Shown here: positions 1 to 64,000 of the stretch, in pieces
Position numbering within the stretch: position 1 is the first letter of the stretch
Layout: each line of letters opens with the position of its first letter
Assembly: GCA_030390025.1 (NCBI GenBank)
Contig: CM059431.1
Location: 115,074,001-115,138,000 of the forward strand
Direction of reading: 5' to 3'
Source of the DNA: Squalus acanthias
Taxonomy: Eukaryota
Length of the DNA stretch: 64,000 nucleotides
The notes under the pieces: generated by a model
Told to the model about the DNA's origin: nothing
Database searches by the model: none
What the model saw: the letters and a program-made list of their open reading frames with translations, nothing else
Program-made: the position numbers and the translations under genes

Positions 1-483
1 TGGGCCCCTGGGGATCGGGAGTGCTGGCAAAAGAGCCCAGCACTCAAGAGAAGTGCTGGGCTCATGGAGCGCAGCCGGCACTCCGCGGGGGGGGGGCCAT
101 TCAGGAGGCTGGGGACGGGAGCGCAGGCAGGTGTTGGCAGGCAGCCAGCAACAAAAATGGCCGCCCCGCACCTTGCCTTTAAATTGCGCCTCCCCGGCCG
201 CAGGTAGGCCCCCCGACCCCGTCGGACATAGCGTCAGGCAGTAAGTCAGGGGGTGCTCCCAAAGATCGCGGCTGGGGCGCGAGCGGGGCACTGCACATGG
301 CGATGACGTCATTGCCGGCGGCGCAGCGCCGCGGGGCGTTAACGGTTAGCGCCGCCACTAACCTCCCACTGAATTTCGCAGGAAGCGTGGGCGGCGTCGC
401 GCCCGGGCACTTGTTGCTTTGCGCCCTGTTAGCACCCTCTTAGGGCGCTAACGGGAGGCGCAAAGCAACCCAATTTTTCCCCC
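1..483. mobile_element. GC/CpG-rich terminal part of a non-autonomous Harbinger-type DNA element, truncated by the window edge
   Basis: Ends in CAATTTTTCCCCC followed by TAA. TTAGCGCC-type motifs are shared with the element at about 60925-61690. Confidence 0.6.
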
Positions 484-829
484 TAAATGTTTTACACTAG
501 TGAAATAAAAAAACAATTCAACCATTTTTTCGGCCGCAGTTTCAATCAGCTTAAGTCACAGTGCAAATTCAAAATCATTCATGATCTAGTCTACTCACAC
601 TAGAAGTTGGATGGGTTATGATAGCTGACTATAATCAGCACAATTTAAGTACTTTCAAAGGTTTTTCAGATGTGTCACTTGAAATGAGGGTACATACTAT
701 CAATATTTAAACTTGTAGAGGCATTATACACTAATACTGATAAGTTTCACCTACATTTGTGTGCCTTTCTACGGGGTTCACAAACCATTCTATAATTCAT
801 GTATTGGAAACGGATGCAAGGGCACGGTG

Positions 830-1700
830 ACCCTTGCAAGTCGGCCCCAATCAATCCAGGCACCTGAAATGCTCTTTCAACATGTCTGGTGTGCTTGCTG
901 ATGATTCTGGTGGATTAATGGATCTTGTTGTAGTACTGTTCAACTGCACTCCTGGGAAAGGATACAGGTATGATCAGCTATGGTTAGAGAATAGCCTTGA
1001 TCTCCAAGCATCCACCCTCAGAATTGTCTTTCTGTGGTAAAGAATGTAGACATGATGGAGTTTCTTAAAATAAAAGCATTGTGTGATCTCCCTTGGAAGT
1101 GAGCGTTCACTTGAATGATGGTCGCAAACGAGCTGCACATTGAGAAAGTGGAGTCCTCTCTTGTTGGTGCATATATGGGCACTGATCAAGTGAGTATTTA
1201 GGCTCATGTACTGCAATCTATGATTCCTCAGACTTCGGGGAATCCTGCTCCTCAACAAATTGGCAATGCTTGTCATGTTGGCAAGGTCACCCATGGGGAA
1301 GCTCAAGAGATCAATGCATCCATGACTTGCTTGTTGTATCTATACACAGCTATTTGGCCTGTCTTACAGAGGTCCCCAGTGGCAGCCTGGAATGAGCCCG
1401 CAGCACAGAAGCTAAGGGTGGGGGTTATGATCTCAACAGCGACTAGCAAAGTGGTGACTGCGGTGGAGGAGGCTTGCTTGCAGCATGTGGCAGAACTTGT
1501 TGACAGCTTCCTTTGGAAACCAAAGCCTCCACAGATAAAAGCAAGTAGGACCATTTCTGCCTGTAGCATGGGAATACTGATGGGCAGGGGGCCATGTATC
1601 TGTGATGCACTCTCAACAGCCTGGCCTCCCTCAGTTGCTTTAACTCTTCTTTTTTCAAGAAGCAAAGATCGGAGCAAATTCCCAATGTGTTGTGTCTGAA
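830..1700 (-). mobile_element. Decayed PIF/Harbinger (HARBI1-like DDE) transposase
   Basis: Minus-strand fragments LLVAVEIITPTLSFCAAGSFQAATGDLCKTGQIAV (N-terminal region) and NKRGLHFLNVQLVCDH (N-x-K-G-x-H-S-x-N-V-Q-x-V-C-D motif), broken by frameshifts. Confidence 0.8.
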
Positions 1701-1959
1701 AAAGTGGAGAGGGGCAAATGGTTGTCCATTCGCAAATGACATATGGGCGGATAGCAACGTAGGTGGCAACAAAAGGTCCAAAAATAACCCAGTAATAAAT
1801 TTGGAATGTATAAGCTAGTTCCCTTGATATTCTCTTGCACCTTCAAAGTAGTGTCTAGCATCCGTGGATGCCAGTTTTATACTGGCATTACTATAATTCG
1901 GCATTAATAGGAGCTGATCGAAAATGCAAGATTTCACATCAGCATATCAGTAACATCTC

Positions 1960-2045
1960 AAGAAGAAGGCCCACCACTACTTTCTCAAGGGACAGGCAAT
2001 AAATGCCGGCCTTGCCAGTGAGGCCCACGTCTCGAGAATGAACTT
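1960..2045 (+). mobile_element. 3' end fragment of the CR1/L2-group LINE family seen at 7025-8990
   Basis: CACCACTACTTTCTCAAGGG...GCAATAAATGCCGGCCTTGCCAG matches the reverse complement of about 7040-7110 and 42420-42500. Confidence 0.65.
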
Positions 2046-2961
2046 TTATAATCCAACCAGCAGTAGATGATATCACATTCATTAGCATAGTACTGTGTTC
2101 TCACTTATTCAAACAGTAGATTTTTTGGAACCTTTGAAACCGTCAAAAATATTGCATGTGTATGATTACTTGGATTTTGTGATGTGGAACTGAAATGTCA
2201 AAGTGCATTTTCTGTTTTGCAAGGTGATATGGCCCTTTAACTTTACTTTCTATTGTGGTTCCTTTAATATCCTTAGAGTTTGGTAGAGGGCAGCATTATT
2301 ATTCTAGTTAATGTTGCATTTCCCATTCGGGATTAATTTCAGGTCTTCCTGTTATTTCTCCATGGAGACCCTCACAACCCACACAACAGGAGCTTTATAG
2401 TTTTATTGTTTACACCGAATGTTCACAACGTTTATGTATTTTAAAAAATGGAGTAAAAGAACAAAGGATGTCAGAAGCATGAAGCCTTTTCATTTTTTCT
2501 CCATATATTGAACACTTGTTGACCTCGTTCAACTTATCTCATCTTCGAAATTAGTTTTAATTAACTTTTTACAGATTGTAGTTCGGAATAAGACTGATCA
2601 AGTGATTGGGATATGATTTGTTGGTCTGATTTATGGAAAAGACACATGTTCCCCAAAGTGGAAACATTGCAGTAGGGATTGAGAAAAAAAAATACATCAA
2701 AGGAATTGCTCCATTAAAAGAAAAGTCAAATCCAGTCAGATCACTCATCCTTAGTTAGAATTATAGTTACAGCAGCCTGCATGTTCTGGTCAGGTTACTG
2801 TTTAGCTCCAGGGCTGGGGTTAGTTCTAAATCGGAGTCTGTTTGTGTTTCTGGGCATGGAGAAAGAGTATTGTGAATGTTTCAAAGTAAGCTGATTTATC
2901 ATAAAATTCATTATATAGGCACATATATATTATAGACACATTACACGTATATGTATACATT

Positions 2962-3326
2962 AGAAAGAAAGAAAGACTTGCATTTATACAGCGCCTTTCA
3001 CGACCACCGGACGTCTCAAAGCGCTTTACAGCCAAGGAAGAACTTTTGGAATGTAGTCACTGTTGTAATGTAGGAAACGCGGAAGCCAGTTTGCGCACAG
3101 CAAGCTCCCACAAACAACAATGTGATAATGACCAGATAATCTGTTTTAGTGATGTTGGTTGAGGGATAAATATTGGCCAGGACACCGGGGATAACTCCCC
3201 TGCTCTTCTTCGAAATAATGCCATGGGATCTTTTACGTCCACCTGAGAGAGCAGACGAGGCCTCGGTTTAACGTCTCATCCGAAAGACGGCACCTCCGAC
3301 AGTGCAGCACTCCCTCAGCACTGCAT
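2962..3326 (-). mobile_element. DeuSINE-type SINE (SacSINE1/AmnSINE1-like), 5'-truncated
   Basis: Minus strand has the Deu-domain-like GGGAGTGCTGCACTGTCGGAGGTGCCGTCTTTCGGATGAGACGTTAAACCGAGG and an L2-like tail ending TATAAATGCAAGTCTTTCTTTC. Confidence 0.8.
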
Positions 3327-3429
3327 TAGCAGCGGAGCACTAAATATCTCAGATGGACCATAAGCAATAAAACTAATTATTACTGAAATGGTTTCTATTG
3401 ATTCCAATGCTATTTTCTTCTTATGCTTG

Positions 3430-3950
3430 TGGTGATTTTAACCCTACCCGCCTGGCAGAAACCAAGTTAAAATTGCACAGTTGGCCAACCTGCCCTGGAG
3501 CTGCTGGGAATCGACCATTTCGAATTTGAACCTGTTCTACTGAGCAGGTGGGAAGGACGCCCGCCCAAAGCTGGTGGGTCCTTCTTTACATCTGGTCCTG
3601 ATGATGTTATTGGCAGCTGACTGCAATTTTAATGGATGGTCTTAGTGGGAAGCCGCTGTGGCTTTTCTGCTAGATGAAGAGAGCGGAATGAAGAGACGGG
3701 GCCAGAAGAGGCCCAAACAGGTAAAACATTTTTACTTTCCTTGTGGGACCAGAGGAGTGTTGTCAGCGGGCAGCTTCCAGGTTGTGTGATTTTTTTTCTG
3801 CCGCTTCCTGCTGAATTCCTGCCTGGAACGGGTGGGAAATCACCGGCAGGACTTAAATGAGCTAAAGTAACCCGGGTCCTCATTTCTGGAGTTTCCAAAC
3901 TCACCTCACTACTCACTTGCTTCAAACCTGCCAGAGTTAAAATCAAGGCC
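3430..3950. mobile_element. Old GC-rich non-autonomous DNA element (Harbinger-type MITE)
   Basis: GATTTTAACC...GTTAAAATC inverted termini. Internal motifs are shared with 29418-29870, 33571-34317 and 57314-58377. Confidence 0.55.
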
Positions 3951-4099
3951 TTCAGTACAGAGAATGCACAAGGTAGGAAGTTTAGAACATAGAGGAGAAA
4001 ATGACTGTGGCAAAATGAATTATATTCAGCAACAGATCTCTAATATTATATGGTGTAAAAATTTCAAAGGAATGGCTAATAATTTAGAAAACAATGAGG

Positions 4100-4232
4100 T
4101 CGAAATTTCATGGGGAGGGGGGTTCCCAAATCTCCTGCCATAACTTTGGCAGAAAATTGGTGGAAACTGCAGAGAAACTGCATCTGCCAATCTCCCGCTG
4201 AAGTTATGCAGGAGATAGGAGAACTCCCCCCC
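4100..4232. mobile_element. Short palindromic MITE
   Basis: Inverted arms CTCCTGCCATAACTTTGGCAG and CCGCTGAAGTTATGCAGGAG. Related to 25712-25866 and 56203-56361. Confidence 0.55.
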
Positions 4233-4389
4233 ACCCCCACTCCCACCACCCCATGGCAATTGCTGGCAAATTATCTTCACCATAGAACAATCATTTCCCA
4301 CCCATTGTCTTCATCGATCCTCCTGCTCACTCCAGGGATGCTGCAATCCCCACAGCATCCACTCCACAGCAGTCTTACACCTTCGATGA

Positions 4390-4600
4390 TAGCAAAATAC
4401 TGCAGATGCTGGAAATCCGAAATAACAACAGAAAACGCTGGAAAAACTCAGCAGGCGAGGCAGCATCCGTGGAGAGAGAAACAGAGTTAACGTTTCAGGT
4501 CGAGACCTTTCATCAGAACTGGAAACACCAGGAAATCAAATAGATTTAAGGCAAGGATAAAGCTGGGAAAAGGGGGAGGGGATGAAAGAACAAAAGGAGA
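4390..4600 (-). mobile_element. Penelope-like element pLTR remnant
   Basis: GCAAAATACTGCAGATGCTGGAAAT...CTCAGCAGG...GTGGAGAGAGAAACAGAGTTAACGTTTC family, also at 28330, 40603 and 43270. Contains a hammerhead motif. Confidence 0.7.
4485..4520 (-). ncRNA. Minimal type I hammerhead ribozyme motif (Penelope-associated)
   Basis: Minus strand reads AGTT-CTGATGA-A-AGGT(CTCG)ACCT-GAA-ACGT-T-AACT: stem I AGTT/AACT, CUGAUGA and GAAA cores, palindromic stem III. Confidence 0.7.
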
Positions 4601-4869
4601 CATTAAGAGACATTAAGAGATATTCAAGGCAAGAGGTGGTGTTAATGTGACAGGTTAAGGCTGAAAGAAGTGTGAAATGCACTGGCAGAATGAAGGCTTA
4701 CACCTTCCTCTTGCCCACTTCCATGCCTGTTGAAAACTCCCTTTTTAACAGCTACGTATCTGCTTCAAACCTCTTTCCAGATCTGCTCAACTCCCAGCCC
4801 ACCTGTATCCTGCCCACTCTACACCTGAGGGAACAATTCAATTCTGTTTTTTTCTTGTACATTCCACAG

Positions 4870-5089
4870 GACACATCCAGAACCAGTGAAGATTAAATGT
4901 AATGGTCACTGGATTGTGCGACAGATCCCGTTGGTGTTAAAGTTTGAATCCAACAGGCAAACCTTTGCAGGCCTGCTGCTTTCAGAAAAGCATCCAGACC
5001 AGACAATCACTGAAGTCATTCAAAGGCGCACTGGGTTTGTGAACTTCAAAGTATCGCAACTGAATAATGTGCCAGCAAGAGAAAGATAA
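4870..5089 (+). CDS. Candidate terminal coding exon of an unidentified host gene (xTHPEPVKIKCNGHWIVRQIPLVLKFESNRQTFAGLLLSEKHPDQTITEVIQRRTGFVNFKVSQLNNVPARER*)
   Basis: Pyrimidine tract and CAG acceptor (TTTTTTTCTTGTACATTCCACAG|G). Open phase-2 frame runs to TAA in non-repeat sequence; AATAAA at about 5488. Protein not recognised. Confidence 0.4.
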
Positions 5090-5339
5090 TAACAACAGAC
5101 AGATATAATCTAAATGTGAAACAACACCAACAAGGAAATCTCAAACACAGAGACCATGTGGCAAGAGCTGTACGACCTTTAAGCAATTCTTCATTGAAAT
5201 TTCACTATATCAGGAGTTGGTTGTTAGTGTCTCACTGACTTAAATTGAAGAAAATAGTAAGTTCACTTTCAGTTATACTAAACAGTCATTCATTCTGAAT
5301 TCTCAGAATGATTTATATCCTTTTTAAAATGTACCAATA

Positions 5340-5720
5340 CTTGGTGGGTAAATGTTGGGTGATGTGCTACATAGACCAGAAGCATTTCAGAGTCTATCTT
5401 TGTTTGTGCCGAGTTAGCTGATATTAGCTGAGCCAATGGTAAAGTATTACCGATTTCAGTCTCCCTGACCTAGGAAAGTAAAAAGGAAATAAAGTAACCT
5501 CCTCAAATTATGCAAGTGTGGCTGTTGGGGGCAAGATCAGGCAGAGCTGTGATCTCCACAAGGTGATTAGTCTTAGGTCACTTGTTCCAAGGGTGACATA
5601 TGAACAGTGGTCAATTGGGCAAAGTAATGGAAGGCATTTCAAACCCAAGGAATCAGACTACAGGATGAACAGCCTCTTATAGGAGATGAGGAGAGTGTTG
5701 AGAGGAAAAACAACAAAAAA
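5340..5720 (+). mobile_element. Old SINE-like repeat (GAGTTAGCTGAT family)
   Basis: Degenerate match to 50140-50480. Confidence 0.5.
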
Positions 5721-7024
5721 TGCTTATAATCCAAAGACCTTGATGCACTTTGCTTGTTAGGATTGTGAGTTTAGTCCAAAACTGATTGTAACCTATGAAA
5801 AAAATGATTGCTTACTGTGAGATTGTTTCCTGTGGATACATTGGATTGATCACTTTAAAAAAAGTATAATTAAGAAACTCAGGTAGTGCTGGCAGAGATT
5901 AAATTGTTCAGGAGCAGAGCATATAGTCTTGATTGATCTACAGGCACATTCCATTGTTTGTTACAGGTTTAAACAGTGCAGGATTAGCCCTTAGCTTTTC
6001 ACTGTAAATGGGTAGCAATTTCAATATAACAGATGGATTTTCATTCCAACAGATGACACGTGAACTTGGATATATGATTTTTTTTGTTATAAATTGAGTT
6101 TTACTATGATTGAATTTGCAAGTAAGTTCCACCATGGAAGAAATTCGAACTTGGATTCCAACTTTGAATAATAAGCCCCAATTCAGAACAGTCTGGTGCG
6201 TAAGCAGAAAGTGTTAGATTTTCCAACTTGGCAGGAATCCCAGTGGATTAGTGATGGGGGAGGCTTTGTGCTCATCTGAGCATTGACTCAGGCTCATTTG
6301 AATTTGGGGCAAGTCCAGCAATCCCAGCAGGAGGTACACATGGGTTGGACGTTGGGCGAGAACAGGAATGGGCATGACTATGATACACTCCCATGCCTGA
6401 ATAGCCTGGTGACACTCAATGTTGAAGTGGACACATGAATATTGTTGACTTGGATGAGGTAATGGAGGGCAATCAATGTCTGTGATACCATACTCCAGTA
6501 AAGAGTCAATGTAGATGGTTTTTCACAGGGATTCTCCTGCTTGTTTGCCATAACTTTGGTAGAAGATATGGGGAAACCTTGGAGAAATGGCATAAAAAGA
6601 AGAGAGATGAAGAGAACACAGGCAAGAAAAGAGAAGAAAACCCCCCAAAATAAATAATCCTTTTTTGACAGAGATGAAACATGCATTTTTACACATGTAT
6701 TTTGTACACGAATTACAGGATATATTTATTTCAACATCTCCCCTAGATATGAATTCCCCAACAGGTGTTCTGAAGTGAATGGAAATAAATCTACCACAAA
6801 TGAACTGCTGGTGATAATTGCACACATTGAACTCTAATATATTAACAGTCTTCTACTGCACACTTCCTATTGTCAGACTGATTTCCTGTGTCACGATTTT
6901 CACGGCTGTGTCATGATTGGGTAATGCCTGAGTGTTACTATATATACACATTATACTTGCCTTTCAGTCCTCCGAATGTTAAGTGGCATTGTGGCTCCTG
7001 CAAGGTCTATCTCACAGGTCTGTT

Positions 7025-8990
7025 ATTTTTTAATTCATTCACAGTATGTGAGCATCACTGGCAAGGCCAACATTTATTGCCCTTGAGAAGGTGGTGGTGA
7101 GCCACCTTCTTGAACCGCTGCAGTCCGTGTGGTGACAGTACTCCCACAGTGCTGTTAGGGAGGGAGTTCCAGGATTTTGACCCAGTGCCGATGAAGGAAC
7201 GGCAATATACTTCCGAGTCAGGATGGTGTGTGACTTGGAGTGGAACTTGGAGGTTATGGTGTCCCCATGCACCTGTTGCCCTTGTCCTTCTAGGTGGTAG
7301 AGGTCGCGGGTTTGGGAGGTGCTGCCAAAGAAGCCTTGGCGAGTTGCTGCAGTGTGTCTTGTAGATGGTACACACTGTAGCCACAGTACGCCGGTGGTGG
7401 AGGGAGTGAATATTTAAGGTGGTGGATGGGGTGCCAATCAAGCGGGCTGCTTTGTCCTGGATGGTGTTGAGCTTCTTAAGTGTTGTTGGAGCTGCACTCA
7501 TCCAGGCAAGTGGAGAGTATTCCATCACACTCCTGACTTGTGCCTTGTAGATGGTGGAAAAGCTTTGGGGTGTCAGGAGGTGAGTCACTCGCCGCAGAAT
7601 ACCCAGCCTCTGATCTGCTCTTGTTGCCACAGTAGTTATGTGGCTGGTCCAGTTAAGTTTATGGTTAATGGTGACCCCCCAGGATGTTGATTGTGAGGGA
7701 TTTGGCGATGTTAATGCCATTGAATGTCAAGGGGCGATGGTTAGACTCTCGCTTGTTGGAGATAATCATTGCTTGGCACTTGTGTGGCACGAATGTTATT
7801 TGTCACTTATCAGCCCAAGCCTGAATGTCGTCCAGGTTTTGCTGCATGCGGGCATGGACTGCTTTTTTATCTGCGGTGTTGCAAATGGAACGGAACACTG
7901 TGCAATCATCAGCGAACATCCCCACTTCTGACCTTATGATGGAGGTACGGTTATTGATGAAGCAGCTGAAGATGGTTGGGCCTAGGACACTGCCCTGAGG
8001 AACTCCTGCAGCGATGCCCTGGGGCTGTGATGATTGTCCTCCAACAGCCACAACCATCTTCCTTTGTGCTAGGTATGACTCCAGCCAGTGGAGAGTTTTC
8101 CCCCTGATTTCCATTGACTTCGGTTTTACTAGAGCTCCTTGATGCCGCACTCGGTCAAATGCTGCCGTGATGTCAAGGGCAGTCACTCTCACCTCACCTC
8201 TGGAATTCAGCTCTTTTGTCCATGTTTGGACCAATGCTGTAATGAGGTCTGAAGCCAAGTACTCCTGGCAGGACCCAAACTGAGCATCGGTGAACAGGTT
8301 ATTGGTGAGTAAGTGCAGCTTGATAGCATTGTCGACGACACCTTCAATCACTTTGCTGATGATTGAGAGTAGACCGATGGGGCGGTAATTGGCCGAATTG
8401 GATTTGTCCTGCTTTCTGTGGACAGGACATACCTGGGCAGTTTTCCACATTGTCAGATAGATGCCAGCTTGGCTAGAGGCAAGGCTAGTTCTGGAGCACA
8501 AGTCTTCAGCACAACAGCCTGGGATGTTGTCAGGGGCCCATAGCCTTTGCTGTATCCAGTGCGCTCAGCCATTTCTTGATATCACGTGGAGTGAATCTAA
8601 TTGGCTAAAGACTGGCTTCTGTGATGGTGGGGACCTCAGGAGGAGGCCGAAATGATCATCCACTCGGCACTTCTGGCTGAAGATGGTTGCAAAAGCTTCA
8701 GCCTTGTCTTTTGAACTCACATGCTGGGCTCCACCATCATTAAGGATGGGGATATTCATGGAGCCTTCTCCTCCTGTTAGTTGTTTAATGGTCCATCACC
8801 ATTCACGACTGGATGTGGCAGGACTGCAGAGCTTTGATCTGATCCATTGATTGTGGGATCGCTTAGCGCTGTCTATAGCATGCTGCTTCCGCTGTTTAGC
8901 ATGCATGTAGTCCTGTGTTGCAGCTTCCCCAGGTTGGCATCTCAATTTTAGGTACGCCTGGTGCTGCTCCTGGCATGCTCTTCTGCACAA
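7025..8990 (-). mobile_element. 5'-truncated non-LTR retrotransposon (CR1/L2 group), RT domain, disrupted
   Basis: RT motifs [31 protein letters not shown] and FADD; C-terminal IYKAQVRSVMEYSPLAW; frameshifts and stops. Confidence 0.9.
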
Positions 8991-9289
8991 TGGGTAGGAG
9001 ACAATGAAGGAGACTGAGGAAAGAAAGGGATGGAGAGTGGGCAGGGAAGCAAGCCACTGAGGGCTGCAGGCTCCATTTCCTAACACCCTCAGTGTCTCTC
9101 TTCCATGCCACCTAACACATAAAAAAGAAAAATACAGAGAGAGAAGCAGAAAGACATAGAAATGGAAGCAAAAAAAATAGTTACGGAGAGAGAAATAGAA
9201 TAAGAAAGAATAGAATGAGCAACAGATGAATGACAGAGAGACACGAGAGAGACCATATCCTCTGATGTATCATGTGCAATGTTACAGGA

Positions 9290-9660
9290 GATCCACTGCA
9301 TTGCCAAGATAGATGACTCTGTGGTGCTGTTGATCACAGTGTCACCATCCTCGGAGCTGCTAAAACAGGGCTTGTGGCTCAATGCTACCAGTGCCCACTA
9401 CCACTCATGGCTGCCATCCCCCCGCATTACTCCCCTGCTGCTTCGCCCCTCCACAGCTGGACCCCTGACCACGAAGCCCAATTCGAGCGTGGCTCAAGAA
9501 CATCCTCTGCAGTGTCAAAACCTGCTCTCTAGACTGTTGCCGAGCAGCTTATGGCCCCGAATTTCCTGGATGTCAGTTGCGCCATAGTTGTAATAATTTA
9601 CGCCATTCACCAGCAGAGGGAGTTACACACAAGTTTCCTGGGCTAGCTCATTTGAATAAT
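9290..9660 (-). mobile_element. Probable Harbinger-derived remnant
   Basis: Composition and motifs resemble the transposase-upstream part of 39250-39700. Weak match. Confidence 0.3.
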
Positions 9661-9739
9661 CTTGGTGCATTCAAAATGTGAATGGGTGGAGAATCATGGG
9701 GGTGAGTGCAGAAGTGGAGAACCCCGGCCATGGTCTCAT

Positions 9740-11260
9740 CCAGCCTTGAGATTTAATAAGCTTCTGTTTCCCTGTATCCTTCTTCAAAACCTCACTCAGT
9801 TCCACCCCTCTAGCCTTTCCTTTAACAACCTTATTGTCTATCATCTCCTTCCCAAGCCTCACCCTGACTTTCTCCCTGAGATATCCTCCCTTCTTTGTTG
9901 CATCAGCTTCTGCGATGAGTGCTTCCTCATCCTAGATGATTTCAATCTCCGTTTTGGCCACTCTGTCCCTCTCAGCTACAAATTCACTGCCCTGCTGTCC
10001 TCCCTAAACCTTTCCCTCCACATAAACCCTTACCCACAGTTAGACCCATTTCCATGAAATCACCACCTCAAGAGGCCGCTCCACTCACATGGTCTCAATC
10101 ACCAATAAGACTTGCTCACCACCCACATCCCTTTATGTTCCTTCAACCACATTTCATTCTATAAACACCTTGGAAAAAACACTTCCCCCAAGTCACTCAT
10201 AACTGCGCTCTTGAACTCTATTCTGCCTAACCTTTGGCACTCCATTGCCATGATATTTCTGCAACTGTTGATTTGGTCAATCGCTCCCTCACCTTCACCT
10301 GTGATGGCCTCGTCCCACAGTAAAACCTTCACCATGCCCTATCCTGGTTGCTCCCTCAAGTCTAAAGGGCGCAAACTTGAGCGTACCTGGCATAACCATT
10401 CATCACCAGATCCGGCTTGACCACATCAAAGTCTAGCAGGTCTCATTCTTCTATACCAGAATGGTCCATTACTTTAAGATCATTCTGGAGATGAAAGTTA
10501 ACCCCAAGCTCCTTTTCTCTGCTACCAACTGCATCTTTAAAATTCTCTCCCCTGCCCCTCCACCCAGTGTGAGGAGCTCATGGATTTCTTTGTCTCCAAG
10601 ATAGAGACCATCAGTTCAGGTGGTTGCCCTTTCCCACTAAGTCAAACCTCCCCTTCAGTCCCATCCAAACCCGAGCCTTAAACCATTCTCTCTCTCATTT
10701 CTCCCCATCTCCTCTCCAATCTCAAGTCATCCATGTGATGTATCTCTTGCTGCCTTGATCTCATTCTCAATAAGCTGCAGACTTCAACAACAACAACAAC
10801 AACGACTTGTATTTATATAGCGCCTTTAACATAGTAAAACGTCCCAAGGCGCTGCACAGGAGTATTTTAAGACAAAAAATTTGACACTGAGCCACATAAG
10901 GATAAATTAGGGCAGGTGACCAAAAGCTTGGTCAAAGAGGTAGGTTTTAAGGAACGTCTTAAAGGAGGAAAGAGAGGTAGCGAGGTAGCGAGGCAGAGAG
11001 GTTTAGGCAGGGAATTCCAGAGCTTAGGGCCTAGGCAACAGAAGCCAACTTGCCTCTCTGCATTGCCCCCACCCACCCCGCTAGCTGACATTGTAAATGG
11101 TTCCCACCCTTCAAGCACTGTCTCCCTAACTTTCAAAGCTGCTGTCATCACCCCACTCCTCAAAAAACTCACCCTCGACTCTTCTTTCCTTGCTAACTAC
11201 CATCTCCAACCTCCCTTTCCTCTCCATTGTCCTTGAACGTGCGTCACCTCCCAATCTATG
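9740..11260 (+). mobile_element. Decayed L2-type LINE ORF2 (endonuclease to RT), interrupted by a younger L2 3' fragment
   Basis: Pyrimidine-rich. Fragments LIVYHLLPKP, LILDDFNL and ADIVNGS...FKAAVITPLLKK...NY. Confidence 0.7.
10786..11045 (-). mobile_element. L2 LINE 3' end fragment with (TTG)n tail
   Basis: FCCLGPKLWNSLPKPL; near-identical to 32038-32280. Confidence 0.85.
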
Positions 11261-11339
11261 CTATATTGAATATTAAAGTTAAGCAGTCTGTACTTACCAA
11301 TATTTTAGAATTAGGGAGAAAGAAATTAGACAACATATT

Positions 11340-12101
11340 GCGACAGAAATTAGGCTCGCCACGGGTGAGTACGCACTATGTACTCACCCGTGGACGGAAC
11401 GAAAGTGCCGGTTTCTTGCATACACTGCGCATGCGCGGGAAACCAGCACTTCCATTCCCCTGAAGGAAGGGGTTCAGAGGTCGAACGCGCACGCCGGAGG
11501 GCCAGCGCGTTCGCCTCGCACTTCGTTTTTTTTTACAGGTTCCTCCGTGAGGGTAAGCACGGAGAAGATACACATTGAAAAAGGAGGCGCAAGGCCTTCT
11601 TTTAACAAGGTAAGTGCTGATTTTATTAAAATTTAAACATTTTTTTCACAGATTTATCTTTTTTAATTACTTTAAAGAAAGGTAAGTTTAGTTTTAGCCC
11701 CGTTAAAAAGTGTAATTAATTTTTTCAAAAATTTAAATTTTTGTTTAAAATAGTTAATTAATGTAATTTATAGTTATTTTAAAATGTGATTTAAAAAAAA
11801 TATATTTGTAGTTTTAGGGATGTTTTGGGGCTGATCTGTATTCATAGATTTGACAGGTCTTCCTGTCAAATCTATGAATGAAAGATGGTCTGCTGCCATT
11901 GGCTCTCCATGGCCCACGTGATCCCAGGGGACGCATCGCACTAACTACGCCCCTGGGATACGCAAGCACTGCGCACCGGCAGTTGGAGGAGGCCCAGGAC
12001 CGGAATCCCCCGCGGGCCCAGGGGTCAACGGCAGGCGCGGTAGGTAGGTGCCCGCACAATCCTTGCACCCGCGGGAAGCCAGGGAGCCGAATTTCTGGCC
12101 T
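11340..12101. mobile_element. Harbinger-type MITE, about 760 bp, with GC-rich arms and an AT-rich core (copy 1 of 3)
   Basis: Termini GCGACAGAAATT...AATTTCTGGCCT, flanked by ATT/ATT. Homologous in inverted orientation to 41007-41760 and 52951-53686. Confidence 0.8.
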
Positions 12102-12532
12102 ATTGTATTTTTAGCCATCCTTTGCTAAATAGCCAACAGCATCTAAGCCATGTCTTAGGCAATATTCTGAATTACTTTATTAAGACAGCCAATGGGATCC
12201 TACAGGATACTGAAAGAGGATATGGAATTAACTGCAGTAAGAAAGGACACTTGGTAATAATATTGCTGCAGTCTGGAAAATAAATTTAGCATGAGACTTG
12301 CAGTAATGCAGCTTGTTCTGTCCAATAATACTCTACAACTGTTACACAATCCTTTGCTGCTGCATCCACATTATTAAGATGTCTAATACAACTGAAAGAC
12401 TTGCATGGAGAGCTTGGAGAGGAGATGGGGAGAAATGAGAGAGAGCATGGTTTAAGGCTCGAACTTGGGACCAACGATCGCGACGTCCGCAGCAGACCTT
12501 GATATGGGCTTAACAGGCTCACCACCCGTTGG

Positions 12533-12623
12533 ATGCTCAGGTTCCTTGCCTTTCTGCTATTCGTAGTTCCTCCTATCAATCACGGCCTGATGGCTGTGAC
12601 CGACTACCCTCTCAAGGTACACT
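12533..12623 (+). CDS. Candidate first coding exon encoding a signal-peptide-like N-terminus (MLRFLAFLLFVVPPINHGLMAVTDYPLKVH..)
   Basis: Basic residue followed by a hydrophobic stretch. Donors AAG|GTAC (after 12616) and CACT|GTAAGT (after 12623). Local CpG patch at about 12460-12490, in unique sequence. Confidence 0.35.
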
Positions 12624-15479
12624 GTAAGTCCTGTAACTTTGAACGGAAATCATGGCTGGAACACAACAGAGCAGCGAATTCACGGCACAGAGGAATTCAA
12701 TTTGCACCAAGTCGCTGGTGCAGAGTTTAATTAAATCATGCACGAATTTTCAGCCTAAAAGTAGATTATATATCGTTTATTAGAGACAACCTGGTTTAGA
12801 TTTATTTTAACAAGCAGCTTTCAAGAGAACTGAAGGCATTTTTTGCTAAACAGCGCACCAATTAAAAAGTATCTAATGACTGGGATTTTCGTGCTAACTC
12901 GTGCCGGTTTGTCGGAGTTTTACAAGAAAAGTATTTTTTTTCCCACTAGGATTGGAGATTATTAATATCAACCAATTAGATTGGTTGGATGCTGGGACTG
13001 CAGTCTGTTAGAAGCAATCAATCAGACATCATTTTCTCCAACTGTTGGTTGCACAGGAATTTGAAGCAGAAATGTTTTCAGATAAGAGGGTGGTTTTGAA
13101 AAGTTGCAATGACAGGTGTGTTTATTTAGTGTTTGCCCCAACAGAAGTCATATATAACAAATAAGCTGCTAAAATGCTGCTTTTAAAACTAAACTCATTT
13201 CCTCAGGAATTTCTGGACTATGTTTGACAGTTGTCTTAAGTGAAGGTTTATGTTATAGACTAGTTACAGTTGTTTTTTTAAGGTAAGGAGGATGTTTTAA
13301 CAGAGGAACAGGCGGGTTCATAGTTTGGTATGTTGTTTAAAATAGTTAAATCAGCATACCTTCATTTCAGGTAACTCCACACCTGTCTCTGGGTTGCCAT
13401 GTCATACGGACCAGGGAAAGATGCCATTCTGACCTAGTTTTGTCTGTATTCTCATACAAGCTGCTTGTGGCTTCGTAGATGTATTGTAACAGATTTCAAT
13501 TCACAAATTAACATTATTGGAGGAGGGCAGGATTTCCATGGGGGTTCTCCCACTCACACACCAAAGCTTCGTTGACGCTTTTGTGCTGTTGGTAGATCCA
13601 TCTTGGGATCCAGTGCTCACTATTCACCATCTTGAACAATGGGTAGTGGGTATTCCCGAGTTTGATATTACGGCTTTAGACAGCTCAAGAGTGGATCTCT
13701 GAAGGTATTGAGTAGAAGTTACAAGGGTTATATGATCCAATTGCTAAATCATACTGATACCTGCGGGTCTGGGTAGAAACCAACTTTAGCCTTAACACAA
13801 ACCTTTGAGACTTTGCTCATAAGGGGCTAAGAGTACATTGGTTGTTTCTTTAACTACAGCAAGCTTCCAATGCAGGTTAAGATATGCCCAAACAGTTCTC
13901 CTTCATGGTTCAGAACTCCCAGGCATGCTAAAGTGCTTCCTCTGACCTTTGTGTGAGATCCAGGACCATGCTGTGAGGTGGATTTGCAGCAAAGCGGGGA
14001 AACAGTTGCAAGGAGAGTTCAGATCTACACCAACCTGCAAAGAGCACCCTGGAGGATGAGTTAGCCTCACACAGGCACATCTTTTTGTCCAAACCCCTCA
14101 CATTAGAACCTGAATTACACAGTTTGCGTTGAGTAAGCCTGATGCAAGGCATTGGACTTGAATGTCGAGAACATCAAAGTGACTGGGTTGATATAAACTG
14201 CCCTGTGTAGGTCCTTTCAGAATGCTGAAGGTAAAGGAAGGAACTGCAAGACATGGGATGACAGGAGAGTATATATTGTGATACACAAGTTATCGCAATT
14301 GTGTGAGACAGGCTCGATGGACCAGAGGGTCTTTACCTGTCCATCATTGTTTGTATGCTGAAAGGTTTTAGCTGGAAGCCAGGTATGAGAATACAGACAA
14401 ATCTATCCAGGGTTCAGTGCCTACTTTGATTGGGTTACAGATAGGCAAATTGCTGCTTGAAGCTCCATACCTCCAACTGGTGGAACCAGCTTTCATTGGG
14501 ATATGGTGTATTTATGCTGCAGTTAGGAGGATGGTGACAATGCATACATTTTATGATGAATCCTATTGCTCACCATGAAACCCATAAGGAACTCCTGATA
14601 CTTGCTATCTGTCTAGTGAGGGCTCATACTTGTATTTGCCAGCCTAATGACCAATTATGGACTATCATCCTTAGGAGGAGTTACCACCCCGCTCCCCCCC
14701 CTCAAGATGACGTGCTTTTCAGTGGAAGATTGGAATGAAGTCTGTGAGCCAGCCAGGTCTGGAGTACTCGAGGCACTGTTGATGGTTGACCATCCAGCCT
14801 GGCTCATCATGCTAGGAATCTTCGTACTTGTCTCCAGATAACCATGTTAACCAATGCCTTAATGGGTAGGGTGTCCTGACTAGATAAGTAGTAAGGTAAC
14901 TAGTGCTCTGTGCATGATAGTCTGTACAGCTTCAGGTGATTAAGTTCCAACAGTATCCAAGCACACACTTGAGGGCCCCTAAGCCTTGGTTCTTGTGAAC
15001 TTGTACTTAAGTTGTCTGGACTTGGGTAACTGGGAGTAACGTGTGTTCTTATGGGGCAAACACAGACTGTACCTGTATGGAATTTTCAGTAGCTTGGTTT
15101 GAAAACTCTTAAGCATGGTGATGGATTTCCATGTGTGTCAAAATGCCTTTCCAAAAACAAAAGAAAAATTCTGATATTACATTTTAGAAAATTAGCATAG
15201 TTTTGAGGTTTGGACATTTTTCTGTAATTTAGTCATTAATTATTTATTCTAGCTACCAAATTGAAGTGATCCTGGAGACTGATTTGCTGTTAATTGTAAG
15301 TATGTAAATTTACCAGTGAAATCTCCATTGGTGCTTTTTATTCAGCCTGTCTAGGGCCCTGGGGTTGGGAGCATGCCCTATTCTAGAGGAGGTAGACCCA
15401 GTGCTAGAGAATTGCTTTGCAGTTGCTCTGGAACCAGTGTCGCTTGAGAGAAAATCTGCAGGTCTGAGAAACAGGGCAC

Positions 15480-15845
15480 TAATCCAGAGAGAGGAACCTG
15501 TGGGTACAATCTGACAGAGAGGAGATTAATCCAGGCAGAGGGATGTACAGGTACAGTCTGACAAAGGGCATTACCCCAGACAGAGGAATCTGAAGATACA
15601 GTCTGATAGAGGGCATTAACCCATTCAGAGGAATCTGAAGATACAGTCTGATAGAGGGCATTAACCCATTCAGAGGAATCTGAAGATACAGTCTGATTGA
15701 GGGCATTAACCCATTCTGAGGGATCCTAAGATACAGTCTGATAGAGGGCATTAACCCATTCAGAGGGATCCTAAGATACAGTCTGATAGAGGGCATTAAC
15801 CCAGTCAGGGATCTACAGGTACAGTCTGACAGAGGGCATTAATCC
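15480..15845. repeat. 45-bp minisatellite, about 8 units with degenerate outer copies
   Basis: Unit GAGGGCATTAACCCATTCAGAGGAATCTGAAGATACAGTCTGATA, seen as a 15-aa repeat in ORF 15479..15796. Confidence 0.95.
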
Positions 15846-15862
15846 TCTGTTAATGAAGGGAT

Positions 15863-16073
15863 AAAATTGAGAGGTCGCACAACACCAGGTTATAGTCCAA
15901 CAGTTTTATTTGAAATCACAAGCTTTCGGAGCTATCGATCGCCCCTTCCTCAGGTGAAGGGGCGATCGATAGCTCCGAAAGCTTGTGATTTCAAATAAAA
16001 CTGTTGGACTATAACCTGGTGTTGTGCGACCTCTCAATTTTGTCCACCCCAGTCCAACACCGGCATCTCCGCA
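15863..16073. mobile_element. Penelope-like pLTR insertion forming a perfect 86-bp inverted repeat, with a 14-bp TSD
   Basis: Arms at 15863-15948 and 15956-16041 are exact reverse complements. TAATGAAGGGATAA occurs at 15851-15864 and 16074-16087. Confidence 0.85.
15916..15957 (-). ncRNA. Minimal type I hammerhead ribozyme motif
   Basis: Minus strand reads TCAC-CTGAGGA-A-GGGGC(GATCGATA)GCTCC-GAA-AGCT-T-GTGA: stem I TCAC/GTGA, cores intact, palindromic stem III. Confidence 0.7.
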
Positions 16074-17153
16074 TAATGAAGGGATAAGCAGTTACAGTTG
16101 AAAATGTCAGAAAGTGCATTAATACAAAGGCCCTGAAACCGATGAAGCTGGAAAAGGTGGAAAGTCTGATTTTCAGCTCGTTGGGCCACCAGAAATTTGG
16201 GGCAGAACCCAATAATGCTGGGATTTCGCCTCATATGTACTGGCCCATTTAGTTCTGGTGGGGGGCCACAATGGACCTTCTGCCCACTCCCAACCCCCCA
16301 CCCCCCATGCCATGGGGACGCGGCTGAGGAAATTCTCAGACGTCCCCGGGAACTTCCTCCCAGTCCAGCCGCTGAGAATAGGCATAGGTTCCATTATGGG
16401 TCCAGTGAAGGCCCAAACGTGCAGGAGGGAGCAGGTAATCAGTCCCAGAGATGGCCTTTGGGAGCTGCAGAGTTAAGCCAGACTTTGTCTGGCGAGTTGT
16501 GAAATGTTTTTGTAATGGTCATATCTCATGCAAGTCATGCGATAGCGTGTTTTGTCATGCTTCACTTCATTGCATCGTAGGTTTGTAAACAAGTGAAAAA
16601 AGTCTTCTCAGCATCTTTTCACACATTGTTGTTTTAAAGGCAGTGTCTCTTTTCCAATAATCAATTGTATTTATTAAATCATGTGGTCAGTATAATTATG
16701 CTTAAAAGATAAATTGATCTGACTTAAAAATATGACAGGACTTCACACAGACAACCTTTCAAGAATTGATCAATAGAAAGAGTCCAGGAAAAGGGTACTT
16801 CAACTTTAAAGCAGGGTGTAATTTCTCTAAATGTCCTGGTGATAAATCAGTTAGGATGGAGTCAGATTATTACCCTTTTTATCAGAGTACCCTATGGTGA
16901 GCTATAAAAGAAATGGGTTTAATTATGGCCGTTGAGGCTGGATTGCTGCTATCTGGGTCCGCTTGAATGTAAACAGAACAGCTCTTTCATTCATTAGTGG
17001 GTGTCTGGGAGGAATGTTCTCTTCTTCCTCCTGCACACTTTGCAGGGGGACAGCGCTCAACTGGAGTGAACTTTGAAATTAGAGTAACAATAGCATTCTG
17101 TAGGAACAGCAAGAGGAAGTGGGACAGACGACATCGCCCACTTAACCGCAGGG

Positions 17154-17486
17154 TGAACTTTTGCCCTTGAGTGACCAGTGCTGCTGGAGCTTAGGTCAAA
17201 AGGTGAAAACTGACAACAAAAAAGTGGCTTCTGAATGAAAGAGAAAATGACAGGTTCTTCATTTCTCAACGCTGAGTGGTCATAAACACCCCGATGAAAG
17301 GACTGCTGTGATTGGATGGGGTGATCAATACTGATGTATTGTCCTTTATATGAATGAGGAAATGCACTGGCAATTTTTTTTTTCAGTTGCAAAAAAATAT
17401 AAGCCTTGGATATAGATAAAGGGCCAGTCAGTCGCTGTTGATTTGTATAAAGGTTGAAGAATGACTTTGCTTTGACCTCATGCCCT
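17154..17486. promoter_or_regulatory. Candidate retinoic-acid/nuclear-receptor enhancer with three DR2 elements plus Pbx-Hox and Meis motifs
   Basis: TGAACT-TT-TGCCCT at 17154-17167, AGGTCA-AA-AGGTGA at 17193-17206, TGACCT-CA-TGCCCT at 17473-17486; TGACAG at 17248; TGATNNAT at 17322 and 17332. Confidence 0.55.
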
Positions 17487-18642
17487 CTGGCATCACAGGT
17501 GGTGCATGAACACAATGAGGGCTCGGATGTGACTGCTGCTGTGGGCATTTTACACAGGCAAGATTGTAAATTTGTCTATTTATGAGTGTCCTGCCGTGTT
17601 CCTATCACTCCAGTAGACAAAGGGTGAGCTCTGTGCGAACAAAGCATATCCATAAAGTTTTCTGTTGCTGCTTGTGTTCTTCACGATGCTGCAATAAATG
17701 ACATGGTGTGCCATTTCCTCGATTCGGTATTTTGTCTGAGTTTTTGCAGCGATAGGGTAGGTATGGAAATTTGCACCTGCAGCCAGACATTGTGAGGTTG
17801 TTTAACTGGTGGCATCTCTGGTATGATAAGACAAAAATAATGGACGTTATTGTATATTTGTGTCAGCTTTGGGGGCCTGTGTTCTCTAAAACACAAGAAA
17901 ACAACCAGCTCTAATAAACCTGTCACCCTCTACTCAGACTGTTAACATCCATTCGACATTTCTGTTTGGCCTATTTTGGATTGCTCTAGCACCTGACCAC
18001 CATCATCATCTGAGTCAGATCAAATTGAGTGACAGCTCAGTAATGCGGAGGGTAATAATTACTGGCATTGTGGAGATCCACAAAATGGCGTTACTTTAAA
18101 CTCATTTTACGTTATGTTGATCCAGTTTGACGCTTTCAAAGCTTCATGCTATTCTACCTTGATGTATCAGGACGGGGCTGTTGAATCCTATCATGTCATT
18201 GTCAATGCTGTTTGGCACTGATGGATGCACCCTTTGTGGGGGTGGTAGAATAGGTAGTCCTGTTGACCAATTTGTTCTGCCCCGAACACTCTACCATGGA
18301 GAACGCCCCATGTAGCAGCCTGGCCGAGAAACAGTGAACTGTGCTCATGGAAAGTATCCGTTTTTGAACAAAGGCTTTAGTACACTTATGATACATGAAT
18401 AATTAGAGTGAATACTGTGAGAATGTGGGAATGCTATATTGCGTCAGTCTTGCAGAAGGGAAAATAAACTACAATGAAAACTCTTACTTGAAATTCACAG
18501 AACACAGAGAAAATATGAAACAGGTAAGGTAAGGATTACATGCAGATCATGAAGAATTTTATAATCTTTGTTTCTGATTCATTTGCGTGCACAGCAGCTC
18601 AAAGTTGTCTGTATATTTCCAGTTTCTTCTTTCCTCTCATCA

Positions 18643-18935
18643 CAACAACAACTAGCACCTTTGACACAGTAAAACGCACAAGGTACGTCACAGGAGCGTG
18701 ATCAGACAAAATATGCCAACAAGGCACATAAGGAGATATTAAGAGAGGTGTCCAAAAGCAAAGAGATAAGTTGTAAGGAGTGACTTAAAGGAGGAGAGAG
18801 GTAGAGAAGGAGAGGCTTAGGGAGGGAATTCCCGATCTTAGGGCCTAGGCAGCTGAAAGTACGGCTGGCAATGGTGGAGCGAAGGAAATCGGGGATGCGC
18901 AAGAGGCCAGAATTGGAGGAGCGCAGAGATGTCGG
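18643..18935 (-). mobile_element. L2 LINE 3' fragment
   Basis: RSTIASRTFSCLGPKIGNSLPKPL; similar to 32038-32350. Confidence 0.8.
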
Positions 18936-19339
18936 ATGATCACAGTGGTGACTTGTGCTGGATTACAGTTCCACCGATGATGGCAGCCCTTCAGTACCTC
19001 ACCAAATAGCCATTTTTCATATGAGTATCTGGAAAATGAGGTGTCATTAGCTCCTTTAATTCCAGGGAGCATCACAACCAAGTCTAATCCTTTCCTCATC
19101 TGGCAAAAGGTTACTAATTCGGCACAAAGTGTCACTTGTACAACACTCATATGCAGCACCATTAGACAATTGTGGCAAAGACTGCAGGTATTTTCCATTA
19201 CTTCTGGAGAAGTCGCAGACTGTTGTGGATATGCATTGGTAATCTCTGATACTAAATCTGATCCGAATGTTTGAAAGCTATTTTCATTTTCATGGGGTTT
19301 GGTTATAGCAGAGTGCTCAAAGATGAGCCACATGTTTTG

Positions 19340-20224
19340 CTTAAATAGTGATAGACTTCAAGAAGACATAGACAGGCTGGTGAAATGGGCGGACACGTGG
19401 CAGATGAAATTTAACGCAGAAAAGTGCGAAGTGATACATTTTGGTAGGAAGAACGAAGAGAGGCAATATAAACTAAAGGGTACAATCCTAAAAGGGGTAC
19501 ATGAACAAAGAGACCTGCGAGTATATGTGCACAAATCGTTGAAGCTGGCAGGGCAGGTTGAGAAAGCAGTTAAAAAAGCTTATGGGATACTGGGCTTCAT
19601 AAATAGAGGCATAGAGTACAAAAGCAAGGAAATTATGATGAACCTGTATAAAACACTGGCTCGGCCTCAACTGGAGTATTGTGTCCAATTCTGGGCACTG
19701 CACTTTAGGAAGGATGTGAAGGCCTTAGAGAGGGTGCAGAAAAGATTTACAAGAATGATTCCAGGGATGAGGAACTTCAGTTATGTGGATAGACTGGAGA
19801 AGCTGGGGTTGTTCTCCTTGGAGCAGAGAAGGTTGAGAGGAGATTTGATAGAGGTATTCAAAATCATGAGGGGTCTAGACAGAGTAGATAGAGAGAAACT
19901 GTTCCCATTGGCGGAAAGGTTGAGAATCAGAGGACACAGATTCAAGGTGATTGGCAAAAGAACCAAAGACGACATGAGGAATAACATTTTTACGCATTGA
20001 GTGGTTAGGATCTGGAATGCACTGCCTGAAAGGGTGATGGAGGCAGACTCAATCGTGGCTTTCTAAAGGGAATTGGATAAGTACCTGAGGGGAAAAAAAT
20101 TGCAGGGCTACGGGGAAAGGGCGGGGGAGTGGGACTAGCTGAAGTGTTCTTGCAGAGAGCTGGCACGGGCTCGATGGGCCGAATGGCCTTCTTCTGTGCT
20201 GAAACCATTCTATGATTCTATGAT
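19340..20224 (+). mobile_element. CR1 LINE, 5'-truncated (RT C-terminus and 3' UTR)
   Basis: LQEDIDRLVKWADTWQMKFNAEKCEVIHFG...[11 protein letters not shown]; ends in ATTCTATGATTCTATGAT. Confidence 0.95.
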
Positions 20225-20329
20225 AATAAAAATTGCTGTCAGTGATAGTGCTTTAATAAAATAAGAGTGAGAATGCTGCAAATATTACCTGTACTGAAAG
20301 GAGCAATCTTCAACTGAGACTTATGAAGG

Positions 20330-20810
20330 CTCAACACTGATGGTGGAGCTGAAGGAGAGGGTTCACAGTTAGCCAGAGTTGGAAGAGCAGAAGGTGTAAG
20401 CAGAGACATAAGACTGGAGAAGGTTCCAGTGGTGGGCAGGATTGAGGTCGTTGAAAGACTTGTAGGCGAAAACAAGAATTTTGACGTGAACGCACCGAGG
20501 GCTGGGAGCCAGCGGAGGTTGTCAATGATGACGGTAATAGATGAATGGAAATTAGTTTGGGATAATAAGCGTTTGGTGGAGTCTATGTAGGGTGCGGCTT
20601 AGGAGTCCAGTAAGGAGAGCATTGGAAAAGACAAACCTGGAGATGATGAATGTCTGGATAAGGGCTTCAGTGACATTGGGACTGAGGTAGGGATTGATAC
20701 AGGAAATATTTTGGAGGTGGAAGTAGGCTGTCTTTATGATGAACTGTGTGTAGGGTTTGAATAGTGTTAAACTAATGCTCAGTGTAATACTGAAAGGATT
20801 TAACATAGAG
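20330..20810 (-). mobile_element. Decayed L2 fragment
   Basis: KTAYFHLQNI...EALIQTFIISRFVFSNALL. Confidence 0.7.
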
Positions 20811-22699
20811 GGCCAGCTGTATCCTCATGGAACTTGGCCCACCTATCTATAAATGATTCAGGAGACTGAAACTGTGCTCTTGATCAACATTTTGTCTTGG
20901 GATGTTGAGAGGAACTGCTCTCAGGGAAAGTGGTTCTGTGCATCACACTCGAACTTCAGTAGGCTGACATTCATTCTTCCATTTTTTTTAGGTTTAGTAA
21001 ATTAGTGGATGCAAATGCAATTGAGGAGGAACTCAATTTAAAACCACATCTCTCATGGTAAAGGTCCTGACTTATTCATTGGGTTTTGTCTAGAGAGAAT
21101 GGTTCACCCACTCCAGCTTAGGCACTGATACACTGCAAAGGTCGCACTGTTTGTTACACTGTTGAAGTAAGTGATGTAACGGTGGCTGTGAGACATGCAT
21201 CAGATATCAACTAGCGTCATTTTGCCAAATGTAAATATGGGTTTAATGTACTTGAGTAAGTTTCCAATCAGATTCCCACTCAATGCAAATAGATCATAAG
21301 GTAAGAACACTTCAGTATCATCATATTTTTGGTTATAACTTGAAATCACGATGAGTATGTGACGATAATTACAGACAACTGCACAGAACATGGTTCTAAA
21401 CATTGTCATTCGGCTCTGCCTATCCTTCTGAAGTAAACCAAAAGCAGCTTACTGCATTATGTTGTACGAGGAAACCTATAGGAGATATTGGCTGTTCTGT
21501 CTTCATTCAAGAAATGATGAATCATTCAGATAATGAGTCAACAAGAAAAATATAATTAATGACTAATGATTCAGAAGTGTTCATCCCTAAAAATTAATTA
21601 TCTCACAACCTATCTGTCTTATCTAAACAAAATGAACTACGTTATTTAATGTTCGAAACTAGTAGCAGTGATTTTCTCGGAATTACTGTAGCTTTAAGAG
21701 AATGTGTTTTGTTCTACGCATTAATTTACAGCACAGCACAGTATAAAGATAGGAGCTAAATGCCTTCGCACAATGCTTTTAGGGCAGGTGACCTTGACTC
21801 GTGCTCACATTAATCCTGGTGTGTTACTCACTTAAATTCATTATTGCGTAACCAGTTCAATTTGCAGGTGAGCTGTCATTTGGCCCACTGTGTTTTTCTT
21901 TGGCCACCCTTGCCCTTTCACTGCTCTGATCCACTGACCTTGTCCCATCTGTCATTTGGCACAGGTGGCAACTCGAGGCTTATAGTGACCCAGCGGGTCA
22001 GCTACAGAATTCCTATCCACACCAGCCAAGTGCCCTATCCTGTTTATACAATGTCCTCCCTGGAGGCCAAATGAACAGTAAAGAGAGAAAATGGTCTGGT
22101 GAACAAAGGCCATCAGGCCTTTTATACAGGGAGGTCATCATTTCTTATGTAAGGAAAAGTTCTCGTTACCATGACTGCCAGAAACACAAAGAGAAAATAA
22201 AGGCGGCTGTAAGGAACTTTACAAAGTAATTTGCACAAGTGAAACAGTCTACAGGAACTCATTGCATGAGTACCTATATAGTATTTCAATTAAAAGGCTG
22301 ACCCGGTAAGCTTCTAAGCATGTGCTTTATACTTTTTGATAAGGTTGTTTTAAGGTTCCAGCAACATGCTAGTGATATTGTTGTGTTGCCAACATGCTCA
22401 GGTTTTCAATACCTTGTTTTCCGTTCATTTCAACGAAAAATATACCAGTTTAAAAGAGTATCGTTAAAACACTCTAGATCTTTGCTGAAGTGACTCTGGA
22501 ATGTTTCTGGTGCAAACAAAAGCCAAACTAACATGACTGGTGCCCAACAGCTGCTGCAGTAATAATGAACAGGACCTTCTCAGGTGCATTGCACTTGTTA
22601 ATGTGATGATGTCAATAGCACGCTCTGAGCACATTCCAGGGTCATTCAGACAACAAGAATCAGCTTATGTTATCAAAACTACCTTATTTAGATCCCAAT

Positions 22700-22937
22700 C
22701 CTATTTTTTACGTAGCGAGTGATTAGGATTTGGAACGCACTGCCTGATCGGGTGGTAGATACAGGTTCAATAGTACTTTCAAAAGGGAATTGGATAAATA
22801 TTTGAAGGAAAAAAAATTGCAGGGATACGGGGAAAGAACGGGGGAGTGGGACTAACTGGATTGCTGTTTGAAAGAGTCGGTGCAGACTCGATGGCTGAAT
22901 GGCCTCCTTCTGTGCTGTACTATTCTATGATTCTATA
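22700..22937 (+). mobile_element. CR1 3' end fragment
   Basis: Matches about 19985-20222 and has the ATTCTATGATTCTA tail. Confidence 0.85.
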
Positions 22938-23064
22938 ATTATCAATTGAGTTTCGTTTGAAACTTTTTAAGAGAATTTTTTAAACTCCAAGGAGGTTTAA
23001 TTCCTCTTCTCAATAACTTTAGCAAAACAGCCAGCATAAGTGAACCATGAGAAATCTGTTTTAC

Positions 23065-23397
23065 ACAGAGTTTACAGGAGTGAAACAGGCCATTCGCCCC
23101 ATCTGGTCCATGCGAGTGTTTATGCTCCACATGAGCCTCCTCCCACCCTACTTCATCTAACCCTATTCTATTCCTTTTATTCCTATCTCCCTCATGTACT
23201 TATCTAGCTTTGGCTTAAATGCATCTATACTATTCACCTCAACCACTTCCTGTGGTAGCGAGTTCCACCATCTAACCATTCTCTGGGTAAAGAAGTTTCT
23301 TCTGAATTCCCTCTTGGATTTCTTGGTGACTATCTTATATTGATGGCCTCTAGTTTTGCTCTTCCCCACAAGTGGAAACGTCTTCACTACATCTATT
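23065..23397 (-). mobile_element. CR1 3' end fragment
   Basis: FPLVGKSKTRGHQYKIVTKKSKREFRRNFFTQR. Confidence 0.9.
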
Positions 23398-23621
23398 TAG
23401 TACTCATGTTGTCTCATATTTTTGATAAAATTATCCCAAATTACCTCTCAAATTGATCCATTTACAGGCTGCTCACCACCACACTTGAGCCTTTAGCTTA
23501 GAGGTAGCATTCCCACCTTTGAGTCCAGTGTTCAAACCCTGTTCTCGACAGTTCTGGTGAGTGAAGACCGGAGCTCCGCTCTGAATTCTGTGTTGACGTC
23601 CAGTGAGTGTATCCACATCTG

Positions 23622-23650
<29 letters not shown>
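23622..23650. repeat. (GT)n microsatellite
   Basis: About 14 GT units. Confidence 0.95.
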
Positions 23651-23654
<4 letters not shown>

Positions 23655-24024
23655 GCACCACGCTCTCCACCCGCACCGCCCCCCCGCCCCCCATCGTATG
23701 GGCTATGGATCCCATAAAACCCTCATGCAGTATAGGACTAACCACCCTATTGGCTGGCATAACAATGGTTATGGCCATGGAAGAAGCATTCATGTTGTGG
23801 CCTGTCAGCATACAAATCCTTCCACTATGACACAACATCCTCCAAGGAAAGAGTGTAAAGATATGGAAAAAAAAATCACCACACTTAGAAGCAGAAAAAA
23901 AGGACTGGCTATGTATTTTTCACGGTCACTATCGCTACCAGTGGTTTTCAAACTTATCTATATGGGCGACCCCTGCAAATATTAACAGAGTCCCAGGAAT
24001 CCCTGCCTAATTTCCAAAAGTCAG

Positions 24025-24330
24025 TCAGCTACACCTTAAGTGCCTGTGTGCTGTCATATTGCTTGTCCCACAACCAGTGTTGGATGAACCGTAACTTCTT
24101 CCAACTCAACATTGGAAAGACTGAAGCCATCGGCTTTGGCCCCCTCCTCAAAGACTGCTGCTTTGTCACAAATTCCATTCTCCTCAGGCTCAACCAGATT
24201 GTCTGCTGAGATGAGTTTCTGACCACATATCTTCTCCAATGTAAAGACCACCTACTTCTACTTCCACAATATTTCCTGCCTCTGCTCCTATTTCAGTCCC
24301 ATTATAGAGTGCAATGTGTATGGTCTGCTT
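24025..24330 (+). mobile_element. Decayed L2 RT fragment
   Basis: AACTTCTTCCAACTCAACATTGGAAAGACTGAAGCCATC (NFFQLNIGKTEAI). Confidence 0.6.
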
Positions 24331-25711
24331 ATCTTGAAATCCAGGTACATACTTTCCTGGGGGGGAAAGGGGCAAAATTTGTATTAACTTTGTCCTTAGT
24401 TAGCCGTAGGTCTATGATGCATGGTGCAGCCTTGGCTCTGCTCTCCAATACACTGGAAGATTTAATGCGCTCTTATTTGAAATCAGCTGTTCTTCTCTAG
24501 TAAATCATGTTATCAATCAGGAGAACACATTGGCGAGGCAGGAAGACTTGTTATTTGTCAGTAAAACTGACACATTGGATCTTCATCCTGTGTTAATAAT
24601 TTCCTTTACATTTCTAGATTCAACTCAGATCTTTTGTTCCCTTTTTTCCCATTTTTCTCCCCCCTCTCTCTGGAAGGTGCTAATTTATGCTGGGGTAGAG
24701 TTCTATGGACACTGGCAGAACTTCAGTGCTGCACCCAAGATGTGATCCTCGACAGTGGCTGTAAGAAGGCTATTGATCAAGGGTGGCTTCACAGTCAATC
24801 CTGATCCTGTCTTCTGGATGATGTTCACACTTTTCAGCCAAGGCCACTCGGAAGCGATCAGAAGTAGTGACCAAGGCAAATTGTTCTCCTCCTTAGTCTT
24901 AAAGTTGTAAGCTCAGTTGTGGATCCCTACCAACATCTTCCTGATATTGTCCAATTCTGACCAGACCAGGGATTGAACCTGGAACAGTCCTGTTTTCGAA
25001 GGCTCAGTGCCACACTGTCTAGTATTTGTTACTTTTGAGATATAAGGAGGGCATAAGGATTGAGCCGATCCAATTGAATCCAAGTAACCTACTAATTGTT
25101 TAATGTATTTTTGTCACAGTCCAGAGCGTGCACTACACAATAATTAATTAATAACCATGGATAAAGGGTAGCAGGTTATCAGAATTAGGCTAGTTACTGC
25201 ACAGATGATGAATCAAAAAGAATACTTGCTTTGTATAATGTCTTAATCATGTTGAAGTGTCTCAAAGCTTTTCACAGGATGAATTACTGTATTTTTGCAC
25301 TACAGTGATTGCTATGAAGGTTCTCTACAACATGTGTGAAGATCACTAAAGTTTTTTTTTTACTGATTTTCACTGAGAATTTCTAGATTATTTTAAGATT
25401 GATGGATCAGTAAAAAAAATTCTCCCTGTAATTCTCCCTGTTCCTTGAGCTGGAAATTGGATCCCGAGCTGTGTGTGTGTGTCCAAATTGGGACATGATT
25501 TTAAGTGCCAGTTGAATGGGGAATCATCTTGAGGTGAATTCTGTAATAGGTACCTGTGTATAGAAATTATATTTAGATAATGCCACTTTTGCTTCCACAA
25601 ACCTAAACCTGATTATAGAGGATCATTTCGATATGTCATTTGACCTGTTTTGCGCTGTTGTATTCCAAGCCAAACTGACATTAACACATTGACTGCATTT
25701 ACGATTATTAT

Positions 25712-25866
25712 TGGGATGAGTTTCCTCCGAGCTGCTCCCACTCCACCATCGTAACTTCGCTGGAATTTCAGCAGAAACCCCATTCACGGGCGTAAACGGG
25801 GCTTTCGCCGCACTTCAGCCAAATTAAGGTTAGGGAGTGGGAGCATCTTCGAGGAGATTCCTGGCC
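25712..25866. mobile_element. Short palindromic MITE
   Basis: GCTCCCACTCC...GGAGTGGGAGC inverted arms. Confidence 0.55.
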
Positions 25867-26696
25867 TATAATTTTCAGGTTTATTTTGTCTTCAAAAGGT
25901 ACCCAATTTCTGTTCTTTCTACAACAAAGTTTGGAAAAAATCTCCTGGAACTGCCATTTGGAACTGCATAAAAGTCATGTGTGTGAACTGTATAAATAAT
26001 TTAGTGTTGCCATTTAGCTTAACTGCCTTTTTATAGTCCCTTGTTTGCTTTCTTGAGTTCTAACGATATTTCAAATAAAAATTGATTTTTACTGACTTAC
26101 ACTGTTTTTTTGGGGGGGTTCCATTTTGCCCCCTTGATTTTCTCCAGGCCCGTGGCACTAAAAATAGAAGCTGAGGGGGGGAAAAAAACTGCGATTTTAA
26201 ATTGACAATTAAAAAAACAACTTTAATGATCCTTAAACGTACCATGTGGCAGAAAGTGAGAGAGTATTTGAATAAGCCTGTTTGCTGTTTGGATCATGAC
26301 CTATGGGGAGAAAATGAGTGGATATTAGAATTAGACTCTTCATGGCATGTGCTATGGAACAGGAAGCGAGGCTATTTATGGCATGTGCTGTAGGGCAGAA
26401 TTGAGCAGGGATTTGACTCAAACATACTTCAGGCTGATTTGAATTAGTTTGCTTGACTTTTTTTTCCACTGAACTGACATTGGATTGAATAAATTTACAT
26501 CCTTTACATGGTGTGTTAAAACATCGATAAATTCAGAAGAAGTCTTATCTGATTCAGACTAAGGAACATAATGTAAAACCCGTCAAATTTAGTGCATTCG
26601 GAACATTTGTGGGTTGGTTTTAAATTGATTCTACCGTGAATTAAAATGCAGTTCAATGAACCACATGATCTGTATTCATACTGAAGCTGACACTAC

Positions 26697-28937
26697 GGCC
26701 TAGAAATTTGTGGCCGCCACGAAAGTTGCCGGGTTAACGCCCGCCAAAAATGGTTTTGGCGGTAGGAGAAAAATTCATGCTGGGAACTTAAGATTTTTAG
26801 CCCAGCGCTAACTCACCATGTAATGCCTTCCCGTCCAGGAGCAGCGTTCCATCTTCCAACAGCCTCTGGTAGCGAGGCCATAGAGTTCGCGGGACATTGT
26901 GGGACATTAAAAGGGCAATGCATTAAAAGGGCAATGCATTAAAGTGCAATGCCTTCTGAACTGATAAAAATAAAAATGAAGTAAAAAAAAATGCAGCTTT
27001 CAGCGTTTACTGCCTTTTTAAAAAAAAACATTAAAAAGAAGTCCCAAATAGGAGTCTTCAACTCTTAAAGCTGAATTCCCTTCTGCATCTCAAAAAATGG
27101 GAAAAGTGCTTCAGCACTAACACAAATGGCTCAGCAAGCCAGGGAAGCGGCACCCTGGATCTCGCACACAGCACTCCAGCTTTGTGCAGGGGGTCAACAC
27201 TGCAGGAGAGGTCCTCTACCCACAGGGGCCAGGAGGCCCTCCAGAAAGAACGATGTGGGACCACATCACCGAGTCATCACTGTCACCAGTGTCGCCCCCA
27301 CCACCTGGCTCCAGTGCCCAAAGAAGCTTCATGACCTCAGACCAGTGGTCAAGCTCAGTGAATGCATCTTCAAAAGTCGTCTCCTACCAACTGCACCACT
27401 AGCCTCGCACACCTCTCAGTGCACGACTTCCACCTGCCGCCCCCCCCCCCCCCCGCCCACCCCTGGTCAATCACCCACCTACCAACAATCTTTGCCATAC
27501 ACGACGCACTTCTTCCATTCCTAGCCTCATCTCATCCCCTTGGAGGTGATGGTGCAGGCCATTCTTGGCAGGAGCATGGCTGAGCCCTTGGCCAGCAGTG
27601 GGGCAGAAAGGATACAATATGCTGGTATCCTCATACGTTATCCTCCTTCTGGCATGCACCTCATGTTTTCCCACCCTCCCCTCACGACAACTCCACCCTT
27701 GTGCCTTCTCATTTCACACACCCAAGAAATGCAGCCCTCCCAGCCAGTGGTTGACCAAGAAGAGGGAGAGGAGAGTGACGAAGAAGAAGAAACACTGTCA
27801 CTCGATTGCACACTCCCAGTCACCAGCTCCTCGAGGTCATCTGCAGAGTCCCCCACGGAAAGTCAGCAGCCTTCCACCAGCCATGCTGCAGCCACTGGGG
27901 TGGCACTGCGTGACATCAGTAGAATCGGCAAAGGCACACACAAGACAGTCACTAAGAGAATGCATAACAGTGATGAGTTGATTTCTTGATGTCATATTGG
28001 ATGGATAAAGTTGGATTGGAAAGTTTGCTTTTATTTCAGCATCATAGCCAAGAGGACGCTGTGATGGTCAGTAACAGAGGGAAGGTAAGGTGTGGGACAA
28101 ACACTGAAAGGGGAGTTGGGGTTGTGGACACTGGGACTGCAGGCGGATGATTCCATCCCGGATATCCAGGCCAGAAAGGGGCTGTCTGAGTTGCATCCTT
28201 CCTTCTGCTTCCTCCTCTTCGGCTTATTCCTCTTTGGCTTCCTCCTCTTCAGCTTCTTCCTCTTCTGTTTCTTCCTCTTCTGCATCTACCACTTCCCTCT
28301 GCAAGTGAATGCTGTAAGTCTGAAATGACAGCATAAAATGCTAGAAATACTCAGCAAGTCAGGCAGCATCTCGACCTGAGACATGAACTCTGTTTCTCGC
28401 ACCACGAATGTTGCCTGACCTGCTGAGTATTTCCAGCATTTTCTGTCTTCTCAGAGGCCTTCCTTTACCATCCGAGGTCTTGCAAATATCCAGCAGCACT
28501 CCCTACACACTTACAAAACTTTTAACATGTATTGCAGGAAGTCACTAGTTCAATAAAATAAAAAAAAACACAGTCCAAAAGCTTAAATGCAAACTTACCT
28601 GAACTATGTGTGTGTCCCTTTAAGAGGTGCTGACAGCACCTCTGTGCGTCTGCTTGCACGCTGGGTTTACCGGGTGTGCTTAGGACCCAGTGCTGAACTC
28701 AGTGCTAGGGTAGAATTTCGCCATGGTGACGTTCAGTCGCTGTTGTTCGCCGACTTGACGTCACCACTTGACCATTTTTCTTTGCAGGGTGATGCTTCTT
28801 AACGGCAACGCTACTGGACCTACAAAAATCGAGGATGCCACGGGACCCGCCACCCGCTGGCGAAAGAGCGGCGGCTGCCCTCTTCTCGCCATTTTTTTCC
28901 CGTAACGGGTGGTGTTAAGCCCCTGAATTTTTAGCCC
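26697..28937 (+). mobile_element. Internally deleted Harbinger element with a Myb/SANT-like gene remnant (+) and a transposase acidic-tail remnant (-)
   Basis: TIRs GGCCTAGAAATT...AATTTTTAGCCC. TTWLQCPKKLHDL Myb-like motif at about 27300-27340. GAA/GAG-rich acidic tract on the minus strand at 28200-28285. Confidence 0.75.
28330..28447. mobile_element. Penelope-like inverted-repeat remnant inserted in the Harbinger element
   Basis: AAAATGCTAGAAATACTCAGCAAGTCAGGCAGCAT...TGCCTGACCTGCTGAGTATTTCCAGCATTTT. Confidence 0.7.
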
Positions 28938-29417
28938 AGAGAGTTTAGGTTATGTTTCTGCAGCAATGCACAGGCTCAGAATACTTTGTAACTTTGTAAT
29001 AAGAACATAAGAAAGCATGGAATAACAAAAGGCCAATCAGTCGAGTGAGTCTGTTCTTTCCATAGACTATGTTTAACCTAACCTATCAAACAGTCTGCTT
29101 AATCTCCTGAGACACTGTTCCTCATAAATACTCCCTGAAAGCCAAAGGTAAGTTAAACTTCAGTATACATTTCTAACCACATCTCCCCCCTGGCCTAGCA
29201 TGCAAGGTACAAAAGTCTTACAGATCATGAGCTCCCAAGTTCAATTTCGATTTAGTAAATCTTAGCCAGGGCAGCAGTTGGAGCGCTACAATTAGTCCTA
29301 GCACCCCTGGGCTAAGGATGGGAAAAGATACAACCGGGGCAGCACTCCTGATGACTTATCTGTGACGCCTGTTGAAACTTATCGATGTCTAGCGAGCACA
29401 GGATTGAGCTGACACTC

Positions 29418-29870
29418 CGGGGGTCATTTTAACTCCCGGGCAGTCGGCGGACTATCCGGGCGGTGCAGCGGGCAGGCCCGGTCCATTTTAACGGCCGACC
29501 CTCATTTAAATACAATGGGCGAGTTGCTTGACCAAGGGCCTCTTGGCCAGCAGCTAGGTGGGGGGTGATGGGTTGTATGGGTTAGGGAGGGATTGGGGAA
29601 TGCGGGGGAAGAGGGGAGATTGGGACGGTAGTGGCCCTAACTATTTTTGTGGGGTCCAGAGAAGCACTCCTGCTCATCCTAGCCCCACAAACAAAAAAAT
29701 GTTTCCTTTACTTACCTTGGAGGGCCTCTGGCCCAACAACTTCACTGTGCAGCGTGTCCATGGCACACGCCTCAGCTGCCCAGCTTTAAGATAACTCCAG
29801 GGTGGAGAAATGGCAGTCAGTGGATCGCTCTGGATTTAACTCCTGTGTGAAGGGGTTAAAATCCCTTCCT
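29418..29870. mobile_element. GC-rich Harbinger-type MITE
   Basis: GGGGGTCATTTTAAC...GTTAAAATCCC termini. Confidence 0.55.
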
Positions 29871-29996
29871 TTCCTGTCTATACTTAAACATGAAGAATGA
29901 GGGTTAATGGTTCCCATGGACCTGTATACCAGAAGAGTTAAATATCTTCTGGAGATGAAGGTTGAAAATTGGTAGTCCATCCTTACATCTCCACTA

Positions 29997-30212
29997 TTCA
30001 TAGAATCATAGAATAGTACAGCACAGAAGGAGGCCATTCAGCCCATCGAGTCTGCACAGGCTCTTTCGAAAAGCAATCCAGTTAGTCCCACTCCCCCGCT
30101 CTCTCCCCCTATCCCTGCAATTTTTTCTCCTTCAAGTATTTATCCAATTCCCTTTTGAAGGCTACTATTGAATCTGTATCCACCACCCTATCAGGCAGTG
30201 CATTCCAAACCC
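29997..30212 (-). mobile_element. CR1 3' UTR fragment
   Basis: TCATAGAATCATAGAAT tail; reverse complement of the 20010-20222 type. Confidence 0.85.
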
Positions 30213-30367
30213 ACTTGTTGCATAAAAACGTTTTTCCTCTCTGTGACCAGCGTAACACTTTCTGCACCCTCCAACCACTCCCTCTCTCAGATTTCTACCA
30301 GTGGACATATCTTGGAAATCATTACAGTCGTAAACTAAAAAGGAAAAGTACTGTCCTGTCTACAGAG

Positions 30368-30906
30368 CTGGGCACCACCGCACCTTAGAAAGGATATCTT
30401 GGCCTTGGAAGGAGTGCAACGCAGATTCACCAGAATGTTACCAGGGCTCCAAGGGTTAGATTATGAGGAGAGATTACATAAACTGGGCTTGTATTCCCCG
30501 GAATATAGAAGGTTAAGGGTGATTTGATTGAGGTTTTTAGGATTTAGAAAGGAGTTGAGGAGTTGATCAGGTAGATAGAGAGAAACTTTTTCCGCTGGTG
30601 GGGGAGTCTCGGACAATGGGACATAACCTTAAAATCAGAGCCAAGCCATTCAGGAGAGAAGTTAGGAAACACTTCTTCACACAAAGGATGGTAGAAGTGT
30701 GGAACTCTCTCCCACAAAAAGCAGTAGATGCTAGTTCAATTAATAATTTTAAGTCTGAGATCTATAGATTTTTGCTAGATAAGGGTATTAAGGGATACGG
30801 AGTTAAGGCGGGTGGATGGAGTTAGGATACTGATCAGCCATGATCTCATTGAATGGCGGAACAGGTGTGAGGGGCTGAATGGCCTCCTCCTGTTCCTATG
30901 TTCCTA
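30368..30906 (+). mobile_element. CR1 3' fragment (GTTCCTATGTTCCTA tail subfamily)
   Basis: GESRTMGHNLKIRAKPFRREVRKHFFTQR; same subfamily as 63200-64000. Confidence 0.9.
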
Positions 30907-32035
30907 AAATCACCGTCTATCATTAATTTTCCTCTTGGATCTTCCCCCGGCCCCCCCCCCCCACCTTTGGTAAAACTGAATCAGTTTCGTCAGCGTTTTA
31001 CTATATTCCTCAGTCTCCAACACAAATACAGATTTTAGCATAATCTTAACACATGTGCAAAGTGGCTGAATTTATATTAAAAGCACTAAAATATATTGTA
31101 CTGGTTTTAAAACCACCCTGGGAGCATTCTGGCAAGAAATAGTTTTGTCCCAGGATGTTTTTAATTTGAACAGAAAAATGCTCCACCACATGTTCAGTTA
31201 GAAGTTCAAAGGCAATGGTAACAAATGCTTAATCATTTTTATCTGGAATTGGTGCTAAGCCCCCATTGAAAAACTGTACTCAGTGAAAGGGCTTATCCCC
31301 ATTGAGCTGTTTTTCCTAACGTGTTCCTAATTATATCTGAATGTAATGCTTGCAGTTGACGATTGAACAATATGGCAGTAATTTCTTTACAGACCTTGTT
31401 GTTCTTTGAACTATGAGAACAGAGGGCTAGAACGGAACTAGATCAATGGGATTTGAGCCTGGCAAATCAAGCCAGCTGGAACCTCCAGAGAACGTATTTG
31501 CAGCTGTTCTCCAGAAACAAACTCGCAGCCGTGTGTGGGGAGGGGACCATCCCTCTGCCCATTTCACGCTGTGTTGGACAGCCTGTACATTGAGCGTCCT
31601 CAATGCCAGGTAAAACTAGGAATCTTAGGGCGTTTGCGCACAACAGGAGTGCAGCTGATGGCCGATGAATAGTTTCCCCTCTGTCAGCTGCATTCTATAC
31701 CACCCAGTATTTGGGGACCAATGACATCATTTAAAATGGGGGGGGGAGGGGGAGGGGCGTTCAGTGACCGTGCCATTGGGGTAATAAGGCTGGTTTTTCA
31801 GTAATGTAAACAGAGGAAGCCACCTTGCACACTCTGGGTCTCCATATTACACAACACAACCCAGCACACCTACAAAAACTACCTCCTGATGCCGAGTGTG
31901 AAAATGAGAAAGTGCTGCACAGAGGTCACATTCCTAAAACAGGATCTCTTAAATTGATGGTTAAATGGTAACTTGAAAATGCCTGTAAGTGTCATATAGC
32001 TACTCCAGCATTGCTTCTAGTAACATAAAAGGCTT

Positions 32036-32510
32036 AACAACAACAACTTGTAGTTATATAGCACCTTTAACGTAGTAAAACGTCCCAAGGCGCTGCACAG
32101 GAGTATTTTAAGTCAAAAAATTTGACACCGAGCCACATAAGGATAAATTAGGGCAGATGACCAAAAGCTTGGTCAAAGAGGTAGGTTTTAAGGAGCGTCT
32201 TAAAGGAGGAAAGAGAGGTAGCGAGGCGGACAGGTTTAGGCAGGGAATTCCAGAGCTTAGGGCCTAGGCAACAGAAGGCACGGCCGCCAATGGTTGAGCG
32301 ATTATAATCAGGGATGCTCAAGAGGGCAGAATTAGAGGAGCGCAGATATCTCGGGGTGTTGTGGGGCTGAAGGATATTACAGAGATAGGAAGGGACGAGG
32401 CCTTGGAGGGATTTGAAAACAAGGATGAGAATCTTGAAATTGAGGCGCTGCTTAACCGGGAGCCAATGTAGGTCAGCGAGCACAGGGGTGATGGGCGAAC
32501 GGGATTTAAG
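32036..32510 (-). mobile_element. L2 LINE 3' fragment, relatively young
   Basis: Open frame LADLHWLPVKQRLNFKILILVFK...GGRAFCCLGPKLWNSLP...FKTLLKTYLF. Confidence 0.9.
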
Positions 32511-33231
32511 TGGTGTGATTTAAATTAACATTACCACCCTCAACTTATGGACTAGAGATTTGTGTATTTGAATTTTTCAGTGGTTTATTAGTTGAAGTCC
32601 TAGGTAATTCTGATTTTTAAATATGCCTCTTCAATCCCTGTTTTCAGTTTCACGAAACCAGCTGTAGTTCATCTCCTTTGAATGGATGGAAACATGAAAT
32701 TTACAGTGAGAAATTGCATATTTTCTGGAGTGTACTTTACCTAAACTCTGTAATTAGTTACAGCTTCAAATTGTATTTTCTCGTAATTTATTCCTCAATT
32801 TTCTCCCATTCTTCCCTATGTTGAAGGACTGACTCTTGCATGGATAAAATTCCATGTGTGTACCTCACCCAAATGGACATTGTATATGTGTGAACCTAGA
32901 CGGTGAGTATCATTGGGGTATTTAACTGTTGAGAGCGTCATAGTCAAGCCTGATCCTGGTGATATTTTTGATGGAATTCGCTAAAGCAGTTTCAAGTATG
33001 TACTTCAAAAAATGTCTTTAATGCATAAGAACCATGGATAATTATCTTCCCAGAACTTCTTGAAGGGGCATTATCTTCATGCAAAAAGCTTTTGGAAAAC
33101 CTTTTATCTTCTGTTTGCAAACATAGGATGCAATGAAACAAGTTGCATTATTTTTGTATGACATGATGATGAAAATAACACCCAGCTTTTCTGGTTGTTC
33201 CGCAACCCCTAGCGATAGAGAGAAAATAAAT

Positions 33232-34888
33232 TACATAGAATTACAAAGATTATACAGCGCAGAAACAGGCCATTCATCCCAATCAGTCCATACCGGTGTT
33301 TATGCTCCACTCGAGCCGGCTCCCATTCTTCTTCATCTAACTCAATCAGCATAGCCCCCTATTTCCTTCTCCCTCATGTGCTTATCTAGCTTCCCCTTAA
33401 ATGCATCAAAACTATTCGCCTCAACTACTCCCTGTGGTAGGGAGTTCCACATTCTCACCACTCTCTGGGTAAAGAGGTTCCTTCTGAATTTCCTATTTGA
33501 TTTCTTGGTGACTCTCTTATATTGATGGCCTCTAGTTTTGCTCTTCTCCAAAAGTGGAAGCAATCTCTCTGGCCAGAATTTTCACAGGAAAGATCGGGTG
33601 GGTTGGAGACGGGGGGGGGGGGAAGTGAGAGTTGAAAAAATGTGAACCCCGACCCCAGCCTGCCTCCAACCCGCCCGCTTTCACCTTTAACTTGAGGGAT
33701 GGGGGGCGGCCTGCCAACGCGCGGCCAGGAGGCGGGTTGGCAATTTACATATTAAAATGATGCCTGAAGCCTCTACTCTAACCTGTTTTGTAGGTTTTAC
33801 TGCAAGCGGCCAGGGATCCCAGGGCTCGGGATTCCCGGTGGCTGCAACGAGGTGGCCTCAGCCTCGGGGAGCAATTATTGTGGGCCAGGAGGAGCGGGAA
33901 TGCTTCCTCCCGGCCCCCCAAGCTCCCCCACCAGCAGCCTGCCTCTCCTGGGGTCAGGGATTGGGCCCCCCCCGAAGGATCGGACCCCCGGGAATCGTGA
34001 CTGAGCCCCGGGGTCGGGGATCGGACCCCTCCTCCCCGGGCTTCGACCCCCCCTGGGGGATCAGACCCCACCTGGGTAATTGGACCCCCCCTCACCCCCA
34101 CCATCCTGGGCCCAGCACTTACCTGTTGCTGCAGCCTCCTTCTCCGAGTTCCCCGCATGACTGAAAGCCAGCCTGTCACTCAGGCTGACATCCGGGCGAG
34201 GAACCTGCCCCTGACCTTAGAACGCCACAGCGTGCCGGGAAACCCGAACATCTGGGTTTCCCGCCGCCTCCCGGGTCCCCCCGCATTGTGCAGGTGGTAC
34301 CCTGCAAAATCCAGCCCTCTGTGTCTACTCTATCAAAACCTTTCAGAATTTTAAAGACCTCTATAGGTCACTTCTCAACCTTCTCTTTTCAAGATAAAAG
34401 AGACACAACCTATTCATCCTTTCCTGATAGATATAACCTCACATTTCTGGTATCATCCTTGTAACTCTTTTTTGCACCCTCTCCAGTGCCTCTATATCCT
34501 TTTTATAATATGGCAACCAGAACTGTACACAATACTCCAAGTGTGGTCTAACCAAGGTTCAATACAAGTTTAGCATAACCTCTCTACTTTTCAATTCTAT
34601 CCCTTTAGAAATATACCCTAGTTCTTAGTTTGCTGTTTCTTATGGCCTTATTAACCCGTGTCACTACTTTTAGTGATTTGTGTATTTGTACTCCCAGATC
34701 CCTTTGCTCCTCCACCCCATTTAGATTCTTATTTTCCAAGTAATATGTGACCTCCTCATTATTCTTACCAAAAGGTAATACTTCATGCTTATCTGTGTTG
34801 GAATTAATTTGCCAATTATATGCCCATTCTGCAAGTTTATTAATGTCTTCTTGTAATTTGTTGCAGTCCTCCTCAGTATTGACTATCT
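33232..34888 (-). mobile_element. CR1 fragment split by a MITE
   Basis: RT C-terminal sequence is contiguous across the 33571-34317 insertion. Confidence 0.9.
33571..34317. mobile_element. GC-rich Harbinger-type MITE inside CR1
   Basis: GGCCAGAATTTT...AAAATCCAGCCC termini with a TCT/TCT duplication. Confidence 0.8.
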
Positions 34889-35363
34889 GTCAAACTATTT
34901 TCATGAAGTCAGCTCCTCCTGAAATAGAAATTGTAACTCTTTTTCAGTTTGACTTCAATCAAATTGTGTGGCATGGCATTTATTATTCTGCTCAGTTTGA
35001 TTTCCTCTATAGCTTGATGTGTATGATTTGCAACACTTAAGTGATTATCGAAATACTGAAAATAAAACAGAACTGACTACTCTTTTTCATGTAAACCTAC
35101 ATAAATCAATGTTTTAAAAACACAAAATGAAGTACTTTTTTAAAAAATCCCCCTCCTTGTCCCAGTTTTTCTCCCTTCCTCTCCTGATGGTAATGACTCA
35201 TGCCGGGGTACAGCTCCACTGGTTGACCTTCCTGCTTTACTCCTGTAGCCTTTCTTCATGTGGGTTCTTCAAACATAGTCATTGCTCTTTTCATCCAGGA
35301 GTGGAGGAGATGATCTCTTCTGAGGAGCTGACATTACCCACCCACACTGAGGATTATACACCT

Positions 35364-35592
35364 TGACATGAATCTTGTCATTCATGTGGAAATGACTTAT
35401 GAAATAATACTGGGCGGCCTGCTGGTGGCGCTGTCCAGGGAGAGTATAAATACTCGGGCACGGGCCCTGCTTGCTCAGGACATTCTTGAACAGGAACTAG
35501 TGAAGGACACAACTAGACCTCCATGTTGAAAAACAGTTGATTAAAGCTTTGTTTAACGCTTAGACCAAGTGCCTAGTAGTTTTCATACGTCA
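35364..35592 (+). mobile_element. Solo LTR, 229 bp (copy A)
   Basis: TGAC...GTCA ends; flanks CACCT/CACTT; TATAAA at 35445; ATTAAA at 35540. Near-identical inverted copy at 58797-59025. Confidence 0.85.
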
Positions 35593-36340
35593 CACTTTGC
35601 TTCACATTTATGGTGTTTAGAAGATTCCTATTCTCAACTTCTACGGAGACCTACATCCTAATTCTCTGGCAGGCCGAGAGTAAGCAGTTTCTTCACTCTA
35701 TTTACATTTTAATATATTCACAAGGACAGTCCCAACAATATATATATATAAATATTTTTAATACTTAAGAACAATTCTGTTAATGTCAGGCTTGGGGGAG
35801 CAGATTAGATGTGACAATTGGCCTCAATATCGCTGAGCGAAGGAGAGTAAAATCATCCAGTGTTCCCACTACTGATCCCGATCCAATAACTCCAGCTGGA
35901 ATTTATGCTTCTGTGAATGTAACACAGAAAAAGCCATTCTGACTAAAGGAATGTCATTTTTTTGTTAAGTTATATGGATTTTGTTTTCTTCCTTTCTTAT
36001 AGCTACCTATCACATGAACATTTCTGAATCTGAGAAATCAGAGACCACTTGCTCCAACAAGTTTGTCCACAACACTCTAAATGCCACAAGAAGGTGTAAA
36101 CGAGTGGTCCGGAGATTCTCTGATTCCATTCATGAGTTTGAATCCACATCCTACCAATCCAGGATAGGGTGTACTTTCACCATGTGGTGAACCATGTGTT
36201 TGAATGAACATCTTACTCCCCATCACATTGCACATTGGAGCACCAATACACAATATTACCTACTATCCATAATAACTTACTGTATTTTGAAGTTGGTTCG
36301 GAGGCACAGCCTAGAGCACTTTGTTGAAAATACACAAATT

Positions 36341-37897
36341 TGGATCCAGTGCAGGAAGTGGTTCAATGACCTAAGCAGGGCAGAAAAGGTGAGAGCAGTG
36401 GCACATTCACCTACATCCTGATGTAGGTATCACCCCACCCCCCTTTACTCTGCCTTCTCAAGCCCTCACACCAACTTACCTTGCAGTTGCACCCATCCCT
36501 CTCTGTCTATGTACTTCCTCACATCCCCCATCTGTCCATCCACCACTGATATTCACTGATATGCAATGTCATGCTTCTCCCTCATAGTCACCCTCAAGAA
36601 ATGATCTCCATCCATCGGGTAAACATATGCCGTTACTCTTACTCATAGGTCTCTTCTTTCCCTCCTTGCAGGAGCACAGAACACCAGGGAGAGGCAGAGA
36701 ACCAGAGGTGGCGCTCCAGCCATCTTGAACTAACAGCTGCAGAAGAGGAGGCACTGGAGATCAGCAGCGTCTTGGCATGCCTGGCCGCCGGAGATGGGGA
36801 GATAGCGGCCTCCCAGCTACCTGGCGACAGAATTAAATATCAGACAGCCACATGTCATACAACACTGAGTCATGTTGACTTGATGTCTTCAGCGAGTGAA
36901 ATATGTGCATGTTCATAATGATAAGTTCAAACATTCTTACCTTGACAGTTCTCATTCATGTCTTTTATCTCCCACATGGCCCGCATGCATCCAGCAGGAG
37001 TTGGTCAAGGTCGCCGCTGCCAACAACTCCTATGAGGAGCTCAATCCCTCTGAGGTTGCACCGTCACAGGACTCATGCAGACCATGCACCAGCTCAGATA
37101 CTCGCGCTTCGTGGAACCAGTTACAGAGACATTTGGGTTTTCACCTGGTGACTTGCACTTCACAAGTGAGCAAGGGACAGCAGTGGAGAGTCTGCGTCGG
37201 AGGTTGCAGGCCTCTCCAAGCTCTGCTCGGCTGTATCCCAGGGGGCTGTCGACGAAGAGGATAATCATTGAGCAGCAGCAGAGAATGTGCGATGCACTGA
37301 CAGGTGTTCAAGGCACATTGTCCACGATGGCAGACAGGTTGGACGAGTCCACCTCAAGCATGAGTGGGATGCTGTCGCCGACCATTGCGATGATGTGTTC
37401 TTCCATTGATAGAGTGGCCAACTGCATGGAGCATCAAACGCGGGAATCACACGAGTGCATGCCGGCCTTCAACAAGGGCTTGCTCACTCTGGATGCCACC
37501 TTAACTAGGATGAATGATACCCTAGCCTTGGCCTTTCGGTGCCTCACTGATCTCTAGCACAGTGGTAGCAGGGAAGTGCGGCTGAGCCATGAAAGGAATG
37601 ATGGCGAAAAGGGACATGGAAGTGGGTCTCCGCTCAAAGCTCACCTGTTGCCCCACACCCCCTCAGTCAGTAGCCCACATGCTGCCTCGTGTCCTGATGG
37701 CTGAGTCTGCCCCTGCACTGGTGCAGGTGGAGCAGTCTTTGGCGGGGCTCTCACGGGCTCGAAATCCCAGAGGACGTAGGCCAAGAGCATCTCAGCAGTC
37801 AGAGCAGGGATGTGAGCAGCCTGCCTCAACATCTGCTCAAGCCACAGGGGTTGCACTATGTAGAAACAATAGGAAAAGGAAGAGTAAAGATTTGTAG
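36341..37897 (+). pseudogene. Harbinger Myb/SANT-like accessory gene, spliced, decayed
   Basis: Exon remnants at about 36341-36388, 36672-36823 (LTAAEEEALEISS) and 36990-37897 (coiled-coil-like QQQRMCDAL, basic C-terminus RKRKSKDL). Confidence 0.7.
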
Positions 37898-38221
37898 TTG
37901 CACAAGGTTATGTACATGGGTGTGTTACAAATTTTGTACTGTTAAGTGTCGTTTCTTCATTTGATGCACATAAATGTTATTGTTTTGCACCACTTTCCCG
38001 TGTTGCCCACTATTGGTTGCTGGTTGGCAAGTGGCCTCTCAGTTGTTTGATAATGAATGGGAAGACATGAATTGACTGTGACTAATGGGGGGATGCGAAA
38101 GCGATGCTTGGTTGTTTGCAGGACTGCTTTGTGTTAGTGGCATGGGTGGGGGAGGGCAAAAGTGGTTTTTGCATGAGGTTGTGAGATGGGTGCACTGGTG
38201 GAACCTAAACGAACCTCGCAA

Positions 38222-39400
38222 TAATTAGAGTATCCCGGGCATTGCGGGTAGCATTGAGTGCCATCCATCACCTTCCGCCTCCTCGTCTTCCTCCTCTTCT
38301 TTGTCTTCCTCCTCCTCCTCCTCTGAATCCTCTGAAGAGGCTCTGTGCTCTGCGCTTTGGCCCTCTTGCAGGTCCAAGCCTTGCTGCTGGGCAATGTTGT
38401 GCAGGGCACAGCACACCACGACCATTCTGGACACCCAGGCTGGTGCATACTGAAGGGCGGTCCAGATCTGTCCAGGCCCCTGAAGCACATCTCCATCATG
38501 CCGATGACTAGTTCGATGACACATCTGGCGGTGATATGGCATTCATTGTAGCGCTCCTAGGCTTCATTCCTCGGGTTTCTGAGAGGTGTCATCAGTAGCG
38601 TTTTAAGTGGGTATCTCTTGTCACCGAGCAGCCAGCCGGTAACTCTGCTTCCAGGTGTGAAAACATCTGGGAGGATGGACTGCCACAGGACGAAAGCATG
38701 ATGGGAATCTTCCGCACACCTGCATAAAGATCTTTTTGTGGTTGCACACCAGCTGCACATTGATGGAGCAGAAGCCCTTCTGATTGACAAACACGCCTGG
38801 GTAATCTATGGGTGCCTTAATTGCCAAATGCGTTCAGTTGATGACACCCTGCACCTGTGGGAAGCCAGCCAGAGCCACAAATCTGAGCTCCTGCTCATTC
38901 TGACTGGCGTCATCGCAGGCAAAGTTGACATAATTGGCGGCCCTGGCAAACAAGCTGTCTTAGGCAATTGTGGGCCGCCGACTGGGAGATCCTGCAACTG
39001 TTTCCGGCAGAGCCCTGCAAGGATCCAGAGGCAAAACAGTTGAGGGCAGTGGTGACTTTGACAGCCACTGGTAAAGCGTGGCCACCAGGTCCAGCTGGCA
39101 GAAGGTCTTGTTCCAGAAGGCTGCAAATGCCTGCCACCACCTGACGCGACACCCTGAGCCTCCTGAGACACTGGTGTTCGGACAGATCGAGGAAGCTTAT
39201 CCTCTGCCTGTAGACCCTGTGTGCCGGGTATGGCCTCCTGTGAGCTGCACCTCTCTGCTGCTTCCCTCTCTCCTGTGGAGCTAGAGGTCTCTGAGCAGCA
39301 GGCTGCTGCTATTGCTGTGGCTGGTGTGTTGCTGGTGCTGTTGCTGGTCATCTTGGTCCTCATCTGACGTCCAGTCTAAGGCAGCATAAACGGCACCCAT
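38222..39400 (-). pseudogene. Harbinger (HARBI1-like) DDE transposase pseudogene
   Basis: [54 protein letters not shown]; acidic tail EDSEEEEEE; multiple frameshifts. Confidence 0.9.
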
Positions 39401-40602
39401 GCTGATCTGATAGATCAGAGCTCCAAAGTGCAGATCAGACCTCTGCCGAACTTCCAAAGTGTAGATGACACCTCCAAAATTTTGAAAACACCTCCAAAGT
39501 GTGTAAAGTAACCTCTCAGCACAAATACTGTGAACAAACCCGTTCCCACAAGCAGGTAAGAAAGCAGCTGTGAGTACTGAGTATTTATTGCCATATTTCC
39601 GTGAGATTGCTTCAACCCTCCTCAATTGCCATTTTCTTCTCGCCTTGCTTTCACTGGCGAGTTCCAGGAAGCCCGGGAAACTTGTGGACCCAAAGTTAAA
39701 CTTAAAAAGCCATGTCAATATCGCTCTAATTGAGCAACTAACGTATGCTAAGTGGCAACCCACCTCTCCCGAGAGGGTTCTGCACACGCAGCCTGACACA
39801 CTGCAGTGAAACCCGGAAGCCGGCGGGTTGGAGCCGGCTTCCCGACACGCTGTCAATTTCGGCGGTTTTAACCCCCCACCTGCTCCCAAACCCACACGCT
39901 CCTGCACATTAAAATCCGCCCCTATGGTTTAGAAAAATAATCATTTTGTTTTTTCTCTCGAGGTACTGAAAAGCCTGCATTGTCCAAACCCACCCACATA
40001 ATTACTTCTACTCTTGGTATCAAAGACCAACGGCGTGTTCATGGAATTTTAATGATTTCTATTCTCAAAGATTTATCAGTTTGTCCAGGTGGTCTGAACG
40101 CCACATGTTTGAAGCCGAGAGCTACAATTTGCAAATCTTGCGATTTGAAAATAAACAACTCATGGGTTTCTGTGATGTTGGTGCTTGGCTGTCCTGAAAA
40201 GCAGATCTACGTTCCAGTTCGAACAATAGCTGAAGCTGCTTGAGTTGCAATCAGAACATTGAGACTTGACGTGTCAGAAATTTTCCATGCAGGGGTCTAA
40301 AGGAAACCTGAAGCAAGAAATTATAATGCAGCTGTGACCTTAACCTGTAGTGGGAGTGATGGTCTCCAAACACACTTTAGCTCATTGCTGACATCCAGTA
40401 CTCGATGCTTGTTTTGCCTGCATCTCCTGGTGATCTCGGTATCATACTGGTAAGAGTAGGTCACCTGAAACCTGGCCATCCTTTTGGTTTGTCTGTTTTT
40501 TTCTAGTGAGTGTTTACTGAACATGTTGAAAATGCACACATACAAATTTGATAACTCTAAAATCTGTTCGTGTACAAAAAGTCCCAGTATTTCTTTTACA
40601 AA

Positions 40603-40775
40603 AGCAAAATACTGCGGATGCTGGAAATCTGAAAAAAATCCAGAAAATGCTGGAAATACTCAGCAGGTCAGGCAGCATCTGTGGAGAGAGAAACAGTTAA
40701 CGTTTCAGGTCGATGACCTTTCATCTGATGATGCTGTCTGACCTGCTGAGTATTTCCAGCATTTTCTGTTTTTAT
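40603..40775. mobile_element. Penelope-like pLTR remnant with a partial inverted repeat and a damaged hammerhead core
   Basis: Matches 4390-4515. The minus-strand core reads CAGATGA instead of CTGATGA. Confidence 0.75.
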
Positions 40776-41006
40776 TCCAGTTTTTCTTTTGCTCCTTCTA
40801 CTGTGTTTATTCTGTTTCTCTGAACTTTACATATTAAATTATGAATGTAAGCTTGGCCATATAGAAACTCTTCACATATAGACTACAGCAAGTAATAACC
40901 TTACAATGAACTTAAATAGCTGTTAGAAATGTGCTCATATGCCAATAAATTCTTACGCAAATATGGATACGTCTTAACATCCTCCAGCTAAACAATCAAA
41001 ACCATT

Positions 41007-41760
41007 GGCCCAGAAATTCCGATCGCAGGCCTCCCGTGGGCGGAAGGGCTGCGATCCGGAAAGATCTGCGTCAAGACCGGAGGGCTCCCAGGAGGCGCAG
41101 AGTTCCGCTGCTGGGCCTCTCCAAACTGCCGGTGCGCAGGGCCCACGTATCCCAGAGGCGCAGGCGGTTCGCAGCGTCCCTGGGATCACGTGGGTCATGG
41201 GGAGCCAATCAGAGAAGGGAATCTCCCTTCATACATTTGACAGGAAGACCTGTCAAATATATGAATAGAGATCACCCCCAAAACATAGGAAAACATTAAA
41301 TACATTTTTAAAAAACATCACATTTTTAAAATGACTTTAAATTAAAATTAAGTATTTTAAACAAAAATTTTATTTTTTGAAAAAAATAATTTAAGTTTTT
41401 AACAGGGCTAAAAATAAACTTACCTTTCTTTAAAGTATTTTAAAATATAAATCAGTGGAAATTTAAAAAAAAAACTTTTTTCAACTCTTATCCTGGCAAA
41501 AGCAGGCCTTATGCCTGCTTTTACCAGGTGCAAGAATTGTAAGTGTTTTCTGCGGGCGGAGGGTCTCCAAAAAACGGAACTATCCGCCCGCAGAGGCCCT
41601 GCTCCCGGGCAGCCGGAGGATCTGTCAAGAGCTTTCTTGACAGATCAGAAATGCCGGTTTCCAGCGCATGCGCAGTGCATGCCTAAAACCGGCATTTCCG
41701 ATGGCCCGACGGGTGGGTACACAGCGCGTACACACCCATAGGGAACGGAATTTCTGCCTC
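41007..41760. mobile_element. Harbinger-type MITE (copy 2 of the 11340 family)
   Basis: GGCCCAGAAATTCCG...CGGAATTTCTGCCTC termini; shared TGACAGGAAGACCTGTCA hairpin and AT-rich core. Confidence 0.8.
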
Positions 41761-41789
41761 AATGTCTTTGCAATCTACCTCAAAGTCCA

Positions 41790-42235
41790 CTCCTTTGTCA
41801 TTGTTTCCAAACTCTCCCCCACCACTGTCTCTGGATGAACCAGACTGTTTGCAACCTTAGCATCCTGTTTGACCCTGAAATCAATTTCCAACCCTATATC
41901 CTATCCATCACAAAGACCGCTTACTTCCATCTTCATAACATCGCCCACCTCTGCCCATTATCCGCTGAAACCCTCATACATGCCTTTAGTCACTTCCAGA
42001 CTTGATTATTCCAATTCTTTGCTGGCCGGCCTCCCACCCTCCACCCTCCATAATTTCCAACTCATTAAAAAAAAAAGCTCTGCTGCTCATACCCTATCCC
42101 ACATCATTTCCCCAGCCTTTGTCCATGCTGATCTATGTTGACTCTCAGTTCCCCAACACCTCAAATTCAAAATTATAGTCTTTTTCTTTAAATACCACCA
42201 TGGCCTCGCCTCTGCCTATCTATGTAACCTCCTCA
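41790..42235 (+). mobile_element. Decayed L2 fragment
   Basis: LVTSRLDYSNSLLAGLP motif. Confidence 0.75.
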
Positions 42236-42289
42236 GCAAAGGTGATACTATTGAAGGTCACAGGGGAGGTGGTTGCTTTTTATCTTGTT

Positions 42290-43180
42290 GGAGATAATGA
42301 TCGCCCAGCATTTATGTGGCGCAAATGTTACCTGCTACTTGTTAGCAAAAGCCTGGATGTTGTCCAGGTCCTGCTGTAGGCTAGCAGGGGTTGCTTCATT
42401 ATTTTTTTTTATTCGTTAATGGGATGTGGCCATTGCTGGCAAGGCCAGCATTTATTGCCCATCCCTAATTGCCCTTGAGAAGGTGGTGGTGAGCCGCCTT
42501 CTTGAATCGCTGCAGTCCGTGTGGTGAAGGTACTCCCACAGTGCTGTTAGGGAGGGTGTTCCAGGATTTTGACCCAGCGACAATGAAGGAACAGCGATAT
42601 ACTTCTAAGTCAGGATGGTGTGTGACTTGGAGGGAAACTTGGAGGTGGTGGTGTTCCCATGTGCCTGATGCCCTTGTCCTTCTAGGTGGTAGAGGTCGCG
42701 GGTTTGGGAGGTGCTGCCAAAGAAGCCTTAGCGAGTTGCTGCAGTGCATCTTTTAGATGGTTCACACTGCAGCCACAGTGCACCGGTGGAGGAGGGAGTG
42801 GATGTTTAAGGTGGTGGATGGGGTGCCAATCAAGCGGGCTGCTCTGTCCTGTATGGTGTTGAGCTTCTTGAGTGTTGTTGGAGCTGCATTCATCCAGGCA
42901 AGTGGGGAGTATTCCATCACACTCCTGACTTGTGTCTTGTAGATGGTGGAAAGGCTTTGGGGTGTCAGGAGGGGAGGTGGCATTGTGAATAGAGCTGAAT
43001 AATGTGGAATCATCAGCAAACAAGCCCAGTCCTGATCTTACAGTATATGGAAGGTCATTGATGAAGCAACTGAAGATGGTTGGTCTGAGGCATAACTCTG
43101 AGGAGCTCCTGCATTGAGGTCCTGGAGCTGCCATGATTGGCCCCTTACAACCATGACCGCCTTCATGTGTGTCAAGAATG
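42290..43180 (-). mobile_element. CR1/L2-group LINE fragments; the 3' part is the same family as 7025-7600
   Basis: IYKTQVRSVMEYSPLAW...; CFINDLP...FADD. Confidence 0.85.
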
Positions 43181-43268
43181 AATGTTCCTCTAGACCCTTA
43201 CTGACCTCAGTTTTGTTAGTGTCACTTGGTATATTTCTGATCACTGGCAAGCTGAACACTGATCGAAG

Positions 43269-43404
43269 GGAAATAACAACAGAAAATGCTGGAAACACTC
43301 AGCAGGTCAGGCAGCATCCGTGGAGAGAGAAACAGAGGCCTGCTGAGTGTTTCCAGCGTTTTCTGTTGTTATTTCAGGTTTCCAGCATCCGCAGTATTTT
43401 GCTA
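43269..43404. mobile_element. Penelope-like inverted-repeat remnant
   Basis: GAAATAACAACAGAAAATGCTGGAAACACTCAGCAGG...CCTGCTGAGTGTTTCCAGCGTTTTCTGTTGTTATTTC. Confidence 0.75.
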
Positions 43405-43559
43405 CTGATAGAAGGGAACTGATTTTAGCTTTATCTCTAGGCCATGCATTGTTTCTAGGTGCCCAGATGATCACAAGGGTGCCACAACTGACCCCATGAA
43501 CATTGGGAAATGCAGTAATATGATGAAATTGGGAAGCTGCATTAATGGGAAAGGAAACT

Positions 43560-43920
43560 GCAAGTGGTGGTCCCATTGAATAGTTCATTAGTCACTTATT
43601 TGGTACATCTGTGGGCAGCTAATTGGCTGATATTGAAAATGATCTCATGCTATCCTGGACAGAGGTGCAGGTATAAGAAATGAGGGAGCAGGTGACCTTG
43701 ACTGCTACAAGCAGTGTCATCCCTGGGGTGCAGGTTGTCTGAAGGTGTCCTTGCAGCAGATGGCACAGGCCTGCAAATGCCTCTGCAAATTCCAAGTCAG
43801 CACAGAGACTGTTACATAGCTGTCATGGCCAGGGCCTGCAGATATGGTTGGTAGCATAATGGCAGGTGTGAACAGCCCAGCTCTAGTGCCAGCTCATCCC
43901 CTTGGCATGCCTTCTTTGAT
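43560..43920 (-). mobile_element. Harbinger transposase N-terminal remnant
   Basis: Minus frame LCHLLQGHLQ...LLVAVKVTCSL resembles 39000-39150. Confidence 0.5.
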
Positions 43921-44004
43921 CCTCTTTGTCTTCAAATGTTAAAACCTGTGGTATGGATGTTTTGAAAACAAAGCCGCATTTAATGTAAAATAGCCATTTT
44001 AACA

Positions 44005-44645
44005 AAACAACTTGGGCATTTGTTGTTCCTTTAATGTAGAAAAACGTCCAATGGCGCATCACAAAGGTATAACAAAAAGCAGATGCCGAGCCAAAGAAGG
44101 GAGGATTAGGAGGGCTGACTGGTCAAGGAGATGGTTTTCAGGAGGGACTTAAAGGAGAAGAGGGATGTGGAAAGGCAGAAGGGTTTTCTGATGGAGTACC
44201 AGAGCTTGGGGCCTAAGTGGCTGAAGACATGGTGGTCAATGGTGGGGTAAATAGAGGGGAAGTTGCATCAGATGCTGGAGTCAGAGGAACCAAGGCTTTA
44301 AGAGGGTTGTAGAGAAAGTTATCAGGATAAGGAGGGATGAGGCTATGGAGGGATTTAAATTCAAAGGTGACATTCTTAAATTTGAGATATTGTGGGCAAT
44401 GTAAGTTAGCAAGGACAGTGATTATGGGTAAGCAGAACTTGGGGCAGGATAGGATATGGACAGCAGAGTTCTGGATGAGCTGAAATTTATAGAGGATGGG
44501 GGGCCAGCCAGGAGAGCATTGGAGTAATTGAGTCTGGAGGTGACAAGGCGTGGGTGAAAGTTTCTGCAGTAAATGGGGTGAGGTAGGAGAGTAGTAAGTG
44601 ACATTAGAGGTGCAAGTAGGCATTCTTTGTAATGGAGCTTTATTC
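44005..44645 (-). mobile_element. Decayed L2 3' fragment
   Basis: LVTSRLNYSNALLAG; KFQLIQNSAVHILS. Confidence 0.75.
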
Positions 44646-44694
44646 TCCATATGCAAGAATGTTGCTTGCCAGTAACATCCAATTTAAAAAAAAA

Positions 44695-44800
44695 CAAGAC
44701 TTGCATTTATATAGCGTCTTTCACGACCTTGGGACTTCCCAAAGTGCCTTGCAGCCACTGGAGTACTTTTGAACTGCAGTCACTGTTGTAATGTAGGAAC
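44695..44800 (-). mobile_element. DeuSINE-type 3' tail fragment
   Basis: Matches 2970-3075. Confidence 0.7.
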
Positions 44801-45064
44801 TTTTGAATGGTAGCATTAACACTGGGCAGGACATCTGTCCTAAGCTCAGAGAATGTAATGCCCTAGTTTAAATGAATGAAGCATGCATAATGAAGCTTTC
44901 ACACATTCTGTGCGAGAACTCTTATCTGTTAGCAGGAAGTATGGGAAGGGAAATGGAACATTGTATATTAGTAGCAGAGCCTAGCATCTTAATGACAGTG
45001 CATTTTCTGGTCTCCACTCATAAGAGTAAGCCAGTGTGACCAATTTTTACCCTATATAAATAAA

Positions 45065-45760
45065 GACCCGGATTTTGTGGTGGTAATGATGGTGAAACTG
45101 CCAACGTTCGCCGTCATTACTCCTCTGAAAGTGACAGCAACTTCTGGAATCTGCGCATACACAGATAAACACAAAAATCCAGAAGTTGCTGTCAATCATT
45201 CCCTGCTCCTCCACAGGATGCGCTGTAGAACTCCCCAGAGCCGGCAATTAATTCAAGTCACAGTTACTGGCGAAAACCTATTATGTTGGAATATCGCTGT
45301 TAAACCCCCACCAAAAAAGTTAAGCCTTGTTGAAAGAGATGTAATTGGATTTTTAATGGCATATTGACTGCTGAACAATCGTTCTGGCCCTGAAAAACGA
45401 ATTTTATATTTGTGGAATGTCAAATTTTTCCATTAATAAGCTAAGAATTACATGGTTTTAATATAATAATATATATTTTTTTAAGTTTGTTTATGATATT
45501 TCAGCTTCGACCTTAATCCTATATGTATGTCCCAATCTTTATTTCACACTCTGTAAAAAAAAATTAAAAGTATATTAGAATCTGTGCATTTTATTTCCTG
45601 GTTTGCTGTCTGTGAGAATTCTTGAATGTGCTTGGCTGCTTAGCCTGTTTCTTGACATCATTTGCTGGATGCTGGAGATTCGCTTGATTTGGCGCCAGAT
45701 TTAAACTAAGGTCGGGAGAGGTGAAATTCACGTCGCTGACAGCAAATTCTGCGCCAATAT
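45065..45760. mobile_element. Old non-autonomous DNA element with an AT-rich core
   Basis: GACCCGGATTTTG...CAAATTCTGCGCC termini, with the same architecture as the other MITEs. Confidence 0.45.
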
Positions 45761-45973
45761 CTTCCTTATCTATTATTATTTCACTGTGCTGTTATAAGAG
45801 CTATAATTTTTGTGATAATGTCAATTTAAAAAAAAGACTAACTATCATTCAGCAACTGAAAATATTCTTCAGTCCCCAAAGGTGCCTCCCTAATTGCTCA
45901 CTTGATAAGTACAGCATGTGGTGTGCACTGAGCGGTACAGACCAATCAGGTTGCATGTTTGGTCCTTGTTCCT

Positions 45974-48900
45974 AGAATCATAGAAATTTACAGCACAGAA
46001 GAAGGCCATTTGGCCCATCGTGTTTGTGCCAGCCGAAAAAGAACTATCCAGCCTAATCCCACTTTCCAGCTCTTGGTCCGTAGCCCTGTAGGTTACGACA
46101 CTTCAGGTGCATATCCAAGTACTTTCTAATTGTGATGAGGGTTTCTGCCTCTACCACCTTTTCAGGCAGTGCGTTCCAGACCCCCACCACCCTCTGGGTG
46201 AAAAAAGTTCTCCTCAACTCCCCCCTAATCCTTTTACCAATTACTTTAAATCTATGACCCCTGGTTATTGACCTCTCTGCTAAGGGAAATAGGTCCTTCC
46301 TATCCACTCTATCTAGGCCCCTCATAATTTTATACACCTCAATTAAGTCTACCCTCAGCCTCCTCTGTTTCAAAGAAAACAACCCCAGCCTATCCAATCT
46401 TTCCTCATAGCTAAAATTCTCCAGTCCTCGTAAATCTCCTCTGTACCCTCTCTAGTGCAATCACATCTTTCCTGTAATGTGGTGACCAGAACTGTACGCA
46501 GTACTCGAGCTGCGGCCTAACTAGTATTTTATATAGTTCTAGCATAACCTCCCTGCTCTTACATTCTATGTGTCGGCTAATAATGGGAAGTATTCTGTAT
46601 GCCTTCTTAACCACCTTATCTTCCTGTCCTGCTACCTTCATGCACTCCATGCACTCCAAGGTCCCTCTGTTCCTCTACACTTCTCAGTATCCTGTCATTT
46701 ATTGTGTATTCCTTTGCCTTGTTAGCCCTCCCCAAATGCATTACCTCACACTTCTCCAGATTGAATTCCATTTGCCACTTTTCTGCCCACCTGACCAGTC
46801 TATTGATATCTTCCTGCAGGCTACAGCTATCTTCCTCACTATCAACCACATGGTCAATTTTTGTATCATCTGCAAAAAGCAAGGGACCTAGTACTGAGCC
46901 CTGTGGAACTCCACTGGAGACAGCCTTCCAGTCACATAAACATCCGTTGACCATTACCCTTTGCTTCCTGCCTTGAGCTAATTTTGGATCCAACTTGCCA
47001 GTTTCCCTTGGATCCCATGGGCTTTTACTTTTCTGAGCAGTCTGCCATGTGGGACCTTATCAAAAGCTTTGCTAAAATCCATGTAGATTACATCAAATGC
47101 ACTACCCTCATTGGCCCTCCTTGTTACCTCCTCAAAAAATTCAATCAAGTTAGTCAGACATGACCTTCCCTTAACAAATCCATGCTGACTGTTCTTGATT
47201 AATCCTTGCCTTTCTAAATGACAATTAATACTGTCCCTCAGAATTTTTTCCAATAATTTGCCCACCACCGAGGTTAGGCTGACTGGCCTATAATTACTCG
47301 GTCTATCCCTTTCTCCCTTTTTAAACAACGGTACAACATTAGCAGTCCTGCAGTCCTCCGGCACCACGCTTGTAGCCAGAGAGGATTGGAAAATGATGGT
47401 CAGAGCCTCTGCTATTTCCTCCCTTGCTTCTCTTAACAGCCTGGGATACATTTCATCCGGGCCTGGCGATTTATCTACTTTCAAAGATGTTAAACCCCTT
47501 AATATTTCCTGTCTCACTATGTTTATCTCATCTAATATTTCATACTCTTCCTCCTTAACTATAATGTCTTCATTGTCCCTCTCTTTTGGGAAGACAGACA
47601 CATAGGGCTGGTTTTACTCACCAAGATGCGTTGGGGGCGGGACTGCTGCCTTCCGGGTTCTAGTCCCGCTCCCAGCGACATCCGATGCACAGACGCTATT
47701 TTCCCCTGATTGGCCTTGTTAAGCCCACCTTGCGGGCTTGCTGGCCAATTAAGGGAAAGCCAGTGTCAGATGACGTCAGTTGATGACGCTTCATCTGCTG
47801 GTTTTCTTAAAGGCACATGAAGCATAAATTTTTGACAGATAATTTGACAGTGTTTGACAGCATTGAGGTGCTGTCAAACACTGACAATCACTGTACACAG
47901 GTGAGCCCTTGCACCCAGGCTCTCCAGTGACACTCTCCTTAGGATGAAACAGATGGCAGCTGCGGGTGAGGGTACAGAAGCGATCTGTCACTGGTGAGAG
48001 AGGTTCTCCCAATGAGGTGAGGCCACACAAACACTTCAAAGCTTGTCACCTACAGAAAAATCTAAATACATTAAAAATGACTTTCCCAACTTTTTCTTAC
48101 CTCTGACTCACCAGTGTCCCATTGCATCCTTCACACCATTTCTGCAGCTGTCATCTATACACCAAAATAACAACAGACCCACAACTCGCCTCACTTACCC
48201 TGGCGGGGTTTCCCGACGTCGGGATGCCCGCAACAGAAATCTAAAAATTGGAAAAAGCCTCTTAACTGCCTGTTAACTACCTGTTAACAGGCAGTTAAGT
48301 GGCTATAATCCTCTTCCCGCCGCTAGGAGTCGGGTCCCTGCGCAAATCGGGGACCCGACTCCCGGGAAGATTGTATGGAGGCGGGTTGAGAGCGGGTTTG
48401 GGACCCGCTCCCATTCTTTTTGAATTTCCCAGCAGTCCCGCCCCCAAACCCGCCTCCTCAGGGCTGGTAAAATCCAACCCATAGTATTCATTAAGAACCA
48501 TACCCATGTCTTCCGCCTCCATACACAGGTTACCTTTTTGGTCTCTAATAGGCCCTACTCTTTCCTTAGTTATCCTCTTGCTCTTTATGTATTTAAATAA
48601 CATCTTTGGGTTTTCCTTGATTTTACTTGCCAATATTTTTTCATGCTCTCTCTTTGTTTTCCTAATTTCCTTTTTAGTTTCACCCCTGCACTTTCTATAC
48701 TCCTCGAGGCTTTCTGCATTATTTAGCTCTCGGTATCTGACATAAGCTTCCCTTTTTTGCCTTATCCTACCCTGTATGCCCCTTAACATCCAGGGGGCTT
48801 TAGATTTGGGAGTCCCACCCTTTTTCTTTGTGGGAACATATTTGTTCTGAACCCTCCGGATCTCCTCCTTGAATGCCTCCCACTGCTCTGACACTGATTT

Positions 48901-50138
48901 ACCTTCAAGTAGCTGTTTCCAGTCCACTTTTGCTAAATCACATATCAGCTTAGTAAAATTGGCCTTACCCCAATTGAAAACTTTTACTCCTGGTCTATCT
49001 TTGCCTTTTCCATAACTACGCTAAATCTAACTGAATAATGCTCACTACCACCAAAATGCTCTTCCACTGATACCCCTTCTACCTGCCCAGCTTCATTCCC
49101 TAAAACTAAGTCCAGAATCGCCCCCTCTCTTGTTGGGCTTGCTACATACTGGCTAAAAAAGTTCTCCTGACTGCATTTTAAGAATTCTGTACCCTCTATA
49201 CCTTTTACACTGATTTTATTCCAGTTAATATTAGGGTAGTTCAATCCCCTACTATTACAGCCCAATTGTTTTTGCACTTCTCAGAAATTTGCCGACATAT
49301 TTGCTCTTCTATCTCCCTCTGACTATTTGGGGGTCTATAGTACACTCCTAGCAGTGTGATTGCTCCTTTTTCAACCCATATGGCCTCATTTGATGATCCT
49401 TCTATCATATCACCCTTCCTTATTGTTTCTTTAGCCAATATTTCAACCTCACCCTCCTTTTTTATACCCTCTCTATCTCGTCTGAAAACCCTGTAACCAG
49501 AGATGTTGAGCTGCCATTCCTGCCCTTCTTTCAGCCATGTTTCAGTAATAGCTATAATATCATACTTCCACGGGTCTATCTGTGATCTAAGCTCATCTGC
49601 CTTATTCACTAGACTCCTTGAATTGGAGTATATACCATTAAGCATTTCCAAACCCCTTTGCTGTCTATTTCCTAGCTCTTGTTTCCTCTGCCTTCCAAAC
49701 TCACTTACTCATTTTCTGCCTTCCATTTCCAGCTTGCTTCTCTCCCTTTTGAATCTACGCTCAGGATCCTATCCCCCTGTCAAGTTAGTTTAAACCCTCC
49801 CCAACAGCACTAGCAAACCCCGCTGCAAGGATAGTGGTCCCGGCCCTGTTGAGGTGCAACCCATCTGGCTTGTACAGGTCCCACCTCCCCCAGAACCTGT
49901 CGCAATGCCTCAGGAATCTAAAGCCCGCCCTCCTGCACCATCTCTCCAGCCACGCATTCATCTGCTCTATCCTCCTATTTCTGTACTCACTAGCTCGTGG
50001 CACCGGGAGTAATCCAGAGATTACTACCTTTGAGGTCCTGCTAATTAATCTCTTTCCTAGCTCCCTAAAATCTGCCTGCAGGACCTCATCCCTCTTTCTA
50101 CCTATGTCATACCGCTATGGACCACAACCTCTGGCTGT
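45974..50138 (-). mobile_element. Near full-length CR1 LINE: ORF1 C-terminal esterase remnant, ORF2 (AP endonuclease and RT) and 3' UTR, disrupted
   Basis: ORF1 LYKPDGLHLN (SGNH-like). Endonuclease [57 protein letters not shown]. Confidence 0.95.
47605..48480. mobile_element. Harbinger-derived non-autonomous element inside CR1 ORF2
   Basis: GGGCTGGTTTTAC...GTAAAATCCAACCC termini with an ATA/ATA duplication. The CR1 frame resumes on both sides. Confidence 0.85.
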
Positions 50139-52089
50139 TCTGTGCTGAGTTAGCTGATCTCGGCCAAGTTAGCAGGAGGGGTACTATAATTGGTCTTAGA
50201 GTCCCCTGGGTTATGGAGAGTAAAGATGTATTCAGTTCCTGTTTCTGATTGCTCGCCAGTGACCCCTGCTGGAAGATCCATGCATGTGGGCATCAACTGA
50301 GGACAGGATTGGGCTTGGCATGGTAGGGTAGTCTGCCAGCACTTACCGTCTATGTTCACGTATGAATAATGGACATTTGGATGAGGTACTGAAGGCCTGT
50401 CAGCACCTGCAGAGCATTGTGGAACTTTGCCCAGCAAAAATCAGCACCTTTGGGAGAGGAGGGGGGAAAAATGGAAACAAATTACAGTTCTCAAAGAGAT
50501 GAGAGAAGAACTGCTAGATATTTCTTGTCTAAAGACAAGTTATGCATGAACATTGTAACTATTGATGTGCTTGATAAGTATTTTGAAGTATAGTGTACAT
50601 CAGGTGAAAGGAAACAATCCAGTTAGATCTGGTGATTGTTAAGCTTCTGGATGTCTCAATGTGACGTCTTGCATACTGTAAACCTGCTAAGCTGTATATA
50701 CCCACCTTAGCATTGGTGATGAAAGAACTTGCATTACTTTTGATTAGATTAGTTCAAAATCTCTACGAGTGATGAGCAGTACTTTTACGTCAGCTGTATA
50801 AATTGCATACAGCTTCTGTATGTGCTATGTGTATTAATGTGGACCCTTAATGAAGTGCGCACTACAGTTATGCGCATTGTGAGGGACTAGAGCTGCAAAA
50901 GTTTCCCTAACTTCTGATACATTTCTGCAAAAATTGTTTGAGGTAGGTACCTACCCATGCTGCTAACACTTTAAAGATTGCCACACTGATTCAGACATCA
51001 AACTGCAAATAGCTGCAATAACGATGTGATAGACTAAAGTGATCTGTAAAGGGGTTTGTGTTCACAGCAACTGACAAAGATTGGATTGTTTTCTCCTGTC
51101 CATTCACATTAACAATGCACCATTCTGTACCTCATAAGCACCTAATATATTCCAACTCTTTGGCCTGACCTGTAATCCCCTCTATGCCCATTTGACCCAT
51201 CTGTGTTTCATTTCCCACTCATCAAAATCCAAGATATGGGCCAGACCCTGTTTGCAACCATTAGACAGAGCTTGGCACTGTTCCCTCTTCCTGCACCACA
51301 TCCTCTGGCAAAAAAATGACCATCAGATGAGAGAACAGTGCCTGCATTGTCGACGACCAAGATCTGGAAGCACTTTCAATCATTTGCACTCTATACCCAC
51401 TCAAACGTATTAATGCGATCAACATCGAGACTGTTGTGGGCATTCTCTGCAAATAGCTTGCTAACATTCCAGGCATGTACTTCCCAAAACAAGACCAAGT
51501 CTGGGTGTTGAATGCTTCATTGGAAAATAACCAAAAGTTTAAAGCTTAGCTTGGCGCTTGTGGTGTTGATTCTTAATAAGTGACTTCCTAAAAGCACAGG
51601 CTGGGGCTTTGCAACTTAATGACTTGCTTGAAAATATTTTCTAGGTAGCTCATACCGCTTTATTTCCTGTGTTATGTGTCACGTCATGGGTAACATTCAC
51701 TGAATCCACCCTGTTTGAGTACACTGGCAGTTTTTTTTCCAAGGCTGTTAGTTTAAACAGTAAAAAATGTTCTGACCCAAGCTGAGCTCATAGATTTCCG
51801 CACTGATGCAGCCTCTGTTTTACTCATAAAACAGGAAAACGTGACGACTGGAGATTACCTTTGGTGAACTGCTTGCCCCTATTCTGCGTATTTTCTGTCG
51901 TCACAGTCTGCCTTGTGAAGCAAATGTTAATGTTTAGAGCAAATGGCGAAGATTTGATTCACAACTCAAAACAATGGCCCAGAAGTTCGATCGCGCAGCA
52001 CCCGTTTTTCGAGTGCAATACAGATGGCTAGCGATCCAATATGGCTGGTGGAGTGTGCGCGCCCATCTGACGGCAGAAGGGCGCTGCCT

Positions 52090-54363
52090 GCAAAAAGAAT
52101 CTAGGGAAGAGATAGCAGAGGCATTACTACACATATTTAGTAATTCGTTAGAAAAAAGTGTAGTGCCAGAGGACTGGAGGATAGCTAACGTAATACCGAC
52201 ATTTAAGAAGGGAGATAGAACATGTCCAGGGAACTATAGGCCAGTCAGCTTAACATCGGTGGCAGGAAAAACAATCGAATCCCTACTAAAGGAGAAAAAT
52301 GGAAGAACATCTAGAAACCAAAAATATAACAATAAATAGTCAGCATGGATTTCAAAAGGGAACGTCTTGCTTGACCAACCTAATTGAATTTTTTGAAGAG
52401 GTAACAGAGAGAGTAGACAAGGGTAATGCAGTAGATGTAATTTAACTAGATTTTCAAAAGGCCTTCGATAAGGTACCACATAATAGACTGATGAATAAGG
52501 TCAGGGAATGCGAGGTCAGGGGACAAGTAGCAGAATGGATAGCTCGCTGGCTTCAAGACAGAAAGCAGAGAGTAGGGGTAAAGGGCAGCTATTCACAGTG
52601 GCAGAAGGTGGGAAGTGGTGTTCCACAAGGATCAGTGCTGGGACCACTGTTGTTCACAATTTATGTTAATGATTTAGACTTCTAGATACAATTTCTAAAT
52701 TTGCGGATGACACCAAATTGGGGAGGATACTCAATACTGAGGAGGACTGCAACAAATTACAAGAAGACATTAATAAACTTGCAGAATGGGCATATAATTG
52801 GCAAATGAAGTTCAACACAGATAAATGTGAAGTATTACATTTTGGTAAGAAAAATAGGGAGGTCACATATTACTTGGAAAATAAGAATCTAAATGGGGTC
52901 GAGGAGCAAAGGGATCTCGGAGTACAAATACACAAATCACTAAAAGTATTGGCCTAGAAATTCGGGTGGCCGGCTTGCCGCGGGGGTAAGGATCTCGCGC
53001 GCTCTTACCCACCGCGCCTGCCGTTGTGTTTCAGGCCCACAGGAACTTCGGGTCCCGGGCCTCTCCCTAGTGCCGGCGCGCAGTGCTTGCGTGTTCCAGG
53101 GGCGCAGTTAGTGCGATGCGACCCCTGGGATCACGTGGGCCATGGAGAGCCAATGGCAGGAGACCTGTCAAATCTGTGAATTGAAATCGGCCCCAAAAGA
53201 ACAGCTAAACCTCAAATAAATTTTTTTTAAAAAACCATCACATTAATAAAATAACTATAGTTAAATAAATTAACCACTTTAAACAAAAATTTAAATTTTT
53301 GAAAAAATTAAAATACTTTTTAAAAGTTATAAAAATAAACTTACCTTTCTTTAAAGTCTCTAAAAAAGATAAACCTGTTGAAAAAAATTTAAAATTATAC
53401 TTAATTAACGACTTACCTTGTTCAAAAGGGGTCTTATGCCTCCTTTTTACTAGCGTAGTTTCTTCCATACTTACCCTCGCGTTGAAACCTGAAAAAAAAC
53501 CTAAGTGTGCTGCGTGCGCACAGCCTCTAGTGTGCACACGGTTCACCTAGGAACCGCCCCCTTCGCCATACTGGAAGTGCCGGTTTCCCGCGCATGTGCA
53601 GTGCATGCAGGAAACCAGCACTTCGGGAATGAATACGGGTGAGTACACAGTCCGTACTCACCCGAGAACGGCCGAATTTTTGGGCCAATGACACAGGGTA
53701 ACAAGGCCATACAAAAAGCAAACCAAGCACTAGGGTTTATTTCTAGAGGGATAGAATTGAAACATAGTGAAGTTATGCTAAACTTGTATCGAACCTTGGT
53801 TAGACCACACTTGGAGTACTGCGTACAATTCTGGTCGCCATATTATAAAAAGGATATAGAGGTACTGGAGAGGGTGCAGAGAAGGTTTACAAGGATGATA
53901 CCAGAAATGCAAGGGTATACCTATCAGGAAAGGATGAACAGGTTGGGTCTCTTTTCTCTTGAAAAGAGAAGGCTGAGGGGTGACCTAATAGAGGTCTTTA
54001 AAATCATGAAAGGTTTTGATAGAGTAGATACAGAGAGAGTGTTTCCACTTGTGGGGAAGAGCAAAACTAGAGGCCATCAATATCAGATAGTCACCAAGAA
54101 ATCAAATAGGGAATTCAGAAGAAACTTGTTTACACAGAGAGTGGTGAGAATGTGGAACTCGCTACCACAGGGAGTGGTTGAAGCGAATAGTATAGATGCA
54201 TTTAAGGGGAGGCTAGACAAGCATATGAGGGAAAAGGGAATAGAGGGTTATGCTGAAAGATTTAGATGAGGAAAGATGGGAGGAGGCTCGAGTTGAGCAT
54301 AAACGCCGGCATGGACTGGTTGGGCCGAATGGCCTGGTTCTGTGCTGTATATCCTATGTAATC
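52090..54363 (+). mobile_element. CR1 LINE, 5'-truncated (RT and 3' UTR), split by a MITE
   Basis: [45 protein letters not shown]. Confidence 0.95.
52951..53686. mobile_element. Harbinger-type MITE (copy 3 of the 11340 family) inside CR1
   Basis: GGCCTAGAAATTCGG...CCGAATTTTTGGGCC termini. Confidence 0.85.
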
Positions 54364-54399
54364 CCTGTAGTGAACCAGGTGTGTGTCGGAAGTAAGAAA

Positions 54400-55438
54400 A
54401 AACCTGATCATAATATTAAAATAAGGCTCGTTGTAGGACCCTTTTGTGAAATTGGTATGCCCCAGTGCCTGCATTTCCATGTCATCAACTGGCCCAGCAG
54501 ATTCTGGCGCTAACAGTCAGGAAGCACTATTTAAAGCGACCATCCACTCCTCATAGAGAAGTTGCTGGTTTGTCCTGTTACGCTGCTGGTGAACGCCTGT
54601 GCCTTTATTTTGGTCATTTTGTCTGTAGGAGAACTGACTTCTGCGTTCTGGGAACAACCTTTTGGAGGTACAGAACTGTCTGCCTTGCAAATATTGAATT
54701 TGTCTCATGGGTGCTCTGTTGGGTCTGCCTTTGTGACTGGAGGAGGAGGAGGGGCAGCAGCAGCAAAAATACCTCCAGAGAGCAGCTGGGAGAAGAGGGA
54801 GGGGGAGGGCACTGAGCCGGAATCCCTACCCAGAGCAGGTCTTCGGGCAACACTTCTCCTATCACAGCCAGGCATGGTAGCAATGAGTGAGGCACGCACA
54901 CTTCACCAGGGAGTACGTAACTGAGCTGTGTTACCAAACCAGGGCATGGACAGCAGTGCCTGTGACTGTAAAGGGTCACCGTGGCCTTTAACTTCGATGC
55001 CACAAGCTCCTTTCAGGCTGTAGCAGGTGACATCAGCGACGTCTCCCAGTTGGCTGTACACTGCTGCACAATGGAGGTGACCAAGGCTCTCTACTCCAGG
55101 AGGAACAACTACACTTGCTTCCCCATGGACCAAACAAAGCAGGACGAGAAGGCACTAGGCTTCGTCTGCTGTGTGCACGCCATCAGCAGCCTGGCATACT
55201 CATGAACAAAGCGGGATACCACTCTTTCAACGTCTAATTCATTTGCGACCATGGGCAGCAGATATTGCAGGGTTGTGCCCGGTTTCACAGCAAACATGAT
55301 TTATTCATCCTGTGCCAGCTTTCTATCCCGCCTCAATGGAAAAAAAAATCAGGCAGGGCTCAAAATGGGCTAATGATTTGCTATCGCCTATTTTGTGCTT
55401 TCCCCCTCCTCTCCTGCCCCAAGACCAATTTCACTCCC
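54400..55438 (+). mobile_element. Decayed Harbinger element with a transposase remnant
   Basis: AFNFDATSSFQAVAGDISDVSQLAVH and MNKAGYHSFNV.FICDH; ends AATTTCACTCCC followed by TAA. Confidence 0.75.
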
Positions 55439-55522
55439 TAACTTTTTAAAGGTCAACATTCTAACACTATTATTAATATGTAATGTGTTTCTGTAAGCTT
55501 ATGACGAATTCAATACTACATA

Positions 55523-55830
55523 GGGCTGAATTTTCCATGATGGTAGCGGGTTTGATCGGTGGTGGGTTGGGTGGGAAAGTTGTTTTTTTTACAGAGGGTT
55601 GGGAACCTGCTGTCAACTTGCTCCCACGCGCCTTTCCCACAGGCGCGTCTGTCAGCGTGGAGCCAACCCGATCTGCAGTGGCGGGGGACCCAATTGAAAT
55701 CATTACGAGGTACTTTACAGGCACTTAAGAGCCTTTTTCCCCCTACTTTTTAAATTTCCTTGAATGGCCACGGGATTCTCACAGCTCGGGAGCCACGTCT
55801 GTCAACCTGAGGCGGCAGTTCCGTGGCCAT
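55523..55830. mobile_element. Terminal fragment of a Harbinger element of the 39650-39922 type
   Basis: GGGCTGAATTTT start; GC-rich subterminal motifs similar to the reverse complement of 39700-39922. Confidence 0.5.
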
Positions 55831-56202
55831 TGCTCCAGCTGATTACTTGACAGCATGGAAAACAAACCAAAATAAAAACCTATTGATTACATCAGCTAAC
55901 AGATTGATGGAGATTCGGTTCTACTTGAAAAGCTACTAGTAAATATTAATTTTTCACTAGCCATTCTTGGCTGTTGCCATCCAAATGAACAGTAATTGCA
56001 GTGTAAAGAATGACATATACCATTTAAATAAATGTTTGTGTTGTTTCTGGTCAGGTTTTTTGCACAGTATACTGTGATTGTCCAGTTACACATTAAATCA
56101 AGTCATTAACCGTAACAATTTCATTCTCATCACTCATTCCACTGATTCAATTTGCTTTCAGTCCCTGAATATGACTAATTTAATTTTTCAGTCTGAGACT
56201 TT

Positions 56203-56361
56203 AGGGTGAATTTCTGCAGCAGTTCTCTCACTTGTCCATTGTTAACTTCAACGGAGGAGTTGCAAAAATCCCAGAAACACATTGTAAGCACCACTTACAC
56301 TGTTTGTCAGGGATTCTGCAGCTTTTCCGCTGAACTTGCATAAGATTGTAAATCCACCCCT
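56203..56361. mobile_element. Short palindromic MITE
   Basis: AGGGTGAATTT...AAATCCACCCCT termini with inverted inner arms. Confidence 0.5.
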
Positions 56362-56871
56362 TTACAATCACATTTAAAATCTGCTTAATTTTATGTATTA
56401 CCTATACACACACATCTTTTATTTGTACCAGTTACTGATACAAAAATCTAGAGATTTGTGACTAAAGCACCAATAACTTCCCAATTAATGTACTTTTTAA
56501 TGTTCTTGATCGTTTTTGCAGATGGAGTCATATTACTTAATGATAATTTTACTTAAATATTTCTTTGTCACTCATATATAACTTTTATTATATGATTGTA
56601 CGGTAAAGATTCAACACCTACTATGTTATACTGAACTTAAAATTTAATGTGCCCAGGGTCACTTTAAGGATCCCGGCTTAAAATGCGTCATGAATGCCGT
56701 CACCAGACCCGCTCCATCTAATTGGGCCGGGTAATGTGCTGGGCGGGCTTAATAAGCCCCATTAAGGTAAGTTCATTTTGTATAGCGGGATGGAGCAAGT
56801 AGTGGGGTTGGGACCCTCCACGGACACCAGCTGCACTGGACCCGCCATGGTAAGAAAAATTCCGGCCATAG

Positions 56872-58540
56872 TGTTTATAGCACAGAAACAGGCCGTTCGG
56901 CCCAACAGATCTACGCCCGCACGAGCCTCCACCCACCCTTCTTCATCTAACCCCATAAACATATCCTTCTATTCCTTTCTCCCTCGTGTATTTATCCAGC
57001 TTTCCCTTAAATGTATCTATGCTACTTGCCTTAACTACTCCCTGTGGTAGTGAGTTCCACATTCTAACCACTCTCTGGGTAAAGAAGTTTCTCCTGAATT
57101 CATATTTGGTTTATTCATGACTATCTTATATTTATGGCCCCTAGTTCTGGTCTCCCCCGCAAGTGGAAACACCTTCTCTACGTCTACCCTATCAAAACCT
57201 TTCATAATCTTAAAGACCTCTATCAGGTTACTCCTCAGTCTTCTCTTTTCTAGAGAAAAGGGCCCCACCTCATTCAATCTTCTCCAGTGTCTCTATATCC
57301 TTTTTATAATATGGGCTGGAATTTTAATCTGGAGTTGGGTCGAGAGGGAGGGGCTAGAAACCGGTCGGGAAACCCGGGAAAACAGGTTTCCCGCCGGCCC
57401 TGCCGGAGTTAACGGCAGGGCCTGATTTGCATTTCAAAGCTCTTTTTCCCACCTGCAGCCAGCCAGATGGAGAGGCTGGCTGGATTTATGGGCGGGTAGG
57501 CCTGCGCCACTAGGCTGCAGAGAGGAGGGAGAGAGGGATCGGGTGGGAGTCGGGGTGTGGTCGGGGGTTGGAGGAGGATCGGGGGGTAGAAAGAATCAGG
57601 GCCGACTGGAGAAAGATCGGGTTGGCGGGGTGGGGGGGGAGAGAGGATCAAGGCTGACCAGTGGGGGCGGGGGGAGCATCAGGGCCAGATGGAGGAGCAT
57701 CGGTGAGGGTGGGCGCGGGGGAGGATCAGGGCCAGAGCATCGGGGGGAGGGGAGGAGGAGAGGATCGGGACTGGAGGAGCATCAGGGCTGGAGGGGGGAG
57801 TCCGGAAAGGTGACCGGAGGCCTCGTGAGCTGATCGGAGGCCTCGTGGGTTGGGGGGGGGTTGCATTGGAGGCCTCAGGTGGGTGATCGGAGGCCTCAGG
57901 GGACATTGGAGGCTTGGGGGGGGGTGGGATCAGAGGTCCTGTGGGGGGAATCAGAGGCCTCGGGGGGTATTGGAGGTCTCGGGGTGGGGGGGGAGTTCAG
58001 AAGCCTTGGGGGGGGGTCTCCGATAGCGGGTGGTGGGTGATGCAGGGACGCTGGATCCAGGATGTAAGTGTAAAGGCACTTACCTCCGGATCCAGCAGTG
58101 CTTGACTTACTTTAGCTGGCGGGTTCCCCAAGGCCTACGAAACCCGATCAGCCACAGTTAAATTTGTAATGGTGGTTAAATCTGAGGCACGCCAGCCTCA
58201 TTATAATATTTAAATTGGACGACACGCCTCCTGGGAGCAGCTCGGCTGCCCGCCCAGCTGTCCCACCTCTGTTGAAACGGGAAGTGGGCGGGTTGGGGGG
58301 TCGGGATTCAGTTTTTTAACACTTTAACCTCCCACCCGGCCCCAACCCACCTGTTTTTTGGGGTTAAAATTCCCCCCTTGGAGATCGGAACTGTTTACAG
58401 TACTCCAAGTGTGGTCTAACCAAGGTTCTATATAAGTTTAACATAACTTCTCTGCTTTTCAATTCTATCCCTCTATAAATGAACCCCAGTGCTTTGTTTG
58501 CTTTTTTATGGCCTTCTTAATCTGCGTTATTACTTTTTGT
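56872..58540 (-). mobile_element. CR1 3' fragment split by a MITE
   Basis: FSLEKRRLRSNLIEVFKIMKGFDRV; CR1 sequence resumes at 58378. Confidence 0.9.
57314..58377. mobile_element. GC-rich Harbinger-type element with an internal G-rich degenerate tandem array
   Basis: GGCTGGAATTTTAA...TTAAAATTCCCCCC termini, flanks ATG/TTG, internal GATCGGAGGCCTC-like units. Confidence 0.8.
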
Positions 58541-58796
58541 CAAATTGTTTCCATCAAGAAAGATAGGTTTAATTTTTTTTAATTGTGCACAAATTATGAA
58601 GAAGCTCCTGTAGACTTGCCTTCTATCGTGTATTTTTAAATATTGCGAGGCACAAATTGTACAGGATACTTCAGCAAGTTCTATTGCAGAAGAGCAGCAC
58701 TGTTAAAAACAGAGCCCTTTGTAACTATAAGCTCCACAGGGAAGCCATTCACTTTTATAAAAAAGCACCTATTGCAGAACCTATGTGTATATCCAC

Positions 58797-59025
58797 TGAC
58801 GTAAGAAAACTACTAGGCACTTGGTCTAAGCGTTAAACAAAGCTTTAATCAACTGTTTTTCAACATGGAGATCTAGTTGTGTCCTTCACTAGTTACTGTT
58901 AAAGAATGTCCTGAGCAAGCTGGGCCCATGCCCGAGTATTTATACTCTCCCTGGACAGCGCCACCAGCAGGCCGCCCAGTATTATTTCATAAGTCATTTC
59001 CACATGAATGACAAGATTCATGTCA
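58797..59025 (-). mobile_element. Solo LTR, 229 bp (copy B)
   Basis: Reverse complement of 35364-35592, with a perfect 5-bp TSD TCCAC (58792-58796 and 59026-59030). Confidence 0.9.
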
Positions 59026-60375
59026 TCCACTGTACCTAAAACTTTCCTGATTGAGAGCTTACCCTTAAAAATGCCTTGTGTAATTTTCAAACCCTTCTCC
59101 ATCATTTAGACAAAGGGATATAACTTCCAGGAATAAAATTTGTAACCTTCGTCTTAGCTACTTGCTTTCAATACGTACTTTTCGAGAGCATCATGGCAAG
59201 AATGTGCTAATTTGAAGAAGATGCTGCGGCAATTTTGTTTCTTTTTAATGGAGCCTAAATAGGCGAGCAAAAAGGGTAAATTTGTAAAGCATAACTGAAC
59301 GACATTGCCCTCAGAATGCCCCAAGAGCATCTTAACTTTAAATTGTTCTTATTTTCCAGAAAACATTTTGTAGTCATTAGTGTTTGCTCTAGTTTAAGGC
59401 ATTATCGCCAACAAATAAAAACAATTCGTACCACTCCAGAAGTCTGCTGAACATAATAAAGATTATTTAAATAGATGTGGCTGTTTAAAATGTCAGTTCC
59501 CCGACAAACTCCCATGAGAGACATGAGATAATTCTTTAGCAGTCTGTGCTAGCAGTTTTGCGTGACAAGGTCAAAATGTTTCAGTTTCTTCTGAGAGTAC
59601 AATCAAGAAAGAAATGTTTTATGCGATCAATTCTTTATTCTCAATCGAGCTATTTACATAAAGTCAACTGGATGCTGATTTTTTTTTAAACTGATTCTTC
59701 ATTGGAAAATCCTATTTGCATATGTTGCCCATAAATGCGGGATTATGTTAAGCTTTTGCATTTTAGTGGAATGAAATGTTGCATTGTGTTGAAGGATTTA
59801 GTGTTGCTGCATTACTTTTTTGAGACATAATTTAATACATGTATAGCTCTTGCACTGTGAACTATGTTGGGTTATTTAATGCGTTTTTTTCTCCAGCTTT
59901 TGATAAAAATGACACAGTTTTTAATGTGATTGACTCCAATCATGAGCTCACACTATTGGCCAGTTTTATTGTGTTACCATAGAAACCATCTAGAAGATAT
60001 TGAATAAAACCGCAGACATTGTAATAAAACCAGAGCCCATCTTCTTCAGGAAAGAAAAGACTGAGTGACACATAAAATTGATTCTTCTGTTAAGAGTCAT
60101 CCAAAGAATTATATATTTAAATACAATCAAGTTTATATTCCCCCTTCGAAGTAATTATTAAAATTCACTATTTTCTGATTGTGGGTTATTAACCTGGCAG
60201 GTACATCTGGGTTTCCTTTTGTCACATTTATGCCTCATGGATTTGATAATCTCACACCTGACAAAAAGCTAATTTTCACACTTTTCAAGCGGTTAACAAG
60301 TTATTTACTCACCAGTACTTCCAAACAGGTCCTAAAAACAATTGTGTGGTGAGAATATCAGCATGCGCATGCAAT

Positions 60376-60561
60376 GGGAGTAACTTTGACTTTGGGCAAT
60401 AGTGTAAAATGGGCGCTATCGATTCAGCCGCCCATTATACATCTCGCTTGATTTTCATTTCTATTGACTTCATTGGAAGTGAAAATCGGGACAGATGTAT
60501 CACGGGCGGCTGAATTGATATCGCCCATTTAACACTATCACCCAAAATTAAAGTTAACCCC
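60376..60561. mobile_element. Palindromic MITE with a central ATTGACTTCATTGG motif
   Basis: Imperfect arms of about 85 bp: ATAGTGTAAAATGGGCGCTATCGATTCAGCCGCCC and GGGCGGCTGAATTGATATCGCCCATTTAACACTAT. Confidence 0.75.
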
Positions 60562-60924
60562 AATGGCTGCTCGCAACATTTGAAGACTCAGATTTTCTGA
60601 ACATAGGCTGGGATTTTCATCGAAACCTGCGGCGAAACATTAACATAAGTATTGCCAATCTTCAGCGCAAAAGATCGCGGACATTTGGGCATAGGTGACT
60701 TGTGTCTATTCTTAAACTAAGCCCGAATTTCCTCAATCTTTCGTGCTGCTTTTGAGATACCACCACTGAAACCTTCTGTCACTCATTAATGTAACTCCGC
60801 CCCCATGCAAATTAATGGAGAATCGCATTTTCTTAAACATGCTGTGCCTAATGTGCGTAAAGGATGGTTTGATTGCTTCAAACTTTAATTTTCATACATA
60901 AAGAGGGACTTAATGAAGGAATAT

Positions 60925-61690
60925 GGGGGGAGAAATTCGGCATGTTAGCGCCCCCAGTTAGTGCCTTGCAGGGGTGCTAACGGGGCGCTCAGTCAGTAGC
61001 GCCGCGGCGGGGTGAATCCCGTGCCGCACAGCAAATTCGTCGGCCCCGTAGCGTCGGCGATAACAATTAATGCCTCGGCACCTTTCGCCATGCAGATCGT
61101 GACGTCAGCGAGTGTGTAATGCTCGCTGGGCGCTCGATCTGCAAACTTCAGTAGCACCCCCCCACCTTACCGCCTCGTGCCAACAGCGCCAGGGAGCGGA
61201 GGTGTGAACCAGCCAGCTGGCAAGGTGCTACTTAAAGGGATGCCCCCCAGCTGTCAAGGAACTTCCGTTTCAAAGGTCAGTTATGAGTGGCAGAGAGCGC
61301 AGGATGTATCTGCAGCCAAATAAAGGCTGCTTAGCCCCAGAGTGTTGCGGTTCATCAAAGGACTTTGCATTTCATCCCACAGCATATTGCCGTTCTGCAC
61401 TCCCCGAATCATTGGGGGCTGGTGCGCTGACTCCAGTGACCCTCCCCTTTAATGGCTGGAAGGCACCTTCGCCAATGCTCACTCCCGATTACACAAGACC
61501 TCATATTCGTTATCGCTTGGAGCCTAACGCCACTCACCTACGCCATTAGCACCTAATTTAGCGCTCCCCTGCATTCTTTGAGCGTTGAAACTGAATTTAG
61601 CAGGCAGCGAGATTGATTAGTGCCTGGCGCTAAACTTCCAACTTCTCAAAAGTTAGCACCCAAACCGGGGCAATCCTTCTTGACTACATA
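60925..61690. mobile_element. GC-rich Harbinger-type non-autonomous element related to 1-483
   Basis: GGGGGGAGAAATTCGG start with repeated TTAGCGCC/TTAGCACC motifs. Confidence 0.6.
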
Positions 61691-61769
61691 CATTTGAAAC
61701 AAGATGGAATTTTTTTGGGCCAATGGCTATCCCATAAACTAGCTTCAGTCTGCATAGCGCCCAGCCCAT

Positions 61770-63200
61770 AACCACACAAGCCCTCCATCTCCATCTCTCT
61801 CTAAAGCATCTTTCCAACTCCCCCACCCCTGTCCTCCCCAAATTTAGCTTGTCTGTTGCTCCCTCAATCCCCGTTCCCACTGAACTCCTGACAATCCAGT
61901 TCCTGTTTCTGTCCCTTATGCTAACTGACATGTTCAATAGTTCTCTCTCTTCAGGGAACCTCGCTCTCCTCTTCAAAACTGCTGTTATCACCCCCTCCTC
62001 AAAAACCTCACCCTGGACCCTCTGTCCTTGTATCTACTCTCCCATCTACATTATCTCTCCTTATTCTCCACAACTTCTTTGTGGCATTTGACTCAGTCAA
62101 CCATGCCATTCTCCTCCAATACCTCTCCTCTGTTGTCCAGCTCTGTGGGACTACACTCACTTAGCTTCACTCCTGGCTATCTAAACATAATTTCATAGAG
62201 GATCTCCAGCAATGGCTTCTCTTCCCATCCACGGAATGTTACCTCCAGAGTTCCGCAAGGACCTGGCCTTGGCCCAAACCTCTTCCTGATTTACACTACT
62301 CAGCGACATCATCTGCTGGGTCAGCTTTCACATGGTCACCGACAACGCACAGCTCTACCTCTCCATCACCTCTCTCAACTCCTTAACTACCTCAGAGCTG
62401 TCAATCTGTTTGTCTGACATCCAGGCTTAGATAAGTCTGAACTTCATCCAAAGTGGAAAGACTGAAGCCATTGTCTTTTCCCCCCAGCACAAACTCTGTT
62501 CCCTTGCCACTGATTTAATTCCCTCCTCAACTGTAGTATCCTGGTAAATCTGTCTGTTTGCAACCTCAGAGTCCTATTCAACCCTATACCCTCTCCATCA
62601 CATAAACCTCATATTCCACCTCTGCAGCACTGTGCATCTATACCTCAATCTCAGCCCCTCCACTTTGGAAATCCTCATATCTGCTACTCTCACCTCTAGG
62701 CTCAAGCACACCAATGCTCTTCTTACTGACTTCTCTTCCTCCACCCTCTACAAACTCCAGTTTGTCCAAAATTTTGCCGCATGCATCCTGTTTTGCACTG
62801 AGCTCCGCTCACCCATCATCCCTATCCTTTCTGACCTACACTTTTTCACCATTTTCCATAGCCTCTTCTCCATAACTTCCTCCAGCCCTACATCACCTCT
62901 CAATACTCCATTCTTCTGACTTCAGCCTCATATACATCCTTTCTCTCTTCACCCTACCATTGGCAGAAACACCTTCAGCTGTCTGGGTCTTATGATCTGA
63001 AATTCACTTCCTAAACCCCTTCCCCTCTCCACCTCTTTTTAAAAAAACACCTCAAAACTCACCTTTTTGGCCAAACATTTGGTCTCCCCTCTTAATCTCT
63101 CCTTCTCTGGCTCAGTGTCTGTTTTCCATACACCTATCTGTGACATGCCTTGGCATGTTCCTTACATTAAAGGAACTATAAAAATGTATGCTGTTGTTAT
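61770..63200 (+). mobile_element. Decayed L2 LINE (RT to 3' tail)
   Basis: FKTAVITP; GTTCCGCAAGGA (VPQG); LTSRLKHTNALL; tail ...GCTGTTGTT. Confidence 0.75.
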
Positions 63201-64000
63201 GTGGAACAGTAGTAGGCCATTCAGCCCCTCGAGCCTGTTCCGCCATTCAATTAGATCATGTCTGATCTGTATCTTAACTCCATCTACCCGCCTTGTTTCC
63301 GTAACCCTTAATACCCTTGCCTAATAAAAATCTAACAATCTCAGTTTTGAAATTTTCAATTGACCCCCAGCCTTAACAGTTTTTTGGGGTAGGGAGTTCT
63401 AGATTTCCACTACTCTTTGTGTGAAGAGGTGCTTTCTGACATCACCACTGAACGGCCTAGCTCTAATTTTAAGGTTATTCCCCCTTGTTCTGGACTCTCC
63501 CACCAGAGGAAATAGTTTCTCTCTATCTACCCTATCAACTCCTTTCGTCATTTTAAACACCTCAATTAGATCTCCCCTTAATCTTCTATATTCAAGGGAA
63601 TACAAGCTTTGTCTATGCAACCTAGCCTCGTAATTTAACCCTTTTAGCCCTGGTATCATTCTGGTGAATCTGCGCTGCATCTCCTGCAAAGCTAATATAT
63701 CCTTCCTGAGGTGTGGTGCCCAGAACTGAATGCAATACTCCAGATGTGGTCTCACCAGAGCTCTGTACAGCTCGAACATAACTTTCACTCCTTTGTATTT
63801 CAACCCCTGTAGGCCAACATTCTATTATCTTTTCTAAATTATTTTTTGTACCTGTCCACTAGTTTTTAGTGATTTCTGTACTTGGACCCCTAAATCTCTC
63901 TGCTCCTCCACAGTTCCCAGCTTCTCACCATTTAGAAAATACTCTGATCCATCTTTCTTAGGTCCAAAGTGGATGACCTCATACTTTCCCACATTGAACT
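63200..64000 (-). mobile_element. CR1 3' fragment, running off the window
   Basis: [24 protein letters not shown]...RGDLIEVFK. Confidence 0.95.

Follow-up and report, generated by a model that had tools for sequence, protein, structure and literature searches.

The DNA analyzed here, a stretch of 64 kb that is referred to as the window, is vertebrate-type DNA with a GC content of 40–52% and zero N. A self-comparison revealed that 16,365 window bases have a match elsewhere in the window, and the long open reading frames (ORFs) are mostly broken reverse-transcriptase or transposase frames. A broken two-gene DNA transposon, presumably of the Harbinger type, occupies approximately 36300–39900, with nuclease-like frames on the minus strand (38134–39375) and partner frames on the plus strand, and fragments related to it lie near 27000–28000, 40300, and 54900. 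Two opposite-orientation copies of a 229-bp element are found at 35364–35592 and 58797–59025, with 23 kb between them, and a tandem array of a 45-bp unit (15473–15842, 8.2 copies) is followed immediately by a 187-bp near-perfect palindrome (15859–16045, 96%). The 64-kb window yielded no known target gene of retinoic acid (RA), no Hox gene, and no other gene known from the hindbrain.

An earlier note on this DNA had suggested that the region of interest possibly lies in intron 1 of a gene that may start at 12533, where the following feature was recognized:

12533..12623, plus strand: possible first coding exon and candidate target, hydrophobic at its start, 30 codons long, and followed by a GTAAGT donor at 12624

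The surrounding region (12180–12960) is promoter-like, with CCAAT words, raised CpG, and the candidate 30-codon exon with its donor, and a 20-codon upstream ORF with a strong start context begins at 12504. The CpG o/e was 0.71 in 12500–12999 versus 0.11–0.28 in 13000–15999, and was likewise high in 11500–12499, which is partly repeat. No homologue of the predicted peptide was found among proteins of 115–2000 aa or 35–114 aa, the query for this search including residues 31–40 from beyond the putative donor, and no match was found in PDB. Two phmmer matches (E ~5e-4), to a repetitive ORF and to what we take to be a fibronectin-repeat protein, were rejected, as were the Atlas matches, which were to DUF378 only and below 0.9. 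The query of 30 residues is signal-peptide-like and weak, and blank searches with it do not show absence of a gene. Splice-site scans recognized no downstream exon, and no host exon was recognizable by eye in 1–46100 and 54300–64000, the interval 46100–54300 being viewed as ORFs only. One run guessed to be RNA (X19) gave a single unspliced contig of 268 nt (17499–17766, depth 3), which lies outside the motifs and has no bearing on expression; none of the listed runs matching the region is on record as RNA. These searches did not confirm the proposed host gene, for which neither a homologue nor a downstream exon was found, although the raised CpG and the GTAAGT donor fit a first exon. The exon at 12533–12623 is plausible as a putative one.

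A motif scan, in which direct repeats (DRs) were scored by mismatch count to the RGKTCA consensus, was carried out over the window and revealed the following features downstream of this exon:

17057..17486, no strand assigned: core nuclear-receptor direct-repeat cluster, a single-copy candidate enhancer (motif scan, self-match, simulation)
17057–17072, minus strand: DR4, overlapping the DR1 and beginning at its exact half-site (motif scan)
17067–17079, minus strand: DR1 ATTTCA-A-AGTTCA, one mismatch (motif scan)
17154–17167, minus strand: DR2 no. 1 AGGGCA-AA-AGTTCA, one mismatch (motif scan)
17168..17175, plus strand: TGAGTGAC, a weak, partial motif resembling the Pbx-Prep decamer
17172–17177, minus strand: extra one-mismatch half-site, 4 nt upstream of DR2 no. 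1 on the same strand
17193–17206, plus strand: DR2 no. 2 AGGTCA-AA-AGGTGA, one mismatch (motif scan)
17248..17253, plus strand: TGACAG, Meis-type, at chance level
17322..17339, plus strand: two copies of TGATNNAT, Pbx-Hox-type, starting at 17322 and 17332, marginal
17462..17486, minus strand: composite three-half-site element, in which DR2 no. 3 and the DR5 have a common perfect central AGGTCA
17462–17478, minus strand: DR5 AGGTCA-AAGCA-AAGTCA, one mismatch (motif scan)
17473–17486, minus strand: DR2 no. 3 AGGGCA-TG-AGGTCA, one mismatch (motif scan)

Approximately 420 bp of single-copy non-coding DNA therefore hold three DR2s, one DR5, and one DR1. The coordinates and strands of the DR2s, the DR5, TGACAG, and the TGATNNAT pair given in the earlier note were all exact; the DR1, which contains what we take to be an HNF4-type CAAAGTTCA core, and the overlapping DR4 had been overlooked. 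Perfect RGKTCA repeats are absent from the cluster, and every direct repeat in it carries exactly one mismatch, so that five elements (17067–17486) have the form of a RARE, namely a DR1, DR2, or DR5 of RGKTCA with at most one mismatch. The interval 17057–17486 accounts for 6 of the 34 one-mismatch DR0–5 elements of the window.

The single-copy nature of the block was further examined by several searches. No self-match of 16046–18652 was detected within the 64-kb window, nhmmer gave zero matches of 16900–17700 to the rest of the window, and blastn of the same query against the rest of the window gave short matches only (best E=0.04, 21 nt). Nothing in the window reached the Rfam gathering score, the eight Rfam matches in 16045–18650 were all at chance level, and no tRNA gene was found at the block. 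The core was found on one long contig per related organism in all three organisms compared (80% likeness), and none of the DR2s lies inside a multicopy repeat. The block thus has no recognizable repeats, as the earlier note had claimed, and with no self-match and one contig per related organism it is not the multicopy repeat that the note had named as a way to be wrong.

The number of DR2s in the window is ordinary (6 versus 5.05 expected; at least 6 in 36 of 100 shuffles), and it is their clustering that is the unusual feature. In 4000 Markov-3 simulated 64-kb windows, three DR2s within 335 bp occurred in 12, four DR2/DR5 within 335 bp in 2, five DR1/2/5 within 420 bp in 1, and three repeats of any single spacer from DR0 to DR5 within 335 bp in 65, these clustering criteria having been chosen post hoc, after the cluster was seen, with a significance that is window-level and not genome-wide. 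A smaller simulation yielded three DR2s in 2/400 and 0/400 windows. When the unique block of 2.6 kb was shuffled by dinucleotides, at least three DR2s arose in 4/1500 cases and at least five DR1/2/5 in 1/1500; the local excess of DR2s over a shuffled background that the earlier note had suggested looking for is therefore present when repeats are scored by mismatch count. All four exact half-sites in the block have a DR1/2/5 partner, compared with 17 of 145 across the whole window (Fisher p=1.3e-4). At 0.3% per window, approximately 150–200 triple-DR2 clusters would be expected by chance in a genome of 3–4 Gb, the size that we assume for the host, and some tens of the fuller pattern.

To examine conservation, the presence of 66 sampled 31-mer words of 16950–17600 was scored in 22 listed sequencing runs. 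Part of this region was present in 20 of the 22, which come from eight studies and six organisms (A–F), and the share of words found was 0.83 and 0.80 in A, 0.53 in B and C, 0.27 in D, and 0.15 in E and F. Alignment to 16500–18000 was performed for four of the 22 runs, with D, E, and F covered and B and C left out. D gave one contig across all of 16500–18000, with 55 other letters and 6 gap letters. E gave one contig over 16500–17820 (119 other letters, 32 gap letters) and F one over 16500–17907 (140 other letters, 31 gap letters), each followed by unlike sequence. An orthologue of the region is accordingly present in all three organisms compared.

None of the differences (40 of 182) and gaps (12 of 29) that were listed falls in a direct repeat; these form a non-random sample with the core rows of E and F outside it, and the 40 differences comprise 32 in 16531–16707 and 8 others common with D. 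The flank 16500–16707 differs in E at 32 or more of its 208 positions (15.4%), the remainder of the contig at no more than 87 of 1113 (7.8%; Fisher p=0.0013), and in F the numbers are 31 of 208 versus 109 of 1200 (p=0.012), the comparison flank being single and AT-rich (GC 0.32). E and F, the most distant of the organisms compared, hardly differ from one another, with 120 overlapping difference rows inferred, and therefore count as one observation. E keeps 10 of the 66 words versus 2.9 expected under an even spread (P=0.025), which fits a divergence of approximately 6% in 16950–17600; the excess is only P=0.087 after setting aside the known flank changes, and the simulation behind these word counts assumes 5, 6, and 10 gap events. 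D, the nearer organism, kept 18 words versus 18.4 expected, indicating no local constraint. Inside the 430-bp core, D shares three differences with E or F (17130, 17383, and 17454), approximately the number of an even spread. The less diverged part may be delimited as follows:

16708..17820, no strand assigned: stretch containing the part with lower divergence in E and F (for E, no more than 7.8% versus at least 15.4% in the flank), limits approximate

These data suggest, at best, moderate constraint over a region of approximately 1 kb; a divergence of approximately 6% among such close relatives is not what a deeply conserved element would be expected to show. The earlier proposal of a conserved RA-responsive enhancer is partly supported: the improbable cluster, its single-copy nature, the orthologue in D, E, and F, and some sign of a divergence below that of one flank stand on the supporting side, and the lack of constraint in D on the other. 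A metagenome scan for the paired-DR2 pattern returned two near-identical bacterial-looking loci, which have no similarity to the window and were rejected. In both loci (L001 and L002), two ORFs flank inverted arrays of short direct repeats at approximately 2980–3080; these arrays are probably iteron-like sites of a mobile element that match the DR2 pattern by chance.

The earlier note had also pointed to Pbx-Hox and Meis motifs in the cluster as typical of RA-responsive hindbrain enhancers. Hox hindbrain enhancers of the Hoxb1 autoregulatory type carry Pbx-Hox and Meis/Prep sites, and the cluster resembles them in its TGATNNAT and TGACAG words. It differs from them in that the number of these motifs is near chance and that neither Hox genes nor other known hindbrain genes were recognized in the 64 kb. 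In 5000 local shuffles, P was 0.047 for two TGATNNAT and 0.29 for one TGACAG, and among 1272 overlapping 430-bp stretches of the real sequence, 32 contained the same combination of accessory motifs. The Pbx-Hox/Meis sites thus add little and barely exceed chance, and neither a Pbx/Meis/Hox contribution nor hindbrain specificity is supported by the present data. In zebrafish, RAR-dominated and Hox/Meis/Pbx-dominated sites are described as separate groups whose motifs often co-occur (PMC11040003).

The single-copy, non-coding cluster is probably an ordinary hormone-responsive enhancer. On DR2 and DR5 elements, RXR occupies the 5' and RAR the 3' half-site; unliganded RAR:RXR dimers hold co-repressors, which retinoic acid swaps for co-activators. 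From this biology of RAR, dimers would be predicted to occupy each DR2 and DR5 of the cluster in this orientation, to hold co-repressors there without ligand, and to exchange them for co-activators in the presence of retinoic acid. Several sites together might then form a cooperative RA-dependent enhancer, the nearest candidate target of which would be the putative first exon at 12533, 4.5 kb upstream. We give about an even chance that the cluster is a cis-regulatory module read by RAR:RXR heterodimers. DR0, DR1, DR2, and DR5 are reported to be enriched at RAR/RXR ChIP sites, in regions that are often multi-motif with partly overlapping motifs (PMC4446430), and none of the 24 highly conserved mouse RAREs departs from the consensus by more than one mismatch (PMC7259794). 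Since the cluster has spacings of the RAR/RXR type (PMC4446430) and stays within the one-mismatch bar (PMC7259794), its reading as an RAR:RXR enhancer is favored, with about half of our confidence placed on it.

Several other explanations were weighed against this reading. The cluster might be a chance assembly of one-mismatch repeats, with no nuclear-receptor function, in intronic or intergenic DNA that is neutral or under no more than general constraint, as would fit the ordinary DR2 count across the window, the recurrence of three repeats of some single spacer in 65 of the 4000 simulated windows in a scan that spans very many windows, and the lack of visible constraint in D. We regard this as unlikely, yet of appreciable weight. 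Against it, the fuller patterns are rarer (2/4000 for four DR2/DR5 and 1/4000 for five DR1/2/5), all four exact half-sites are paired versus 17 of 145 window-wide, and the divergence of E and F is below that of the left flank. One motif could also have been multiplied by an ancient duplication within the locus or by a transposon that has since decayed, in the way that Alu elements multiply DR2 in primates: 90% of human consensus DR2s are located in Alu repeats (PMC1785376), the window is rich in repeats, and 17048–17103 aligns to 17129–17189 with a score of 30 compared with 16 in shuffles. This similarity is not special because it is equalled at ten loci, corresponding to 1.9% of 1542 unique starts, and the internal duplication was rejected. 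Among the repeat pairs listed, none joins two DR2s. The cluster is single-copy, each organism compared having just one long contig over it (80% likeness), and matches neither repeats of the window nor tRNA or Rfam families; an Alu-type origin of its DR2s (PMC1785376) therefore does not apply. A young or abundant repeat origin is largely refuted, and repeat origin of any kind is extremely unlikely.

The cluster could alternatively be a real enhancer read mainly by other nuclear receptors, such as COUP-TF/NR2F, TR2/TR4, HNF4, PPAR:RXR, or other RXR partners, and might then be ligand-independent, tuned to another ligand, or shared by several receptors at the same sites. The HNF4-type core in the DR1 at 17067 and the DR4-type overlaps are consistent with this. 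In 16950–17600, on the other hand, consensus patterns gave no match to the A/T-rich 5' extension before RGGTCA that marks ROR or Rev-erb sites (RORE, RevDR2), to an ERR/SF1 site, or to an NBRE, and the combination of DR2 with DR5 is described as the classical RAR pairing (PMC11040003). Type II receptors are reported to be promiscuous, binding direct repeats of every spacing as well as half-sites (PMC6555819), and Rev-erb likewise prefers a DR2 spacing, COUP-TF a DR1 (PMC10345098). Spacing thus does not fix the receptor (PMC6555819, PMC10345098), and for that reason a role mainly for other receptors, while quite unlikely, was given weight alongside the RAR:RXR reading.

A second nuclear-receptor cluster (21781–22000), which has no self-match and contains five exact RGKTCA half-sites, lies 4.3 kb downstream of the core cluster, and half-sites are denser there than anywhere else in the 64 kb. 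It includes a DR0 (21789–21800) containing a perfect TCAAGGTCA, which we take to be an ERR/SF1-type motif, a three-half-site DR0+DR2 element (21927–21946), TGACAG in two near-identical contexts (21873 and 21949), and a C/EBP-type palindrome (21844). By eye, a 16-nt word in which an E-box overlaps an ERR/SF1-type site was seen twice, at 21784–21799 and approximately 43690–43705. Elsewhere, a three-half-site element on the minus strand (2509–2534) combines a DR3 and a one-mismatch DR5 around a common perfect AGGTCA. No homologue of the putative first-exon peptide at 12533 was found in three protein collections. It is conceivable, and in our estimation very unlikely, that a DR2-dominated RA enhancer born in cartilaginous fish, together with the 21781–22000 cluster, places a lineage-restricted secreted-protein gene (12533) under RA control as a shark-specific branch of RA signalling.

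The cluster, if real, would be another case of the common class of RARE enhancers and indicates no new mechanism. One more RARE candidate is not surprising, because vertebrate genomes hold thousands of RAREs. As a candidate RA-responsive enhancer of a cartilaginous fish it would be of modest importance, and of greater importance if the putative controlled gene proved lineage-specific. Among the papers matching shark or cartilaginous-fish RAREs, none describes a shark RARE or concerns this locus, as judged by titles and abstract starts. The three DR2 14-mers were found, on either strand, in none of the literature full texts searched, a collection with most subscription papers outside its scope, and they are absent from four supplementary files of PMC7259794.

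Among known systems, the conserved non-coding RAR sites of zebrafish (skap1 intron 4, meis1/2, and nrip1; PMC8608873) resemble the cluster in being intronic or distal RAREs, and were found by motif and conservation. Twenty-four zebrafish RAR sites are alignable from fish to mouse (PMC8608873), whereas the cluster was compared among near relatives and shows at best moderate constraint. The RAR/RXR-bound regions of F9 cells also contain several direct repeats with a shared central half-site (PMC4446430), and Cyp26A1, whose control by multiple RAREs is cited in PMC10879103, likewise has several direct repeats in one region. The cluster differs from these in that DR2 predominates and that one half-site belongs to both a DR2 and a DR5; the two spacings "seem to be excluding" at the RAR sites of zebrafish (PMC11040003). 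The mouse RAREs compiled by Berenguer et al. 2020 (PMC7259794, Table 2), examples of which are the Tshz1, Sox2, and Pbx1 DR2s and the Dhrs3 DR5 pair, have the same half-site consensus, spacings, and one-mismatch bar as the elements described here. Tshz1 and Dhrs3 have several or overlapping elements, as does the cluster; the Dhrs3 DR5 uses the AGGGCA half-site that is also found in the cluster, and the two half-sites of the conserved Tshz1 DR2 are identical to the AGGTCA and AGGTGA of DR2 no. 2 (PMC7259794).
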